A DNA stretch of 64,000 nucleotides from an uncultured delta proteobacterium. Its GTDB lineage: Bacteria; Myxococcota_A; Polyangia; Polyangiales; Houyiibacteriaceae. Below the pieces are notes generated by a model. It was not told the origin of the DNA, made no database searches, and was given only the letters and a program-made list of their open reading frames with translations. The stretch lies in NCBI GenBank assembly GCA_963699755.1, contig CAVOVB010000005.1, positions 96,001 through 160,000 on the forward strand, given 5' to 3'. Position 1 is the stretch's first letter, and every line of letters starts with the position of its first letter. A program made the position numbers and the translations under genes. Below, piece by piece: positions 1 through 64,000 of this stretch.

Positions 1-1826
<1,826 letters not shown>

Positions 1827-1880
1827 TTAGGGTTACGCTGTGACATCGCCCCGCCTCTAAGGCACTTTGTGGAGGAGGGG

Positions 1881-4484
1881 ATGAACGCAGAGGGGCAGCT
1901 CTTGGGGCAGCGCGACGCGGAGCTCGAGGCTCGGTACGAGCGAATTCGCGACGAGCAGATGCGGCTTCGCTCGCTCGCCGCGCTCCAACACATGCTGCCC
2001 GTCCTGGCGTTCATCTACGCGGCAGGGGCCGTCCTCTTTCTCTTGGCGCCGCCGTTCCTACCGAACGCGCCGCATGTCCTGATCTGCACGACCTCTGCTG
2101 CGCTGGTGCTCTTGGTTTGGACCGGCATGCGCGCCGACGACCCCCGCTTCGACACCCCGGTCTCGGTGGCGACGATCTTCATCGCTGCCGGCATGGCGCT
2201 CACAATGTTGGCGGTCAGTGGTGCGCTCAGCAACACCACCTCACTCGCGATCGCCATCATGGCCACAGCGGCCGTGACCTACCGCTTTCCGATCTACGCC
2301 CTAATGCTGGTCGTCGCCTTTGCCGGATGGCTTCCCCTCGCGTTTCGCGTGGAGAGCCAGGAGGTCAGCATGAACCTGCTTCAACTCGCCGCGGCGAGCA
2401 CCGTCGGCGGCTTGTTCTTGTGGTCCCGTCGACAGCTGATGTTCGGTCTTTACGACGAGGCAAACCAGGCAGAAGCCATGCGCAACCTCGCAACCGAACA
2501 ATCGCGGACCTTGGCGGGGGCGCGCGACGCCGCCCTGGCGTCTGCGCAGGCCAAGGGGCAGTTCCTGGCGAACGTGAGCCACGAAGTGCGCACCCCGCTC
2601 AACGGCATCCTCGGGTTGCTTCAATTGATAGACCCTAGGGCGCTGCCCAAGCCGCAGGACGAGTATCTGCAGGAGGTCCACAAGTCGGGCCGCGCGCTCC
2701 TCGCAATAGTCAACGACTTGCTCGACCTTTCGAAGATCGAGGCGGGTGAAATGCGTCTGGAGTCCGTGCCCTTCGATGTGATCTCGATGACGGAGGAAAT
2801 CGCAGTCAACTACGCGTCGGCGGCCAACGCCAAGGGTATCGAGCTGATCACCCACGTCGGCCCGGAGGTCCCCGCCGAGGTCCTGGGTGACCCACTGCGA
2901 CTGAGACAGGTGATGTCCAACCTCTTGAGCAACGCGCTCAAGTTCACCAAGGAAGGCGAGGTCGTCGTCGGGGTTCGGGTCAAAGACCGTGGCCCATGGC
3001 ACGTCGACCTCGAGGTCCGCGTGACCGACACCGGGGAGGGCATCCCCGAGGCCCGAGGAGAAACCATCTTTCGACCGTTCTCGCAAGGCGACGCATCCAC
3101 GACCCGCGAGCATGGCGGCACGGGCCTCGGGCTTCCGATCTGCCGTCAGCTGGTCGCGCTGATGGGGGGTGAGCTGCAAATGGTCAGCACCGTCGGCCAG
3201 GGAAGCACCTTCTTCTTCGAAGCGCGCTTCGAGCTGGAAGAGACGCTCAGTGAGGAGCTGCAAGCGGTCACCCAGGCGCTGCGCGGCATGAAAGTCTTGG
3301 TTCTCGAGAGCAACAATCGTGCTCGGGAAACGCTCAGCGCCCAACTCGAATCATGGGGTATCGAAACCTGGGCGACGACGACCTACGATGGTGCGCTGAG
3401 CACGCTACGTGTATCGCAGCGTCCCAACGTGATGCTGATCGACTTACGTAGCCTGGGCACCGATTGGCACAGTCGGGTCATCGAGCTCAATGGCATCGCC
3501 AGGACGCAAGGGATCTCGTTGGTCGCCATCTGCTCCTACCGGCACGAAGTCCGAGAGCTTACGGAGACCGGGGTCAATGTACACGTCGAGAAGCCGATTC
3601 GCAGGGCAAAGATCATTGCGGCCCTGCTCGAAACGCTCAACCGATCGAGCGCTCCGACACCCGTGTCGGACGTGGCCAGCCGCGCATCCTTGCCACCGGC
3701 GGCACCAGTCGACTTGGAGTCCAATGGAATGAAGATTCTCGTCGCCGAAGACAACGCAATCAATCGGAAGGTGGTCGAGGCACACTTGCTAGCGCTCGGA
3801 TACGAGGTGGACACCGTCAACGACGGCGTCGGGGCGCTCGACGCGCTGATAGATGGCCATCCCTACGCCGCGGTCATCATGGACGGGCAGATGCCGCGAA
3901 TGGATGGCTATCAGGCCGCGCGAGAACAAAGGTCGCGTGAGCTCGCGGCGGGCCGTCCGCGCGTTCCCATCATCGCGCTCACCGCGCACGCCATGCTGGG
4001 CGATCGCAACACGGCACTTGCAGCCGGCATGGACGACTACCTCTCGAAGCCATTCACGCAGAAGCAGTTGCGAAGAGCCCTCAACCGTTGGGCTGCGAGA
4101 CCGGCGGCCAGCATTTCGGAGCTCCCTGCGACGACACTCGACAGCCAGATCACCTCCCAGCTCCTGGAGCTCGACGAGGAGGAACCCGGCTTCGTCTCCG
4201 ACGTCATCGCGAGCTTCCTGCAAAACGCGAAGGAGAACATCGCTCGCATGAAGGCCGCCGCCGAGAAGGGCGATCTGGATGCCCTGCACGCGGCCGCCCA
4301 GATGCTTCGAGGCAGCAGCCAGCAGCTCGGCGCCCGCAAACTCGGTGCCAGCTGCTTCGAGATGGAAGAGAGCAGCAACCTGGAGGACGCCGCCGCGATC
4401 CTCGGTAAGGTGGAAAGCGACCTCGAAGGCGCACGAGAAGCGCTCACGGCCCTCGCCGAACGCGCTCTCGATGCGGCATCCTAG
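1881..4484 (+). CDS. Membrane-bound hybrid histidine kinase (TM-HisKA-HATPase-REC-REC-Hpt-like)
   Basis: FLANVSHEVRTPLNG H-box, NLLSNALKFT, DTGEGI, GGTGLGL, REC MDGQMP/SKPF, C-terminal Hpt-like helices. ATG 1881 follows a GGAGGAGG RBS; the ORF-track extension to 1338 overlaps ligA. Confidence 0.92.
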   Translation: MNAEGQLLGQRDAELEARYERIRDEQMRLRSLAALQHMLPVLAFIYAAGAVLFLLAPPFLPNAPHVLICTTSAALVLLVWTGMRADDPRFDTPVSVATIFIAAGMALTMLAVSGALSNTTSLAIAIMATAAVTYRFPIYALMLVVAFAGWLPLAFRVESQEVSMNLLQLAAASTVGGLFLWSRRQLMFGLYDEANQAEAMRNLATEQSRTLAGARDAALASAQAKGQFLANVSHEVRTPLNGILGLLQLIDPRALPKPQDEYLQEVHKSGRALLAIVNDLLDLSKIEAGEMRLESVPFDVISMTEEIAVNYASAANAKGIELITHVGPEVPAEVLGDPLRLRQVMSNLLSNALKFTKEGEVVVGVRVKDRGPWHVDLEVRVTDTGEGIPEARGETIFRPFSQGDASTTREHGGTGLGLPICRQLVALMGGELQMVSTVGQGSTFFFEARFELEETLSEELQAVTQALRGMKVLVLESNNRARETLSAQLESWGIETWATTTYDGALSTLRVSQRPNVMLIDLRSLGTDWHSRVIELNGIARTQGISLVAICSYRHEVRELTETGVNVHVEKPIRRAKIIAALLETLNRSSAPTPVSDVASRASLPPAAPVDLESNGMKILVAEDNAINRKVVEAHLLALGYEVDTVNDGVGALDALIDGHPYAAVIMDGQMPRMDGYQAAREQRSRELAAGRPRVPIIALTAHAMLGDRNTALAAGMDDYLSKPFTQKQLRRALNRWAARPAASISELPATTLDSQITSQLLELDEEEPGFVSDVIASFLQNAKENIARMKAAAEKGDLDALHAAAQMLRGSSQQLGARKLGASCFEMEESSNLEDAAAILGKVESDLEGAREALTALAERALDAAS

Positions 4485-4490
4485 CGGAGA

Positions 4491-5297
4491 TCAGTTCCTA
4501 GTCGCACCGCTGAGGCGTGTAGCGTCAGCGATCCAGCTTTCCCGAATCGTGCGCTCCGGAACACCGTCCACGTGCTCGACCAGCCATTCGACGTCCGACG
4601 CTTCGAATCGCGCGATCTGGTGGAAGTGGTAGATGCCGAGTCGATTCAGCATGCGTTCGAGGCTCGGGTCGACGCCCTCGAGCCTCTGCAAGTCGTCGCG
4701 CGGCCCCAATGGTTGCACCATGACCCATGCGGGTGGCCGCGATTCTCCGCTGGTCCTCGTCTCGAGCTCGGCGTCGCGAATCCGACCCTTGAGACGTTCG
4801 ATGTCATCGAGCATCCGCTCGTGAATTCCGTGCAGCACCTCGAGCTCGGTTTGCAAGCGTGCACCCCGTGCCTGGGCTTGTCGTAGCGTGGTCTGTGCGT
4901 CGTCTCGCTCTTGGACAGCGATGCGAAGCTCGCGTCGAAGGTCCTCGGCGGACTCGCGCGAGCTTGGACGCTCCTCGAGGTCGACGGCCGACATTCGCTC
5001 GTTGAGCTCTTTCATCGTTCGGTTTCGGGCATCCAAGGTCGCGGTGAGCTGCCTCTTCGCGCGCTCTAGAGCTTCGATTTTCTCGGTGGAGCCACTGAGC
5101 TCCTTGTGAAGCGCTTCGATGCGGTCGGCTTGCGTGGCGATGTCCGCACGCGCTTCCTCGAGCTCGTATTGGAGCGTCTTCGCGCGCACGGGAGCCACCA
5201 GGCGCCCCCAGAAAACCTGTCCGAGCCATAGCAGCAGCGCGCCCAACACAGCGGCGACCAGCAAGGCGCCTATCATCTGCAAGATCAGATACGTCAC
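4491..5297 (-). CDS. Membrane-anchored coiled-coil protein with C-terminal helix-hairpin-helix (COG3743-like) domain
   Basis: N-terminal TM, long heptad-rich region, DDLQRLEGVDPSLERMLNRLGIYHFHQIA motif. Confidence 0.75.
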   Translation of the reverse strand: MTYLILQMIGALLVAAVLGALLLWLGQVFWGRLVAPVRAKTLQYELEEARADIATQADRIEALHKELSGSTEKIEALERAKRQLTATLDARNRTMKELNERMSAVDLEERPSSRESAEDLRRELRIAVQERDDAQTTLRQAQARGARLQTELEVLHGIHERMLDDIERLKGRIRDAELETRTSGESRPPAWVMVQPLGPRDDLQRLEGVDPSLERMLNRLGIYHFHQIARFEASDVEWLVEHVDGVPERTIRESWIADATRLSGATRN

Positions 5298-5611
5298 GTC
5301 TCACCTCCCCCAACGCTCTCTTGGCCGGCGACGAGCATCTTCGTGCGCACGACGCGCACCCCCCGGATCATGCTCACGATACGCTCCGCGCGTTGCGCCT
5401 CCGACTTCGAGGAGACCCGGCCACGGAGCTCCACATCTCGGCCATCGACGACCGGCACCAAGTCCGAGAAGCCGGTGCGTTCGAGGACGTCGCTGACGCG
5501 TGTGGCGACGTCCCACTCTATTTGGTGGCGAGCAGGGCTGAGAAAGGAAACCCAGGCGACATAGCCGAGGAAGCTTGCCGAAACCGTGCCAAAGACTGCC
5601 TTCTTCCACAT
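5294..5611 (-). CDS. BON-domain protein
   Basis: N-terminal TM, then VVDGRDVELRGRV...AERIVSMIRGVRVV BON pattern; 4-nt overlap with the downstream gene. Confidence 0.75.
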   Translation of the reverse strand: MWKKAVFGTVSASFLGYVAWVSFLSPARHQIEWDVATRVSDVLERTGFSDLVPVVDGRDVELRGRVSSKSEAQRAERIVSMIRGVRVVRTKMLVAGQESVGGGET

Positions 5612-5751
5612 TGCGCGGTTCGCCTACCAGCTGGATTGAACTCGATTGGCACGAAAAATGCCATGTTCTGACAGGAGCCATCCCACAGCGGCGCGAGGCA
5701 GCACACAAAAAAGACGCTCTGTCTCGCCCGATGGGGTGCCCTTGGGGCGCA

Positions 5752-6303
5752 CTAAGAGTCGAAGTCGTGCCGCTCGACGATCTGGAACAGGCGCTCCTGA
5801 CGATCGTCTGCCCAGGTGTACAGGGCAACGGAGGACACGACGTAAGTGACGTCGCGCAGATCGATAGCCCGGGCCCAGCGAAGCGCCTCTCGCCGTTCGG
5901 CAGCGTTCGCTCTGCGCTGGATTCGCCCTAGCGTCATGTGCGGAAGCGGTGGCCGGCTGTCTTCCGGGGCACCCGCCGCCCTCAAGAGCGGCTCCTTCGC
6001 CTCGGCGATCATCTCGCTCAGCGCGTCCCGGCCCACGTCGATCATGGCCGAGAGCGCAGAAGGTTTTCGGGGATGCCCGAGAGGCTCCACCCCGCTGAAC
6101 GTCCCGCTCACTGTGCGAAACGAGCAGAAGTCGCCAATCTGCGCCCAGGCTTTCCTGGCTTCGGACACTTGCACCGAGCCGAGAAAGCACAATGTAATGT
6201 GCAGATCGGAGCTCGCGAACATGCGAACACGCGCGGGTGGGGCGGGTCGCAAATGCAGATTCGCCAGTTGCGTCGGAAACGCGATGAACCAATTAGGAGC
6301 CAT
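5752..6303 (-). CDS. thpR: RNA 2',3'-cyclic phosphodiesterase (2H phosphoesterase)
   Basis: Two HxT motifs (LHITLCFLG, PHMTLGR), N-terminal WFIAF. Confidence 0.88.
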   Translation of the reverse strand: MAPNWFIAFPTQLANLHLRPAPPARVRMFASSDLHITLCFLGSVQVSEARKAWAQIGDFCSFRTVSGTFSGVEPLGHPRKPSALSAMIDVGRDALSEMIAEAKEPLLRAAGAPEDSRPPLPHMTLGRIQRRANAAERREALRWARAIDLRDVTYVVSSVALYTWADDRQERLFQIVERHDFDS

Positions 6304-6344
6304 CCGACGAGTCTAGGCCCAAGCGAAACGCGCCGCGAGAGCCC

Positions 6345-7139
6345 ATGCCCATCACCGAAGCCTTCAGCGAATCCCTCCAGGCCCATCCCATCTACACCTG
6401 GGCTTTGCTCGGGATTGTCGTGCTGGGCATCGTCAGCTTCGTTCTCCTACTGTTCATCTCGGCGCCCTACGGCCGCCACCTGCGGCCCGGCTGGGGCCCT
6501 ACCGTCAACGCAAGGGCACTGTGGGTGCTCATGGAGGCGCCCTCCCCGATTTCGTTCGCGGTCGTCTATTTCATGTCAGACAACGCGTTCAAGCCCGTCC
6601 CGCTGATTCTCCTCGGGCTGTACATGCTGCACTACGTGTACCGGTCCTTCATCTACCCGTTTCGGATGCGCGGGGGCCACAAACAAAAGCCGATCATCAC
6701 GGGCCTGCTGGCGTTCTCCTTCAACACCGCCAACGGCTCGACCAATGCCTTTGCGATCACCGAGCTTGCTCCGCACCTGCTGAGCACCGAGTGGCTGAGC
6801 GACCCGCGGTTCATCATCGGTATAGTCGTCTTCTTCGCCGGCTACACCATCAACCAGCAGTCGGATGCCATCCTCTTGAACCTCCGAAAACCCGGCGAAA
6901 GCGGCTACAAGATCCCACACGGGGGCTTTTACCGATGGCTCTCGAGCCCCAACTATTTCGGCGAGATCATCGAATGGGTCGGCTTCGCGCTGGCCGCCTG
7001 GACGGTGCCGGCCTGGGTCTTTGCCTGGTTCACCGCCACAAATCTCGTCCCCCGGGCCTTTTCCAACCATCGCTGGTACCTCGAGCACTTCCGCGAGTAC
7101 CCGAAAAGCCGGCGCGCGATCATCCCCTTCGTGCTCTAG
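6345..7139 (+). CDS. 3-oxo-5-alpha-steroid 4-dehydrogenase (steroid 5-alpha-reductase family)
   Basis: APYGRH, WVLMEAPS, HYVYRSFIYP, YKIPHGG, SPNYFGEIIEW, HRWY motifs. Confidence 0.88.
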   Translation: MPITEAFSESLQAHPIYTWALLGIVVLGIVSFVLLLFISAPYGRHLRPGWGPTVNARALWVLMEAPSPISFAVVYFMSDNAFKPVPLILLGLYMLHYVYRSFIYPFRMRGGHKQKPIITGLLAFSFNTANGSTNAFAITELAPHLLSTEWLSDPRFIIGIVVFFAGYTINQQSDAILLNLRKPGESGYKIPHGGFYRWLSSPNYFGEIIEWVGFALAAWTVPAWVFAWFTATNLVPRAFSNHRWYLEHFREYPKSRRAIIPFVL

Positions 7140-7217
7140 CCCGTAGACTTGCGTCAGCGCCCGGATTGACGCGACAATGGGCGACCAGGGGCGCACATCA
7201 TCGGGGAGGGATGCACG

Positions 7218-9653
7218 GTGGCCGACAAGGACTCGAGATCGCGTAAAGAACCATCCGACCTATTTCAGGTCGAGAACGCCACACCGTCGATCGCACCGGT
7301 CACCAAGATCGTGCTGCCGCCGGAGGAAGCGCTGAAGCGACGCATCCGGCGCTTCATCGCAGCAGCGATCGCGGCGCTGATCTTCTTCTTCATCGTGCAC
7401 ATGGTCCTTGGTTGGATTCACGCGGCCCGTGTGGCTTCGTCGCTCGACGAGGTCATCAGCGACGCGAGCCCAGATGTGGTCGATGGCGCGCTCGCTCTTC
7501 TCCGGGACGATCCCAACGACTCGGTGCGCGCGCGTCTGCTCGCGACTGCTGCGCTCGGCGGCGATGCCGAGAAGTTGAAAGAAGCCGAGACTCTCCTCGC
7601 GAAATCCGCGGAGCAAAATGACCCCGACCAGCGAATCGCCAAAGTGTACGCGTTCCTCGCGGAAGGAGACCCACGATCGGCCCATGCTGAAGCAGAGAGG
7701 CCGGCCAAATATTCGGACCAGGCCGATGCGTTCCTCCTTGGGCGCGCAATGACCGCGCTTGCGCGCGGCCAGTGGGCGCAGGCGCTCCCAGACGCCGAGA
7801 ACGTCGTCGACTCGCGCCCTGGCGCTCCATCGCCCATTGCTCTGCTCGCCCGCATCAAGGCACGCACCGATGGCCCAGAGGCCGCGCTTGCCGCGCTGGA
7901 CACTGCGACCAAGCAAACGGCAGAGACGAAGATCGCGCGCGCGCGAATCGTCGGATTGCTCCAGGGGAACGCCGACGAGGCGCTCGAGTTGATCGAGGAA
8001 GTTCGCAACGATGACGGTGCGTCACTGGTGAGCCAAGCTTGGGCCAACTTGATCGACGGTGTGCTCGCGTACCGGCGCGGCGCCATCGGTGAAGCATACG
8101 AACGAGCGCGCGCCGCGGCCGAACCTGAGCTGCGCGTCGATGAACCCTTACTGGTCGGGACCGCACAGCTTCTGCTCGCTCTCGGACGAACGAGCGAAGC
8201 AAAGCAAGTGCTCACGCGGCTCTCGAGCGGACCGTCTGCTGATCTGTTCACCAGAGCACACGTGATCGCTTGGTGGTACGCCCAGACTGGGGATATGCGC
8301 GCAGGCCTCGCGACACTCAGCGGAGCAGGTTTTGGCCCCGAAAAAGCAGCCGAGCCTGCATTTCGCGCGCTGGTCATCGCAGAGCTCTTGAAGGACTCCC
8401 CCCGAGCCGCCGAGCGCAGTCGGGCCGGCGCGCTCTACGAAACCGCCGCCAGCGATGCTCGGTGGGGTGTCGCTGCGTCGAGCAGGCTTGCGAGCTCGCT
8501 CATCGAACAAGGCAAGAGCGAGGAGGCGCTCGAGGTGCTCCAAGCAGGCCTCGCCGCCGCACCAAACCATCTGAGCTTGGTCGACGATGCCGCTCGGGCC
8601 TACGTCGACACCGGCCGACTCGCCGAAGCGGAGAGGTTGACGTCGAATGCGCTCGCGGCCTTCGACGGCGAAGGCTGGGCACATGGAAGCCACGCGCGCG
8701 TCTTGTTGGCAAAGGGCGATGCAGCGAGGGCCGTGGCCGAGCTCGACCGCGCCATCAAGCTGAGCCCGGGAGACTCGAGCTTGTATGCACTACGCGGTGA
8801 TGCAGCCCGCGAGGTTGGTTCGATGGACGCTGCCAAGGCCAGCTACGAGAAAGCACTCGAGCTCGATCCCGCTCGAGCACGCGCGCTGTCCGGCTTCGTG
8901 ACCCTCTTGATCGACATGGGCGACTTCACTCGAGCCGAGGAAATCATCAAACAGATGGACGATGCGAAGGTCCGGGACCTTCGCGCAGACGAGCAGCGTG
9001 TCCGTTTTCTCGTGCTCACCGGCGCCGGACAAAGCGGGATGACGACGATGCAAAGCGCGGTAGGCCGGCACGAGAGCGACGTGGCACTCCGCCTGGCCGG
9101 CGCACGCGTCGCCATGCAAGCAGAGGACTACACACGGGCGGCCAGCTACTATCAGAAAGCCAAACGCGACGGAGCAAACGCGCGCCTCGCCGAAACGGCG
9201 CTCGCGCTGTCGCAGCTCTACGGCCGCAGGACCCTGGGCGCGGAGAACTCGCTCGAACGCGCGCTCGAAGCCGTCGACGCAGAAGGAAATCGGCTGAAAG
9301 CGACGCCGCAAGTTCAAGTCTGGGAGCTGATCGTCCGAGCCCGGTTGGCGCTCGCCGACGAAAAGCGAGGCCTTGCGGTTCGCTACGCGAAGGAGGCCTT
9401 GGACGCGATGCCGGACGACGCCGACGTGCACCTGCTACACGCCGACATCGAAGAAGACCGCGAGCGCTCTCCGGAGGAGCCGCTCCGAAAGGCCGCCGCG
9501 GCTGCGGTTTCCATGCCGATCGCAGCCGGCCGGCTGGCCGCCCTCCTCGGCCCCACCCAGGAAGGCTGCGAAATGGCGGCGCGCTACCTGAAGGCCAACC
9601 GCAGCGGTAAGCTTGCAAGTCGCGCGCGCGACGTGAGCCGCCAGTGCAAGTAG
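7218..9653 (+). CDS. Membrane-anchored tetratricopeptide-repeat protein
   Basis: One N-terminal TM; Ala/Leu-rich TPR helices (AKASYEKALELDP, ELDRAIKLSP). Confidence 0.8.
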   Translation: MADKDSRSRKEPSDLFQVENATPSIAPVTKIVLPPEEALKRRIRRFIAAAIAALIFFFIVHMVLGWIHAARVASSLDEVISDASPDVVDGALALLRDDPNDSVRARLLATAALGGDAEKLKEAETLLAKSAEQNDPDQRIAKVYAFLAEGDPRSAHAEAERPAKYSDQADAFLLGRAMTALARGQWAQALPDAENVVDSRPGAPSPIALLARIKARTDGPEAALAALDTATKQTAETKIARARIVGLLQGNADEALELIEEVRNDDGASLVSQAWANLIDGVLAYRRGAIGEAYERARAAAEPELRVDEPLLVGTAQLLLALGRTSEAKQVLTRLSSGPSADLFTRAHVIAWWYAQTGDMRAGLATLSGAGFGPEKAAEPAFRALVIAELLKDSPRAAERSRAGALYETAASDARWGVAASSRLASSLIEQGKSEEALEVLQAGLAAAPNHLSLVDDAARAYVDTGRLAEAERLTSNALAAFDGEGWAHGSHARVLLAKGDAARAVAELDRAIKLSPGDSSLYALRGDAAREVGSMDAAKASYEKALELDPARARALSGFVTLLIDMGDFTRAEEIIKQMDDAKVRDLRADEQRVRFLVLTGAGQSGMTTMQSAVGRHESDVALRLAGARVAMQAEDYTRAASYYQKAKRDGANARLAETALALSQLYGRRTLGAENSLERALEAVDAEGNRLKATPQVQVWELIVRARLALADEKRGLAVRYAKEALDAMPDDADVHLLHADIEEDRERSPEEPLRKAAAAAVSMPIAAGRLAALLGPTQEGCEMAARYLKANRSGKLASRARDVSRQCK

Positions 9654-9663
9654 CTGGCCTCGA

Positions 9664-10797
9664 TTAGTCGCCGTCGGAGAGCAGGCCGGAAACCCGCTCG
9701 ACCGCATCGATGTACTCGCTGACCATCTCTTCGATGACCTGACGGGCAGGCTTACGCGTGTTCATCTGGCCTACGACCTGGCCGACCGGAGTGCCGAGCA
9801 GGGCGTCCGACCCTTCGGCACCGGTCTGCGCAAAGCGCGTGATTCGCTGCGTTGCCTCAGCCGTGGCCATGAACTGCAGCGGCATCGGCAGGTAGCCCGG
9901 GCATTCCGGATCCTCGTCCCAGGCGCGCGTGTAGGCGGTCTTGAGTTGTCGTGCCGGCTTCCCGCTGATGCAGCGCGAACGAACCGTCTGAGTGGAATCG
10001 GCGACGAGCAGCTTGTCGACGAGTGAAGGAATCGAGTCGGATTCCTCGGTGGTGAGCCAGATCGAGCCCGTCCAAACCCCTGCAGCGCCCATCGCCATGG
10101 CGGCAGCCATCTGACGGCCTGAGCCTATGCCGCCCGCGGCGAGCACGGGCGTGGGGGCCACGGCATCGACGACCTGTGGCAAGAGCACCATCGTACCGAT
10201 CTCGCCGGTATGACCACCCGCCTCGTAGCCGGACGCGATCACGATGTCGACGCCGGCGGTCTTTTGCTTGATCGCCTGACGCACGGTGCCGCAGAGCGCA
10301 GCGACGAGCACACCCTTGTCGTGCGCTTGGCTGATGATGTCTTCGGGGGGTGGCCCGAGCGCGTTGGCAATGAGCGCGATCGGGTGCTTCATCGCCACCT
10401 CGAAGTGCGCGCGGCCGCCAGAGGCCGACCAGCCGAGCAGGCCTTCGATCTCCTCGACGTCATCGGGGAGCGGGGGCACCCCATTGCGATCGAGCAGATC
10501 GTTGATCCACTTGCGGTGCGCCGGCGTGATCATCTGGTCGAGCTGCTCTTTGGTGATGTCGCCCTGGTCCTTGCCGATGTACTTGGCGGGGATGACGGTG
10601 TCGACGCCGTAGGGCTTGCCGTCCACGTGCTCGTCGATCCACTTCAGCTCGAGCTCGAGCTGCTCGGGGCTGTATGCCACGGCACCCAAGACCCCGAGCC
10701 CGCCAGCCCGGCTCACCGCCGCCACCACGTCGCGACAATGGCTAAATGCGAAGATCGGAAACTCGATCCCCAGCCGCTCACAGATCTCAGTCTTCAT
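9664..10797 (-). CDS. Nitronate monooxygenase-family flavin oxidoreductase
   Basis: GYEAGGHTG, PVLAAGGIGSG, GVWTGS motifs. Confidence 0.88.
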   Translation of the reverse strand: MKTEICERLGIEFPIFAFSHCRDVVAAVSRAGGLGVLGAVAYSPEQLELELKWIDEHVDGKPYGVDTVIPAKYIGKDQGDITKEQLDQMITPAHRKWINDLLDRNGVPPLPDDVEEIEGLLGWSASGGRAHFEVAMKHPIALIANALGPPPEDIISQAHDKGVLVAALCGTVRQAIKQKTAGVDIVIASGYEAGGHTGEIGTMVLLPQVVDAVAPTPVLAAGGIGSGRQMAAAMAMGAAGVWTGSIWLTTEESDSIPSLVDKLLVADSTQTVRSRCISGKPARQLKTAYTRAWDEDPECPGYLPMPLQFMATAEATQRITRFAQTGAEGSDALLGTPVGQVVGQMNTRKPARQVIEEMVSEYIDAVERVSGLLSDGD

Positions 10798-10950
10798 GCA
10801 AACACCCGATAGAAAGCCACCCTAGGAAATGGGGACCATCCCTTCTTCCCAGGGCTCGAAAGGAGGAATAGAACGTGTTCTATTTTGCCGGAAGGGCAGC
10901 GGATCGTCAACGGCAAAAACCGACGGGTGTGGAAGGCCTCGTTTCCTCAT

Positions 10951-12180
10951 CTATTCGACGCTGCTGTCGACCAGGTCGTTCCAAGCCTCGGTGCCGTCGA
11001 TCATGGCGGTGAACCATTCGAGCACGGTCACGCCGTCGATCTCGGTTTGGAGGCTCCCGAGCTCAGCGATCCCACCAGGGGGCGGCGGGGTTTCGCTGAG
11101 CAGGGTCGTGTGCGCGGTTCCCAGTGGAATGAACCGCTTGTATCGGTCCTCGAACAGCCCGGTCGTTCGTCCGGTTTCCGCAAGGAGTGATGTGGTGAAG
11201 TCCGCGGGATCGATCATCAAGAAGAGCGAAGAGATGACGGAATCGGCGCTGAAGCTCAGCGCGCTCATCGTGAAGTTGTCGTCCGCGGCGAGCTGCCATT
11301 CGATGAAGCGCGTCGTGTGGCCGTTGCTCGTGCAGTCTGAGCACGAGGCAGGGATGAGCGAGCCCGCGTTCCATCCGGCCAACAGCGTCTCGTTGACGAA
11401 ATCCGGATCGCCCTCCTTCGCCACACCAACGCCCGAATCATTGAAGAGCAGGACCTCGGTGTCGGGGTAGTAATAGCGGACCAGCGGCATCGCCGTCATG
11501 GTTCCGAAGGCGCCACCGCTCACACCTGTCAGGAGAATTCGGCTTGGGTTCGGGAACTCCGCACTCGCAATGTCGAGGGCAGCCGTCAGGTTTTGGAGGC
11601 CACGTTGGTAGCCCATGCTCTGGCCCGGACCGCCTCCCCCGAGGAAGCTGTTGGGCAGAACCCGATCGACATCGCCCGCAAAGAGCGAGCCGTCACAGTA
11701 GGGTAGATACACGACATCCCAGTCCGCAACCGGATTGCCCTCGAGGTCCGGGTCTAGAATCCCATCCGCGGTGAGCGAGTTCGTGGTTTCCAAGGCCGAG
11801 CAGAAGTCTGCCCAACATGCACCGCCGCCCTGCAGGAAAATCATCAGCGCATCGGAGCTCCCCTCCCGCGTGTCGACGGTGTATTCGGTGCCACGAAGGC
11901 AGAGTGGGCCCCGGGGCTCGGCTTCGAGGTCGCCTGGCACCGCAAATTGGTGGGTCTTGACGCGTGCCACGGCGTCCGGCTCGTTGGCTGGCGTGAATTC
12001 GCCGACATATTTCGTGAGCCCTTGGGCATACAGCTCATCAAAGCTGGGAGCCGCTGCGCCTCCGGATCCACCCGCACCCGTCGAACCGCCGGAACCGACA
12101 GTCGACGCGCCGTCATCTCCTCCACAGCCTCCAAGCGCAACGAGCGGGACGATAGTCAAAGACAAGAGCTTCATTCGCAT
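10951..12180 (-). CDS. Pectin acetylesterase-family lipoprotein
   Basis: Lipobox LGGC, Gly/Ser linker, FLQGGGACW, YLPYCDGS, GVSGG nucleophile elbow, NDSG. Confidence 0.8.
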   Translation of the reverse strand: MRMKLLSLTIVPLVALGGCGGDDGASTVGSGGSTGAGGSGGAAAPSFDELYAQGLTKYVGEFTPANEPDAVARVKTHQFAVPGDLEAEPRGPLCLRGTEYTVDTREGSSDALMIFLQGGGACWADFCSALETTNSLTADGILDPDLEGNPVADWDVVYLPYCDGSLFAGDVDRVLPNSFLGGGGPGQSMGYQRGLQNLTAALDIASAEFPNPSRILLTGVSGGAFGTMTAMPLVRYYYPDTEVLLFNDSGVGVAKEGDPDFVNETLLAGWNAGSLIPASCSDCTSNGHTTRFIEWQLAADDNFTMSALSFSADSVISSLFLMIDPADFTTSLLAETGRTTGLFEDRYKRFIPLGTAHTTLLSETPPPPGGIAELGSLQTEIDGVTVLEWFTAMIDGTEAWNDLVDSSVE

Positions 12181-12249
12181 CGAATCCTCCGTGATTGCCG
12201 CATCAGCGAACGGGGCGGCGGCTATTGGTAACCCGCTGCGTATCCGGGG

Positions 12250-13032
12250 TCAACGGTGCGAGCTGGAGTCTTCGACGCCCGGCATCGGCAAGACGCCGCC
12301 GACCTCGAACAGTTCGCGCGAGAAGCTCGTGCGCGACCGCACGACGGCCGGCCCGGGTTTGAGCTCGACTCGCGCGCGGGTGGCCGTGCAGATCCACTGT
12401 TCGGCGTTGACTGGCTTCTTCGTGCTGAATACCGGCTCGATCAGCCCGAGATTCGCTCCAGCCGCGGGATCCCGCGCCGAGGCGAACCGAAACGCCGCGA
12501 GCCCAGCCGCCCGCATGGCCGCGCCAAGGGGCTGCGAATCACGGTAGCTGCTCGGCGAAGAAATCTGTTCTCGGAACGCGTCAAAGGGCGCCCGCGTCAG
12601 GTCTGCCCCCTTCTTCGTCGAGACGCGAACTTGAAAGACGGTCAGTGGCCGAGTCAGCGGCTCGACATCCGCGTCGGTGCCTTCGAGAAAGAGCAACACA
12701 TAGTACGCCTTCTCCGCGAAGACGGTCGCCTGCGCCTCCGCGCAATAGAAGATGCCACGCTCACGACGCGTGCCGAAGCGCGAGCCATAGCGAAGCGGCG
12801 GATGCCGGAACGGAGTCGCCAACAAATAGTGCAGCCCGATGAAGCGGCGGCCCGATGGCCAAGGCGGCTTCGCCGTGTCGATCAGGGCTTCGAGCACCTG
12901 CTGCTCGTCGTCCGAGTCGACCAGCTTTCGCGTCGAGGTCACATGCTGGGATTCGACCGCGCGCCAAGGAGCGCCAGCTAGCCGCTGCGGCTCAAATCGT
13001 TCCGCGCATTGCGTCCAGATACTCAGCGACAT
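12250..13032 (-). CDS. RES-domain toxin (NAD+ phosphorylase family)
   Basis: WRAVESQ, TPFRHPPLRYGSRFG, FAEKAYY, FASARD (R-E-S residues). Confidence 0.88.
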   Translation of the reverse strand: MSLSIWTQCAERFEPQRLAGAPWRAVESQHVTSTRKLVDSDDEQQVLEALIDTAKPPWPSGRRFIGLHYLLATPFRHPPLRYGSRFGTRRERGIFYCAEAQATVFAEKAYYVLLFLEGTDADVEPLTRPLTVFQVRVSTKKGADLTRAPFDAFREQISSPSSYRDSQPLGAAMRAAGLAAFRFASARDPAAGANLGLIEPVFSTKKPVNAEQWICTATRARVELKPGPAVVRSRTSFSRELFEVGGVLPMPGVEDSSSHR

Positions 13033-13369
13033 CGACCAGCCCCTCGATCTTCTTCATGCGGTCGAGTGGAACGCCCGCGACGTGTCGGTTCTCGGCGTGT
13101 AGCCAAGCCTTCGCATGGGCTTCGTTGCCGCCCACCAGAGCATCGAGGCTTCGAAACACGCGCAGAAACAAGAGCGCCAGCTCTCCCTCCTTGCTGCCAA
13201 GCGGAATAGGCGCGCGCTTCTGATTGCGAATGCGGGACAAGGTCGACTCGCTCGTCCCGATGATCTCCGCGAGCTCGGCAGATGAAAGCCCGAGCGCTTC
13301 GGCAGCGCGAAGCAAGGCCTTGCTCACCACGCTGGCTTCATCGGGGGCGACGGAGGCTGCAACGGACAT
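12992..13369 (-). CDS. Xre/MbcA/ParS-family antitoxin
   Basis: HTH (LAEIIGTSESTLSR) plus C-terminal AKAWLHAEN...PLDRM; lies upstream of and overlaps the RES gene. Confidence 0.88.
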   Translation of the reverse strand: MSVAASVAPDEASVVSKALLRAAEALGLSSAELAEIIGTSESTLSRIRNQKRAPIPLGSKEGELALLFLRVFRSLDALVGGNEAHAKAWLHAENRHVAGVPLDRMKKIEGLVDVAEYLDAMRGTI

Positions 13370-13384
13370 TCCGGTTCCTTTCAA

Positions 13385-13418
13385 TAGCAAGAATAGTGTC
13401 ACTTTCTTGCTAGCGCAA
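13385..13418 (-). promoter_or_regulatory. Sigma70-like promoter of the xre-res operon with overlapping inverted-repeat operator
   Basis: Minus strand TTGCGC-17 nt-TATTCT; inverted repeat TAGCAAGAA (13385-13393) / TTCTTGCTA (13404-13412); AAAGGAA RBS before ATG 13369. Confidence 0.65.
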
Positions 13419-14738
13419 GAGCGGAGGTGGATTGCTTACCGAGAAATCAAGTGATTTCATACAGGTACCAACCGAAACGATCCCTCCCCGGCGCCGCCCA
13501 TCTTTCAACACGAGAGAGGCTGGCATCGAATCGAGCGGCCGCTCCGCCCATGCGAGCAGCGATTCGCTACTCTCGGCGGCGAGAACGAACACGTCGTCTT
13601 CATAGACGACAGCCGTCTGCGCGCGCCCCTCCGTGTCGGCGTTGATCCGGTCGCGGACCAAGCTCGCCGTTTGATCGAAGTGAACTCTCCACACGACCGC
13701 GACCTCCGCGCCGTCGTCGTAGATTCCGAGCTCATCGCCGCGCCAGCTCAACGCCGTCGTCCATGCATCGGCCTCGGACATGCCATTGCGCCGCAAAAAG
13801 CCATACACATACCAGGCGCCAAACCGACCCCCGACCTCGGATGTTTGTCCATCCACTGGGGAAGGATGCACCACGTCTGGGAAATCGATGAGGGGTCGCG
13901 GGCCCAATAGCCCAGACATCACCTCGTAAGACGAGCTGGGTGGCGTTTCAAAAGCAAGCCCACGGCCTGGCAGGCCGTTCGCGTCCGCAACCTCGGTCAT
14001 GTAGATGAAGCCGTACGAATAGGGAAAGTAAGATGCCGTGTCGACCAGGGCTACCTCGGGATCCTCGACGAATTCTTCGAGAGCGACCCGCCTGTCCGCA
14101 TGGATCGCGGCCCAATCGATCTCGCTTGGCTGGTATCCGAGGTTCTCGTAGACCCATGCGTGCTCGGTATAGGTCGCATCTCCCTCGATCACACTTCGGG
14201 CGCCCAGCGCCTCATCGTCGGTATCCACCCCCGCCCAGACCTCGTCGAATCCGAACTGCCGCGCTTGGATCGCATGGGTGAACTCGTGCGCCATCAGGGC
14301 CTGCGCGTCCACTTCCTCGTAGTCTCGATCGACGACCGTGATCATGTCGTCGCGCCCGCTGTAGTACGCCGCGATCTTGTTGATCCGGAATTCGATCTGG
14401 GTCGCTGTCAGACTCTCCGACGCCTCCGGGAGAAAGCCCATCAAGCGAAGGCCACGGGTATACGGGTCTTCACCGGTGAGGTCCTCGAGGGCGACGCTGC
14501 TTCGCACTTCTTGTGCATGTTGCTCGACCGAAATCGTTCGAATCCGCGGACGGTCGAAGCCCCCCGCGCCGAGCATGGACGCCACAGAATCGTAGATCGT
14601 TCGCTGACAATCCCCGTTCGCAATGTCGCAGTAGAGCTCGTACGGAAGGTCGGTGCGAGTGGGGGGCGGCGTATCTTCACCACAGCCAGCCACCCCAAAC
14701 GCCGCAACAATCGCCAAAGCGGCGCAAAGGCGCGTCAT
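13410..14738 (-). CDS. Lipoprotein, putative zinc metallopeptidase
   Basis: Lipobox VAGC after MTRLCAAL; AHEFTHAIQ (HExxH) plus downstream IEGDA. Confidence 0.7.
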   Translation of the reverse strand: MTRLCAALAIVAAFGVAGCGEDTPPPTRTDLPYELYCDIANGDCQRTIYDSVASMLGAGGFDRPRIRTISVEQHAQEVRSSVALEDLTGEDPYTRGLRLMGFLPEASESLTATQIEFRINKIAAYYSGRDDMITVVDRDYEEVDAQALMAHEFTHAIQARQFGFDEVWAGVDTDDEALGARSVIEGDATYTEHAWVYENLGYQPSEIDWAAIHADRRVALEEFVEDPEVALVDTASYFPYSYGFIYMTEVADANGLPGRGLAFETPPSSSYEVMSGLLGPRPLIDFPDVVHPSPVDGQTSEVGGRFGAWYVYGFLRRNGMSEADAWTTALSWRGDELGIYDDGAEVAVVWRVHFDQTASLVRDRINADTEGRAQTAVVYEDDVFVLAAESSESLLAWAERPLDSMPASLVLKDGRRRGGIVSVGTCMKSLDFSVSNPPPLLR

Positions 14739-14799
14739 CGTTGGGCACCGCAGAAGAGGAAGCAGCTCATCCATTCCAGTATGAGGCGCCATCGCCGAA

Positions 14800-15735
14800 T
14801 CACAAAACGATCCGACTCGAAGCGGCGGTTCTCAACGCTTTCATGCGCTCTTCGGAGGGCGGCTCGAGCTGGGCGACGCGGTAATGCCTGCCGAGCTTGG
14901 CGTACTTGGGCTCCCCAAACCCGTGGTAGGGCAGGAGCTCATGGGCAGAAGCGCCGCCCGCCTCCTCGACGAATGCGGCGATTTCCCGAATCTCAGGCTC
15001 CGTGTCGTTGACGCCGGGGATGACCGGCGTCCGCACGACCACCTCGCAGTCGGGGAGCTCCGCGCGCAACCTTCGGAAGTTCTCGAGGATCTTCCTGTTC
15101 GAGACCCCGGTCACCCGTTCGTGCTTCTGCGGATCGATACACTTGATGTCGAAGTAGATGCGATCGGCCAGTGGCGCCGCGTCTCGCAAGGTCTTCCAGT
15201 TGCAGAGCCCCGACGTCTCGATGGCGGTGTCGATGCCACGGCCTCGCGCAGCGGTCAGAAGAGCCAGCACAAACGCACCCTGCGCCAACGGCTCGCCACC
15301 GCTTAGCGTGAGTCCGCCCCCCGACCTCGTGTAGAATGCATCGTCCTCTTCGACGATTCGTATCACTTCGTCTACGCCAACCCAGTCGCCGGATACCTCC
15401 AATGCCTTCGACGGGCAGACGTAGGCGCAGTCACCACAGCCATCGCAGCTATCCCGGTCGATCTGAAGCTCGCCCTTCTCATCCCGGCCGATCGCCCCCT
15501 CCAGACAGACCACGATGCACCGATCGCAGTCCTCGATGCTCACGCAGCGATCCGCTCCGAGCATGAGCTCGGGGGAAGCAGACTGGCCCTCGGGGTTGGA
15601 GCACCAGACGCAGGCGAGCGGGCAGCCTTTGAGAAAAACGATCGTCCGAATGCCGGGGCCATCGTGCAACGAAAACTTCTGGATGTTGAAGACCAGCCCT
15701 TTCGGTTCGCGATCGCGTTGTTCGTTCCGCGTCAT
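14800..15735 (-). CDS. Glycyl-radical enzyme activating enzyme (radical SAM, with ferredoxin insert)
   Basis: HDGPGIRTIVFLKGCPLACVWCSNPE (CxxxCxxC), two extra Cys clusters, SGGEP, LLPYH. Confidence 0.95.
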   Translation of the reverse strand: MTRNEQRDREPKGLVFNIQKFSLHDGPGIRTIVFLKGCPLACVWCSNPEGQSASPELMLGADRCVSIEDCDRCIVVCLEGAIGRDEKGELQIDRDSCDGCGDCAYVCPSKALEVSGDWVGVDEVIRIVEEDDAFYTRSGGGLTLSGGEPLAQGAFVLALLTAARGRGIDTAIETSGLCNWKTLRDAAPLADRIYFDIKCIDPQKHERVTGVSNRKILENFRRLRAELPDCEVVVRTPVIPGVNDTEPEIREIAAFVEEAGGASAHELLPYHGFGEPKYAKLGRHYRVAQLEPPSEERMKALRTAASSRIVL

Positions 15736-15745
15736 CGTTTGCCCG

Positions 15746-18250
15746 CTAGAATTGATGCTCCGTTCTTCGAATGATTTCGTTTTGAAGAGCCGGCGTGAGG
15801 TCGACGAAGTAGGCGCTGTAACCCGCGACCCGCACCAGCAGGTTCCGGTACCTCTCGGGATCGGCTTGCGCCGCAAGCAGCGTGTCCCGATTGATGATGT
15901 TGAACTGAATGTGCCACATCTTCATGTCGCAAGCGGTGCGGATCAAGGCCATCAGCTTCCGAGTCCCCGCCTCTCCCACCAAGGACGCCGGCGAAAGCTT
16001 CATGTTGAGAAGCCGCGCGGCCCTCTCCTTGTACTGCGCGCATTTGGTGCTGCTGATCGACAGAAGCGTGGCGGTGGGCCCTTTCACGTCCACGCCCTGC
16101 GAGGGGCTGATGCTCTCCGAAAGCGGCTGCCTCGCCTTGCGCCCGTCCGGCGTCGCGCTGACCACCGCGCCGAGCGGCACGTGCGAAGTGACCGAAACAT
16201 AGCGCAGATCGAGCTCGCCCCCGAAGGCCGTCCGGTGATGCCGGGCGAGGTTCATGAAACAGGCCTCGATGTCACGGCCGATCTGATCGACCGCGGGATC
16301 GTTGTTGCCGTACTTGGGGGCATTGAGGCAGAGCTGGCGAATCGCCTCCTGCCCCTCGAAGTCCTTGTCGAGTGCTTCGAGGAGCTCGCCCATCGTGAGC
16401 TTGCCTTCTTCGAAGACGAGCGAGCGAATCGCAGCCAAGGAATCGATGACGGTGCCGAAGCCCATCACGTCGAAGAACCCGAGATAAAGGGCGCCTTCGA
16501 TCGGACCCGAGTGAATGTCTTTGCAGCTCGCCATGCAGAGGTCGTGCAACATCGAGAACATCGGCGAAGCGATGTGCTGTGACTTGAGGGTGTCGGACAC
16601 GTACTGCTGAATGAACGTGTGCTGAACGACGTTCTCGACTTGCAGCACGAAGGCATCCCAGAGCTCGTCGAACCCGGTGAACGTCCGCGGGTCGCCGGTG
16701 CGGATCCCGACCAGCCCGTCCCCGAAGCACGCGAGGCGCCCATCGCGGAGCGTCATTTCGAGAATCGCGCCGAGGTTGATCCAGGCGCAGCCGGTCGCCA
16801 CGCCTTCCCGGTTGAGCATCTTGGTTTCGGAGCAGCCTGTGACACAGTAGTCGTTGGCCTCTTCGATGGTGCCGCCCTTGGCGACCAGTAGGGGAATGAT
16901 TTCGTCGTCACAGAAGAGCTTGGGGAAGCCCGAGCCGTCTTTGATGGTTTCGGCAACGGCATGGAGAAAGGCGTTGGGCGTTCGGGCATGAATGCGCGCC
17001 GCGAGGTCCGGGTAGTGCAGTGGAAACTCCCGCTTTGATCGCAGAATCAGATACGAAAGCTCGTTGCTCGCGTCGCGACCGTCGGGCGTGAGGCCTCCGA
17101 TCGTCGTGGCCTCCCAGTGCGCGAAGCCATCGGTCAGCGAGGGCGTCCCGGGCTTCGCGTAGAGGTCCGCGCTCCTGGCCATGCCGATCCAGATCGACTC
17201 CAGCAAGACCAGCGCTTCGTCGTCGGTGAGCCGTCCCTCGTCGATGTCTTTGCGGAAGTAGGGATAGAGGTACTGGTCGATGCGGCCGTTGCCGACCACG
17301 CCGCCGATCGCCTGCTCGAGGCGCGAGACCGTTTGAATGAACCACTGGGACTGCACCGCTTCGCGGAAGCTCCGCGCAGGATGCTCGGGGACTCGTTCGC
17401 AAATGTCGGCGATGTCGAGGAGCTCGCGGCGACGCTCGTCCCGTGACTCTTCGGCAGCCATCGCACGAGCCAGCGCGGCGTACCGATGGGCAAACGCCAC
17501 CATCGCATCGCAAACCAAAAAAACCGCCTCGAGAAACGGCCGCTGCTCGACGTAGGCCGCCGTGTCGATCGGATCCAAGGCTTCGAGTCGCTGCCTGGCT
17601 TCTCGCCGAATCGAGCCAATGCCGCGCTCGAGCACCTTGCCGTAGTCGTGCGCCCAGGCGAGCATCGATCGACCGGCCGCGGTCGGCGTGACGACGAAGA
17701 TCCGCTCCATGAGGCGCCGCGTGTCTTCAGGGAGCGCGTTCATCGTCGCCTTGTGATAAGCGTTGCGCTCCCAGTACGGAAGAATCTCTTCCGTGAGCGC
17801 CGTGACATCGTCCTCGGTGATCGTGATGGGCTCACCGGGCTTGCTCGGCGCGAGCTCGTGCGGGTGCGTGTAGAAACGCCCCGGCCCCACGAGCTCACAA
17901 TAGACCACCGCATAGCGTCCCGGTGGCCCCGCACTGCCGACGAGAAGCTCTTCCTCTTCGATGTGGATTGGATGGTGTTCGAGGATGTGCGCCAAGGCTT
18001 TGCCCCAGCGGAGCACCATCGGCTGCCCCTCCGTCGCCTTCATCGACTCGGTCAAGAGGCGAGCGCGGTCGAGGTTGAGCTGAATCGGCGCGTCGCGAAA
18101 ACCCTCGAGCATTCGCTGAATACGTCCGCGTTTCGATTGCGCGGCATCGCCGACCAGGCCAATCGGCTCGCCGCGTTCGATGCGCGCCTCGTGTGGCGTC
18201 AGCACCCTCGACCCAGCAGCGCTTGGCGTGGATTCAATCGCTTCGAGCAT
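15746..18250 (-). CDS. Glycyl radical enzyme, IslA/HpsG (C-S lyase)-like clade
   Basis: C-terminal LLVRVAGYSAYF glycyl loop; Cys loop TGCSE; AHWEATTIGG and SKREFPLHYPDLAARIH segments recalled from isethionate sulfite-lyase-type GREs. Start ATG 18250 has an AAAGGAG RBS. Confidence 0.9.
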   Translation of the reverse strand: MLEAIESTPSAAGSRVLTPHEARIERGEPIGLVGDAAQSKRGRIQRMLEGFRDAPIQLNLDRARLLTESMKATEGQPMVLRWGKALAHILEHHPIHIEEEELLVGSAGPPGRYAVVYCELVGPGRFYTHPHELAPSKPGEPITITEDDVTALTEEILPYWERNAYHKATMNALPEDTRRLMERIFVVTPTAAGRSMLAWAHDYGKVLERGIGSIRREARQRLEALDPIDTAAYVEQRPFLEAVFLVCDAMVAFAHRYAALARAMAAEESRDERRRELLDIADICERVPEHPARSFREAVQSQWFIQTVSRLEQAIGGVVGNGRIDQYLYPYFRKDIDEGRLTDDEALVLLESIWIGMARSADLYAKPGTPSLTDGFAHWEATTIGGLTPDGRDASNELSYLILRSKREFPLHYPDLAARIHARTPNAFLHAVAETIKDGSGFPKLFCDDEIIPLLVAKGGTIEEANDYCVTGCSETKMLNREGVATGCAWINLGAILEMTLRDGRLACFGDGLVGIRTGDPRTFTGFDELWDAFVLQVENVVQHTFIQQYVSDTLKSQHIASPMFSMLHDLCMASCKDIHSGPIEGALYLGFFDVMGFGTVIDSLAAIRSLVFEEGKLTMGELLEALDKDFEGQEAIRQLCLNAPKYGNNDPAVDQIGRDIEACFMNLARHHRTAFGGELDLRYVSVTSHVPLGAVVSATPDGRKARQPLSESISPSQGVDVKGPTATLLSISSTKCAQYKERAARLLNMKLSPASLVGEAGTRKLMALIRTACDMKMWHIQFNIINRDTLLAAQADPERYRNLLVRVAGYSAYFVDLTPALQNEIIRRTEHQF

Positions 18251-18340
18251 GGGCCGACTCCTTTCGACGCGCGGTCGCTGAGTGTAAGGCGAACGTACGA
18301 GCCAGCTCCAATGCGGGCAATGGCGGAGGCTGACCCGTCG

Positions 18341-19114
18341 ATGTACGATATTGACATCATGCGTGTGAGCTCGTGCATCTTGGTCCCCCGTACACTCCGG
18401 ATTTTCGAACCGCACGTCCATGGCGGCTATGAGGTTCACTACCTGCTTTCGGGGCGCGGCGCCTTCGACCTCGGCGCGGAGACCATCTCCGTCAGACAGG
18501 GTGACTTCTTCTACACCCGCCCTGGCACGATGCACCGAATGGTGATCCCCGACGGGGAGTATCTCCTGCAATACATCGCGATCCTCGAGCTCGACCCCGC
18601 TCACGACGCAAAGCTTGCGGAGGACCTGGAGGCGATCCTCGGCGAAGGTCGGATCCGGCGAGTAGGCGACCGTTACCACGCGCTCTTCGCGCAGATGAGC
18701 CGCCAGGCCTTGTCGATCGATCCCCGCCAACGACGTGCTGCATCCGCCAGGATGGCGGGTTTCCTCTACGACTTGATGGTCGACACGCCGAGCACGAGCG
18801 GAAGTCACCCCGCAGTCGAGCAGGCTCTGGAGTTCATGCGCTCACACGTCGGCGTCGCGTACAAGCTCGATGATCTCTTGGCCGAGGTCGGGCTCGAGAA
18901 GTCTTATTTCATCCGGCTCTTCAAAAAGAACGTGGGTGTCCCGCCGATGAAGTACGCGATGAACCTGAAGATGAGTGCCGCCTCCGACCTGCTTCGCAGC
19001 ACCCGCAACCCCCTTGCCGCAGTTGCCGCGCGCGTCGGCTTCGACGACGAATACCACTTCGCCAAGCGCTTCAAACAATGGAGCGGCACCGCCCCGGGCG
19101 CGCATCGAGGTTGA
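18341..19114 (+). CDS. AraC-family transcriptional regulator with cupin sensor domain
   Basis: PHVHGGYEVHY cupin; YFIRLFKKNVG and VGFDDEYHFAKRFK double HTH; divergent from the GRE. Start uncertain (18311-18359). Confidence 0.9.
   Translation: MYDIDIMRVSSCILVPRTLRIFEPHVHGGYEVHYLLSGRGAFDLGAETISVRQGDFFYTRPGTMHRMVIPDGEYLLQYIAILELDPAHDAKLAEDLEAILGEGRIRRVGDRYHALFAQMSRQALSIDPRQRRAASARMAGFLYDLMVDTPSTSGSHPAVEQALEFMRSHVGVAYKLDDLLAEVGLEKSYFIRLFKKNVGVPPMKYAMNLKMSAASDLLRSTRNPLAAVAARVGFDDEYHFAKRFKQWSGTAPGAHRG
19052..19107 (+). repeat. Direct repeat copy 1 (araC 3' end)
   Basis: 56 bp matching 20236-20291 at 49/56 positions by manual alignment. Confidence 0.9.
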
Positions 19115-19138
19115 GCAGCGAACAGCGCTCTCTCGAGG

Positions 19139-19699
19139 TCAAGCCTTTGCGTCTTTCGATGATCGCTGCTGAGTCGCGGCTTCGATCAACTCGAGCGCCA
19201 TGCGAACTACCTCCGTATCCGAGCGTGCGGGAAGACTGGCACGAAGCCTCGCGAGCCGCAGCACATCGTCGTGCTGAAATCGAAAGCTCTTCAGCACCGA
19301 GGGAGACCGACCTTTGCGGCCGACCTGGGTCACCCATGGAAGATATTGCTCGGGCGGAATCCCGCGAAAGCTCGGTGCCGTCTTGCCATGTCGGATGGCG
19401 TGGATGACTTCAGCCACGTCCTCGGGAAGCTCTTTCGGCAACCGCAATAGCCTCGGCTTCTTCACCAGCACGGCCGGAAGAAGCTCCATGATCCGTGGCT
19501 CCACCGTGCCGGCCCACAATGCGTCGTCGAGGGATACGGGCTGTCGACGCCGAACGATTCCTTCAATGTTGGTTTCGAGGAGGCCATCCTCTACGAACCG
19601 ACCCATCACCCTTTGGAAGCGCGGATCTCGATGCTTGCGGCGTAGCGCTCGAAGCCGCATCCGCGCGCGTGCTTGTAGGTCGCTTTGAATGTGGGTCAT
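19139..19699 (-). CDS. Hypothetical protein with C-terminal ribbon-helix-helix-like motif (putative antitoxin/regulator)
   Basis: ATGA-coupled to the upstream gene; C-terminal LKSFRFQHDDVLRL...SDTEVVRMALE. Confidence 0.6.
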   Translation of the reverse strand: MTHIQSDLQARARMRLRALRRKHRDPRFQRVMGRFVEDGLLETNIEGIVRRRQPVSLDDALWAGTVEPRIMELLPAVLVKKPRLLRLPKELPEDVAEVIHAIRHGKTAPSFRGIPPEQYLPWVTQVGRKGRSPSVLKSFRFQHDDVLRLARLRASLPARSDTEVVRMALELIEAATQQRSSKDAKA

Positions 19700-20178
19700 G
19701 CGAACTGCTCCAGGTCGACACGGTACTTCCGCGCAAGATCGAAGAACCGCTCGCTCGCACCTTTCGCCAAGTACTCGGTGATCAACGCGTCGTTCTTCTG
19801 AGCCGCTTTCAGCGCCTTCGAGATCAATACGGCATCGGGGTCGGCCACGAGAGCCTCCACGTATCTGCCCTCGTAGAGCGGCTCGTATCGGGTCTCGACT
19901 GGCATCCAAACCTCGCGCCCGTGAGGATCGAGAACCTTGCCATTCTCGGCGAGCAAGCGCTCGAGCTCTTGCTGAACGGGCCACTCGTAGTCCGCGTACA
20001 CGTCGAGGTCCTGCGTAACGGTCAAAGCGAGGTCGAGCTGAGCAACCCAGAGCGCCGCCTGACCGAGCACGCGAACCGTGCAGCTCGGGTAACTGCGCGC
20101 CCCCTCGGCCCGAGCCCGGATGTTCTCACGCGCAACCCATTGGTCTAGCGCCTGAAAGATCTGGGCCCAATTGTACAT
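19696..20178 (-). CDS. DUF6036-like nucleotidyltransferase-fold protein
   Basis: VLGQAAL...TQDLDV (G-x-A...T-x-D-x-D), LISKAL...KND. Confidence 0.65.
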   Translation of the reverse strand: MYNWAQIFQALDQWVARENIRARAEGARSYPSCTVRVLGQAALWVAQLDLALTVTQDLDVYADYEWPVQQELERLLAENGKVLDPHGREVWMPVETRYEPLYEGRYVEALVADPDAVLISKALKAAQKNDALITEYLAKGASERFFDLARKYRVDLEQFA

Positions 20179-20184
20179 ATCTTA

Positions 20185-20212
20185 TTTATATATTGTATAT
20201 ACACTTTGTCAA
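20185..20212 (-). promoter_or_regulatory. Sigma70 promoter (probably leaderless) with palindromic operator
   Basis: Minus strand TTGACA-16 nt-TATAAA, then 6 nt to ATG 20178; palindrome TGTATATACA in the spacer; AT-rich island. Confidence 0.7.
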
Positions 20213-20235
20213 CGTCCCTTGGCCGTGAGGAGGGG

Positions 20236-20291
20236 TACCACTTCGCGAAACGCTTCCAGCAGTGGTGCGGCACCGCACCGGGCGCGCATCG
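20236..20291 (+). repeat. Direct repeat copy 2 (orphan araC 3'-end fragment)
   Basis: Encodes YHFAKRFQQWCGTAPGAHR versus YHFAKRFKQWSGTAPGAHR in the intact araC. Confidence 0.9.
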
Positions 20292-20686
20292 GCGCGGGCC
20301 GCATTCGTCGACTCTCGCGCGTTTCGGCGTGCCTACTGAGAGGCGCTCGAGCAGTGGCGTGCTGGGCTACGGAGCGTCGTGTTTCCGCAGGGCACCTGGT
20401 GCATGTGCCGGGTGCACGGCGCGGTGGCCGAAACGTAGGGCGTCCGCTCAATTGGGACTAGCTTGCGCGTCGTCTCGTGCGACGGCTGACAGATGGGTGC
20501 GTTCTGAGTGTGCTTGTGCGACCAGACTCCGAGGCTCGGGCCTTTGGTTGTGCCTTCGCTAGGAGCGGTTGCCGGCGCCTGCACCTCTGCTTGGAGATCG
20601 ACCTCCGGATCAAGCCGCGCTCCGAGCCCTGACCTCCTGTGCTCTCGCGTAGCTCAACTTCGGTGAGGTTGTTAGGCTGTTGGCAG

Positions 20687-21136
20687 CTAAGAACGCAGCC
20701 CGGGGACAACGGGTGACGCGGCGTGCGAGGTGGTTTCGCGCGCAGGCAGCAAGCTCATGCAGCGCACGCGCTGCACGGCTTTTCGCTCTTTGGCGCGGTG
20801 CAAATAGATCGCAGAGGTGACGACGCCGGCAATCGATACGCCCATCAGGATCGAGCCGCTTGCGATCAGGCCTTTTTGGCCTGCGGTCCGTTGCCCATCA
20901 AGATCGAATACACCCGATGCCATGAGCATCGAGCCCCCGATAAATCCTAGCGCGGACACGCTGACTCCGATTGCGGTGGGATAGGTGCGCACCTTGCTAT
21001 CGCAGTGTGTGGGTTGCTGCGCCACGTACTGCACGGCGGCGTGCTCGGGGGTGATGTCTTGTGCCCATGCGGGCAGTGGTGCGCTCAGCGTCGCACAAAG
21101 GAGGGCGAAAAACGCGGGTCGGTTGCGGATTGTCAT
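20687..21136 (-). CDS. Hypothetical exported/membrane protein
   Basis: GAAAGGA RBS, signal peptide ending AWA-Q, two C-terminal hydrophobic helices. Confidence 0.6.
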   Translation of the reverse strand: MTIRNRPAFFALLCATLSAPLPAWAQDITPEHAAVQYVAQQPTHCDSKVRTYPTAIGVSVSALGFIGGSMLMASGVFDLDGQRTAGQKGLIASGSILMGVSIAGVVTSAIYLHRAKERKAVQRVRCMSLLPARETTSHAASPVVPGLRS

Positions 21137-21658
21137 GTGGGTCAGTCCTTTCATTACCAAGGCCATTTGGGCAGGGTGATTGTGGGTGGGCTCCCTGGCT
21201 CGTAGGGATCGCCGTTGTAGATAACGTCGTCGATGGGGCCCATTTGCGGTACCCCATCGCGGCACAGCCCAAAGAGATTCGCAGCCGGATACAGGGGGGT
21301 CGTCCTTGTCCTCGGCGATGACCACGGTCAGGCCGAGCGCCGACAAAAACGCATCTTTGTAGGTGAGCGGGATCTCGGCGGTTTGCTTACGGATCATCGT
21401 GCGAAAGCTCCGATCGATGCTTTCGGCCACGATCGAGTTGATGGTCGATTTTATCGTTCCGCGCTGGTCGTTACAGATGAAGTTGATGGCGCGCCACGGG
21501 TCCATCGAGGTGAGCGCTTCGTCGTGGCGAAACACGAGTTGCCCCGCGGGCACCGTCTCGAAGCCAGGCTCTTGGCCCGGTGCGACATCGGGTGTCCAGG
21601 TATCCCCTCCATCGCCCAAATGGTGCACCTCTGACCTCCGAGACTGCCCCAGGCGACT

Positions 21659-21693
21659 ATGAATTTGGATGAAGTTTTATGAATTAAGATGAA
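21659..21693 (+). promoter_or_regulatory. Four ATGAA direct repeats at 10-bp period (putative OmpR-family binding site)
   Basis: ATGAA at 21659, 21669, 21679 and 21689, upstream of the response regulator. Confidence 0.6.
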
Positions 21694-21756
21694 GACCTGC
21701 GGTCGGTGCTAGGCGCGCGGTGCGTGGATCGATATGCTCGGCCGCAGGACGAATCG

Positions 21757-22455
21757 ATGCGCTGTACGGTTGGCCTCGTTGAAGATGACGATGTGATTCG
21801 CGAGAACTACGCGGACTTTCTTCGCTCCCGCGGTTTTGGGGTTCAGGCGTTCGGCGATCGTGCAAGCGCACTCGATTCGTTTCGCCTCGACATGCCCGAT
21901 GTTGCGGTCCTCGACGTGGCGCTTGGCGAAGAGCGCGATGGTGGGCTTCTGCTCTGCTCGGACATTCGGCGCTTTTCGCAGACGCTGCCGGTGATCTTCT
22001 TGACCTGCCACGACAACGAAGTGGACCGGATTACAGGGCTGCGAGTCGGGGGCGACGACTATCTGTCCAAAGAGAGCAGCTTCGAGTTCTTGGCGGTGCG
22101 CATCGAGACCCTGCTCGAACGGCGAGAGGCGGTCTTGAGGGGCGATGCCAACGACGGACCATCCACCCAACTCATCGTCGGGGATCTCACGATCGACCTG
22201 CAGAAGGCCGCGGTGACTTGGAGGGGGATCCCGGTGCAGCTCTCGCTCACGCAGTACTGGATGGTGCTGGCGCTCGCCTCGGCACAACCGAAGCCCAAGA
22301 GCGCGGGGGAGCTCATGGAAACTGCGAAGATCAGCGTGGCCTCGAATACGGTGGCGGTACACATCCGGGCCGTTCGCGGGCGCTTCATGGCGGTGGACCC
22401 TGAATTCGACGCGATTCGGACCGAGCGGGGACACGGATATCGCTGGGTGCTGTGA
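21757..22455 (+). CDS. OmpR-family response regulator, PdsR-like
   Basis: LVEDDDVIRENY, VLDVALG, PVIFLT, DDYLSK; winged helix LTQYWMV...HIRAVR...DPEFDAIRTERGHGYRW. Confidence 0.9.
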   Translation: MRCTVGLVEDDDVIRENYADFLRSRGFGVQAFGDRASALDSFRLDMPDVAVLDVALGEERDGGLLLCSDIRRFSQTLPVIFLTCHDNEVDRITGLRVGGDDYLSKESSFEFLAVRIETLLERREAVLRGDANDGPSTQLIVGDLTIDLQKAAVTWRGIPVQLSLTQYWMVLALASAQPKPKSAGELMETAKISVASNTVAVHIRAVRGRFMAVDPEFDAIRTERGHGYRWVL

Positions 22456-22613
22456 GGCGGGTCACACCCCGCTCGCCGCGAAAAGCGATACGCTCGGCGT
22501 CGAAAAAAATTACGCAACCGCCGCACCGAATCGTCGATAACCGGTTCATCGAGATGTTATCAGCCCTGCAAACAGATCCGAGCTGCGTCCAGCGCGCGTT
22601 CCCTCCGCGTTCG

Positions 22614-24020
22614 ATGAGAGCGCTGGCTTGGACTGGGCTGCTCGCTCTCTCGAGCTGCGGTGGAATCAGCTGCCCCGAACCGTTGAGCGACGTCGATGGG
22701 ACCTGTCTGAAGCTCGACCCTGTCGCCGAGCCAGACCCTGTCGCCGAGCTGGATCCTGTCGCCGAGGTCGAAACCTGCGACGGCGTTGACAACGACGGAG
22801 ACCGTGAGGTCGATGAAGATTGGCCGGAGCTCGGCGCGCCCTGCGGCGAAGGCGCAGGGATGGGCGAGTGCGTCGGAGGCACATGGCATTGCGCCCGCGA
22901 TGGCAAGGGCGTCATCTGTGACGGCGCGGTCGGTCCGGTCCCGGAGCTCTGCGACGGGAAGGACAACGACTGCGACGGCCTGGTCGACGAAGGCGTCTTG
23001 TCGACCAAGGGTGAGTTGTTTGCCGACCTTGCCACCGTCGCGGCGGTCAATGGCGGGTTCGCGGTCACCCACCTCGTTGGCAACAGAATTCAGGTCGAGA
23101 CCTACGACACGAACGGTGAATCGACCGGCAGCGTCGACCAGGTCGATAGCCCATCGGACGATCCCGCGTTTCTGGTCTCCGATAGCGACTCTGGTCGCGT
23201 GCTCGCGGCATTCGGGCGGTACTCGTTCTACGTACTCGACGTGCGCGCCAACTCGGCGCTGGTCCCAAACATCCTGATGGCGCAAACCCTCCATGAAGAT
23301 TGGAACCAGCCGAGACCAATCGGCGGATATCCTGCCTGGGCTGCGGTGGCTCCTCCGATCCATCCGCGCGTCACGGCCTCCCCCCCGCGGTTCGTCGGGT
23401 ATCGCGACCTGCTCTCGTTTGCGGTGCGCCCCTTTGCCGAAGATCACCTCCAAGGGCTTGCGCAACCGTCGTCGCTGGCCTCGGAGATCCCGCCCGTGGT
23501 GCCCTTCGACACTGCGGGCTCGTTCCTGGTCTGGGCGCAGGGAGGCAACATCCGGGCCGGGTCGCTCGCCAACGACGGCCGGGTGGCACTCGATATCGAC
23601 GTCGACCGGGGCGGCTCTCCAAGCGCGGTCATGCGAGACGGCGGCCCGACGCTGGCATACGTGCGAGACGGTGAAGTCCGGTTTAGCGAGCTCGACGGAC
23701 TGACCTTGCAGTGTCGGAAAGAAAGCGACTGCCCCACGGCGATCGACGTCGGCGAGCTGCCCGACGACCCGAACATTCCCACCGGGCTTGCCTATGATGA
23801 TGCACGGGGTGCCTGGTGGGTGATGGCAGGCACCCAGCTCGCGGTCGTCGGCCGCAGCGAAGAGGGCCCGGTCGTCCAGCAACGAGAGACACTCGATTCA
23901 CTGGAGTATACGCCTAGACGGCTGGACGTGGTGGTCAGCGGGGGCGCTGCAGCGGTCGTGCAAGTAGGAGGCCAGGCCGACACGGTTCAATCCGCCTTAA
24001 CGTTCCTGGGGTGCTTCTAG
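22614..24020 (+). CDS. Lipoprotein with MopE-related/putative metal-binding Cys-Asp repeats
   Basis: Lipobox LSSC; ETCDGVDNDGDREVDE and ELCDGKDNDCDGLVDE motifs. Confidence 0.75.
   Translation: MRALAWTGLLALSSCGGISCPEPLSDVDGTCLKLDPVAEPDPVAELDPVAEVETCDGVDNDGDREVDEDWPELGAPCGEGAGMGECVGGTWHCARDGKGVICDGAVGPVPELCDGKDNDCDGLVDEGVLSTKGELFADLATVAAVNGGFAVTHLVGNRIQVETYDTNGESTGSVDQVDSPSDDPAFLVSDSDSGRVLAAFGRYSFYVLDVRANSALVPNILMAQTLHEDWNQPRPIGGYPAWAAVAPPIHPRVTASPPRFVGYRDLLSFAVRPFAEDHLQGLAQPSSLASEIPPVVPFDTAGSFLVWAQGGNIRAGSLANDGRVALDIDVDRGGSPSAVMRDGGPTLAYVRDGEVRFSELDGLTLQCRKESDCPTAIDVGELPDDPNIPTGLAYDDARGAWWVMAGTQLAVVGRSEEGPVVQQRETLDSLEYTPRRLDVVVSGGAAAVVQVGGQADTVQSALTFLGCF
22713..22766 (+). repeat. In-frame 18-bp tandem repeat x3 (xDPVAE)
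   Basis: ctcgaccctgtcgccgag / ccagaccctgtcgccgag / ctggatcctgtcgccgag. Confidence 0.85.
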
Positions 24021-24028
24021 GGAGCTGC

Positions 24029-25804
24029 ATGCGCTGGCTCGTTTGCGTCTTTGCTACGGTGCTCGCCGCGTTCGCAACCGTCTCGGCACAGGCCGAGGGC
24101 AGTCTCGACAGCGCTTCGTCCGAGGAGCTTCGTTGGCTGGTGGTGCCGGCATTGGGCGGTTCATCTCACCAAGCTGATGAGGGCATGCGTGTCGAACGGC
24201 TTCACACGACTGCCGAAGCACTGCGTCAGGAGCTCGCCGTCCGGGGGCATGCCGTTTGGCGTGCGGACCGCGCGTCCGAGCGCTTCGAAGTCGTGGGCTC
24301 GACGCCTGCTCCGACGATCAGCCAAAGCGATATCGATCTCTGGGTCGAGCGTTCGCGGGCGGCGGTGCGGTACCTGGCGCGCGCGGATTACAGGGCCGCC
24401 CGGCGCGAGCTCAAGGCAGCGCAGCGCTTGGCTGATCGGGCGGCGGCCGAGCTCAACCGGGAGGCGGCGCGGGCGCAGCAGGTCCTCGACACCTGCCTCT
24501 TCATGGTGCGCGCCTATGTCGAGACCAAGAACGACGCCGAAGCGCGAAAGCAGGCCCGCGAGTGCCGGCGTTTGGTCCCGCGCGTGGAGCCGAGCGCGTT
24601 CCGGCACACGCCAGAGGTTCGCGAGCTCTTGGTCGAGGTCGACCAGGAGATGGCCTCTGAGGCGCCGGGAACCTTGGACGTGCGGAGCACACCGCCCGGT
24701 TGCCTCGTCCGAATCAACGGCGTGGAGTTCGGACGCACGCCCCTCTTAGACATCGAGCTGCCGGTCGGCACCTATCGCCTGCAGGTCGAATGCGAGGACG
24801 ACGAACGAGGGCGCATTCATCGCGTCGAGGTGTCGAGCGGCCGGAATCTGTTCGAGCTGGATGCGGCACTCGAACGCGCCGTGCACACGCGGCCCGTGCT
24901 TCACCTCGATTACGCCTCGCCCGAGGCTTGGTCGCAACGGATGGCGCAGGCGCGCCAAGTGGGGAACATCCTTGGCCGCGCGAACGTGCTGGTGCTCAGC
25001 GGTCTCAGCGCAAGCGTGGTGCGTATCGACCTGAGCGCGGATGGGTACGAGCCTGCATCGGCCTGGTTGGCCGTGCGTGAGGGCGTGCCGGAGACGGAAG
25101 ATCTGCGGCGCGTCAGCGATGCCCTCTTCGAAGGCCGGTCGGTGGACTTCACGGGGCCGCATCCGATCGCCCGTCCAAGCTGGGCCGCAGACCTGGCGCC
25201 GGATCTCGCAGTCGGTATCTCTGCTGCAGCGCTGGTCGACGAGCCGGCCACGACCGAGCGCGGGGTGCCGCGGCCGCGTGATCAACGCGTTGCGGGCTGG
25301 TCGCTCTTCGGTCTCGGCGTGGCGAGCATCGGCGCGAGCGTCGGACTGCACATCTGGCGGGGCGAGCTCGGCGACCGTTTCATCGAGTCGTCCGCCAACC
25401 TCCACCCGGCCGAGCGATGGCACAACGCGCGCATCGGGGTCTGGACGACAGCGGCCTTCGGTGGCGCGGCTACCAGCGCAGCCATGCCGCTTCTCCTGCC
25501 CGACTACGAGCGAGCACCCTGGTGGGGCTGGACCCTTGGCGCGCTGGGCCTCGGGCTCACGGGCTACGCGATCTACGAAGGCGTTACGATGACGGCGTGC
25601 CCCGAGCCTTACATCGCCAACGAGTCAGCCGTCCGTGCCTGCGTGGAACGCGGCCAAGAGGCGGGGCGCCTGTCCTTGGTGTTGGCCGGAGCGGCGCCGC
25701 TCCTTTCGATTCCGCTGGTCTACCTGTTTCGCCCGCTCCGGGCAGAGCCTTCCGTTTCGGCGACTGCGGAGGGGGCCATGGTGCGGGTGCGCAAGGTGTT
25801 TTGA
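24029..25804 (+). CDS. PEGA-domain protein
   Basis: Signal peptide; GTLDVRSTPPGCLVRINGVEFGRTP...LPVGTYRLQV PEGA motif; C-terminal hydrophobic segments ending in F. Confidence 0.8.
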   Translation: MRWLVCVFATVLAAFATVSAQAEGSLDSASSEELRWLVVPALGGSSHQADEGMRVERLHTTAEALRQELAVRGHAVWRADRASERFEVVGSTPAPTISQSDIDLWVERSRAAVRYLARADYRAARRELKAAQRLADRAAAELNREAARAQQVLDTCLFMVRAYVETKNDAEARKQARECRRLVPRVEPSAFRHTPEVRELLVEVDQEMASEAPGTLDVRSTPPGCLVRINGVEFGRTPLLDIELPVGTYRLQVECEDDERGRIHRVEVSSGRNLFELDAALERAVHTRPVLHLDYASPEAWSQRMAQARQVGNILGRANVLVLSGLSASVVRIDLSADGYEPASAWLAVREGVPETEDLRRVSDALFEGRSVDFTGPHPIARPSWAADLAPDLAVGISAAALVDEPATTERGVPRPRDQRVAGWSLFGLGVASIGASVGLHIWRGELGDRFIESSANLHPAERWHNARIGVWTTAAFGGAATSAAMPLLLPDYERAPWWGWTLGALGLGLTGYAIYEGVTMTACPEPYIANESAVRACVERGQEAGRLSLVLAGAAPLLSIPLVYLFRPLRAEPSVSATAEGAMVRVRKVF

Positions 25805-26745
25805 TGCGTGTTTGGCGGCTGCAGCTTGTGGTGTTTGGGGTCGCGCTGATGGCGGCGGCGCAGGCATCGGCGCAGGCGTCGGAGTCAGCGCTAGAGGCAG
25901 TGCCAGCGTCAGAGGTAGTGCCGGCGGAAGCGTCAGAGACAGCGTCAGAGACAGCGCCAGCGAGATTGGGTCCGGAGCCGAGGGTGCTCGTGACGCCCGT
26001 GCAAGGCAGTCCGTCGCTTCGCGCGCAGCTTGGCGCTCGCATGGCCGCTGCGGTTCGGCGCGGGCTCGAGGCGCGTGGATATCGAGCGCCGGCTTCGCAG
26101 CACCTCCTCGGTCAAGCATTGATCGCTTGTCAGACTCCGGAATGCGTCGAGCTGGCGCTCGATGCGGCGCAGGTGGTGTTTGCCATCGTGCCGGCGATTT
26201 GGTCCCGGGACAGTGGCGGCGAGGAGCTCACGCTGACACTGGTCCAGAGGTCGGGGCGGAGCCTGAACGCGAGCGGGATGGTTGGGGAAGATCTCGCTGG
26301 GACGACCGACGGCTTGGTGGCGGAGTTGCTGGAGCGAAGGGCGGAGACAGGGGCAGCCTCAGGGGCGGCTTCAGGAGCAGCTTCAGGAGCAGCTTCAGGG
26401 GCAGGGGCGGCTTCAGCGTCGGGGTCGGAGATGGGGGCGTCGGAGGGAGCGAGGGGGCGGGGGCGTCCTCATGCTTGGAAGGCTGGGCCGATCATCTTGA
26501 TTGCGGGCGGGGTGGCAGCCGTTGTGGCGATCGGGGTTGGAGCGGGGACCCTGAACGACGATCAGCAGCTCAATAACTCGGCAGTCGCCGCCTGGGCGGC
26601 CGTGGGTGCCGCGGCAATCGGCGGAGGGGCCGCCTGGTGGGTCGTGGGGGGGCGGCGGCACCGAAACACGGGCGCCTCCAGGGCTGTTCTAAGCCCCGAG
26701 CTCGCTGTTCACCCCATGAAGATTGACTTGACGCTCCGGTTTTGA
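25804..26745 (+). CDS. Hypothetical exported/membrane protein
   Basis: TGATG-coupled; signal peptide, CxxxxC pair, GAAS-repeat linker, two TM helices, C-terminal LTLRF. Confidence 0.7.
   Translation: MRVWRLQLVVFGVALMAAAQASAQASESALEAVPASEVVPAEASETASETAPARLGPEPRVLVTPVQGSPSLRAQLGARMAAAVRRGLEARGYRAPASQHLLGQALIACQTPECVELALDAAQVVFAIVPAIWSRDSGGEELTLTLVQRSGRSLNASGMVGEDLAGTTDGLVAELLERRAETGAASGAASGAASGAASGAGAASASGSEMGASEGARGRGRPHAWKAGPIILIAGGVAAVVAIGVGAGTLNDDQQLNNSAVAAWAAVGAAAIGGGAAWWVVGGRRHRNTGASRAVLSPELAVHPMKIDLTLRF
26350..26415 (+). repeat. In-frame 12-bp tandem repeat (GAAS)
   Basis: ggggcagcctca / ggggcggcttca / ggagcagcttca x2, plus a further degenerate copy. Confidence 0.8.
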
Positions 26746-26759
26746 AAAAGGAGAGAGAG

Positions 26760-27725
26760 ATGATGCGATTCTCTTTCTTTCTTTTGCTTGTCACACTGGC
26801 CGCCGGCTGCATCGTCGAGGACAAGCCCCTGGCCCAGCCGGACGACGGCGGCGTCGACGCTGGCGAGCTCTGCGGCGCCGTCGTCTGCCCGGGAGACCAT
26901 CCCCTCTGCAACGACGAGCTCCAGTGCGTGCAGTGCACCGCGAGCGAAGATGCCTACTGCACCGAACGAAGCCTCGTCTGCGACGTCGAGTCGTCGACCT
27001 GCACGGAGTGCACCGACGACCGGGACTGCACCAGCCCAGCTGCGGCCCGCTGTGACGACGGCACGTGCGCGCCCTGCACCGACAACGATCAGTGCGACGG
27101 AGTGGAAGGTCTCGACCAAACCAAGAACGCCTGCGACGACGAGGGCGTCTGCGTGGACTGTACGCCGGAAACCGAAGAAGACACCTGCCCGGACATGAGG
27201 ACCTGCCATCCCATAGACAAGGTATGCACCGAAATCAATATCGGCGCGCTCGACGTCTGCGAAGAGTGCGTCTCGGACAGCCAGTGCGGCGAGGATGGAG
27301 CAGCGTCGGACGCGCACCGCTGTGTGCCGATGTACTACGAAACGGTGGATAATCGGTTTCCGAATGATCAGGCAGGGTTCTGTTTGAAGGTGTTCTCCAT
27401 GGGTGGATGTGAACAACCATACGCAATCGAAACTCCCGACAGGGAGAGCTTGTCCGGTGAACCACCTGACACCTACTGCGGGATCAATGAGACACTAGCA
27501 ACGTGTCCGGCGGTCCGCGCCCTCAAACAAAACGTAGATTGCCCTCAAGGCGACGATAGCGGTTGTCCGGAGAGTGGTCTGTGTAGAGATGTTGGAGGGC
27601 TTTCGGATACCTGCACCTACCGCTGCGCGAGCATTTTCGAGTGCCTGGAGAATATCCCCGATGGTACCCCCGGCTCCAGCTGCGGCTCATCCGGCTCCGG
27701 CAACGACGACTACTGCGGCGGTTGA
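26760..27725 (+). CDS. Cys-rich acidic lipoprotein
   Basis: Lipobox AAGC; repeated CxxCxxDxxC modules. Confidence 0.8.
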   Translation: MMRFSFFLLLVTLAAGCIVEDKPLAQPDDGGVDAGELCGAVVCPGDHPLCNDELQCVQCTASEDAYCTERSLVCDVESSTCTECTDDRDCTSPAAARCDDGTCAPCTDNDQCDGVEGLDQTKNACDDEGVCVDCTPETEEDTCPDMRTCHPIDKVCTEINIGALDVCEECVSDSQCGEDGAASDAHRCVPMYYETVDNRFPNDQAGFCLKVFSMGGCEQPYAIETPDRESLSGEPPDTYCGINETLATCPAVRALKQNVDCPQGDDSGCPESGLCRDVGGLSDTCTYRCASIFECLENIPDGTPGSSCGSSGSGNDDYCGG

Positions 27726-27867
27726 GCGTCTGCCGTTTTCCACCGAGAGGTCGAGCGAGGCACCGTCCACCGGCCCGAGGCTGACGCGAATCTCGCCGTC
27801 CAAGGCCGAGTGCCCCACCGCTGACTCCGGAGATTCGGGGGCCCCAACCCACCTGATGGGAGTCGGG

Positions 27868-29205
27868 TTAGGCCACCGGCAACCGAATTTCGAAGCAGGC
27901 TCCTGAGCCGTCTTCGCGATTGCGGGCCTCGATCGTGCCGCCGTGCGATTCCGCGATCGCCTTGGCGACGAAGAGCCCGAGGCCCGTGTTCTGACTGCCA
28001 GCCCGTTGCTTCCCGACCGTCACGAACGCGTCGAAAAGCCCCTCCATCTGCGCGGGGAGCAGGTCGCCGGCGTTCTCGACGAGGATCGAGGCGTGCCCGG
28101 GTTGGCGGCTCAGGGTGAGTCGAATCTCTCCCTCAGGCGCGCCGTGCTCGACGGCGTTCTCAAGCAGTTTGTCGAGGAGCTGCGCAAGCCGATCTTCGTT
28201 ACCGTCGACTAGGACTCCTGGCTCGACATCAGCGTGGAAGCGCCGCGTCACATGTACTTGCCGGAACGAGGCAACTCGCTCGCTCACCAGCTCAGTCAAC
28301 TCTACCGGCCCGCGTTCTTCGGTGGCCATCGCGGCTTCCAGACTCGTGGCCTCGGTTGCAGATTCGACTAGGCGACGCATTCGACCAAGGCTCCGCTGAG
28401 CGCGACTGACATAGCGTTCCGCCGTCGTGTCGAGGCTCGTCTGGTTGGTGAGCTCGAGCGACGTGCCAATGGCGATCACTTGGTTCTTGAGCTCGTGGCG
28501 CAGAAAACGCGCGAGGTTTTCGAGCCAAGTCAGCCGTTCGTGACGCAGGTCGGTCACCCGGCTCAGAAGGCCTTCACTCCGTTGCTTCTCTTCTTCGAGA
28601 CGAATGCGCTGATCGAACATCTGACGGGCTCCTTGATACTTCACGGCCGTGAACACGGTGCAGAACGCGGCACAGGTCACGAGGTAGCCCTGCGCCGCGA
28701 ACGTGTCGTATCCGCCATCCGCCACGCGCGAGAGCGCTATCTGGCCAATGGCGACCAGCTGGAGGCTCATCGCCAGTCCCCACTTCCAGCTCCACACCAG
28801 GATCCCGAGCGAGCCCAGCTGCGCGATGAGCAAAACGACCGTGTGGCTCAGCAAATCCTCGGGCGTGTACGGAATCATCGCCGCTGACTGGGCGCCCCAG
28901 CCGATGAACCAGGCCCACAGCGCGAAAAACTTGGCGCCTGGCCGTTGTAGCTTTGATGCGGCAATCGCCCAAGTGACGGCCCACGCGATCGCGGCGATAC
29001 GAAACCAGGTGAAACGCACCGCGTGCTCCGGGAAGTACTCGAAGTCTCCGGGGACCCAGGCGAGAAGAAGCACCGCGCAAATCATCGTCACCACGCCCAC
29101 AGCGCGCACACTCAGCTCAGCGGACTCAGCGTGAAAGCGCTCCCAAACGGCGGGGCTCCACTGAAGACGCTCTGGTTCGGTCCCTTCGTGCTGTAAGCGA
29201 AGCAT
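27868..29205 (-). CDS. Multi-TM sensor histidine kinase (PdsS-like kinase core)
   Basis: About 6 TM helices; WLENLARFLRHELKNQ, EATSLE, QLLDKLLENA, GLGLFVAK. Confidence 0.9.
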   Translation of the reverse strand: MLRLQHEGTEPERLQWSPAVWERFHAESAELSVRAVGVVTMICAVLLLAWVPGDFEYFPEHAVRFTWFRIAAIAWAVTWAIAASKLQRPGAKFFALWAWFIGWGAQSAAMIPYTPEDLLSHTVVLLIAQLGSLGILVWSWKWGLAMSLQLVAIGQIALSRVADGGYDTFAAQGYLVTCAAFCTVFTAVKYQGARQMFDQRIRLEEEKQRSEGLLSRVTDLRHERLTWLENLARFLRHELKNQVIAIGTSLELTNQTSLDTTAERYVSRAQRSLGRMRRLVESATEATSLEAAMATEERGPVELTELVSERVASFRQVHVTRRFHADVEPGVLVDGNEDRLAQLLDKLLENAVEHGAPEGEIRLTLSRQPGHASILVENAGDLLPAQMEGLFDAFVTVGKQRAGSQNTGLGLFVAKAIAESHGGTIEARNREDGSGACFEIRLPVA

Positions 29206-29234
29206 GGCGACGCGCCATCATACACAAGATCGAT

Positions 29235-30641
29235 TTATTCAGCAGTGTCGGTTTTCGGCTCTTTGAGTAAGGCGGCGGTCGAGTCGGCCGCCGGGAGCCA
29301 CTCGTCACCTGAAGATTGAACGTTTCGCTCGCGAGCCTCCGGCAGGCGCACCACGAATCGCGCGCCCGTCACGTCGGGAAGCGCTTCAGCCGTGATCAAG
29401 CCGCCATGATTCCGAGCTATCGACTGCGCAACGAACAAACCAAGACCCAGGTTCTCGGGCCTACTCTGAGACGATACGAACGCTTCGAAGATTCGTTGCC
29501 TGTCTTCGGGCAGCGCATCGCCTTCATTTTCCACGCTGAGCTCGAAGCACTGATCGTCCGAGCGCCGGAGCGCCACGCGGATCTCGGCTTCGGGATTCGA
29601 GTGCTCGACCGCGTTGTTCAATAGCTTGTCGAGTAGCTGGGCGAGGCGCTCCTCATTGCCCTGAACGAACAGCCCGGGCTTGAGCTCAAGCGTGAGTTGC
29701 TTCGACGGGTGGAGCTGCTGGAACGTCAGTACTCTGTCGGCTACCAAGGCGCTGAGATCCACCCGCGCCACCTCGTCGACAGCCAATGCTGCCTCGAGGC
29801 TCGTCGCCTCCGTTGCAGACGACACCAGCCCGCGCATGCGATGGAGGCTTCGCTGTGCTCGGTCGAGGTAGATCCGATTGGCGTCGAGCGAGTCTCCACT
29901 TTGCGCGAGGTCGATCGACGTGCTCATCGCCACCATCTGATTCTTGAGCTCGTGGCGCAGAAAGCGAGCGAGGTTTTCAAGCCAGTTCAGGCGCTCCTGG
30001 CGCATGCTGGTGATATCCTGCAGCAAGCCCTGGGTGAGCGCCTTCTCTCGTTCCAAGCGCTCTTGCGCTTGAAACGTCTCGTACGCGCTGCGTTCTACCT
30101 GGACGCTATGGAGCACGGCGAAGCCAACCCCCGCCACTAGGAAAATGGCGTGGCTTCGGACCAGGAAACTCGGTTCCCCGTGAAGCATCATGAGGGCGAT
30201 GGTGCCGACCGTTGCGATCGCGCCCGCTCCGGCTGTGGCCCAACCATCTGCGGAAAAGAGTACCGAGGATGCGGTAATGCAAATGAGCACACCCGCGATG
30301 CCGATCGCGAAACCCTGTGGCACCAACGAGAGAATCACGGCAACGCTGAGCCCAACCGAACCGATCAGCCCTAGGACGCACCAGTTGTACCATCTCCTGA
30401 AGCTCGCAAGGCCGCTCGCCAGAAACAGCAGCATGCCCAACCCGAGAAATACCAATCGTATCCCGAGAATGTTCCCTAGGCTCATCGGTGCAACGATCAC
30501 ATCCCAGCAAACGAACGCCATGTATACGAACGCCGCGACCAATATGTTTCGCCGGAACAGCTTGGCCTGCGTGTCCTGGTAGAGGTCGCGGAATCGGGCC
30601 ATGTCGCCTGCGGTCGAGCTTGCTGTTTGAAGGAAGTTCAT
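29235..30641 (-). CDS. Multi-TM sensor histidine kinase (paralog of 27868-29205)
   Basis: About 6 TM helices; WLENLARFLRHELKNQ, QLLDKLLNNA, GLGLFVAQ. Confidence 0.9.
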   Translation of the reverse strand: MNFLQTASSTAGDMARFRDLYQDTQAKLFRRNILVAAFVYMAFVCWDVIVAPMSLGNILGIRLVFLGLGMLLFLASGLASFRRWYNWCVLGLIGSVGLSVAVILSLVPQGFAIGIAGVLICITASSVLFSADGWATAGAGAIATVGTIALMMLHGEPSFLVRSHAIFLVAGVGFAVLHSVQVERSAYETFQAQERLEREKALTQGLLQDITSMRQERLNWLENLARFLRHELKNQMVAMSTSIDLAQSGDSLDANRIYLDRAQRSLHRMRGLVSSATEATSLEAALAVDEVARVDLSALVADRVLTFQQLHPSKQLTLELKPGLFVQGNEERLAQLLDKLLNNAVEHSNPEAEIRVALRRSDDQCFELSVENEGDALPEDRQRIFEAFVSSQSRPENLGLGLFVAQSIARNHGGLITAEALPDVTGARFVVRLPEARERNVQSSGDEWLPAADSTAALLKEPKTDTAE

Positions 30642-30642
30642 C

Positions 30643-31035
30643 TTACGTCACCTCTCTGGGCAAGCGTACCTCGAAGCGAGATCCGGGAGACTCGCGAATC
30701 TGGAGACTCGTCGCCTCCGTGGGGCTCTGTACCAAGCAGTTCATTCGGGCGAGGCTACGCCGCGCACGATCCAAGTATCGGTCTGGTGGCGCAGCAAGAG
30801 GGCTACGTTCCAGCAGGTCTAGCGAAGTGCCCATCACCGCAACTTGGTTCTTCAGCTCGTGACGCAGGAACCTCGCCAAGCTCTTGAGCCAATTCTGGCG
30901 CTCGTGACGCACGACCGCGACGCGATCCAGGAGCTCACGGATTCGCGTCTTTTCCTCCTCGAGCTGGAAGCGCCTTTGGAAGTCTGCCCGCACCATCTGC
31001 AGGTGTAGTTCCTGCGACACTAAGAGGATGCCCAT
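30643..31035 (-). pseudogene. Truncated third kinase paralog: DHp only, sensor and ATPase domains missing
   Basis: WLKSLARFLRHELKNQ...EATSL joined almost directly to the terminal GSRFEVRLP. Confidence 0.75.
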
Positions 31036-31250
31036 TGTGCCAACAAGAAAGCATCGATACTAGGACGTTTCCTCAGAAACGGTTAGAGGGCCACCGTGGG
31101 CCCGAGCGACAACGCGCGAACCAACTGAACCCAAGAGAAACGCTCACTGATCTTCCGTACTGCTTGCCAGCGGCCACCCTGCTGAGGCAAGATAGGTCCG
31201 CCCGTCGACAGTCCAGGCTGAGGAAGGACGGAAGGACACAGCATCTTCCC

Positions 31251-32099
31251 ATGGTAGGCTCAGCAACACGCCAGGACATAGAGTTCCACTACGACGTGGG
31301 CGATGACTTCTATCGGCTATGGTTGGATGCGGGGATGAACTACTCGGCGGCCCTTTGGAAGGGGGTTGACGATTTGGAGTCCGCGCAGAACCAGAAGAAC
31401 GCGTTTCACCTCGACGTCGTGAACGCTAGATCCGCTCAACGAATCCTGGACGTAGGTTGCGGGTGGGGAGCGTTGTTAGAGAGGGCACGCGCCCTGTCTC
31501 CGTGTGCGGAACTAGTTGGGCTCACGCTGAGTTCCACTCAGAGCGAGCACTGTAGCGCGTCACTGCCTGATGCGCAGATTCGACTGGAGAGTTGGGAGAA
31601 CCACTCACCGACAGCTCCTTACGACGCTATAGTCAGTGTCGGCGCCCTCGAGCACTTCGTGAATCATCGCATGACGAGGAAGGAACGCATAGAGACGTAC
31701 GCCTCGTTCTTTCGCTTCTGCCGCAACTCGATGTCACCGAACGGTAGAATGAGCCTGCAAACCATCGGCTATGGCAATCTTCCCGGGGGCAAGCTTGATG
31801 CATTCATTTACGACAGCATCTTTCCCAATAGTGATTTGCCCTTCCTCGATGAGCTAGTGGCCGCCACGCATGGAACTCTCGAAATTACAAGTGTGCGCAA
31901 CGACCGCCTTGACTACGCAAGAACTTGCAGCGCCTGGGTTGAACGTCTAACCCACCGCGCCGAAGAAGCTGTCGCAGTGACTGGCAACGCCGAGCTCGTT
32001 GCCGGGTATATCCGATACTTGAAGATGTCGGCCGCGGGATTCAACGTCGGAGCGCTCGCACTGTATCGACTGACGTTGGTTCCGTATCCGCAGCGCTGA
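31251..32099 (+). CDS. Cyclopropane/mycolic-acid-synthase-type SAM methyltransferase (short form)
   Basis: HYDVGDDFYRLWLD..MNYS, LDVGCGWG, GLTLS, SVGALEH, IFP, DYARTCSAW; about 282 aa. Confidence 0.88.
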   Translation: MVGSATRQDIEFHYDVGDDFYRLWLDAGMNYSAALWKGVDDLESAQNQKNAFHLDVVNARSAQRILDVGCGWGALLERARALSPCAELVGLTLSSTQSEHCSASLPDAQIRLESWENHSPTAPYDAIVSVGALEHFVNHRMTRKERIETYASFFRFCRNSMSPNGRMSLQTIGYGNLPGGKLDAFIYDSIFPNSDLPFLDELVAATHGTLEITSVRNDRLDYARTCSAWVERLTHRAEEAVAVTGNAELVAGYIRYLKMSAAGFNVGALALYRLTLVPYPQR

Positions 32100-32250
32100 C
32101 ATCGCTGGCTGGCGTTGGATGCCCGGGCTCCGACTTTTGACAACGTAGAATTGCCATGCATCGCGGCGCGACGAGCGGGTCCGTGGCCTGTTGGACAGTG
32201 TTTTTTTGTTCAGCCGATCCTCGGACGGACCTGTGGTATGTTCCGCGGAT

Positions 32251-33741
32251 ATGTCCATTCGACCGACAGCCAACGACCTGAAGCATAAGGACTTCATGGG
32301 CTCTGACTCAATTCATCGTTTTCGTCCTGGGCGCGTTCAATCGTGCGAGCTTGCCGGCTCTCTGATCGCGTCGTTCAACCTCGAAGGAGGCCCGTGGAGC
32401 GCCAAGGTTCTTGATGTGTCCAGTACCGGTCTGGCGCTGGAATCTGTTTCCACCGCCTGCGCTCCTGGGGCGTCGCTGTCGAATCTCGAATTGATGTATG
32501 ATGGTACGTTGGTTTGGTCGGGTACCGGTGAGGTAATCTACCAGGTCGGGGAACCAGCCAGCCGCGTCGGAGTGAGGTTTACCTCAGGATTGATAGAGGT
32601 CTCGGAGCTCAAATACAGAAACATCCTACAGAGCTCGGAAGCCTCATCTGCGATTGACTTGACGGTACTGGCAGCGGCACGACTCCCCGACGCATGGCGT
32701 GCGCGCGTCGCGGATGCACATCACTTGCTCCAGGTTGCTCGCTCCCATTTCAGCGCCTGCGAAGGCGAGCTTGCCCAGCTGGGCACCGAACGCCTGGAAC
32801 GTGAACCGGCCTTGATTCGCGCGTTCTACGATTCGTGGGCGCCAAAATACAGAGCTGTGTTCACGGAACTCTACGAGATTTCCATGGGCTTCGACCACGA
32901 GCAGATCGAGTTAGCGAGCCACTACGCGGAACGTCACCTGTACCCACTCCTAAAGGGGTGTCCGCTACATAGCCGGTCGCACGACAAACCTTCTGGCTAC
33001 GCGGGCGACTACCAGACGATGCTATTGTGTTCCGGACCGGACCATTTTGCCGGCTCGCTCTACGATAGATTTCTCTATTGGGTCGCCCGTAACTACACGA
33101 TGGTGAGAACGGTCCCCGCACGCCAACGGTTCCTACGCGACAGAATAGTCGAAACAGCTGGTACGACTTCCGGCCGGAAGAAGGTGGTGTCGATAGCATG
33201 CGGTCCAGCTGTGGAGATTCAGGACTTCGTGCGGACGATGGAGCCGACTCCCATCAAATTCATTCTAGTCGATCAGGATGAGGCCGCCCTAGCTTATGCG
33301 AACGACAAGATCGCGGCTGCGATTCTGTCCAACCCGAGGCTCGGTGATGAAGTGGAGGTGGAATGCCTACATCTCTCCGTTCGGCAGCTCATGAAACCCG
33401 AATCGGAAGAGCTGTTGGCCTCGATTGCCCGTCTCAGAAACGCTACTCTTGTCTATAGTGCGGGGCTCTTCGACTACTTCCAGGACGGCGTTGCGCAGAA
33501 ACTGCTCATGAGGCTATACGATCTACTCGGAACAGGCGGACGCTTGTTGGTTGGCAACCTGCGCGAAACGCCCGATACAACTTGGCTTCTGGACTACGTT
33601 CTTAGCTGGCCGCTCGTGTATCGGACCAGGGAGTCGATGGAATCATTGGCGAGCGTGCTCAAGCCTACCCCGAGGACCCTCCGAATAAGCTTCGATGGAA
33701 CCGAACGCTGCCTGTTCTGGGATGTAGAACGACCCGGGTGA
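32251..33741 (+). CDS. PhcB-like SAM methyltransferase with N-terminal PilZ-like domain
   Basis: KPSGYAGDY, SIACGPAVE, VDQDEAAL, YSAGLFDY, GRLLVGN, WPLVYRT; N-terminal VLDVSSTGL...VGVRF. Alternative start at 32296. Confidence 0.8.
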   Translation: MSIRPTANDLKHKDFMGSDSIHRFRPGRVQSCELAGSLIASFNLEGGPWSAKVLDVSSTGLALESVSTACAPGASLSNLELMYDGTLVWSGTGEVIYQVGEPASRVGVRFTSGLIEVSELKYRNILQSSEASSAIDLTVLAAARLPDAWRARVADAHHLLQVARSHFSACEGELAQLGTERLEREPALIRAFYDSWAPKYRAVFTELYEISMGFDHEQIELASHYAERHLYPLLKGCPLHSRSHDKPSGYAGDYQTMLLCSGPDHFAGSLYDRFLYWVARNYTMVRTVPARQRFLRDRIVETAGTTSGRKKVVSIACGPAVEIQDFVRTMEPTPIKFILVDQDEAALAYANDKIAAAILSNPRLGDEVEVECLHLSVRQLMKPESEELLASIARLRNATLVYSAGLFDYFQDGVAQKLLMRLYDLLGTGGRLLVGNLRETPDTTWLLDYVLSWPLVYRTRESMESLASVLKPTPRTLRISFDGTERCLFWDVERPG

Positions 33742-33744
33742 CAC

Positions 33745-36318
33745 ATGGACGCTGGGGGGGGTATTGACAACATAGACCTGGCAGAGCGGCGACCAGATCT
33801 GAGAGCAGAGCTATCAGAAACCAACGTGAGTCTGTTGGTTGCCGCCGCCCCTGTGATCAGCTTCTTCTTCCTGATCTGGGCGGGATTCGACCGAGTAATC
33901 GCCCCGCACATCTGGCTTGACCTCCTCGCGGCGCGCGCGCTGGTCGTCGTGGTGAACGCCTTCGTCGTGATTTGGGCATCGAAGTCGCAACATCCTTCAC
34001 GAGGTGAGATCGGCTTCTGGCTGTGGCTCCTCGTTTGGTCAATCGGAATCTCAGCGATGCTTCCCTTCGTCGGAGAAGGCTTCAACGCCTACGTGGTTGG
34101 CCTTTCGATCGCATTGCTTGGCGCTGGGATACTCCCGTATTGGGGACCGGCCTGGGCCATCTCGATCGTCCTCACATGCGCCGCTGCGGCTAGCTTCGGT
34201 GCATATGTTGCGCGCCCGGCTACTGGTGAGTTTCTAACATTCGTGTTCGTGATTCTAACAACTTCCACGGTGAGCGTCGTCGGATCATTGTTTCGAATCC
34301 ACCTGAAGCGCAGGGAGTTCGAGGCGAGAAGCGAATCTGAACGATTGCGGAGAGCCGAACTGCAGCGCTCAAACCAGTTGAGCGACGCCTTGGATCAACT
34401 CGCAGAGCTCGACAAGATGAAAAACGAGTTCTTCGCGAACATCTCTCACGAATTGCGTACGCCCCTTACGCTGATCCTCTCGCCGGTCGACCAGCTGCTT
34501 TCCAGCCTGCAGCCGAGCGCAGAACGCGAGGCATTGGAGGTCGTGCGCCGGAACGCCGCCCGTCTGCTTCGAATGATCGACGATCTGCTCGATCTCGCTC
34601 GACTCGACGGCGGAGGACTGAGGCTACGTGTGACGCAAGTGAATGTCGAAACCCTGGCAGAGAATACGGCAAAGAACGCCAGGCCCACGGCGACAGCGAA
34701 GGGAGTCGAGCTTGACTTCTCGTCCCAAGGCAGCGCATCGGACATCTTCGGAGATCCTCATCGACTCGAGATCATCCTCACCAACCTGATCGGCAACGCA
34801 ATCAAGTTCACGCCGCGGGGAGGACGAATCGATGTTCGCGTCGTCCACCTACCGAGCGGCACCTCGATCGAGGTCGCCGATACGGGTCCCGGAATCCCCA
34901 ACGATGAAATAGAGCGGATTTTCGATCGATTCCATCAGACAGAAACATCAGAACGTCGGCGCCAGGGCGGTGTAGGCATCGGCCTCGCACTCGCTCGCGA
35001 GCTTGCGCAGCTCCATGGGGGCTCGCTGACAGCGGATAGCAAGCCCGAACAGGGATCGACGTTCACGCTGTTTCTCCGAAGCGGAAAAGGGCATTTCCAG
35101 AACGAGGTAGTTGAGCGACGGCGGGCACACGTGGATGGGCATCCTGGACGGCGAATCGAGGACCGAGCAGCAGAAATGCCCTCGCGTCCCATGGAGGATG
35201 CCACAGTGGAGCTCCGCCAAAGCGAGGCACCCCCGGAGCGCGTCTTGCTCGACCGTGGACGATTGCCTCGCATCCTCGTCGCTGAGGACGAGGCGGACCT
35301 ACGCGGCTTCATCGTAGGCGTCCTGAAAGCCACCTACGTCGTCGATGCCGCAGAGGATGGAGCCGAGGCTATCGCGCTGATGAAACGCAACCGACCCGAC
35401 TTGGTTCTGACGGACGTCATGATGCCGGGGGTGAGCGGCCTTGATCTGACGCGCACGATCAAGGGGAATCCCTCGCTGCGACACATCCCGGTCATCCTCC
35501 TCACGGCGAGGGGGGAAGACGAGGCGGCGCTCGAGGGCTATGAGGCTGGCGCAGACGACTTCGTCTCAAAGCCCTTCCACACCAAGGTCTTGCTGGCCCG
35601 CGTTCGCGCTCACATCAAAATGCATGGTCTATCTCTGCAGCTCGCCGATCAAGCTCGTCTGGCATCTGCTGGAACGCTTGCGGCGGGCCTTGCCCATGAG
35701 GTGAAGAATCCACTCAACGCGGCCATGAACGCCGTGAAGGTCTTGCAGCAGGGCGGGTCGACGCGTGTCTCGAATGAGAAATTGATGAGCCTCGTTGTCG
35801 ATGCACTAAAGCGTATCGACAGCGTTGTTTCGGCTCTCGGTGCGCATGCGCGGCCGGCGGATGGAATGGACCTGGTGCCCTGCAACGTGCGCGAGGCGGT
35901 CGAATCCACCCTCAATTTGCTCGATCACAAGCTTCGTAGCCGCGTGACGGTTCACCGAGAGTACGAAACGACTGGCGAGGTGTATGCGCCCGCGCGGGCC
36001 TTCAATCAGGTGATGTTGAATCTGGTCGACAACTCGATTCGTTCGGGCGCAGAGAACATCTGGATCGAGATCAACCAAGCGAACAAGCAAATCTTCGTAG
36101 CCGTGGCCGACGACGGACCCGGCGTTCCAGCTGACGTAGTCCACCGCATCTTCGACCCCTTCTTCACCACCCGAGTCGAGGGCGAAGGCACCGGCCTCGG
36201 GCTCCACCTCAGCCGGCGAATCGCCCAGGAGTGTGGCGGCGAGCTGAGATATGAGCCCCGGCCTGGCGGTGGCGCACGCTTCGTGATGGAAATTCCCGCA
36301 ATGGGGCTGGCTGCCTGA
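33745..36318 (+). CDS. Multi-TM hybrid kinase HK-REC-HK (PhcS/PhcR-like fusion)
   Basis: About 6 TM; FFANISHELRTP; REC LTDVMMP/SKPF; second LAHEVKNP with full N/G1/F/G2 boxes; starts 3 nt after the phcB-like stop. Confidence 0.92.
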   Translation: MDAGGGIDNIDLAERRPDLRAELSETNVSLLVAAAPVISFFFLIWAGFDRVIAPHIWLDLLAARALVVVVNAFVVIWASKSQHPSRGEIGFWLWLLVWSIGISAMLPFVGEGFNAYVVGLSIALLGAGILPYWGPAWAISIVLTCAAAASFGAYVARPATGEFLTFVFVILTTSTVSVVGSLFRIHLKRREFEARSESERLRRAELQRSNQLSDALDQLAELDKMKNEFFANISHELRTPLTLILSPVDQLLSSLQPSAEREALEVVRRNAARLLRMIDDLLDLARLDGGGLRLRVTQVNVETLAENTAKNARPTATAKGVELDFSSQGSASDIFGDPHRLEIILTNLIGNAIKFTPRGGRIDVRVVHLPSGTSIEVADTGPGIPNDEIERIFDRFHQTETSERRRQGGVGIGLALARELAQLHGGSLTADSKPEQGSTFTLFLRSGKGHFQNEVVERRRAHVDGHPGRRIEDRAAEMPSRPMEDATVELRQSEAPPERVLLDRGRLPRILVAEDEADLRGFIVGVLKATYVVDAAEDGAEAIALMKRNRPDLVLTDVMMPGVSGLDLTRTIKGNPSLRHIPVILLTARGEDEAALEGYEAGADDFVSKPFHTKVLLARVRAHIKMHGLSLQLADQARLASAGTLAAGLAHEVKNPLNAAMNAVKVLQQGGSTRVSNEKLMSLVVDALKRIDSVVSALGAHARPADGMDLVPCNVREAVESTLNLLDHKLRSRVTVHREYETTGEVYAPARAFNQVMLNLVDNSIRSGAENIWIEINQANKQIFVAVADDGPGVPADVVHRIFDPFFTTRVEGEGTGLGLHLSRRIAQECGGELRYEPRPGGGARFVMEIPAMGLAA

Positions 36319-36597
36319 TTGCTGGGGCGCCCACCCCCCTGGCGAAGTCCGAGTACGACCAGATGCTACGAAACCGTGTGATCGCTCGCAGGGAACGCGA
36401 CACGGCTGTGGGCGTTTTCGCACCTGCACGGGCGTTCTGCCGCGTCTCTGCTGCCCGAGCGGACGGCGAACGGACGCCCCAGTGCCCCAATCGAGCCAAG
36501 GAATCGCCAATGGCTGCGGTGGTGGGCTAAGCTGTACATAGAGGCCCGGGGGAGGGGCCCGCTTCGTGATGGAGGGAACTGCCATGGAGCAAGCGGC

Positions 36598-37746
36598 ATG
36601 ACAGCGCACGTTTTGTTCGTCGATGACGAGGAGCCCAATCTGATCGTCTTTGAGGCGGTCTGTGGCGACACGTTTCCCGTGCTGACGGCTTCGAGCGCGG
36701 CGCAGGGGCTCAAGCTGATGGAGCAGCACGAGATCGGTGTCGTGCTCACCGACCAACGGATGCCGGGGATGACGGGGATCGAGCTTCTCGAGAAGGTCGA
36801 GGTCGAGTACCCGGATGCGATTCGTCTTTTGATCACGGCCTACTCGGACTTGCAGGCGGCCGAGGATGCGATCAACCGCGGGCACGTGCGGCGCTACATG
36901 CGCAAGCCGTGGGAGCCGGAGACGCTGCGCGCCGAGCTGCGCGATGCGATCGACCTCTACTCGCTCAATACGCGAGTGCGTGAGCTCGAGCAACGTCTGC
37001 TCGAATCGGAGCGCTCGTATTCGTTTAGTGTGGTGGCCGAAGGGATCGCCGAAGAGCTTGGCAACCCGGTGCGCTGGATTCGCAACAATCTGACGGCCAT
37101 CGAGGCTTCGGTGAAGGCCGCGACCGCAGCGCTTGCCGAACCGACGCCGAACGTCCCGCGTGCCTGCGGTACCCTGGCGCAGATCGATACGGCCGTAGCC
37201 GATGCGCGCGACGGGGTGAAGCGCATTTTGGAGCTGACCGAAAAGATGGCCCAGCCGTTGGAAGAAGCCGCCATCGAGGTCGTGGACTTGGCGGACGCGG
37301 TTCGGGTCGCGCTTCGCAAGGCAGAGAACAGCGGGCTGCGCGGGCGCGCGCTGATCGAAGTGGCCACGGGCGTCGAGCCAAAGGTGATGGCGACGCGCAC
37401 GAACATCGTTCACATCGCCCTCAATCTTTTGGCGAATGCGATTCAGCGGGCCGCGGCACGGGCCGGCGGCCAGGGTGTCGTGCGTGTCACGACCGCGATG
37501 CTGGGCGATGAAGCCGTACTCGACGTCTCGGACAACGGGCCCCCGCTCTCCCCTCAGCAGATGGAATCGGTCTTCAAGCCCTTCGGCGTCGGAGGACGCT
37601 TGCACGGAGCCGGCGTGGGCTTGGCGATTTCGAAGCGCATCGCCGAGGAGCTCGGAGGCCGAATCCTGGTGAGCGCGACCGATGATCACGAAACGCTCTT
37701 CCGGCTGCTCCTGCCGAGCGTCACGAGAAAGACGGGACGGCCGTGA
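36598..37746 (+). CDS. REC + kinase-like protein (PhcR-like) lacking the phospho-His
   Basis: VLFVDDE, TDQRMPG, ITAYSD, KPWE; H-box reads IAEELGNP; NLLANA, DNGP, GVGLAI. Confidence 0.85.
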   Translation: MTAHVLFVDDEEPNLIVFEAVCGDTFPVLTASSAAQGLKLMEQHEIGVVLTDQRMPGMTGIELLEKVEVEYPDAIRLLITAYSDLQAAEDAINRGHVRRYMRKPWEPETLRAELRDAIDLYSLNTRVRELEQRLLESERSYSFSVVAEGIAEELGNPVRWIRNNLTAIEASVKAATAALAEPTPNVPRACGTLAQIDTAVADARDGVKRILELTEKMAQPLEEAAIEVVDLADAVRVALRKAENSGLRGRALIEVATGVEPKVMATRTNIVHIALNLLANAIQRAAARAGGQGVVRVTTAMLGDEAVLDVSDNGPPLSPQQMESVFKPFGVGGRLHGAGVGLAISKRIAEELGGRILVSATDDHETLFRLLLPSVTRKTGRP

Positions 37747-38213
37747 CCGCGGAGGCGCGACCGGCTTTGCGCGAGTTCGGACTCATCTTCGACGAAAGCG
37801 CGTGGCCGCTCACTTATGTCCGGTTTCCTTCGAAGCCGCTGAGCGACGACGGTTTCGAATATTTCATCGAGCGTTACACGGCGATGGTCGAGCGGCGGAT
37901 CCCCTTCGCGACGATTCTAGACTCGAGAGGCCTGACGACGGCGATCACAGCGCATCAGCGAAGGCGGCTGACCGAGTGGTTCGATGTGACCGGTGACCTC
38001 GCTGGCGAGCACCACTTCGGGATCGCGGTGCTGATCAACAACGCGCTCATTCGCGGTGCGCTCCAGGCCGTGACCTGGGTGAAGCCGATCCCGGTGCCGA
38101 TCAAGCCCTTCGGCTCGATCGCGGACGCTGCTCCCTGGATTCGCGAGATCCTGCGCGAACAGAGGATCCCGACGACGACCGCGATGGAGATGCTTCTCAC
38201 CGGGCGTAGCTAG
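37743..38213 (+). CDS. STAS/SEC14 (SpoIIAA-like) small protein
   Basis: GTGA-coupled; WPLTYVRF, ILDSR, IAVLINNALIRGAL..VTW, F...A..W pattern. Confidence 0.6.
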   Translation: MTAEARPALREFGLIFDESAWPLTYVRFPSKPLSDDGFEYFIERYTAMVERRIPFATILDSRGLTTAITAHQRRRLTEWFDVTGDLAGEHHFGIAVLINNALIRGALQAVTWVKPIPVPIKPFGSIADAAPWIREILREQRIPTTTAMEMLLTGRS

Positions 38214-38233
38214 CAAACCCGGCTCGGTCGCGC

Positions 38234-39412
38234 CTACTTCACGGCGTAGCCGGCTGCGCGGACGACGGCTTCGAGGTCGGCCTCGGGAACCGAGCCCTCC
38301 ACCGTGGCTTGGCTCGGGTCGAGGGTCACGATGGCCGAGGTGACGCCATCGGCATCGCGAAGGGCGCGTTCGAGCTTGCGAACGCAGTTGTTGCAGGTGA
38401 GGCCTTCGACCTCGAGGGTGACGACGGTGGGCCCGGCAGGTGCACGGCGGCGGAGCCAGGCGCTTCGGAGGTCGTCGACCATGAAGTAGAGGAAGAGGCC
38501 GGCGAGCAGCAAGGCCGATGCCCAGGCCCACCAGGGCTGGCGGTGCTCATGGGTCGTGCTGCCCAGCGCTTCGAAGGGAAGGGCGGCGTCATAGACATAG
38601 GCGAGCCCGACGCTTCCAATGACGACGGTGGCGAGATAGACGCCGAGGACGCGCTTGCCAAAGGCCCGCTTCACCGCGCCGATGGTGGCGATGTTGGTTG
38701 CCGGGCCCGCCATCAGGAAGACGAGGGCGGCGCCTGTGGGCATGCCCTGCGTGATCAACGCGGCGGCGATCGGCACCGATGCGGTGGCGCACACGTAGAG
38801 AGGCAGCGCGATCGCGAGGGCCGCGAGGCCGGAGAGCGCGGGGTGGACGTCGGACCAGCCGGCGATGGCGCCCGGTGGAATCCAGACGGTGATCGCGGCC
38901 GAGGCGACGACGCCGAAGACGATCCACCTCCAGATGGGCCGGACGACGTCGACCATGTGCTCGAAGAAGCCAACCGTCGATTGCGGTGCGCTGGTTTCTT
39001 CGAAGCCCTCGATGCCTCTCGCTTCGGTATGTAGTGATTCGGTGACCGCGCCGCCGACGAGCCCCATGACGAGCGCGCTCAAGCACTTGAAGAGCGTGAA
39101 CGGCCAACCGAGAAACGACGCGCTCACCAGAAGCGAGTCTACGCCGGTCTGTGGCGTGCTGATGAGAAAGCCGACCGCCGCGCCGTCGCTCGCGCCGTCC
39201 TTCTTGAGACCGAGCCCTGCGGGAATGACACCGCAGGAGCACAAGGGCAGAGGCACACCGAGCGCGACGGCCTTGGCGACGCCGCCGAAGCCGCGAAACT
39301 GGCGCCGTGCAAAGTCGCGAGGAAGGAACACGTGGAGCGCACCGGCAGCCGCGGCTCCGAGAAGAAGCCAGGGCGAAAGCTGAAGCCATACCTGCCAGAT
39401 CGCGTCGAGCAC
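38234..39412 (-). CDS. ArsP/SO_0444-type metal permease with C-terminal HMA domain
   Basis: PLPLCSCGVIP, STPQTGVDS, YVCATASVP, AGPATN; GLTCNNC HMA motif. Confidence 0.88.
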   Translation of the reverse strand: MLDAIWQVWLQLSPWLLLGAAAAGALHVFLPRDFARRQFRGFGGVAKAVALGVPLPLCSCGVIPAGLGLKKDGASDGAAVGFLISTPQTGVDSLLVSASFLGWPFTLFKCLSALVMGLVGGAVTESLHTEARGIEGFEETSAPQSTVGFFEHMVDVVRPIWRWIVFGVVASAAITVWIPPGAIAGWSDVHPALSGLAALAIALPLYVCATASVPIAAALITQGMPTGAALVFLMAGPATNIATIGAVKRAFGKRVLGVYLATVVIGSVGLAYVYDAALPFEALGSTTHEHRQPWWAWASALLLAGLFLYFMVDDLRSAWLRRRAPAGPTVVTLEVEGLTCNNCVRKLERALRDADGVTSAIVTLDPSQATVEGSVPEADLEAVVRAAGYAVK

Positions 39413-39453
39413 GGGAGGGATATGGGTCTACGCCGAAGGCGGCGCAATCCCTC

Positions 39454-39753
39454 CTAGACCGGCACGTCGCCTAGGCTGTTGCGCTGATACCCGTCTGCTT
39501 GCATGGCGCCGACGAGCACGGTCGGCGGGTGCGCCCCGTTGCCGTTGACGTGCTCGCCCGGGTTCGCGCCGCCCGCGCGACCGGCCATGAGCATGACCAT
39601 GTTCTCGACGACGGCGTTGTCCTCGGACGCAAACGCGAGGAGCGGCAGATAGGCATCGACGTCCTTCGCGGTCACTTCCCTTCGCAGGGCACGTGGCAGG
39701 AGCGAATCGAGGAACGCGCGAAAGCGCGCGCTCGGCTTGCGACGGACGCCGGA
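39454..39753 (-). pseudogene. Probable fused remnant of DUF1592/DUF1595- and DUF1552-type genes
   Basis: Start-less frame RAFLDSLLPRALRREVTAKDVDAY joined to MLMAGRAGG..PGEHV...HP..VL..MQA.G...LGDV. Confidence 0.4.
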
Positions 39754-39784
39754 CTACGATCTTTCGCCCAGAAGCGCAGTGATT

Positions 39785-40264
39785 TCAATCGGTTTCCTGG
39801 GTAGAGAGCGTCCCCTTGGGGGGGAGGAGGGCTCGGAGCTCCATGTTGGCTGGGAGGGGGGTGCCGCGGAGCCAGGCCACGCCTCCTTTTTTGAAGCGGA
39901 TCCAGTGGCCGTCGGGGTTGCCGATGGTGAGGAGGGAGAGGGCGTCGCTCATCCAGGGCTCGTGGCCCACGCAAGCAACTTGCTCTCCTTCCAGGGATGC
40001 AAAGAAGTCCTCCTTTGGCGGCCCGGCAAGATCGTCGACCGCGATCAAGGGCCCATCGTTGAGCGGGGCCAGGAGCTCCGCGGTCTGGAGCGCGCGGAGC
40101 CAAGGGCTGTGGTAGACGCGGTCGAATCGAAAGCCAGCGCGCGCGAGACTTCGAACGACCAGCTTGAATCGGCTGCGGCCTTTGTCGGTGAGCGCTCGTT
40201 CGACATCGGGGAGGCCCTCCCTTCCCTCTTCGGCGATCGCGTGGCGTATTAGGAATAGGTCCAT
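39785..40264 (-). CDS. sixA: Phosphohistidine phosphatase
   Basis: LIRHAIAE, RALTDKG, SPWLRALQTA, VGHEP, FKKGG. Confidence 0.88.
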   Translation of the reverse strand: MDLFLIRHAIAEEGREGLPDVERALTDKGRSRFKLVVRSLARAGFRFDRVYHSPWLRALQTAELLAPLNDGPLIAVDDLAGPPKEDFFASLEGEQVACVGHEPWMSDALSLLTIGNPDGHWIRFKKGGVAWLRGTPLPANMELRALLPPKGTLSTQETD

Positions 40265-40270
40265 GGTTCT

Positions 40271-41761
40271 TCATTCCCCTTCGAAGCCGGTGAGTTTCAA
40301 GCCGGACTGTTTGACGAGTCGCTGCTCGCGTTCGAGGTCTGCGCGCGCGAGCGGGTGAGCGGCGAGCCACTCTTCGTTGAACGTGAGCGCGAGCTCGTTG
40401 CCGTCTGCGCTGAGGTGCGGAAGCGAGACGAGATCTGGATCGCGGTTGCGATTGATCAGAACCGCGAGGCGAAGCAAGGCGCAGAGGCGCATCGCGGTCA
40501 TGCGAAGCTCGAGCGGCAGCGCCTCGAAAAAAGACTCGTCGAACTTCCGTCGGTGCCCACGAATCAGGGCGGCGACCAAGGCCTGCTCGTCGCGCGAGAA
40601 ACCCGGCAAATCGGATGAGGCGACGAGATAGGCGCCGTGCTTGTGATGCCCGGTGTAGTTCACTGCGAGGCCGATCTCATGAAGCTGAGCCGCCCAGCCA
40701 AGCGCGTGCGCGGCGTCGACAGATTGAAGCTCCCAGTCTTGCGCGACCTGGCCCAGCAGACCGAGGGCAGTGGCTCGAACGCGGTCGGCGTGCACCTGGT
40801 CGATCGAATATCGCTGGGCCAACATCGCGATCGTTCGATCGCGTGGATCCTCGTCGTGAATGCGCCCCAGCATGTCGTAGAGGAGGCCCTCGCGGAGAGC
40901 GGTCGGAGACACCCACATCTCGTCGATGCCGAGCTGGTCGAAGACGGTGCTGAGGATCGCGACCCCCCCTGCGAAAACCTGTCGACGGTCGGCGTCGAGC
41001 GCTGGGAGCTCGAGCTTCTCGAGCCGGCCAGCCGTCACCATCGCCTGCTCCAGCTTGCCGAGCCCTTCGGCGGTGATGGTACCATGCGCCCAGCCCGCTT
41101 CGTCGAGAATGGCCGCGACCGAGCGAATCGTCCCCGAGGCACCGTAGGCGCGCTCCCATCCTGCGGTGCGAAGCCGCATTTCGACTGGCTGAAGCTCGAG
41201 GCCAGCGGCGAGCTTGGCCTTGTTCATGCGCTTGCGGCTGATCTTGCCATCGTCGAAGAACTGCTTGGTGAAGCCAACGCAGCCCATGTACATGCTGTGC
41301 ACCGCCACCGGTTCGAAGGCATCGCCGATGATGAACTCGGTGCTACCGCCACCGATGTCCACGACGAGCCGTCGCGCCGGGGCGCCTGCGATGCCATGGG
41401 AGACACCGAGGTAGATCAGACGCGCTTCTTCGCGGCCGGGGATGACTTCGATTTGATGCCCGAGAGCCTCACTCGCCTGCTGCAAGAGCTGGCGGGAGTT
41501 GCGCGCCTTGCGGAGGGTGTTCGTCCCAACCGCCCTCACCTGCTCTGCCCCGAAGTCACGAAGCCTCTGCCCAAATAGCGTGAGGCACTTGAGCGCGCGG
41601 GCTTGCGACTCCTCGTCGAGCGAGCCGTCTTCTTGGAGGCCTGCCGCCAGGTGCACCGGCTCGCGAATGCGATCGACGATTTGAACGCCGCCATGATCGA
41701 CGCGGGCAATCACCATGTGAAAGCTGTTCGACCCCAGGTCTACTGCAGCGAGTGACTCCAT
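40271..41761 (-). CDS. ppx: Exopolyphosphatase Ppx/GppA
   Basis: DLGSNSFH, GREEARL, DIGGGSTE, ALREG, LHEIG. Confidence 0.93.
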   Translation of the reverse strand: MESLAAVDLGSNSFHMVIARVDHGGVQIVDRIREPVHLAAGLQEDGSLDEESQARALKCLTLFGQRLRDFGAEQVRAVGTNTLRKARNSRQLLQQASEALGHQIEVIPGREEARLIYLGVSHGIAGAPARRLVVDIGGGSTEFIIGDAFEPVAVHSMYMGCVGFTKQFFDDGKISRKRMNKAKLAAGLELQPVEMRLRTAGWERAYGASGTIRSVAAILDEAGWAHGTITAEGLGKLEQAMVTAGRLEKLELPALDADRRQVFAGGVAILSTVFDQLGIDEMWVSPTALREGLLYDMLGRIHDEDPRDRTIAMLAQRYSIDQVHADRVRATALGLLGQVAQDWELQSVDAAHALGWAAQLHEIGLAVNYTGHHKHGAYLVASSDLPGFSRDEQALVAALIRGHRRKFDESFFEALPLELRMTAMRLCALLRLAVLINRNRDPDLVSLPHLSADGNELALTFNEEWLAAHPLARADLEREQRLVKQSGLKLTGFEGE

Positions 41762-41926
41762 CCGCCCCTGGAACGCACTTTAGCCTAGTTTGCCGCCGAG
41801 GCCGCTGATTCTCTTCACGGTCTGAATGGGGCCCGACGCGCGTGAACGCCGAATCCCAGCCTGGTCCTACTTCGTCGCGATTCGGACTGCCGGCTCGCCT
41901 GCGGCCCCTCGAAACCCGGCAACCAG

Positions 41927-44869
41927 CTAGCGCTCGATGTAGCCGATCGCTTCTAGGTGGGCGGCTACGTCCTCGTCGAGCTCCACGGAGTCGGCGACGA
42001 CCGCTGCTTCCCGGGCTACTGCGCGCTGCTCGAGCAGCGACTTGGTCGCCACGCGGACCTGGTCCGGAGAGGACTCCGCTAGATTCTCTTGCTCGTCGGG
42101 ATCGAGATCGACGCGGTAGAGCTCGATTGGGGCGAGGCCGCGCGGGTTGTCACGGTTCGCCGTGATCAGCTTGTACTCATCGGTGCCCGCGAGCTCGCGC
42201 ACCGACTCGAGGACATTGCCCTCGTGGCTCTCTTCGGCATACACGACGTCGGTGCCCATGAAGAGGTCGCCACCCTGGACGCCATCGGGAACGGGCTTGT
42301 CGAAGAGCGTCAGAACAGTGGGCATCAAGTCGATGCTCTGCACCCAGTGACGAACCACAGTTCCGCCCCGCCGGCTCTGCGGGAGCTTCACCAGCAGAGG
42401 CACGCGCACCTGCTCATCGTAGAGCGTGGTGCCGTGCCAGAAGCCCCCGTGCTCGTTGAACTCCTCGCCGTGATCGCTGGTCACGATGATCGTGAGCTCG
42501 TCGTAGAGCTCGCGCGTTCGGAGCCCATCGAGGAGCTTGCCGAGCTCGGCGTCCCAGTAGCTGATCTCGCCGTCGTAGAGCGCGGCGAGCGCCGGAGCTT
42601 CTGAGGGGTCGGGATGTTGATGCGCGGCACGTGCATAGCCGCTGCCATCGTAGGGGTGGGCAAAGTAGGGGTCGTGCGGGTCCATGTACCCGACGAAGAG
42701 AAACCACGGAGCCGTGGACTGCCGGTCGATCCACGACGTGAGCGCCGCGTTGACGGTTCCGGCGTCCTGGTAGGCAGTGCCCGCAAGCACTTCTCCTTGC
42801 ATCGCCCGCATCTTCTCGACGCGCTGACGAATGAACTGCATCAGCAGGAGCTTGGCGCTGGCATCGTCCGCGCCGAGCACGAACTCCGGCTCGAGATAAA
42901 CGTACTCGTCGAAGCCCTGGTGGAAGTTGAAGTAGGGCGCGACGTTGAAATTGGTCACGTAGCCGGCTGTCGCGTAGCCCGCGGCCTTCAAGGCTTCCGG
43001 CAATGTGGTGACTGCGTCGGGTAGCGCATCGCTCTTGGACATGACGCCGTGACTCGACGGGAGTCGACCGGTCAGAATCGACGCGAAGCTCGGGCGCGTC
43101 CAGCTCGAGTTGGTGAAGGCTTGGTCGAAGCGAATCGCGTCCTCGGCGAGGCGTTCGAGATTGGGCGTGCTGCCAGCCTCATACCCGTAAAGGGACAGGT
43201 GATCGGCACGCAAGGTGTCGACCACGATGAAGAGCACGTTGCCGGCCTGAGCGTTGGCTGCCACGCCGTCATTCGAGGGGCGCCGGCCGGAGATGCGATC
43301 ACCGAACGCGAGGTTGCCGGCAAGTGCGAGCCCGAGGACAGCCAACAAGGCGATCGCCGTCGAGGCATGAAGCACGCGCCCAAACGGCCGTCGCTTTGCG
43401 AGCGTCCACAGGCCCCGGGCAATCAACGCGCTGACGCCGGCTGCCACCAGCGCACAAGCCATGAGGACCGCGAGCCCGATGGCGCTCTTCCAGACCAGCT
43501 CCTCGTGGAAGAGGTCGCGACGAATGCGAAACGCCCCGAGCGCGAACGCAAACATGCCGAAGATCGCAGCTGCAAAGTAGCCGAAGGCGTCTCTTTCATG
43601 AAGCGCGTAGCGTTTCATCCAGCGCCCGCTCAGCGCCGTCGCGAAACCGAGACCTGCACCGAAGGCGCCGCAAAAGAGCCCGTAGGCGAGCGGACCGTAG
43701 AGAAAGACACGGACCCCGGTCGCCCCTGCAGACGACAGCGCGATGACGCTTGCTTCGCCCAGGCCAACCAGAACGCCTCCCATGACCCCAGCGGTGAACC
43801 CGACCACGAGCCCGCGCAGCGGATGCGGTCGCGCCGACGGCGGTGCATGCGGGATGGCCTGACTCACGAGGTCCTCGCGTTCGGGATCCTCGACGCGAAT
43901 CTCTGGACTGTATCCGGACTTTCGCAGAAGGAAGATCACACCGCCGAAGGCCGAGACGAACATCTCGCAGGCAAAGCCGAGGGTGGGAATGAGGACCGCG
44001 ACCGCTAGCGGCAGTCCGACAGCAGGTGACGTGTAGAGCGCGACCGCTGCGGCCTCTCGAAGCCCGATCCCGTTGATCGATGCGGGGATGAGCGTTGCTA
44101 GGATCTGCAAAGAAGATGCGAAGAAGACTTCGCCGATGCCAAGCTCGACGCCCAGCGCGCGCGCCGCGCAGACGTAGATGAGATTGTTGAACGCGTGCGT
44201 CCCAACGCCGAGCGTGGCGGCTTGAATCAGGAGGCCAGCCTTGCCCCGGTAGGCCCCGACCGCGTCGATCAGGGTTTGAACGCGCGCGCGAATCCCGTCT
44301 GGAACGAAACGCGTGAAGAAGAGGAAGAGCTGCGGCTGGGCGAGGAAGGCAATGCCGACGACGATGATCGCGAGAAAGACCGCGTTCACCAGGATCACGC
44401 CGTCGGTGCCGATGAAGCGCATCCCGAAGATGCTGCCGATCATGACGACCACGCCGAAGGCGAGTTGACCGAGAATCATCTCGACGCCGATCGTCGCGGT
44501 CGCGCGGGCGGCCTTGCCGGTGTGCTTGGCGACGTCGTAGATGCGCCAGCCCCCAAAACCGGTGAAGCCTCCCGGCGTGAATGCACCCCAGAAGCGGGCG
44601 ATCATGATCGAGCCACCGAGGAAGCCCCATTTGGCGAAAATCCCCTGGCCCACCAGGAGGCGCTGCCAGCGCACGGTGCTGAAGGCGATCGCGATCAGCT
44701 GCATGAGCACCGCGGCCGCGACCCAGCCCCAGCTCAGGTCGTTCAGATGTTCGAAGAGCTCCCCCGCACCATCCCGGCGGAGCACCTTCTGAAAGATGAA
44801 CACCAGCATGCCGACGGAGAACACCAGCTTCAAAACGAAGAAGGTGATTCGTTTTGGATTTCCGCTCAC
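41927..44869 (-). CDS. Fusion of lysylphosphatidylglycerol-synthase-type TM (flippase-like) domain and sulfatase/alkaline-phosphatase-superfamily domain
   Basis: N-terminal multi-TM (RWQRLL, PASINGIGLRE); VDTLRADH, SWTRPSFASILTG, YMDPHDPY, TSDHGE, HGTTLY. GTG start at 44869 or 44899. Confidence 0.85.
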   Translation of the reverse strand: MSGNPKRITFFVLKLVFSVGMLVFIFQKVLRRDGAGELFEHLNDLSWGWVAAAVLMQLIAIAFSTVRWQRLLVGQGIFAKWGFLGGSIMIARFWGAFTPGGFTGFGGWRIYDVAKHTGKAARATATIGVEMILGQLAFGVVVMIGSIFGMRFIGTDGVILVNAVFLAIIVVGIAFLAQPQLFLFFTRFVPDGIRARVQTLIDAVGAYRGKAGLLIQAATLGVGTHAFNNLIYVCAARALGVELGIGEVFFASSLQILATLIPASINGIGLREAAAVALYTSPAVGLPLAVAVLIPTLGFACEMFVSAFGGVIFLLRKSGYSPEIRVEDPEREDLVSQAIPHAPPSARPHPLRGLVVGFTAGVMGGVLVGLGEASVIALSSAGATGVRVFLYGPLAYGLFCGAFGAGLGFATALSGRWMKRYALHERDAFGYFAAAIFGMFAFALGAFRIRRDLFHEELVWKSAIGLAVLMACALVAAGVSALIARGLWTLAKRRPFGRVLHASTAIALLAVLGLALAGNLAFGDRISGRRPSNDGVAANAQAGNVLFIVVDTLRADHLSLYGYEAGSTPNLERLAEDAIRFDQAFTNSSWTRPSFASILTGRLPSSHGVMSKSDALPDAVTTLPEALKAAGYATAGYVTNFNVAPYFNFHQGFDEYVYLEPEFVLGADDASAKLLLMQFIRQRVEKMRAMQGEVLAGTAYQDAGTVNAALTSWIDRQSTAPWFLFVGYMDPHDPYFAHPYDGSGYARAAHQHPDPSEAPALAALYDGEISYWDAELGKLLDGLRTRELYDELTIIVTSDHGEEFNEHGGFWHGTTLYDEQVRVPLLVKLPQSRRGGTVVRHWVQSIDLMPTVLTLFDKPVPDGVQGGDLFMGTDVVYAEESHEGNVLESVRELAGTDEYKLITANRDNPRGLAPIELYRVDLDPDEQENLAESSPDQVRVATKSLLEQRAVAREAAVVADSVELDEDVAAHLEAIGYIER

Positions 44870-44981
44870 ATCCCCTGCGGGCTGAGGTAACTGGTACACG
44901 CTAAAGGGTCAAATTGCCTACGCGGGGCGGGGGTTTTGGCGCTTGGTTGCGCGGAGCTTCGCCGGTTGGTAGCGACGCCAG

Positions 44982-46333
44982 ATGCGACATCAAGCGATGA
45001 CTCGATTTGGGATTTGGGCTCTGTTCTTCCTGCTGGCCTGTCAGGGGGGGAGAAATCGGCTCCGACGCAGGCACCTGCTGCGTCTGCGCAAGAGGCGAGC
45101 GCGGAAAAGGCAGCGAAGCTAGCGGAGGCCCCGAAGGAGCCGACGCCGACAGGCCGGCTCGGCGACTCGCTCCCAAACGGACTGCTGCTTTCGTATTCGC
45201 AGTTCCAGGTCGTCGATGGAAAGGCGACAGCCAAGCCGGGGCCGGCCCGGCTGGACATCCTGACCCGCGAAGGCGGAGAGTGGAAAAGCGAGACGGTCGA
45301 GGACGCGCAGAGCAACGTCTTCCACAAAGCGATGTTGCTAAGGCCGCGTGGGCAGGCGCCGGGCATCCTGACCCTCGGCGGCTCTGGCGCCTACGTGAAG
45401 CTTTGGCGGCGGACCAAGGGTAGGCTTCAGCCGAGCACCCTCTGGCAGGCGGAGTTCGGCGGGAAGTTCAACCGCATGCGCGATGCCGAGATCGCGGACC
45501 TCTATGGCGACGGAACCCCGGCGATCGCAGTTGCAACCCACGACCAAGGTGTCGTTGCGGTGCTGCGTCAGCAAGCGAACAAGTGGAAGGTCGAGCGGAT
45601 CGACGAGAAGAAGGACACCTTCGTTCATGAGATCGAGATCGGTGACCTCGACAAGGACGGTGTGCTCGAGGTCTACGCCACGCCGAGCGAGCCGAACAAG
45701 CTCGACGCCGAGGCGCAGCACGGCGAGGTGGTGCGCTACGTGCCCAAGCAGGGGAAAGGCCCGACCATCGTCGCAGACCTCGGGAAGCGGCACGCCAAGG
45801 AGATCTTCGTCGGCGACGTCGATGGGGACGGAACCGACGAGCTCTACGTAGCGGTCGAAGCGCTCACGACGGGAAGCGGCGGGAGCCTCGAGATCGTCGA
45901 GCCCGTGGAGATTCGCCGCTACGACGCGGACACGGCACCCGACGCCAAGGTGACCATCGCGACCATCCCCGATCGACTCTGCCGGTTCTTGACGGCAGGT
46001 GACGTCGATGGCGACGGAAAGAAAGAACTGGTTGCGGCATCGTTCAGCAAGGGCTTGTGGCTCCTACGGCCCGGTAAGGATCCAAAGTCCGACTGGGGGA
46101 TCGAAAGCATCGACCGCGATTCGGGCGGCTTCGAGCACGCTGCACTGCTGACCGACCTCGACGAAGACGGCACCGACGAGCTCTACGTCGCAGCCGACGC
46201 CCAAGGTGAGCTCCGCCGTTACACCTGGTTACGCGGCCGCCCAAAGCGCGAGGTCATCCTCAAGCGAGACATCCCCATGTCCCGAATGACCTGGAACATC
46301 ATGCCCGTTCCAGTCAGCGCACTCGGCCGCTAG
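44982..46333 (+). CDS. FG-GAP/VCBS-repeat lipoprotein, frameshifted at a G7 tract
   Basis: GDLDKDG, GDVDGDG x2, DLDEDG repeats; signal peptide MRHQAMTRFGIWALFFLLAC lies in another frame up to G7 at 45044-45050. Confidence 0.75.
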
Positions 46334-46346
46334 GACTGGCGCGGGC

Positions 46347-46376
46347 GCTGACACTGCCGCTGACACTGCCGCTGCC
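46347..46376. repeat. Short intergenic tandem repeat gctgacactgcc x2 plus a partial copy, between convergent genes
   Basis: Read directly from the sequence. Confidence 0.6.
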
Positions 46377-46380
46377 GCCC

Positions 46381-46917
46381 CTACCCCTCGCGCAGCCGGG
46401 GAATCAACTCTGCGAAGTTGCAAGGCCGGAAGCGAATATCGAGCTGGTACCTGAGGATGTTTGTCCAGGCGTCTTTGCAGGCTCCCGTCGAACCGGGCAA
46501 CGCAAACAGATAGGTGCCTCGCGCAACGCCGGCGCAGGCGCGCGACTGAATCGTGGAGGTGCCGATCTGCTCGTAGCTCAGCATGCGGAAGAGCTCCCCA
46601 AAACCCGGGATCGGTTTCTCCCAGACCGATTCGAATACTTCGGGGGTCACATCGCGGGCGGTGACGCCGGTGCCGCCGGTCGCGAGGACGACCTCGATGT
46701 TGGGCTCGTTGACCCAGCGCCGGAGCTGAACTTCGATGCGCTTGCGATCGTCTGGGATGATGACCTTGTCCATCACCTGATGGCCGGCCTCGAGCGCGCT
46801 CTCGACGAGGTAGGCGCCCGACTTGTCGGTCGCTTCGGTACGTGTATCGGAGACCGTCATCACGGCGATGCGCAGCCCCTTGAACGGAATCGATTTGTCG
46901 AAGCGTGCTTCTCCCAT
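46381..46917 (-). CDS. moaB: Molybdenum cofactor biosynthesis protein B
   Basis: TVSDTR, DKSG, TGGTG, DVTPE, GFGELFR, LPGS, PCNF. Confidence 0.92.
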   Translation of the reverse strand: MGEARFDKSIPFKGLRIAVMTVSDTRTEATDKSGAYLVESALEAGHQVMDKVIIPDDRKRIEVQLRRWVNEPNIEVVLATGGTGVTARDVTPEVFESVWEKPIPGFGELFRMLSYEQIGTSTIQSRACAGVARGTYLFALPGSTGACKDAWTNILRYQLDIRFRPCNFAELIPRLREG

Positions 46918-46918
46918 C

Positions 46919-47338
46919 CTATTCCTCCAATGCCGTGCTCAGGGCGGTCGCCAGCTTGGCGCCCTCTCCGCGGTCGAGCTTCCCGGGCGCCCATTCGATG
47001 AGCAGCCCCTGATTGACGCTAGGCTTGGGAATGATGTGGAAGTGAACGTGGAACACCGCCTGGTGCGCCATCGGGCCGTTGTTTTGGAGGATGTTGAGCT
47101 GCTCGGCCCCGGTCACCGCCATGATCGCTCGACAAAGCCTTGGCAGCACGCGCCCAATGGCGGCGGCGGATTCATCCGAAAGCTGGTCGAGCGTGGCAAC
47201 CGCTTCCTTTGGGATCACCAGCGTATGTCCATAGCTCAGAGGGCCGATATCGAGAAACGCGAAGACGAGCTCATCCTCGTACACCTTGTGACAAGGGATG
47301 TCTCCGCGAAGAATCTTGGTGAAGATCGTGTCCGCCAT
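46919..47338 (-). CDS. HIT-family nucleotide hydrolase
   Basis: DTIFTKI, AFLDIGP, GHTLVIPK, HVHFHIIP. Confidence 0.92.
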   Translation of the reverse strand: MADTIFTKILRGDIPCHKVYEDELVFAFLDIGPLSYGHTLVIPKEAVATLDQLSDESAAAIGRVLPRLCRAIMAVTGAEQLNILQNNGPMAHQAVFHVHFHIIPKPSVNQGLLIEWAPGKLDRGEGAKLATALSTALEE

Positions 47339-47454
47339 GTCGCGGAGCTTATACGCTTGAGGCGGAAGCGACCAGGTCACGCCGCGCACTGAAACGATGC
47401 TCCGCCCTGCGGTGCGCGGGGAGGGGGTGGCGGCGCGGGCTTTGCTGACCGTCG

Positions 47455-48705
47455 CTAGGGAGGCATCGACGTCACGCGCGATTGCCTGAGCCAGAACAAG
47501 CGGCTGGGCACTGGGGCGCGGGGCGCCTTCACCTGGCGCGCAGCCTCCAGCCAGTGGTCGATGTAGGTGCGGTGGTCGCGCCAGCATTGTTTCGGATCGG
47601 CAGCAGGCTGGAGACAGGCGTCTTGCAAATGCTCGCGATCGTCCGCGAATCGGACCCTACGGTCGTGGTAGCTCTCGAGGCAGGCGCGGTGGAGCCGTTC
47701 ATGGGCCCACCAGAGCTCTCTCGCGTCAAAGCGGGCGTCCGCGACGGCGCGCGGTGGCAGCAAATCCGGATCGAACGGAACAGGCTTGAAAACGCTCAGG
47801 CACGGCGAGGACGTCCCCGTGGCCCAGACCGTCGGGCCCGCGCCATCGAGGCGCGCGATGAGAGAGCTGGTGGTCTGAGCTGAGGTTCGGGTAGGCAGCC
47901 AAGAAGCGTGTGCGCAGGGCGACTCGCTGCGGAGCCCCTTCCCCGGCTCCAGTCCTCCGTGATCGCTGAGCGCCAAGATTAAGTCCCTGGCGCTGGGCTC
48001 TTGAAGGCCCGAAAGCGACCGGCCCGTGCAGGCGCGGCGAACGGGTGCCCCCGACATGAACGACATGAAGGGGTCCGAGAATGCGCCCGCAAAGCTGAAC
48101 GACCCGGCGGACTTCGACCAGCCGCGTTTGCGCGCGAGCTCGTAGGCCCCGCCGTGAACCCGGTCGAAGTCGGTTTCGATCGTCAGCGCGTTGGAGATCG
48201 TCGCGACCCCGCGAACCCGCTTCGCCGCCCAGTACTGCCCTGCGGTTTCGAACACCCACGCGCTCCTAGGGTCCGCGATCAAGAACGAGTTGTGATAGCG
48301 GAAGGAGCGGTGCCGATGTCCCATGGGCCCGCCTTGTGTGAAGCCCTCGGTAAGCTCGATCAGCTGCTCGAGCGCGTCGGCGGCGGTCTGGCAGGTCGTG
48401 AGCGCGACGCGTTGGAAGTCCATCCCGGTGTAACCGGTTCTTGGAACTGGCAAGCGAGTGAACACCGCCTCGTTGCCGATGGCTAGGCCGTGCTGATTGA
48501 CGCCCATCTCGCAGCCCCAGATCCAGGCAGGCCGACTGAGCAGAAGTCGCGCGCTGCCCGATGTGCCGGGCAGGCCCTTGGGCGCAGCGCCCCGGGCCGA
48601 ACCATCGTGACATTCGAGAAACTGTGCTTCGGTGGGCTCCCGATCGCTGTTCTTCGCGAACCAAACCGGCCCGATCTCGGGCACTACCACCATGGTGTCA
48701 CACAC
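47455..48705 (-). CDS. Secernin/peptidase C69-family protein
   Basis: N-terminal MCDT nucleophile, AKNSDRE, GCEMGVN, GNEAV, SVFKP. Confidence 0.85.
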   Translation of the reverse strand: MCDTMVVVPEIGPVWFAKNSDREPTEAQFLECHDGSARGAAPKGLPGTSGSARLLLSRPAWIWGCEMGVNQHGLAIGNEAVFTRLPVPRTGYTGMDFQRVALTTCQTAADALEQLIELTEGFTQGGPMGHRHRSFRYHNSFLIADPRSAWVFETAGQYWAAKRVRGVATISNALTIETDFDRVHGGAYELARKRGWSKSAGSFSFAGAFSDPFMSFMSGAPVRRACTGRSLSGLQEPSARDLILALSDHGGLEPGKGLRSESPCAHASWLPTRTSAQTTSSLIARLDGAGPTVWATGTSSPCLSVFKPVPFDPDLLPPRAVADARFDARELWWAHERLHRACLESYHDRRVRFADDREHLQDACLQPAADPKQCWRDHRTYIDHWLEAARQVKAPRAPVPSRLFWLRQSRVTSMPP

Positions 48706-48747
48706 GCCTCACCGTACCACGCTCGGCGAGGGGGGCTGACCCCATTT

Positions 48748-49518
48748 CTAATCGTCGTCGAAGCTGCCGTGGCGGCCTGCGCCTCGGCTGAATCGCGCGG
48801 CGCCGCTGGCGGTTTCGCCGCTCTCGATGGTGTCGACGCCGAGCCGCAGCTCGTTGCGCATGGCTTCTTTTTCACTCATGCCCCACTGCTCGATCGCCGA
48901 GCGACGGTCGCTGCGCATACAGCGCTGGGGATGACTTGCGATTTGATTCGCGAGCTCGATCGCAGTCTCGAGCGCCTTGCCCGTCGGCGCGACTCGGTTG
49001 GCGAGGCCCATCAGGGCGGCCTCCCCGGCGGGCACCGGGCGGCCGGTGAGAATCAGGTCCATCGCACGGCTGTGACCGATCAAGCGGGGCAAGCGAATCG
49101 TCCCGAGGTCGATGAGCGGCACCCCGAATCGACGACAAAACACGCCGAGCACCGCATCTTCGGCCACGACGCGAAGGTCGCACCAGAGTGCGAGCTCGAG
49201 GCCGCCTGCCACCGCGTGGCCTTCGATCGCGGCGATCACCGGCTTCACGAGCTGCATACGCGTCGGGCCCATCGGCCCGTCCACCTGCGGAGAGAAATCC
49301 CGCAGCTCGCCCCCGGCGACGGCTTTGAGGTCGGCGCCGGCACAGAAGGTGCCCCCGGCTCCGGTCAATACGGCCACCCGCGCTTGCTCATCCTCATCGA
49401 AGCGACGAAACGCGTCGGCGAGCGCCTCCGCCGTGGGCACGTCGACCGCGTTGCGCAGATCCGGCCGGTCGATCGTGACGACAGCGATCCTATCACGAAG
49501 CTCGTATCGAATGCTCAA
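48748..49518 (-). CDS. Enoyl-CoA hydratase/isomerase (crotonase)
   Basis: FCAGADL, AVAGGLELALWCDLR, GVPLID. Confidence 0.92.
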   Translation of the reverse strand: MSIRYELRDRIAVVTIDRPDLRNAVDVPTAEALADAFRRFDEDEQARVAVLTGAGGTFCAGADLKAVAGGELRDFSPQVDGPMGPTRMQLVKPVIAAIEGHAVAGGLELALWCDLRVVAEDAVLGVFCRRFGVPLIDLGTIRLPRLIGHSRAMDLILTGRPVPAGEAALMGLANRVAPTGKALETAIELANQIASHPQRCMRSDRRSAIEQWGMSEKEAMRNELRLGVDTIESGETASGAARFSRGAGRHGSFDDD

Positions 49519-49521
49519 CGG

Positions 49522-50205
49522 TCAACTCCGAAGGTGATACTCAGTCGCGTAAAAGGTCTCTGTCTTCTTCATGTCGAGAAAGCCACGGATGTCGTTCGCA
49601 ACGCGCAGCATGTTGGGCACCATCTTCAGAGCGCCGCCGAAAAAGCAAGTGGGGTTCAACAGGTCTCTGCGCGTGCGGCATGCTTCGAGCACGATGCCAT
49701 CGGAAGGCTCGGACCCCTCGACCACTCGCTCCACAATCACGTTGCGCTGATAGTACCAAAGCGGATGAATCTCGAGCGAGAGCGGTGTGTGGCCATCGTG
49801 CCAGCGCCGGATGAACTCGTCGGTCGGGACGCCCGCCTTCTTCCGGAGCATCGTGAGAAGGATCGGCGACGGCGTCGGCTCACCGTCATGCCAGGCCCTC
49901 TCGTACGCGACCGGATAGGCCTCCTCGACTTGGTACCCGGACACCGAGCGCGCCGCATCGCAGAGCAGCTCGGTGAAGCGAGAGGGATCGCCCGCTTCGT
50001 CGTATACATTGAAGATCGCGATCGGCTGACTCTTGAAGGGAAACAACGAGAGCTTGGGCGGCGGCGCCTCGGTCACGGTCAGCTGCAGCTTCGAGGGCCC
50101 TAGAGCCAATAGGCTTTGGGCCAGCTCACCCCGGGCGCGGGCTGCCCAGGCGCCATGGCTCTCCCCGTTGCCCCGCACGACGTAGATCCATTTCCGAGCG
50201 GTCAT
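49522..50205 (-). CDS. EthD-domain protein
   Basis: EFIRRWHDGHTPL, YQRN, DGIVLE. Confidence 0.65.
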   Translation of the reverse strand: MTARKWIYVVRGNGESHGAWAARARGELAQSLLALGPSKLQLTVTEAPPPKLSLFPFKSQPIAIFNVYDEAGDPSRFTELLCDAARSVSGYQVEEAYPVAYERAWHDGEPTPSPILLTMLRKKAGVPTDEFIRRWHDGHTPLSLEIHPLWYYQRNVIVERVVEGSEPSDGIVLEACRTRRDLLNPTCFFGGALKMVPNMLRVANDIRGFLDMKKTETFYATEYHLRS

Positions 50206-50318
50206 CAGGCGCTTTTAGTCTCGGGGCCGCGCTGCGGCAATCCTTTACGCCTTTAGGATGGTCAAACCCGGACTTGAGCCAGAAGCCGCCAGCAACTACC
50301 TTCGGCGCCGGAGGTTGC

Positions 50319-52433
50319 ATGAAGCACACTTGGCTTATTCTCGTATCGGTACTCTTGGTCTCGGCCTGCAGCGAAAGCAGCCCGAGCGGCACGCCCAGCA
50401 GCGGAGGCACATCCGGCGACGGTGGTGCTGGTGGCAATGGGGGCGGCGGCGGCGAAGGTGGCATCGGCGGCAACGGACTGAGCTACCCACTGCTCGACTG
50501 CGACCCGCTCGTTCCACAATTCTGCGGCCACCCCTTCCCTTCGAACGTGTACACCGTCGAAGACAGCGAGACCGTCACGGGCCGCCGCGTCTCCTTCGGC
50601 TCGAATCTGATGCTCGGAAACGATCCGACACCCTGGAACAAGAGCGACGGGTTCTCGGCTGGCTCTCCAATCATCACGTCCCTTCCAGGCATCGCCGTCG
50701 GTCAGTTTGGCGGACCGGACGACATCGACGCATCGCTCTCCGAAGAATCCCCGACGATCGTGCTCGACGTCGAAAGCGGGGAGCTGGTCCCTCACTTTGC
50801 CGAGGTCGACATCCGCGCGCCCAGCGCAGAGCAGCGTTCCACGATGATTCGCCCGGTCGTGAGATTGCGCGATGACAAGCGCTACATCGTCGCGTTCCGG
50901 AATCTGAAAAACGAGGACGACGAGCTCATCGAAGCCTCGCCGGCCTTTGCCGCCCTGCGCGACGAGACCGCGAGCGACGATGAATCGGTCGACGCGCGGC
51001 GTGATCTCTACGACGACATTTTCGCGGCTCTAGCGGCCAAGGGCTGGGAACGCGGCGAGATCCAGATCGCCTGGGACTTCAACACCGCAAGCGACGCCAA
51101 CAACACCGACTGGCTCGTGCACATGCGGGATACGGCATTCGAGCTGGTCAAGGACGGCATCGAATACACCATCGATCAGGTCGACACCGAGTTCCCGGGC
51201 GACACGACCAAGACCGAGAACATCGCGTTCCGTATCAACGGCACGTTCAAGGCGCCTCAATTCATGACCAACGCCTTTGCGGGCTCGCTGCTCGTCTTCG
51301 GGGAAGACGGCCTGCCCGCCGTGAACGAAGAGACCCCGTGGGTGGACGTGCCCTTCGAGGTGATGATTCCGAAGAGCGCGACCGAAGAAAACCCGGCTGC
51401 CACCATCGAATACGGTCACGGGCTCCTCGGCACCAAGGGCCAGATCGAATCGGGTCACTTCAGCACCTTCATGAACACGTACAACTATGCGTTCTGCGGG
51501 ACGGACCTCATCGGAATGTCGGCCTCCGACTTCGTCATCATCGCGGCCACCCTTGCCGGCGGCAAGATTTCGCTCTTGGAGACCATGTTCGACCGTCTGC
51601 ATCAGGGTTTTCTCAACCACGTCCTGCTCATCCGCATGATGAAGACGAGCTTCGCGAACGACCCGACCTATGGCAAGTACATCAAGGGCAATGAGGCCTA
51701 TTATTACGGGATCAGCCAGGGCGGCATCATGGGCTCCGTGGTCATGGCCCTGAGCCCCGACATCGAACGCGGCGCGCTCGGTGTGATGGGGCAGCCCTAC
51801 AGCCTGCTCCTGTTCCGGAGCGTCGACTTCAATCAGTTCCTCGACGCCATGAAGGGGCCCTATCCCGATTACCGTGAGCAGCAGTTCCTGGTGGGGCTGT
51901 TCCAGATGCTCTGGGACCGGGTCGAGCCAACGGGCTACACGCACCACATTCGGGAGAATCCGCTCCCGAACACGAACACCAAGGAGGTCTTGACCAGGGT
52001 CGCGATCGGCGATCACCAGGTCACTACCTACGCCGGCCACCTCATGGCCAGGACGCTCAAGGCGCCTCACCTGACCACCGGGTTACGCGACATCTGGGGG
52101 CTCACGCCCGTCGCATCGACGCAGGGCGGCAGCTTCTACACCGAATACGACTTCGACGTCCCCGGGCAGCCGGCTTGCAACGTCCCTCAGTGGCTCTGCA
52201 ACGATCCCCACGAGTATCCTCGGCGACGCACATCCGCGCGCATCCAGCTCGATGAATTCCTTCGTCAGGGCACCGGTACGAATCACTGCATGCCGGGTGA
52301 CGACGATGAATACCAGGTCCCCGTGGAGGCGGGCGTAGGCGTCTGCACCTATCCGACCCTGAGCGGCTGCACCATGAACGAAACCGAGGCGGACACGGCG
52401 GCGCTCTGCGTACCAGGCGCCGCGCCTCCCTAG
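50319..52433 (+). CDS. Lipoprotein with alpha/beta-hydrolase (lipase-like) domain
   Basis: Lipobox VSAC, Gly linker, YGHGLLG, GISQGG nucleophile elbow, DPHE. Confidence 0.78.
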   Translation: MKHTWLILVSVLLVSACSESSPSGTPSSGGTSGDGGAGGNGGGGGEGGIGGNGLSYPLLDCDPLVPQFCGHPFPSNVYTVEDSETVTGRRVSFGSNLMLGNDPTPWNKSDGFSAGSPIITSLPGIAVGQFGGPDDIDASLSEESPTIVLDVESGELVPHFAEVDIRAPSAEQRSTMIRPVVRLRDDKRYIVAFRNLKNEDDELIEASPAFAALRDETASDDESVDARRDLYDDIFAALAAKGWERGEIQIAWDFNTASDANNTDWLVHMRDTAFELVKDGIEYTIDQVDTEFPGDTTKTENIAFRINGTFKAPQFMTNAFAGSLLVFGEDGLPAVNEETPWVDVPFEVMIPKSATEENPAATIEYGHGLLGTKGQIESGHFSTFMNTYNYAFCGTDLIGMSASDFVIIAATLAGGKISLLETMFDRLHQGFLNHVLLIRMMKTSFANDPTYGKYIKGNEAYYYGISQGGIMGSVVMALSPDIERGALGVMGQPYSLLLFRSVDFNQFLDAMKGPYPDYREQQFLVGLFQMLWDRVEPTGYTHHIRENPLPNTNTKEVLTRVAIGDHQVTTYAGHLMARTLKAPHLTTGLRDIWGLTPVASTQGGSFYTEYDFDVPGQPACNVPQWLCNDPHEYPRRRTSARIQLDEFLRQGTGTNHCMPGDDDEYQVPVEAGVGVCTYPTLSGCTMNETEADTAALCVPGAAPP

Positions 52434-52442
52434 GGCTCGAGC

Positions 52443-52970
52443 GTGCACCCGAAAAAAAAGACATGGCTCGCCATCAACGCCGTTGGTGGCGCAGCCGTGC
52501 TCGGGAGCTACGTTCACGGACTTCTGACCCATCCGGAGACGCGAAACGCGCTATGGGGCTCGATGCCCGAAGAGCTGAAGGCCGTGTACGGGGTCACGAT
52601 GTGGCTCGCGGCGGGCGGGTACTTCTTGTTCTCGTACTACTTTCTGATTCGAACCGACGCCGACGAGCTCCGATTCGGGCGCCTCGGCTTCGGTCTGCTC
52701 AACGCCCTGTACGCGCTGATCATGGTGACCTCCGCGCTCTGGATGCCCCTGACCTTTGCCTATTTCGAAAGACCGACATCGGCGGCCTGGCTCCTGGTGC
52801 GGGCCGACTTGCTGCTCGCAGGCCTGGGCTCGATCGGTTTGATGATCGCGCTGTTCACGATGAAGCCTCGCGCAGAAGGCCTCGCCGCCGTGCTTGCGCT
52901 CCTCGGGCTCCTGCTCTTCTCGCTGCAAACCGCATTCCTCGACCCGCTGGTCTGGCCGGAGTTCTTTTAG
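52443..52970 (+). CDS. Hypothetical integral membrane protein
   Basis: About 5 hydrophobic helices; fits the gap between neighbouring genes. Confidence 0.65.
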   Translation: MHPKKKTWLAINAVGGAAVLGSYVHGLLTHPETRNALWGSMPEELKAVYGVTMWLAAGGYFLFSYYFLIRTDADELRFGRLGFGLLNALYALIMVTSALWMPLTFAYFERPTSAAWLLVRADLLLAGLGSIGLMIALFTMKPRAEGLAAVLALLGLLLFSLQTAFLDPLVWPEFF

Positions 52971-53863
52971 CTCGTCGAAGCCTTCTTAGGAAACCAGGGC
53001 ACGAGCCCGCTCACTTGCTTCATGTGCTCGGCGTACTCCGGACGCCGCTCGCAGCTTCGCCGATCCATCCATGGAATCGAGACGCCGAGGAACATCCCAG
53101 TCATCATCAGCGGCCCGGCAAGCGTCCAGACGAAGCTTCGGTCCGCCGCAAGCCCGAAGAGGTAGAGCCCCCACCAAAACGAGAGCTCGCCGAAGTAGTT
53201 CGGATGGCGCGAATACTTCCAGAGACCGGTCTTGATGATCTCGCCGGGACGTTTGACCTTGGCAAAGGCGACGAGCTGCTGATCGGCGACCGTCTCTACC
53301 GTGATTGCGCCCGCCGTGACGGTGAGCGCCAGCAGGTCGATCCAGGAAAGCGGATTGCTGCCCTGGGTGAGTGCCACCCAGGCGCCGCTGAGACTGAGCA
53401 ATACCTGGACCGTCGGGAAGAGGTGAATGCCAAATAGGTCGGTGAGGAACCAGAGCTTCGGCGCCTTCTCTCGCATGATCAGATAGCGCCAATCGCTGTG
53501 ATGAAGCCCCGGCCAGCTCCGCGCCCAATTGTAGGTGAGGCGTACGCCCCACCAGGTCACCAAGAACAGCACCGCGCCCGCACGAACCGGGTTGACCGGC
53601 TCTGTGGCGTGAAAAACCCAATAGAAAACGATGACGACCGGCGCGACCGACCAGTACGCGTCGTACATACTGGAGCACTTGAGCCCCCGCGAGAACGCGA
53701 AAATCACGAAGGTGGCGGCGAGGTCGGCGATAGCGACGGTCCAAAAGGAGTCCAGCTCTTTTGGAACGAAGAGGAGGGACAGCCATGCGACCGCGAAGGC
53801 CACAAGATACCCTGCTGCCACCCAAGAGAAGGAGGCTCGACGGCTCCAGCGAGGCGCGGTCAT
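52967..53863 (-). CDS. DUF1295 / steroid-reductase-like membrane protein
   Basis: SMYDAYWS, DWRY, ADQQL, GLWKYSRHPNYFGE. Confidence 0.88.
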   Translation of the reverse strand: MTAPRWSRRASFSWVAAGYLVAFAVAWLSLLFVPKELDSFWTVAIADLAATFVIFAFSRGLKCSSMYDAYWSVAPVVIVFYWVFHATEPVNPVRAGAVLFLVTWWGVRLTYNWARSWPGLHHSDWRYLIMREKAPKLWFLTDLFGIHLFPTVQVLLSLSGAWVALTQGSNPLSWIDLLALTVTAGAITVETVADQQLVAFAKVKRPGEIIKTGLWKYSRHPNYFGELSFWWGLYLFGLAADRSFVWTLAGPLMMTGMFLGVSIPWMDRRSCERRPEYAEHMKQVSGLVPWFPKKASTS

Positions 53864-53873
53864 GAGGCTTCGA

Positions 53874-54452
53874 TCAGCCGTTCAGGTTCTGGTTCGCGAA
53901 GTCCCAGTTGACCAGCGAATCGAGGAAGATCTTGATGTAGTCGGGGCGAGCGTTGCGGTAGTCGATGTAGTACGCGTGCTCCCAGACATCGATCGTGAGA
54001 AGCGGCTTCGCGCTCGTGGTGATCGGCGTCTCGGCGTTCAGCGTCTTTTTGACGGCGAGCTTGTCGCCCTCGGCTACCAGCCAGGCCCAGCCGGAGCCGA
54101 ACTGCGTCGCCGCGGCGTTGGAAAACTCCGCGCTGAACTTGTCGTAGCTGCCGAAGCTTCCATTGATCGCGTCGGCGATCGCCCCGCTTGGCGCGCCGCC
54201 GCCGCCCGGCTTCATGCTGTTCCAGTAGAAGGTGTGGTTCCAAACCTGGGCCGCGTTGTTGAACGTCGCCCCGCCTTCACGAATGATGTCGACCAAGGAC
54301 TTGCTCGCGAGATCGGTGCCTTCGATCGCCGCGTTGAGCTTGCTGACGTAGCCCGCGTGATGCTTGCCGTAGTGGTACTCGATCGTCTCGGCGCTGAGGT
54401 GGGGCTGTAGGGCATCTTTGGCCCACGGAAGGGCCGGCAGTTCGATCGCCAT
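53874..54452 (-). CDS. sodB: Fe superoxide dismutase
   Basis: HYGKHH, FNNAAQVWNH, QFGSGWAW, DVWEHAYY. Confidence 0.95.
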   Translation of the reverse strand: MAIELPALPWAKDALQPHLSAETIEYHYGKHHAGYVSKLNAAIEGTDLASKSLVDIIREGGATFNNAAQVWNHTFYWNSMKPGGGGAPSGAIADAINGSFGSYDKFSAEFSNAAATQFGSGWAWLVAEGDKLAVKKTLNAETPITTSAKPLLTIDVWEHAYYIDYRNARPDYIKIFLDSLVNWDFANQNLNG

Positions 54453-54584
54453 GTTTCTCATCTCCGTGCTTGGTGAAGGACCTACGAGCGGTCCGGGGAC
54501 CCATCGGATGGGCCGACGAAGCGAGAGCCTAGGTTCCCGCGAATCCTTGATCAAGGCCTAGGGCTGCCCAAACTGATGTCCAGG

Positions 54585-56216
54585 CTAAGGTGCCAGGCTG
54601 GGGGCTTGCGCGTTGGGGCTCTCGGGGCTCTGCATTTCGACCAGACTCCGCTCGCCGTCCCTGACCGCCCAGGCAGCCCAGAAGGATTGCTGGCCCTCCT
54701 GTGCTCCAACGCCGTCGAGCAGGAACCAATCCGCTTGGGCTTTGTCGGGCTGGAGGTCGAGGATGAGGTACCCCCTGCGTTCGACCTCGTAGTCCCGAAC
54801 ATGCGCTTCGGCGCCAAAAATCCCGGCGATGGCCTCGGAAATGCCGGTCGCTGCGCTGATCCCAGGGACGACGAGCTCGACGGCGACCGCGGCATCGCGC
54901 GAGGTCTCGGTGTAGCTGCCATCATCGATGGTGACATCCATGGCCCAACTGCTGTGAACGTCGCCAGTCACGACGACGACATTCGAAATTTCGTTGTCGC
55001 GCAGGAAGCTCACGAGGCGATTGCGCGCCTTGTAGCCCTGCCACTGATCATCGTTGCCATAAAGATACGGACCGATCTTCCACAGGCTCAGGACGACTTG
55101 GCTTCCCAGTACCTTCCATCTGGCGCGGCTGTTGCGGAGTTGGTCAAATAGCCATCCTTCCTGCTCGGAGCCGAGGAGTTGGTCGGGCAATTGGGGTTCG
55201 TCGGGACGAAACCCGAGGGAGCCAAGCTGCTCCTCGCGGCCTTCGATGCGGGTGTCGAGCATGATGATGTCCGCCAGATCTCCGTACTTCAGGGTGCGAT
55301 AAAGCTTTTGGCCTGGATTGTCGCGGATCGGGATCCACTCGAAGAAGGCCTGCCTCGCGGCCGCGACTCGCTTGGACCATTCACCTTCACCGTCTGGATC
55401 ACAGGGCTGGCTGCAGTTGGGATCGGGCGCCGTGTGATTTTCCGCGCCGCCTATCCACGCGTTGTTCGCGGTTTCGTGATCGTCCCAGACTACGATGAAC
55501 GGCATCTGGCGGTGGAGCTCCTGCAGGTGGGGATCGCGTCGATATTGGCTCAAACGCGTCCGGTAGTCGTCGAGTGTGACGGTTTCGTGCGGCGGCTCGA
55601 GGGATCGGAGTTGCTGACCGCTGTTCGGGTCATCGCCATACTCATAGTAGTAGTCGCCGAGGTGAACGATCGCGTCGAGGTCCGCCCGCACCGCCATGTG
55701 GCCGTAGCCATGGAAGTATCCGAGGCTGTAGTCCGCGCATGAGCAGACTCCGAACCGAAGCCTGGCGGTCGCGTTGCCCTTGGGTGCCAGCCGGGTGCGA
55801 CCGACGGGACTCCAACGTCCCCGCGCAGCAAAACGGAAATAGTAATTCCGACCCCAGAGCAAACCAGGCACATCGACCTTCGCCGTGTAGTCGCGAGATG
55901 CATCGGTCATCAACGTGCCTTGCGCGGTTCGTTCCATGAATTCTTCGTCGAGGGCCATCTCCCACCACACCTCGACGGGCTCCGAGGTCTCCGAAGTGAC
56001 ACGAGTCCAGATGATGACGGCGTCCGTCAGTGGATCGCCGCTTGCAACGCCGTGCTGGAATAGGTCGACGGGACCTAGCGGTCCCTCCCATTCGTAGTTC
56101 GGGAGGACGGGCAGCGGCGGCGAAGCAGCGTCGCTGCCGCTGCATCCACCGAGCAGCAAGGGACTCAGGCCGGCTGCGCCCATCCCTTTGAGGATTTCCC
56201 TTCGACTGAACTGCAT
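54585..56216 (-). CDS. phoD: Alkaline phosphatase D (Tat lipoprotein)
   Basis: SRREILK Tat motif + LGGC; HGVASGDP, HLGDYYYE, WDDHE, TGDVH. Confidence 0.92.
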   Translation of the reverse strand: MQFSRREILKGMGAAGLSPLLLGGCSGSDAASPPLPVLPNYEWEGPLGPVDLFQHGVASGDPLTDAVIIWTRVTSETSEPVEVWWEMALDEEFMERTAQGTLMTDASRDYTAKVDVPGLLWGRNYYFRFAARGRWSPVGRTRLAPKGNATARLRFGVCSCADYSLGYFHGYGHMAVRADLDAIVHLGDYYYEYGDDPNSGQQLRSLEPPHETVTLDDYRTRLSQYRRDPHLQELHRQMPFIVVWDDHETANNAWIGGAENHTAPDPNCSQPCDPDGEGEWSKRVAAARQAFFEWIPIRDNPGQKLYRTLKYGDLADIIMLDTRIEGREEQLGSLGFRPDEPQLPDQLLGSEQEGWLFDQLRNSRARWKVLGSQVVLSLWKIGPYLYGNDDQWQGYKARNRLVSFLRDNEISNVVVVTGDVHSSWAMDVTIDDGSYTETSRDAAVAVELVVPGISAATGISEAIAGIFGAEAHVRDYEVERRGYLILDLQPDKAQADWFLLDGVGAQEGQQSFWAAWAVRDGERSLVEMQSPESPNAQAPSLAP

Positions 56217-56299
56217 ATCTATCCTCTGATGAATCTTCCGGACGCGAGCCCCGCGAGGCTATCCGGATTTGCGGAAGGCTGCTAGCGCTTGCCGTGGCG

Positions 56300-57466
56300 C
56301 TAGCCGAAAACGCGTACGAGCAGTGCGAAGGTGCCGACGGCGGCTCCTGCGACGGACGTCACATCGACGATCGCCCTGCCGAGGTCGCGGCCTCTGAGCC
56401 ACTGAAGGATGGGCCAGACCATGAACAGGATCGCAAGCTGGCCGAGCTCCACGCCGACGTTGAACCCAAAGAGCGCCCGGACGAGCTGAGCGCGCGGGAG
56501 CTCTTGTTCGAGGAGCACCCCGGAGAAGCCGAGGCCATGGACGAAGCCAAAGAGACAAGCGATCAGCCAACGAAGCCGGCCTCCGCCACCCAAGTTCCGA
56601 AGCAGAGCGAAGTAACAGGCTGTGAACAAGGCGATGCCCCAGAACGCGGGGAGCCCTCCGAACAGGGCGCTGGCGGCAAAGAGCAGGACAGCGCCGAGGA
56701 TGACGAGCACGCCACCGCGAACCTGCTCCATACCGACGTTCTCGAGCGAAACCAGCAAGATCGACGCTGCGATGGTGGCTTCCACCGCGCGGGCGTGGGG
56801 AACGACGACACCCAAGGCCGCGCCGGCTAGCGTCACGCTGTGGCCGACGGTGAAGCCGGTCACCAGAACGGCGACGTCGCGAAGCCGCCGAGCGGCGACG
56901 ATCAAGAGAAAGAGAAACGCGAGATGATCCCAGCCACTGAGGATGTGCTCGATGCCGAGGCGCAGGTAGCTTCCGAGCTCTCCGGCCCCGGCCCGCGCAC
57001 CGGTCGAGTCGATCGCGGCCCTTGGAGCCGCGGGGGAGAGGACGACGTCACTGGACTCGGGCCCGAGAATCGTTGCGAAGTGCACATGATTGCGAAGGGA
57101 AGTGAACAAGCGACTGTGGAGGCTCCTTGGTGGGGACGCACAGCGAACCCGCCACTCGAGCCGAAGCCAGCCGGGCTCGGCCGGAAGCCAGGTCTCGCTC
57201 GATGGCACCGGTTCGCAGGCGCCGCCGTCGTATTCCAGAACCAGCTTGGTTTGAAGATACGAAACCACGGCGGAGCGATCGAAGGTCTCGACGGACTGGT
57301 CGACTGCGATTGGGAGCGACGTAAGCTCGAGCCAGCGGACTCTGATCTCGGCGAGCGCCCCACCCTCGAGCAGCGTCCACTTCGAGTAGGAAACACTCTT
57401 CTGATGGGCTTGCGCGGGCGCTGGCAATGAGAGGCCGAGGAGAAGCACCGGAACGAGTAGGCGCAT
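56300..57466 (-). CDS. HupE/UreJ-family membrane protein
   Basis: AQAH signal; GIEHILSGWDHLAF, FTVGHSVTL, HGLGF, FNVGVELGQ. Confidence 0.88.
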   Translation of the reverse strand: MRLLVPVLLLGLSLPAPAQAHQKSVSYSKWTLLEGGALAEIRVRWLELTSLPIAVDQSVETFDRSAVVSYLQTKLVLEYDGGACEPVPSSETWLPAEPGWLRLEWRVRCASPPRSLHSRLFTSLRNHVHFATILGPESSDVVLSPAAPRAAIDSTGARAGAGELGSYLRLGIEHILSGWDHLAFLFLLIVAARRLRDVAVLVTGFTVGHSVTLAGAALGVVVPHARAVEATIAASILLVSLENVGMEQVRGGVLVILGAVLLFAASALFGGLPAFWGIALFTACYFALLRNLGGGGRLRWLIACLFGFVHGLGFSGVLLEQELPRAQLVRALFGFNVGVELGQLAILFMVWPILQWLRGRDLGRAIVDVTSVAGAAVGTFALLVRVFG

Positions 57467-58212
57467 CAGTCGAGCTCCACGCGGATGTCGCTGCGCTGGC
57501 GAGCGAGCTCGAGGTACTCACGCACTGCGGCCTCACTCCGATCCCGAAGGTACGCGGCCTCGACGGCTTCGCGCGCTTCTTCGAATGGCGCTACGGTCCC
57601 GTCGCGACGTTCGAGCAGACGAACCGTGTACTGCCGCTCTCCCTCCGCGAACCGAAACCGTTCGCCGACTTCGAGCTCCGCGACACGCCGCGCGGCGGTC
57701 GGGCCGAGGCGCTGCTCGATCTCCTTCAGCAAGAGAAAGCCTTCCGGTAGAGGCACCGACGCTCCTTCGACGGCTATCCGGTACTGCGCGCTACGCTCGA
57801 ATCGAAAACGCTGCTCCTCGTAGAACGCGCGGAGTGCTGCCTCGTCCGCCGTTCTCGCCTCGTCCTCTGAGCGACGCACCAGGAAATCGATCATCGCGGT
57901 GACGAGCTGGTTTCGCATTTGCGGGTCACGTTCGTGCAGGCCGAGCTCGATCGCGCGATCGATCAGCAGCTCTTGATCGATCAAGCGCTGCAGCACCCGC
58001 TCGCGATCGTCTTCGCGCAATATCCCACCTTTGCGGTCAGCGGCGACCGCCTGAAGGGCAGCCTCATAAGAGCTCCGCGAGATAGGACGCTCGTTCACCC
58101 AGGCAACCGCATCGGCCGTTGGCTCGGCTGATTGCGGCAGGCGCACGATGTAGAAGACAGCCAAGACGGCGCCGGCGAGCATCCCGCTGGCAAGCAGCCA
58201 CGGCCGGCTCAT
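57466..58212 (-). CDS. SurA-N / PpiC-type chaperone-like protein
   Basis: VAWVNERPI, LIDQELL..A..LGL, PFEEAREAV; ATGA-coupled to the DUF3604 gene. Confidence 0.75.
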   Translation of the reverse strand: MSRPWLLASGMLAGAVLAVFYIVRLPQSAEPTADAVAWVNERPISRSSYEAALQAVAADRKGGILREDDRERVLQRLIDQELLIDRAIELGLHERDPQMRNQLVTAMIDFLVRRSEDEARTADEAALRAFYEEQRFRFERSAQYRIAVEGASVPLPEGFLLLKEIEQRLGPTAARRVAELEVGERFRFAEGERQYTVRLLERRDGTVAPFEEAREAVEAAYLRDRSEAAVREYLELARQRSDIRVELD

Positions 58213-60419
58213 CGCTCGGAACCGGCGAGCAAGAAAATCGGCGAGGACCAAGCGCGCTCTTCACTGTCGACCAGGCAGTCGTCTTCGGCGGGTGTGCGGA
58301 AGTTGCCGTAGCAGGGCTTGCACTCACCTCCCTGACATCGAAGCTCGCCACCATTGACCGTTGGCGTGGGTTCCTGGATGGCACGGGCGTAGTACAGAAG
58401 GTCCCTGCCGAGCTCCCGGAAAGAAGGATCTTCGAACTCGACGACGCAGAGCTCCGGCCCTTCGGGGCAAGGGATCGTTTTCCAGGGGTCTTGGATGAGG
58501 TCGGCGACTGGCTCGCGCTCACTCCCTTGCCGTTGGATGCGGATCACCTCGATGCGAGTGATCCGACGTCGTCGGTCACCGGGGTTGTAACACTCGCCAG
58601 CACAGATGCGTTCGATCCGCTCCTCGCCGAGCGACTGAATCACGTCGGGCGCGCAGCCGGGCTTCTGCTCGAACGAGCCGGCCGCACGCACCTCGAACCT
58701 GGGAGTACCCGTGAACGCGAGCTCGCTTCCCATCGGCGACACGCCCTCGGGGCCGTTCTTCAAGTCGAACCAGAGCAAGATGCGGTCCCCAGAGGTGCCG
58801 TAGACGTTGCGCTTCTGAAGCGCGTCCCAAATCGCTTCGCGTGTCCGCTCGGTCGCATGAACCGCCACGAGGCCACCGGTGACGAAGAACGACGCCTGCC
58901 GCTCCATCCACATCAGCTCGAAGGGCGGCCGCTCCATCAGGCTGTCAATCGTGTACGAAACCGACTCAGGGTCGGGCTTGCCGCGTTCGCCAAACATCGA
59001 TGCGCGCCAGGACTCGCTTGGCGCACCGCGCGCCTCGGTCATCCGGCGTCGTGCAAACTCTTTGTAACCGGTGCCCGGACGCGCGGAGTGATTGTCGCTC
59101 GAGGCGATGAAGCCCATCGTCGCATGGCGCGGCTCTTCTGGGTTCTCGAAGTTGCCCTTCGCCAACATGTACTGCACCGAGCCGCCGGGCCGGTATTGAT
59201 AGGCCGGCAAATAGCAATCGGTACATTGGCCGCAGTTGCCCCAATCCGGCACGTCCTCGCCCGGGAGCGTCACGTGTCCGGCGAGGCCCACGCGTAGATA
59301 GTCCGCTCTCGCCTTCTCGACTCGCTGCTCACAGCGATCGGAGTGAGGGTCGTCGCATCGTTGGCGGATGACCTCCCCGGCTCGCCAGCAACAAGGCTCG
59401 TAGCCCTCGCTTGGCTCGGGACACTCGGGCCCGTCTTCGGTGAAGTCGATCTCGGTGAAGTCTCGGTACTCTTCGGAGTTCCCATGGCCGGAGAAAACCT
59501 CGACCAGACGCTGGAGCTTCTCGTCGTCTAGGTCGGCGCGGAGCTGTTTGTCCCAGGTGTAGCCGAGCGGCGTGTAGAAACCCCAGGTCGTTCCATGCGG
59601 AATGACCAGGGTGTCCAAGCCCCATTCGTGGAGCTTCCGAAAGAGGACATCTGGAGTCTCGGCGCGCTCGCGACAATTCGGAGGAAGCTCCTTGCTGTTC
59701 ACCCCATCGGGGCAAAACGGATACTCCGCGTTTTCACGAATGTGGCGCGCGAAGTCGAGATAGACCTGCTGGTTCGGAAACGACCGCGCCGGGACAGAGA
59801 GTAGCGGCCAGAGCGCGCTGAGCTTGGAGAAGGCCCGGGTCGTCAGTCCGGGCGCTGCGATTGGACGGGCCGGGAGCTGGGCGTCGCTGTCGTACTCGAA
59901 GATGACGTTCTTGTGGCCGAAATGCTCTTCGGGCGTGAGTGCGACCTGTGTCCATTCAAAGCCGGTGAACGCGATGGTATCGGGCTGCTCGCTCCCGGCG
60001 GCGACCGCGTTGCACTGACGCACAGAGCTCCGTGTCATCTCCCAGGTTCGCGGATTGAGCGCCTCTGCGTGGTCTGTGAGCGCGTAGAAATCGAGCTGGG
60101 AGCAGAAGCGCGCGAAGTCGCAGGCGTCGGCGGGCGGATGAACACCCTCGCCCCCCATCAATGGCAGGCCCCACATGAAGGCATCCACCGAAAGCGTCGT
60201 GTGGACGTGGAGGTCACCGAAGAGGATTCGGTTGGTCTCCTCCGGCGCTGCCCGCTTCTGCCCGGCGAGGCGGGCGGCAACGTGCTCAGGCGCGAGCGCA
60301 ACGCGCGCGATCTCGCCGTCGAGCTGTTCCTTGGCCCCTCCATAGACGAGCCAGAAAGCCAATACCAAGAGCACCAGGCCGAGGACGACCGTAAGACAAC
60401 CCTTTTTCCACCAAGCCAC
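58209..60419 (-). CDS. DUF3604 (PHP-like metallohydrolase) protein
   Basis: FGDLHVHT, LTDHAE, GFEWT, HKNVIF, SSDNH, YGTSG, ERAWSSPI. Start uncertain. Confidence 0.85.
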   Translation of the reverse strand: MAWWKKGCLTVVLGLVLLVLAFWLVYGGAKEQLDGEIARVALAPEHVAARLAGQKRAAPEETNRILFGDLHVHTTLSVDAFMWGLPLMGGEGVHPPADACDFARFCSQLDFYALTDHAEALNPRTWEMTRSSVRQCNAVAAGSEQPDTIAFTGFEWTQVALTPEEHFGHKNVIFEYDSDAQLPARPIAAPGLTTRAFSKLSALWPLLSVPARSFPNQQVYLDFARHIRENAEYPFCPDGVNSKELPPNCRERAETPDVLFRKLHEWGLDTLVIPHGTTWGFYTPLGYTWDKQLRADLDDEKLQRLVEVFSGHGNSEEYRDFTEIDFTEDGPECPEPSEGYEPCCWRAGEVIRQRCDDPHSDRCEQRVEKARADYLRVGLAGHVTLPGEDVPDWGNCGQCTDCYLPAYQYRPGGSVQYMLAKGNFENPEEPRHATMGFIASSDNHSARPGTGYKEFARRRMTEARGAPSESWRASMFGERGKPDPESVSYTIDSLMERPPFELMWMERQASFFVTGGLVAVHATERTREAIWDALQKRNVYGTSGDRILLWFDLKNGPEGVSPMGSELAFTGTPRFEVRAAGSFEQKPGCAPDVIQSLGEERIERICAGECYNPGDRRRRITRIEVIRIQRQGSEREPVADLIQDPWKTIPCPEGPELCVVEFEDPSFRELGRDLLYYARAIQEPTPTVNGGELRCQGGECKPCYGNFRTPAEDDCLVDSEERAWSSPIFLLAGSER

Positions 60420-60534
60420 GCGGGCCGAAGCATAGGTCGGGATATTGGGCTGTCCAAACAATCTCGCCGCTAGGCCATCGCCTTGAGGATTCCGGGTCAC
60501 CCATGCTACGAAAAAGAGAAGTGGGGGCGCGAAG

Positions 60535-61704
60535 ATGCGCGAAAGGGCAAGAGATACGCGCAAGCCTCGGGTGGCTCACATCACCACCGTCGATCTATCG
60601 TTGCGCTACCTATTGCTCAACCAGCTGCAGCGAATTCGAGACGAGGGTTATGAGGTTTTCGGGGTCAGCGCCGAGGGGTCGGACGTAGCAGAGGTGGAAG
60701 CCCACGGGATTCCGCACTTCGCCGTGCCGATGACCCGTCGATTCACGCCACTGGCGGATCTCCGGGCGCTCTGGGCCCTCACCCAACTCATGCGGCGCGA
60801 GCGTTTCGACATCGTTCACACGCACACACCCAAGGCTGGACTGCTAGGCCAGCTGGCCGCGCGGCTCAGCGGAGTGCCCGTGGTCGTCAATACCCTTCAC
60901 GGCTTTTACTTCCACGACGACTCGAAGCCGATTCCGCGACGTTTCTACATCTGGATGGAGCGCATCGCGGCGAAGTGCTCGGACAGCATCCTCTCTCAGA
61001 ATCGAGAGGACATGGCTACCGCGGTCGCCGAACAGATCGCGAAGCCGGAACAAATCAAGTGGCTCGGCAATGGCATCGATTTGGCGCGATTCGATCGTCG
61101 GCGCCTGACTGAAGCCAGCCTCGAAGAATTGCGTCAGGAAATCGGAATCGAGTCGCAAGCGCCCGTCATCGGTTTCGTGGGGCGGCTGGTCGAGGAGAAG
61201 GGCATCTTGGATCTGCTGGCAGCGGCCAAGGCCGTGATCGAGGAGATCCCGAACGCACAGTTTCTCATCATCGGCCCCTACGACGACGACAAGCCAGACG
61301 CTTTGCGCCCCGAAGTTGCCGAGCGATACGGTGTCGCCGCCAACTGTCACTTCTTGGGGATGCGCAACGACATGCCGGAGCTCTACGCACTCATGGACGT
61401 GCTAGTGCTCCCGTCCTACCGGGAGGGCTTTCCGCGGGCGCCGATGGAGGCTTCGGCAATGGGAGTGCCGACCGTTGTGACCAACATTCGTGGGTGCCGT
61501 GAAGCGGTGGACCCCGGAGTAAATGGACTCCTCTTTCCAGTGGGAGACGTCGATGCACTCGCAAAGTGCGTGATCGAGCTTCTGGGAGACGACGAACGGC
61601 ATGCAGCGATGGCCGTTGCGGGGCGCCGAATCGCGGAAGAACGCTTCGACGAGCAGAAGGTGTTTGACCGAGTCCTGAGCGAATACGAGAGGCTCCTCTC
61701 GTGA
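60535..61704 (+). CDS. GT4 glycosyltransferase
   Basis: HTHTPKAG, FVGRLVEEKG, PSYREGFPRAPMEA. Confidence 0.92.
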   Translation: MRERARDTRKPRVAHITTVDLSLRYLLLNQLQRIRDEGYEVFGVSAEGSDVAEVEAHGIPHFAVPMTRRFTPLADLRALWALTQLMRRERFDIVHTHTPKAGLLGQLAARLSGVPVVVNTLHGFYFHDDSKPIPRRFYIWMERIAAKCSDSILSQNREDMATAVAEQIAKPEQIKWLGNGIDLARFDRRRLTEASLEELRQEIGIESQAPVIGFVGRLVEEKGILDLLAAAKAVIEEIPNAQFLIIGPYDDDKPDALRPEVAERYGVAANCHFLGMRNDMPELYALMDVLVLPSYREGFPRAPMEASAMGVPTVVTNIRGCREAVDPGVNGLLFPVGDVDALAKCVIELLGDDERHAAMAVAGRRIAEERFDEQKVFDRVLSEYERLLS

Positions 61705-62327
61705 CCTTCTACCGGCGCATCGGAAAGCGTGTGATGGACCTAGGGCTTGTCGTGCCCGTCCTCCTGGTGCTCACGCCGCTGGGCGTAGGGCTTGGTGCCC
61801 TGATACGGCTAAAGCTCGGCGCTCCGGTGCTCTTCCGACAGCCGAGGCCGGGGCGCGATGGTCGCGTCTTCGAGCTGATCAAGTTTCGAACGATGAGCAA
61901 TGCGAGAGGCGCCGATGGAGAGTTACTCCCCGACGAGGAGCGGCTCGGCCCGTTTGGCACTCGCCTGCGACGTCTCAGTCTCGACGAGCTCCCCACCCTT
62001 TGGAACGTCGTGCGGGGGGACATGAGCCTGGTCGGTCCACGCCCCCTCCTCGTCCAGTACCTCGAGCGCTACACTCCCGAGCAGCGCCGGCGCCATGACG
62101 TTCTCCCGGGAATCACGGGTTGGGCCCAGATCCACGGCAGGAACGCGATCAGCTGGGAGCAGAAGTTCGAGCACGACCTCTGGTACGTCGAAAATGTGTC
62201 GCTCCGAACCGATCTGAGGATACTTTTGCAGACGGCGGTGCAGGTTCTGGGGCGGCGAGATATTTCCGCCGAGGGTCACGCGACCATGCCGGAGTTCATG
62301 GGAAGCAATGAAGAATCTGCCAGATAA
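61701..62327 (+). CDS. PglC-like phosphoglycosyl transferase
   Basis: KFRTM, SLDELP, MSLVGPRP, PGITGWAQ. Confidence 0.92.
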   Translation: MTFYRRIGKRVMDLGLVVPVLLVLTPLGVGLGALIRLKLGAPVLFRQPRPGRDGRVFELIKFRTMSNARGADGELLPDEERLGPFGTRLRRLSLDELPTLWNVVRGDMSLVGPRPLLVQYLERYTPEQRRRHDVLPGITGWAQIHGRNAISWEQKFEHDLWYVENVSLRTDLRILLQTAVQVLGRRDISAEGHATMPEFMGSNEESAR

Positions 62328-62934
62328 TATCGTGGTCGTGGGCGCAGGCGGTCACGCAAAGGTGGTGATTGCGACGGTGCGCGCCGCTGGCGGAAATGTC
62401 GTCGCAGCCTATGACGATGATGACGGCCGGTGGGGACAGCAGATCTTGGGTGTTCCAATCAGCGGCCCCATCTCAGAAGAGACGATCGGAAACAGGCCAG
62501 CGATCATCGCCATCGGAAACAACCGGACACGCCAGTCGATCGCGGAACGCCTGCACGCGAACTGGGTGTCGGTCTGTCATCCAAACGCGACAGTGCACGC
62601 CTCTGTCGTGCTGGGGCCTGGTAGTGTCGTCTTCGCGGGTTCGGTTGTCCAGCCAGATGCCACGATCGGCGCTCACTCTATCCTCAACACCGCGGCAGCA
62701 GTGGACCACGACTGCATCGTCGGGGATTTCGTGCATATAGGCCCTGGCGTGTGCCTATGTGGGGGTGTCACGGTGGACGAAGGCGTGCTCCTTGGTGTGG
62801 GTGCGAAGGTGGCACCCAACGTCGAAGTTGGGCCCTGGTCGACCGTTGGCGCTGGCGCGGTCTGTGTGGTCGACGTCCCAGGGTCGACGACGGTCGTCGG
62901 CATCCCCGCAAGATCGCTCAAGGTGGAGGCATGA
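62308..62934 (+). CDS. PglD/NeuD-family sugar acetyltransferase
   Basis: GAGGHAKV, AIGNN, DHDC, hexapeptide repeats, GIPAR. Confidence 0.9.
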   Translation: MKNLPDNIVVVGAGGHAKVVIATVRAAGGNVVAAYDDDDGRWGQQILGVPISGPISEETIGNRPAIIAIGNNRTRQSIAERLHANWVSVCHPNATVHASVVLGPGSVVFAGSVVQPDATIGAHSILNTAAAVDHDCIVGDFVHIGPGVCLCGGVTVDEGVLLGVGAKVAPNVEVGPWSTVGAGAVCVVDVPGSTTVVGIPARSLKVEA

Positions 62935-64000
62935 GCGAGCGCATCTATCTGTCACCACCTGACATGAGCGGCGCAGAGCGAGAGGCGTTACTCGCTGCTT
63001 TTGACTCGAATTGGATAGCGCCCTTGGGCCCGGAGGTCGATGCCTTCGAACGAGCTCTGGCCGACCGCATCGGGGTTCGAGATGCCGCCGCCCTGAGCAG
63101 CGGAACCGCGGCGCTGCACTTGGCCTTGGTCTTGTTGGAGGTCGGGCCTGGCGACGAGGTCTGGACCGCGACGCTGACCTTTGCGGCGACCGCGAACGCG
63201 GTGCGATACGTAGGGGCGACCCCGGTGTTCATCGACAGCGAGCGTGAAAGCTGGAACGTGGACCCGGCGTTGATTCGCGAGGCGCTACGCGACGCTTCCA
63301 AGCGAGGCGCACTCCCCAAGGCACTCATCGTCGTCGACCTGTACGGACAATGTGCCGACTACGACGCCATACTGAGCGCCTGCCAAGAGTATGGGGTCCC
63401 GGTGATCGAGGACGCGGCGGAGGCGCTCGGGGCGAGCTACCATGGCAAGCCTGCAGGCTCATTCGGGTCGATCGGCGTGCTTTCATTCAACGGAAACAAG
63501 ATCATCACGACAAGTGGCGGCGGAGCGTTGCTCAGTGACAGTCCAGCTCTCGTCGAGCGAGCCCGGCATCTTGCTTCTCAGGCCAGGCAACCCGTGGCTC
63601 ACTACGAGCACGAAGAGGTCGGATACAACTACCGCTTGAGCAATCTGCTAGCGGCGCTCGGTCGAGCGCAGCTGTCGCGCTTGGACGAGCTCGTCGAACG
63701 GCGACGCGAGATCAACCGGAGGTACAGGGAGGCGTTCGGAGCGATCGACGGCGTTGCCTTCTTGCCCGAGGCCCGGGGCCGCCGCTCAAACTGCTGGCTG
63801 ACTTGCGTGCTGCTCGACGAAGAGCGCTTAGGGGTCGGGGTCGAGCAGGTCCGTGCGCACCTCGAGTCTCAGAACATCGAAGCCCGCCCTGTTTGGAAAC
63901 CGATGCATCTGCAGCCGGTCTACCGCGGCTGTCGCGTGCTAGGTGGCGGGGTCGCCGTTGATCTGTTTCGCCGCGGATTGTGCTTGCCGAGCGGTTCGAC
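62931..64000 (+). CDS. DegT/DnrJ/EryC1/StrS (PglE-like) aminotransferase, partial at window end
   Basis: Manual translation MSERIYLSPP...SSGTAALHL...EDAAEA...SFNGNKIITTSGGG...GYNYRLSN...LCLPSGS. Confidence 0.92.
   Translation, partial: MSERIYLSPPDMSGAEREALLAAFDSNWIAPLGPEVDAFERALADRIGVRDAAALSSGTAALHLALVLLEVGPGDEVWTATLTFAATANAVRYVGATPVFIDSERESWNVDPALIREALRDASKRGALPKALIVVDLYGQCADYDAILSACQEYGVPVIEDAAEALGASYHGKPAGSFGSIGVLSFNGNKIITTSGGGALLSDSPALVERARHLASQARQPVAHYEHEEVGYNYRLSNLLAALGRAQLSRLDELVERRREINRRYREAFGAIDGVAFLPEARGRRSNCWLTCVLLDEERLGVGVEQVRAHLESQNIEARPVWKPMHLQPVYRGCRVLGGGVAVDLFRRGLCLPSGS

Follow-up and report, generated by a model that had tools for sequence, protein, structure and literature searches.

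A candidate lipid-signalling locus in a Myxococcota genus whose synthase and sensor domain are exchanged as one cassette

In the Phc kind of quorum sensing, PhcB, which abstracts describe as a small-molecule methyltransferase, makes methyl 3-hydroxymyristate, and this lipid is sensed by PhcS. A survey that covered Proteobacteria only presents such signalling as a feature of Betaproteobacteria, and the holders of the phc cluster that it names include Hydrogenophaga, Cupriavidus and Ralstonia (PMC10653808). Within the Ralstonia complex, phcB and phcS carry signatures of balancing selection, which the authors likened to agr (PMC6580516). Our literature searches found no paper on Phc-type quorum sensing in Myxococcota. 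In the peptide pherotype loci agr and comQXP, variability is concentrated in the signal genes and in the sensor half of the kinase, and the transmitter is conserved.

We analysed a stretch of 64,000 nt (hereafter the window, to which all coordinates refer). A first-pass annotation had proposed, for the part from 27868 to 38213, a phcBSR-like locus that makes and senses a modified fatty-acid methyl ester, and this interpretation is partly supported by what follows. Open reading frames and domains were found for all nine parts where it had placed them, and one of these, the kinase HK857, is further divided here:

27868..29205, minus strand: HKa, a membrane histidine kinase of 445 aa (HisKA and HATPase_c), divergent from the operon
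29235..30641, minus strand: HKb, a membrane histidine kinase of 468 aa, with a MASE8-type 6-TM sensor (E 1.5e-6), HisKA and HATPase_c
30643..31035, minus strand: kinase remnant of 130 aa, HisKA only (E 6e-6), without an ATPase domain
31251..32099, plus strand: CMAS-family (cyclopropane/mycolic-acid type) lipid C-methyltransferase of 282 aa (PF02353)
32251..33741, plus strand: proposed signal synthase of 496 aa, a PhcB-family protein made up of a PilZ-like barrel, a helical bundle and a class I SAM methyltransferase domain
33745..36318, plus strand: HK857, a kinase of 857 aa starting 3 nt past the methyltransferase stop, with about six TM segments followed by HisKA-HATPase-REC-HisKA-HATPase
33745..34374, plus strand: variable 6-TM sensor part of HK857, residues 1-210, six hydrophobic segments
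34375..36318, plus strand: conserved cytoplasmic part of HK857, HisKA-HATPase, REC, HisKA-HATPase (Pfam)
36319..36597, plus strand: recombination scar abutting the pseudokinase gene, formed by a degenerate second copy of the 3' end of the kinase gene
36598..37746, plus strand: REC and His-less kinase-like protein (PhcR-like pseudokinase) of 382 aa, with REC and HATPase_c and no HisKA match
37743..38213, plus strand: protein of 156 aa with a predicted STAS/SpoIIAA-like fold, overlapping the pseudokinase gene by 4 nt and translationally coupled to it, no Pfam match

A Pfam search found no DNA-binding output regulator within the locus, nor any counterpart there of PhcA, the LysR regulator through which Phc acts, and a scan of 27500-38600, which returned no promoter-like sites and 10 terminator-like sites against 8.0 expected, is uninformative. 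Contigs from two metatranscriptome libraries map, at 0-2 mismatches, to the methyltransferase, the methyltransferase-kinase junction, the kinase and the pseudokinase; because such libraries can contain DNA, they lend weak support to expression, and the absence of contigs over parts of the stretch is not evidence of silence.

The proposed synthase, on record in its 496-aa form at 100% identity (P0003), contains the motifs KPSGYAGDY, IACGPA and YSAGLFDY by which the first-pass annotation had recognized it, and these lie on invariant columns of the family alignment. Its AF2 model (pLDDT 89.8) comprises a barrel (residues 38-110), helices (117-304) and a Rossmann domain (310-493). The beta-barrel of PilZ domains has the canonical motifs RxxxR and (D/N)xSxxG; the window protein has 'LDVSSTG' and, for the Arg motif, RFRPGR, i.e., RxxR rather than the canonical form. 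Its Pfam match to PilZ is weak (E 9e-4), and 14 of 36 family members have a PilZ match (best E 3e-7); papers retrieved for PhcB together with PilZ deal with the pilus gene pilZ and not with a PhcB domain. Alignment by hhalign to 13 Burkholderiales PhcB-type proteins, with no named Ralstonia PhcB among them, gave a probability of 100 and an E of 3.5e-69 over residues 72-496, and JGI assigns the KEGG name phcB to 7 of 48 homologues. NCBIfam, which has no PhcB model, returned no family either for this protein or for the methyltransferase of a Pseudorhodoferax locus (Burkholderiales; L072), and a direct sequence search against the PDB gave a chance-level match only (AIM2, E 0.013).

Gene order in the Pseudorhodoferax locus is methyltransferase, 6-TM kinase, REC-kinase, REC protein, and the first three are each homologous to window genes in the same order, as the phc-like arrangement proposed for the window had implied. 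The two methyltransferases are 31% identical over 315 aa (E 6e-35); HK857 is 24% identical to the PhcS-like kinase over residues 18-442 (TM-only blastp E 1.5e-5), with its second kinase core 30% identical to the PhcS-like core; and the pseudokinase aligns over its full length to the PhcR-like REC-kinase (26%, E 2e-26). HK857 is PhcS-like in being a polytopic sensor kinase directly downstream of the methyltransferase, at a spacing of 3 nt, and the next protein is PhcR-like in combining REC with a kinase-like part. The claimed likeness to phcBSR(Q) stops at Q: the gene after the PhcR-like one has neither a REC domain nor a match to the Pseudorhodoferax REC protein, and a protein with a predicted STAS-like fold takes that place. 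Judged from these alignments, the module is a distant homologue of the Burkholderiales phcB-S-R-Q cluster.

In a tree of 98 rows (quick LG+G4, with some long branches and no experimentally studied PhcB among the rows compared), the window methyltransferase groups within a starred clade whose 16 rows come from Myxococcota, Planctomycetota, one Acidobacteriota and metagenomes, and the Burkholderiales rows form a different starred clade, next to Verrucomicrobiota rows. The window protein thus lies outside the Burkholderiales PhcB clade, an outcome that the first-pass annotation itself had counted against its reading. Among the best 120 of 4757 matches to the Pseudorhodoferax protein there was no Ralstonia protein, those listed being Comamonadaceae-like.

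Downstream of HK857, fragments of the scar match its C-terminal residues, and the scar DNA is up to 74% identical over 145 nt to the kinase 3' ends of two other loci (L002 and L003). The scar sequence is borne out by DNA contigs from two runs, and similar remnants occur in G084, G166, G151 and G128. In the pseudokinase, the position of the H-box His is occupied by Glu. Homologues differ here: L003/L002 have Asp or Glu, L056/L039 have Arg, and 11 others, like the Pseudorhodoferax protein, retain the His. The last protein of the operon, annotated at first as STAS/SEC14-like, is predicted to have a STAS fold (AF2 pLDDT 87.8), its top Foldseek matches being SpoIIAA, DUF3478 SpoIIAA-like, RsbS and STAS at borderline values (E 1.3e-3 to 4e-3, TM 0.5-0.7) and its Atlas lead to SpoIIAA-like scoring 0.89; the SEC14 part of that label is backed by no result. 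Because none of its six paralogues elsewhere in the genome adjoins kinase or receiver genes, context gives no function, and a complex prediction with pseudokinase residues 120-382 (score 0.00) speaks neither for nor against binding.

The linkage of methyltransferase and kinase is strongly conserved, as the first annotation had anticipated: of 80 species loci, 67 have a kinase core adjoining the methyltransferase, at least eight phyla being represented. From 63 of 90 loci a neighbouring polytopic-membrane kinase could be extracted, and 62 of these entered the distance analysis, whose Mantel correlations carry no control for relatedness. Neighbours of the module in other phyla include FadL (7 loci), FA_desaturase-family genes (5 loci) and MMPL (10 loci). 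Several pairs of Alphaproteobacteria have methyltransferases that are 77-90% identical beside sensors that are only 43-48% identical, so that sensor divergence is not always tied to the synthase.

Within the genus, the synthase and the first ~210 residues of the kinase are exchanged as one cassette in front of a conserved relay. The survey took in 40 congeners, mostly metagenome bins; the slot was examined in 34, with the contig ending before it in 12 of the 34, and 23 genomes were resolved. Four enzyme classes occupy the slot in these 23: PhcB-type methyltransferases of at least six types (11 genomes), type I polyketide synthases (PKS) of the form KS-AT-KR(-DH) (six), large PilZ-methyltransferases beside an enoyl-CoA hydratase or MMPL (four), and a PilZ-fused alpha-oxoamine synthase with a fatty acyl-AMP ligase (one, G153); one genome has lost the kinase. 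A PilZ-like N-terminal domain is common to three of the classes. Among the PhcB-type cassettes, the window type is accompanied by the CMAS gene and two others (G040, G063) by a desaturase-like gene. The presence of CMAS, desaturase-family, PKS and acyl-AMP ligase genes in one slot lends comparative support to a lipid product with cassette-specific tailoring, as do the FadL, FA_desaturase-family and MMPL neighbours in other phyla.

The relay genes and their flanks are kept at roughly 70-90% identity across the genus. Identities at the syntenic site are 79-93% for the REC-pseudokinase (which is present in 39 of the 40 congeners at 64-90%), 71-81% for the STAS protein, 71-88% for ArsP and 61-78% for the cytoplasmic part of the kinase. 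Between cassette types, methyltransferases are 27-47% and TM sensors 22-45% identical, and both fall in the same identity groups: G070, G029 and G048 share methyltransferases at 67-74% and sensors at 71-75%, and G091 is nearest to a member of another genus (G077) in both, at 43% and 49%. The border lies within the kinase, where a sliding profile of HK857 against congeners jumps at about residue 210, from 10-47% identity over residues 1-210 to 63-100% from residue 211 on. At this orthologous site, then, synthase and sensor half are hypervariable and co-vary, and transmitter and downstream genes are conserved, as in a pherotype locus. Since synthase and sensor domain are exchanged together, each lineage has its own synthase-receptor pair, and joint exchange of a signal-making enzyme with the membrane part of its sensor is what would be expected if each lineage used a private chemical signal.

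The CMAS protein is a clear member of PF02353 (E 4e-53; 181 bits against a cut-off of 27) and scores under the cut-off of all NCBIfam equivalogs (147 vs 400). It can be aligned over its entire length with MmaA2, CmaA2, PcaA, MmaA4 and CmaA1 (E 2e-30 to 1e-26), and alignments to 1tpy, 1kpi, 1l1e, 2fk7 and 1kp9 cover residues 8-276. With the family that includes E. coli CFA synthase and mycobacterial CmaA1/2, PcaA and MmaA2/4 it shares, over its full length, the short 282-aa mycolic-acid-type architecture, and it keeps the 'EHF' motif; the His of the CmaA1 'LHTI' stretch, which we take to be the bicarbonate ligand, is replaced by Gln, as it is in MmaA4. Unlike that family, its gene is located inside a signalling cassette. 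The gene lies directly upstream of the window-type methyltransferase in L082-L086 and G175, is found in none of the 80 species loci, and has a close copy in one of the 40 congeners, the other 39 being without it. The extra methyltransferase that the first-pass annotation proposed as a tailoring enzyme is thus restricted to one cassette type.

Two further kinases diverge from the operon, and only about 600 nt, containing the kinase remnant, separate HKb from the CMAS gene. HKa and HKb, 50% identical over 274 aa, belong to the same 6-TM sensor class as HK857 and may be the extra receptors that the first-pass annotation proposed; the N-terminal membrane part of HKa matches the sensor of HK857 (blastp E 1e-9) and congener sensors (E about 1e-11). 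A copy of HKa, 92% identical, sits at the same locus in G128, and a copy of HKb, 64% identical, adjoins the CMAS gene in L084, whereas L085 lacks it; the remnant recurs in L082, a near-identical contig. A literature search on MASE8 gave nothing informative. We considered HKa and HKb as receivers for the cassette types of other congeners, but the identity of their membrane regions to the congener sensors stays at 21-30%, so that such reception is unsupported.

The cassette pattern supports a putative self-made lipid signal with a matched receptor, and we consider it reasonably likely that such a pair forms the core of a quorum-sensing-like circuit, of which this locus would be one allele. The CMAS-family enzyme, in this cassette type, would act first, so that a double bond of the acyl chain is methyl-branched, cyclopropanated or hydroxy-methylated. 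With SAM as donor, the PhcB-family methyltransferase would then convert the fatty-acyl precursor to a methylated lipid that is small and membrane-permeant, most probably a methyl ester; the product is presumably a modified fatty-acid methyl ester. This product may be sensed inside the membrane by the 6-TM domain of HK857, whose gene starts 3 nt further on. The domains of the relay are observed, and its wiring, from HK-REC-HK to a receiver-controlled pseudokinase to the putative STAS-fold protein, is our proposal. Signal production may be gated by c-di-GMP, acting on the PilZ-like domain at the N-terminus of the synthase, and with such a handle on three slot enzyme classes, signal output more generally could be under c-di-GMP control. 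A wider and more tentative proposal, which may well not hold, is that this marine-sediment Myxococcota genus maintains a conserved phosphorelay with a 'plug-in' slot, in which chemically unrelated lipid-signal synthases are exchanged together with matching 6-TM sensor domains.

CMAS and desaturase enzymes are also ordinary modifiers of membrane lipids, and DesK senses the state of the membrane for a desaturase. The enzymes of the slot might likewise modify the cell's own lipids and the intramembrane kinase sense the physical state of the membrane, with no intercellular signal. Occupation of the slot by CMAS- and desaturase-family genes, and a sensor almost wholly embedded in the membrane, without a periplasmic domain, fit this idea. 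We nevertheless regard it as unlikely: it offers no reason why synthase and sensor should be replaced jointly by unrelated chemistries (PKS, alpha-oxoamine synthase with acyl-AMP ligase, PhcB-type) in one genus, the methyltransferase family shares ancestry with a signal synthase, and FadL and MMPL transporters adjoin the module elsewhere. Those same PKS, acyl-AMP ligase, MMPL exporter and tailoring genes resemble small biosynthetic gene clusters, and their distribution is patchy and incongruent with core genes, as might result from an arms race over a lipid or polyketide weapon, or from another secondary metabolite, with the matched kinase serving auto-induction or self-protection. That the cassettes hold only one or two enzymes and no resistance or immunity gene that we could see, that their constant partner is a sensor domain rather than a transporter, and that the nearest studied relative is a signal synthase make this quite improbable.

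A role in protein modification, in which the PilZ-methyltransferase would methylate the neighbouring kinases at carboxyl groups, as CheR does, and so adapt their output, could be read from the family profile, whose top match in the PDB at the sequence level is CheR (5ftw, E 2.6e-4), and from Pfam CheR matches in 5 of 36 family members. These matches are weak and limited to the SAM-binding core, however, and a fold search places small-molecule methyltransferases and an uncharacterised Bordetella protein first; the abstracts on PhcB likewise describe a small-molecule enzyme, and the PKS and alpha-oxoamine synthase cassettes of the same slot cannot act in this way. We give it very little credence.

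The same building plan, of the Phc kind, recurs in at least eight phyla, and its behaviour within a single genus is that of the classic peptide pherotype loci, except that entire enzyme classes change places. The cassettes would provide a natural set of orthogonal synthase-receptor pairs, on which the privatisation of signals among social bacteria of sediments can be tested, and a PilZ-like domain hints at gating of signal production by c-di-GMP. Since no cassette has more than one or two enzymes, heterologous expression should give ready access to the signals. If the plug-in reading is true, pherotypes would diversify by swapping whole signal chemistries, and Phc-type and Cqs/Lqs-type systems would be two faces of one wider, undescribed family of lipid quorum sensing.

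With Phc of Ralstonia, Cupriavidus and Comamonadaceae, the window has in common the order of methyltransferase, polytopic kinase and REC-kinase, linked regulators without a DNA-binding domain, and synthase and sensor genes that evolve unusually, the evidence in Ralstonia being balancing selection (PMC6580516). It differs in the separate Myxococcota/Planctomycetota clade of its methyltransferase; in the PilZ motif (D/N)xSxxG, kept here and not visible in the Burkholderiales consensus; in the extra REC and second kinase core of its kinase; in the lost His of its PhcR-like protein; in a predicted STAS-fold protein where Phc has PhcQ; in the additional CMAS-type methyltransferase; and in its host, a Myxococcota-like sediment organism, the survey of Phc holders having dealt with Proteobacteria only (PMC10653808). 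LvrA/LvrB of Leptospira likewise place an HK-REC-HK before a REC-kinase, and NCBIfam hybrid_HK_LvrA is the second-best match of HK857 (280 bits, far under the cut-off of 1200); unlike LvrB, the second protein of the window is a pseudokinase, followed by a putative STAS-fold partner. CqsA/CqsS and LqsA/LqsS pair a lipid-derived autoinducer with a 6-TM kinase, as proposed here, and the slot enzyme of G153 belongs, as CqsA does, to the alpha-oxoamine synthase superfamily (CqsA E 8e-29; NF005526 185 bits vs a cut-off of 428); it is, however, nearer to serine palmitoyltransferase, KBL and BioF and carries a PilZ domain, and the window itself has a methyltransferase instead of an alpha-oxoamine synthase. 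The window genus resembles agr of staphylococci and comQXP of Bacillus in the hypervariability of its signal-making genes and of the sensor half of the kinase, and in the conservation of the transmitter half and the downstream genes beyond a sharp border inside the kinase. The signals of agr and comQXP are peptides, whereas the variable enzymes of the window genus are predicted to build lipids or polyketides, and unlike those loci this genus exchanges whole enzyme classes, not only alleles.

ORF and domain analysis confirmed the gene coordinates that the first-pass annotation had given for the locus, which consists of five plus-strand genes and a divergent group:

Genes of the locus (window positions, strand, product)
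27868-29205, divergent, membrane kinase (HKa)
29235-30641, divergent, membrane kinase (HKb)
also divergent, HisKA-only remnant of 130 aa
31251-32099, +, CMAS-family methyltransferase, 282 aa
32251-33741, +, PilZ-methyltransferase, 496 aa (AF2 model, weak PilZ match)
33745-36318, +, membrane kinase HK857, 857 aa, starting 3 nt past the stop of the methyltransferase gene
36598-37746, +, REC-HATPase protein (pseudokinase) with intact receiver, 382 aa
37743-38213, +, 156-aa protein, overlapping the pseudokinase gene by 4 nt

In the AF2 model of the 496-aa methyltransferase (pLDDT 89.8), residues 38-110 form a beta-barrel, 117-304 a long bundle of helices and 310-493 a Rossmann methyltransferase. 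HK857 has about six hydrophobic segments within its first 185 residues, a membrane part in which segment analysis found no periplasmic domain, followed by HisKA-HATPase, REC and HisKA-HATPase (Pfam). In the pseudokinase, Glu occupies the position of the phospho-acceptor His. The 156-aa protein matched no Pfam family, and its predicted fold (pLDDT 87.8) is nearest to SpoIIAA, RsbS and STAS domains, with a borderline best E of 1.3e-3. The cores of the two divergent membrane kinases are 50% identical; in metagenome contig L082, otherwise near-identical to the window, HKb is read in three frames (L082 463-1223), a difference that could stem from an allele with a frameshift or from misassembly of either sequence.

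Across the genus, the locus occupies a syntenic position (four upstream genes, the module, an ArsP-HMA permease, Ppx), and its parts differ greatly in conservation. The pseudokinase is present in 39 of 40 congeners at 64–90% identity; a search with the window methyltransferase returned relatives in just 7 of 18, at 34–38% identity or less. Among the window, five congeners and locus L002, identities are 79–93% for the pseudokinase, 71–81% for the STAS-like protein, 71–88% for ArsP and 61–78% for the cytoplasmic part of the kinase, and fall between types to 27–47% for the methyltransferase and 22–45% for the membrane sensor. Within the kinase itself, the first 210 residues are 10–57% identical to congeners, only two of 35 residue windows reaching 50%; beyond them most windows are at 63–100%, with dips to 30–57% at 301–330, 361–390 and 451–510.

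In this comparison set, methyltransferase and membrane sensor identities form the same groups. Three congeners (G070, G029, G048) share 67–74% of the methyltransferase and 71–75% of the sensor with one another, and 45–47% and 41–45%, respectively, with L002; the window shares 30–40% and 24–34% with these four. For another congener, G091, the nearest relative is G077 of another genus (methyltransferase 43%, sensor 49%), whose pseudokinase is only 43–46% identical to the others.

We examined 34 congeners; the contig reaches the slot, i.e., the syntenic site before the conserved relay, in 22 of them and ends before it in the other 12, so that with the window 23 genomes were resolved.

Occupants of the slot in the 23 resolved genomes
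PhcB-type PilZ-methyltransferase, 11 genomes; with a CMAS gene in the window and G175, with a desaturase-family gene in G040 and G063
type I PKS, 6 genomes (G132, G173, G166, G164, G157, G155)
large PilZ...Methyltransf_11 proteins, 4 genomes: G177 (with enoyl-CoA hydratase), G151, G128 (with MMPL), G096 (split in two)
577-aa PilZ-fused alpha-oxoamine synthase, 1 genome (G153)
kinase and synthase lost, 1 genome (G111)

All enzyme classes found in the slot build or alter acyl chains. The PKS of G132 (KS-AT-KR-DH, 2173 aa) abuts the kinase, and the slot of G155 holds KS-AT-KR plus a 138-aa methyltransferase fragment; the alpha-oxoamine synthase, adjoined by a divergent fatty acyl-AMP ligase, best matches serine palmitoyltransferase in the PDB (E 3e-68; CqsA, E 8e-29). 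Cassette type does not follow the core genes: the nearest kin of the window by core genes (G128, G155, G164 and G166, pseudokinase 88–90%) all carry other cassettes, and G175 has the window-type cassette, yet a core only 80% identical to that of the window.

The G175 bin contains two contigs (L146, L134) covering the kinase core-REC-core stretch, one of them with the window-type cassette, a doubling that was probably caused by strain mixture in the bin. At its syntenic site (L141) G111 retains only the pseudokinase and STAS gene, and it has a separate methyltransferase-kinase-MMPL locus on another contig (L112). Of the four upstream genes (window 22452-27725), syntenic in congeners and fast-diverging (35–78% identity), one encodes a protein with a MopE-like metal-binding motif, one a PEGA-domain protein and two have products that match no Pfam family. 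On the other side, 38234-39412 (−) encodes an ArsP-type permease with a heavy-metal-associated (HMA) domain fused at its C terminus and is 71–92% conserved beside the locus in congeners.

The 279 nt between kinase and pseudokinase (36319-36597) duplicate the 3' end of the kinase gene in decayed form; this second copy stops exactly at the pseudokinase start codon and was confirmed by DNA contigs from two runs. Similar kinase remnants occur in four congeners. These decayed copies point to replacement by recombination, and the one in the window has the look of a scar left when a cassette was replaced imprecisely.

The gene at 31251, annotated at first pass as a CFA-type methyltransferase, indeed belongs to the CMAS family (PF02353, 181 bits versus a cut-off of 27), and its product can be aligned over its entire length with mycolic-acid methyltransferases and CFA synthases. 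At the site of the His in the CmaA1 stretch LHTI, a presumed bicarbonate ligand, both this product and MmaA4 have Gln. The gene was found only with the window-type cassette: copies occur in metagenome contigs L082–L086 (75–100% identity) and in G175 (82%), none of the other 39 congeners has a close copy, and it is present in 0 of the 80 best species loci of the methyltransferase family. Given this confinement, its product can fairly be read as an enzyme that tailors a single variant of the signal.

The PilZ match of the window methyltransferase is weak (E 9e-4), and 14 of 36 family members matched. The motif (D/N)xSxxG is common to the PhcB-type enzymes, the large PilZ-methyltransferases and the PilZ-oxoamine synthase; the Arg motif is variable (RxxR in the window). 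It is plausible that the PilZ domains of cassette enzymes bind c-di-GMP.

The observed homology, linkage and cassette pattern are most economically explained by a quorum-sensing-like circuit in which the chemistry of the signal and the specificity of the receptor are swapped jointly, as one unit, the window allele presumably specifying a CMAS-modified, PhcB-type product. The 6-TM domain would sense the released product of the cassette synthase, production of which may be gated by c-di-GMP; we infer the wiring of the relay, through which the signal would pass. The locus might instead be a membrane homeostasis module or a lipid weapon with auto-induction, or its methyltransferase might be a CheR-like enzyme acting on proteins, but all three alternatives account less well for the exchange of unrelated synthases than does a signaling circuit.

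DNA of the stretch was found in sediment, marine-sediment and estuary metagenomes. Short contigs from two metatranscriptome libraries (two studies) match it with 0–2 mismatches, DNA carry-over being possible, in the methyltransferase, its kinase junction (33620-33825), the kinase, the gap, the pseudokinase, HKb and the remnant.

The methyltransferase family is large: 3351 representatives pass a threshold of E <= 1e-3 and 1558 pass E <= 1e-10, and a species-genome scan confirmed at least 592 among at least 599 matched stretches. Its linkage to kinases holds widely: a kinase core adjoins the gene in 67 of the 80 best species loci, co-oriented downstream in Myxococcota, upstream in Acidobacteriota and convergent in Alphaproteobacteria. 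A kinase with polytopic N-terminal domain was extracted from 63 of 90 loci; for the 62 that entered the distance analysis, methyltransferase distances correlate with those of the sensor (r = 0.84) and kinase core (r = 0.78; partial r = 0.62), values that ignore relatedness and to which we give little weight.

Outside the genus, a scan of neighbors covered 312 of 329 ORFs from about 100 loci, the other 17 being already identified. FadL-type outer-membrane transporters adjoin the module in 7 loci, FA_desaturase-family genes in 5 (plus two congeners), MMPL transporters in 11 (nine from Parvibaculaceae, one from congener G111, L112) and phospholipase A1 in one, descriptive counts in which kin loci are not independent. 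The MMPL gene (RND lipid exporter type) lies directly 5' of the methyltransferase in 9/9 Parvibaculaceae loci (L019, L026, L029, L034, L037, L041, L057, L060, L063) and is a candidate exporter of its product. In three Bdellovibrionota loci (L020, L030, L031) an adenylate/guanylate cyclase-domain protein follows the PhcB-family methyltransferase in place of the histidine kinase, which suggests that a similar product is read out there in another way. In a Leptospirales locus (L049 8741-14397), HATPase_c_2 (anti-sigma-like) and MCP-signal proteins precede the methyltransferase and two SpoIIE-type phosphatases follow it; its output is of the partner-switching rather than the two-component type. 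A penicillin-amidase-family gene, from a family that includes acyl-homoserine-lactone acylases, lies just 5' of the module in one Thermoanaerobaculaceae locus (L024 38-2029).

The first-pass annotation had called the locus phcBSR-like, after the Ralstonia-type lipid quorum-sensing system. As Phc reference, standing in for the named Ralstonia proteins, we used L072 of Pseudorhodoferax sp. Leaf265, a row of methyltransferase (463 aa), 6-TM kinase (475 aa), REC-HisKA-HATPase (422 aa) and REC protein. The methyltransferases are 31% identical in an alignment of 315 aa (E 6e-35), and a profile-profile comparison covering window residues 72-496 gave a probability of 100 with E 3.5e-69; the kinases are 24% identical over residues 18-442 (E 1.5e-5 for the membrane part alone) and the REC-kinases 26% over full length (E 2e-26); the 156-aa window protein has no match to the L072 REC protein. 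In a quick LG+G4 tree of 98 rows, the window methyltransferase falls in a starred 16-row clade of Myxococcota, Planctomycetota and one Acidobacteriota row, and the Burkholderiales rows form a separate starred clade adjoining Verrucomicrobiota. Homology to the Phc proteins therefore stands for all three, but the window enzyme falls outside the clade of Burkholderiales PhcB. JGI assigned the KEGG name of phcB to 7 of 48 listed homologues of the window methyltransferase, and NCBIfam has no PhcB model. Heterologous production by PhcB was reportedly achieved by Kai et al. in 2015. The Ralstonia gene adjoining phcQ also codes for a methyltransferase of unknown role (PMC6580516), and the second methyltransferase of the window may be a parallel case. 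The published phc survey is limited to Proteobacteria (PMC10653808); what the window contributes is cassette exchange at the level of a genus, with CMAS, desaturase, PKS and oxoamine-synthase alternatives.
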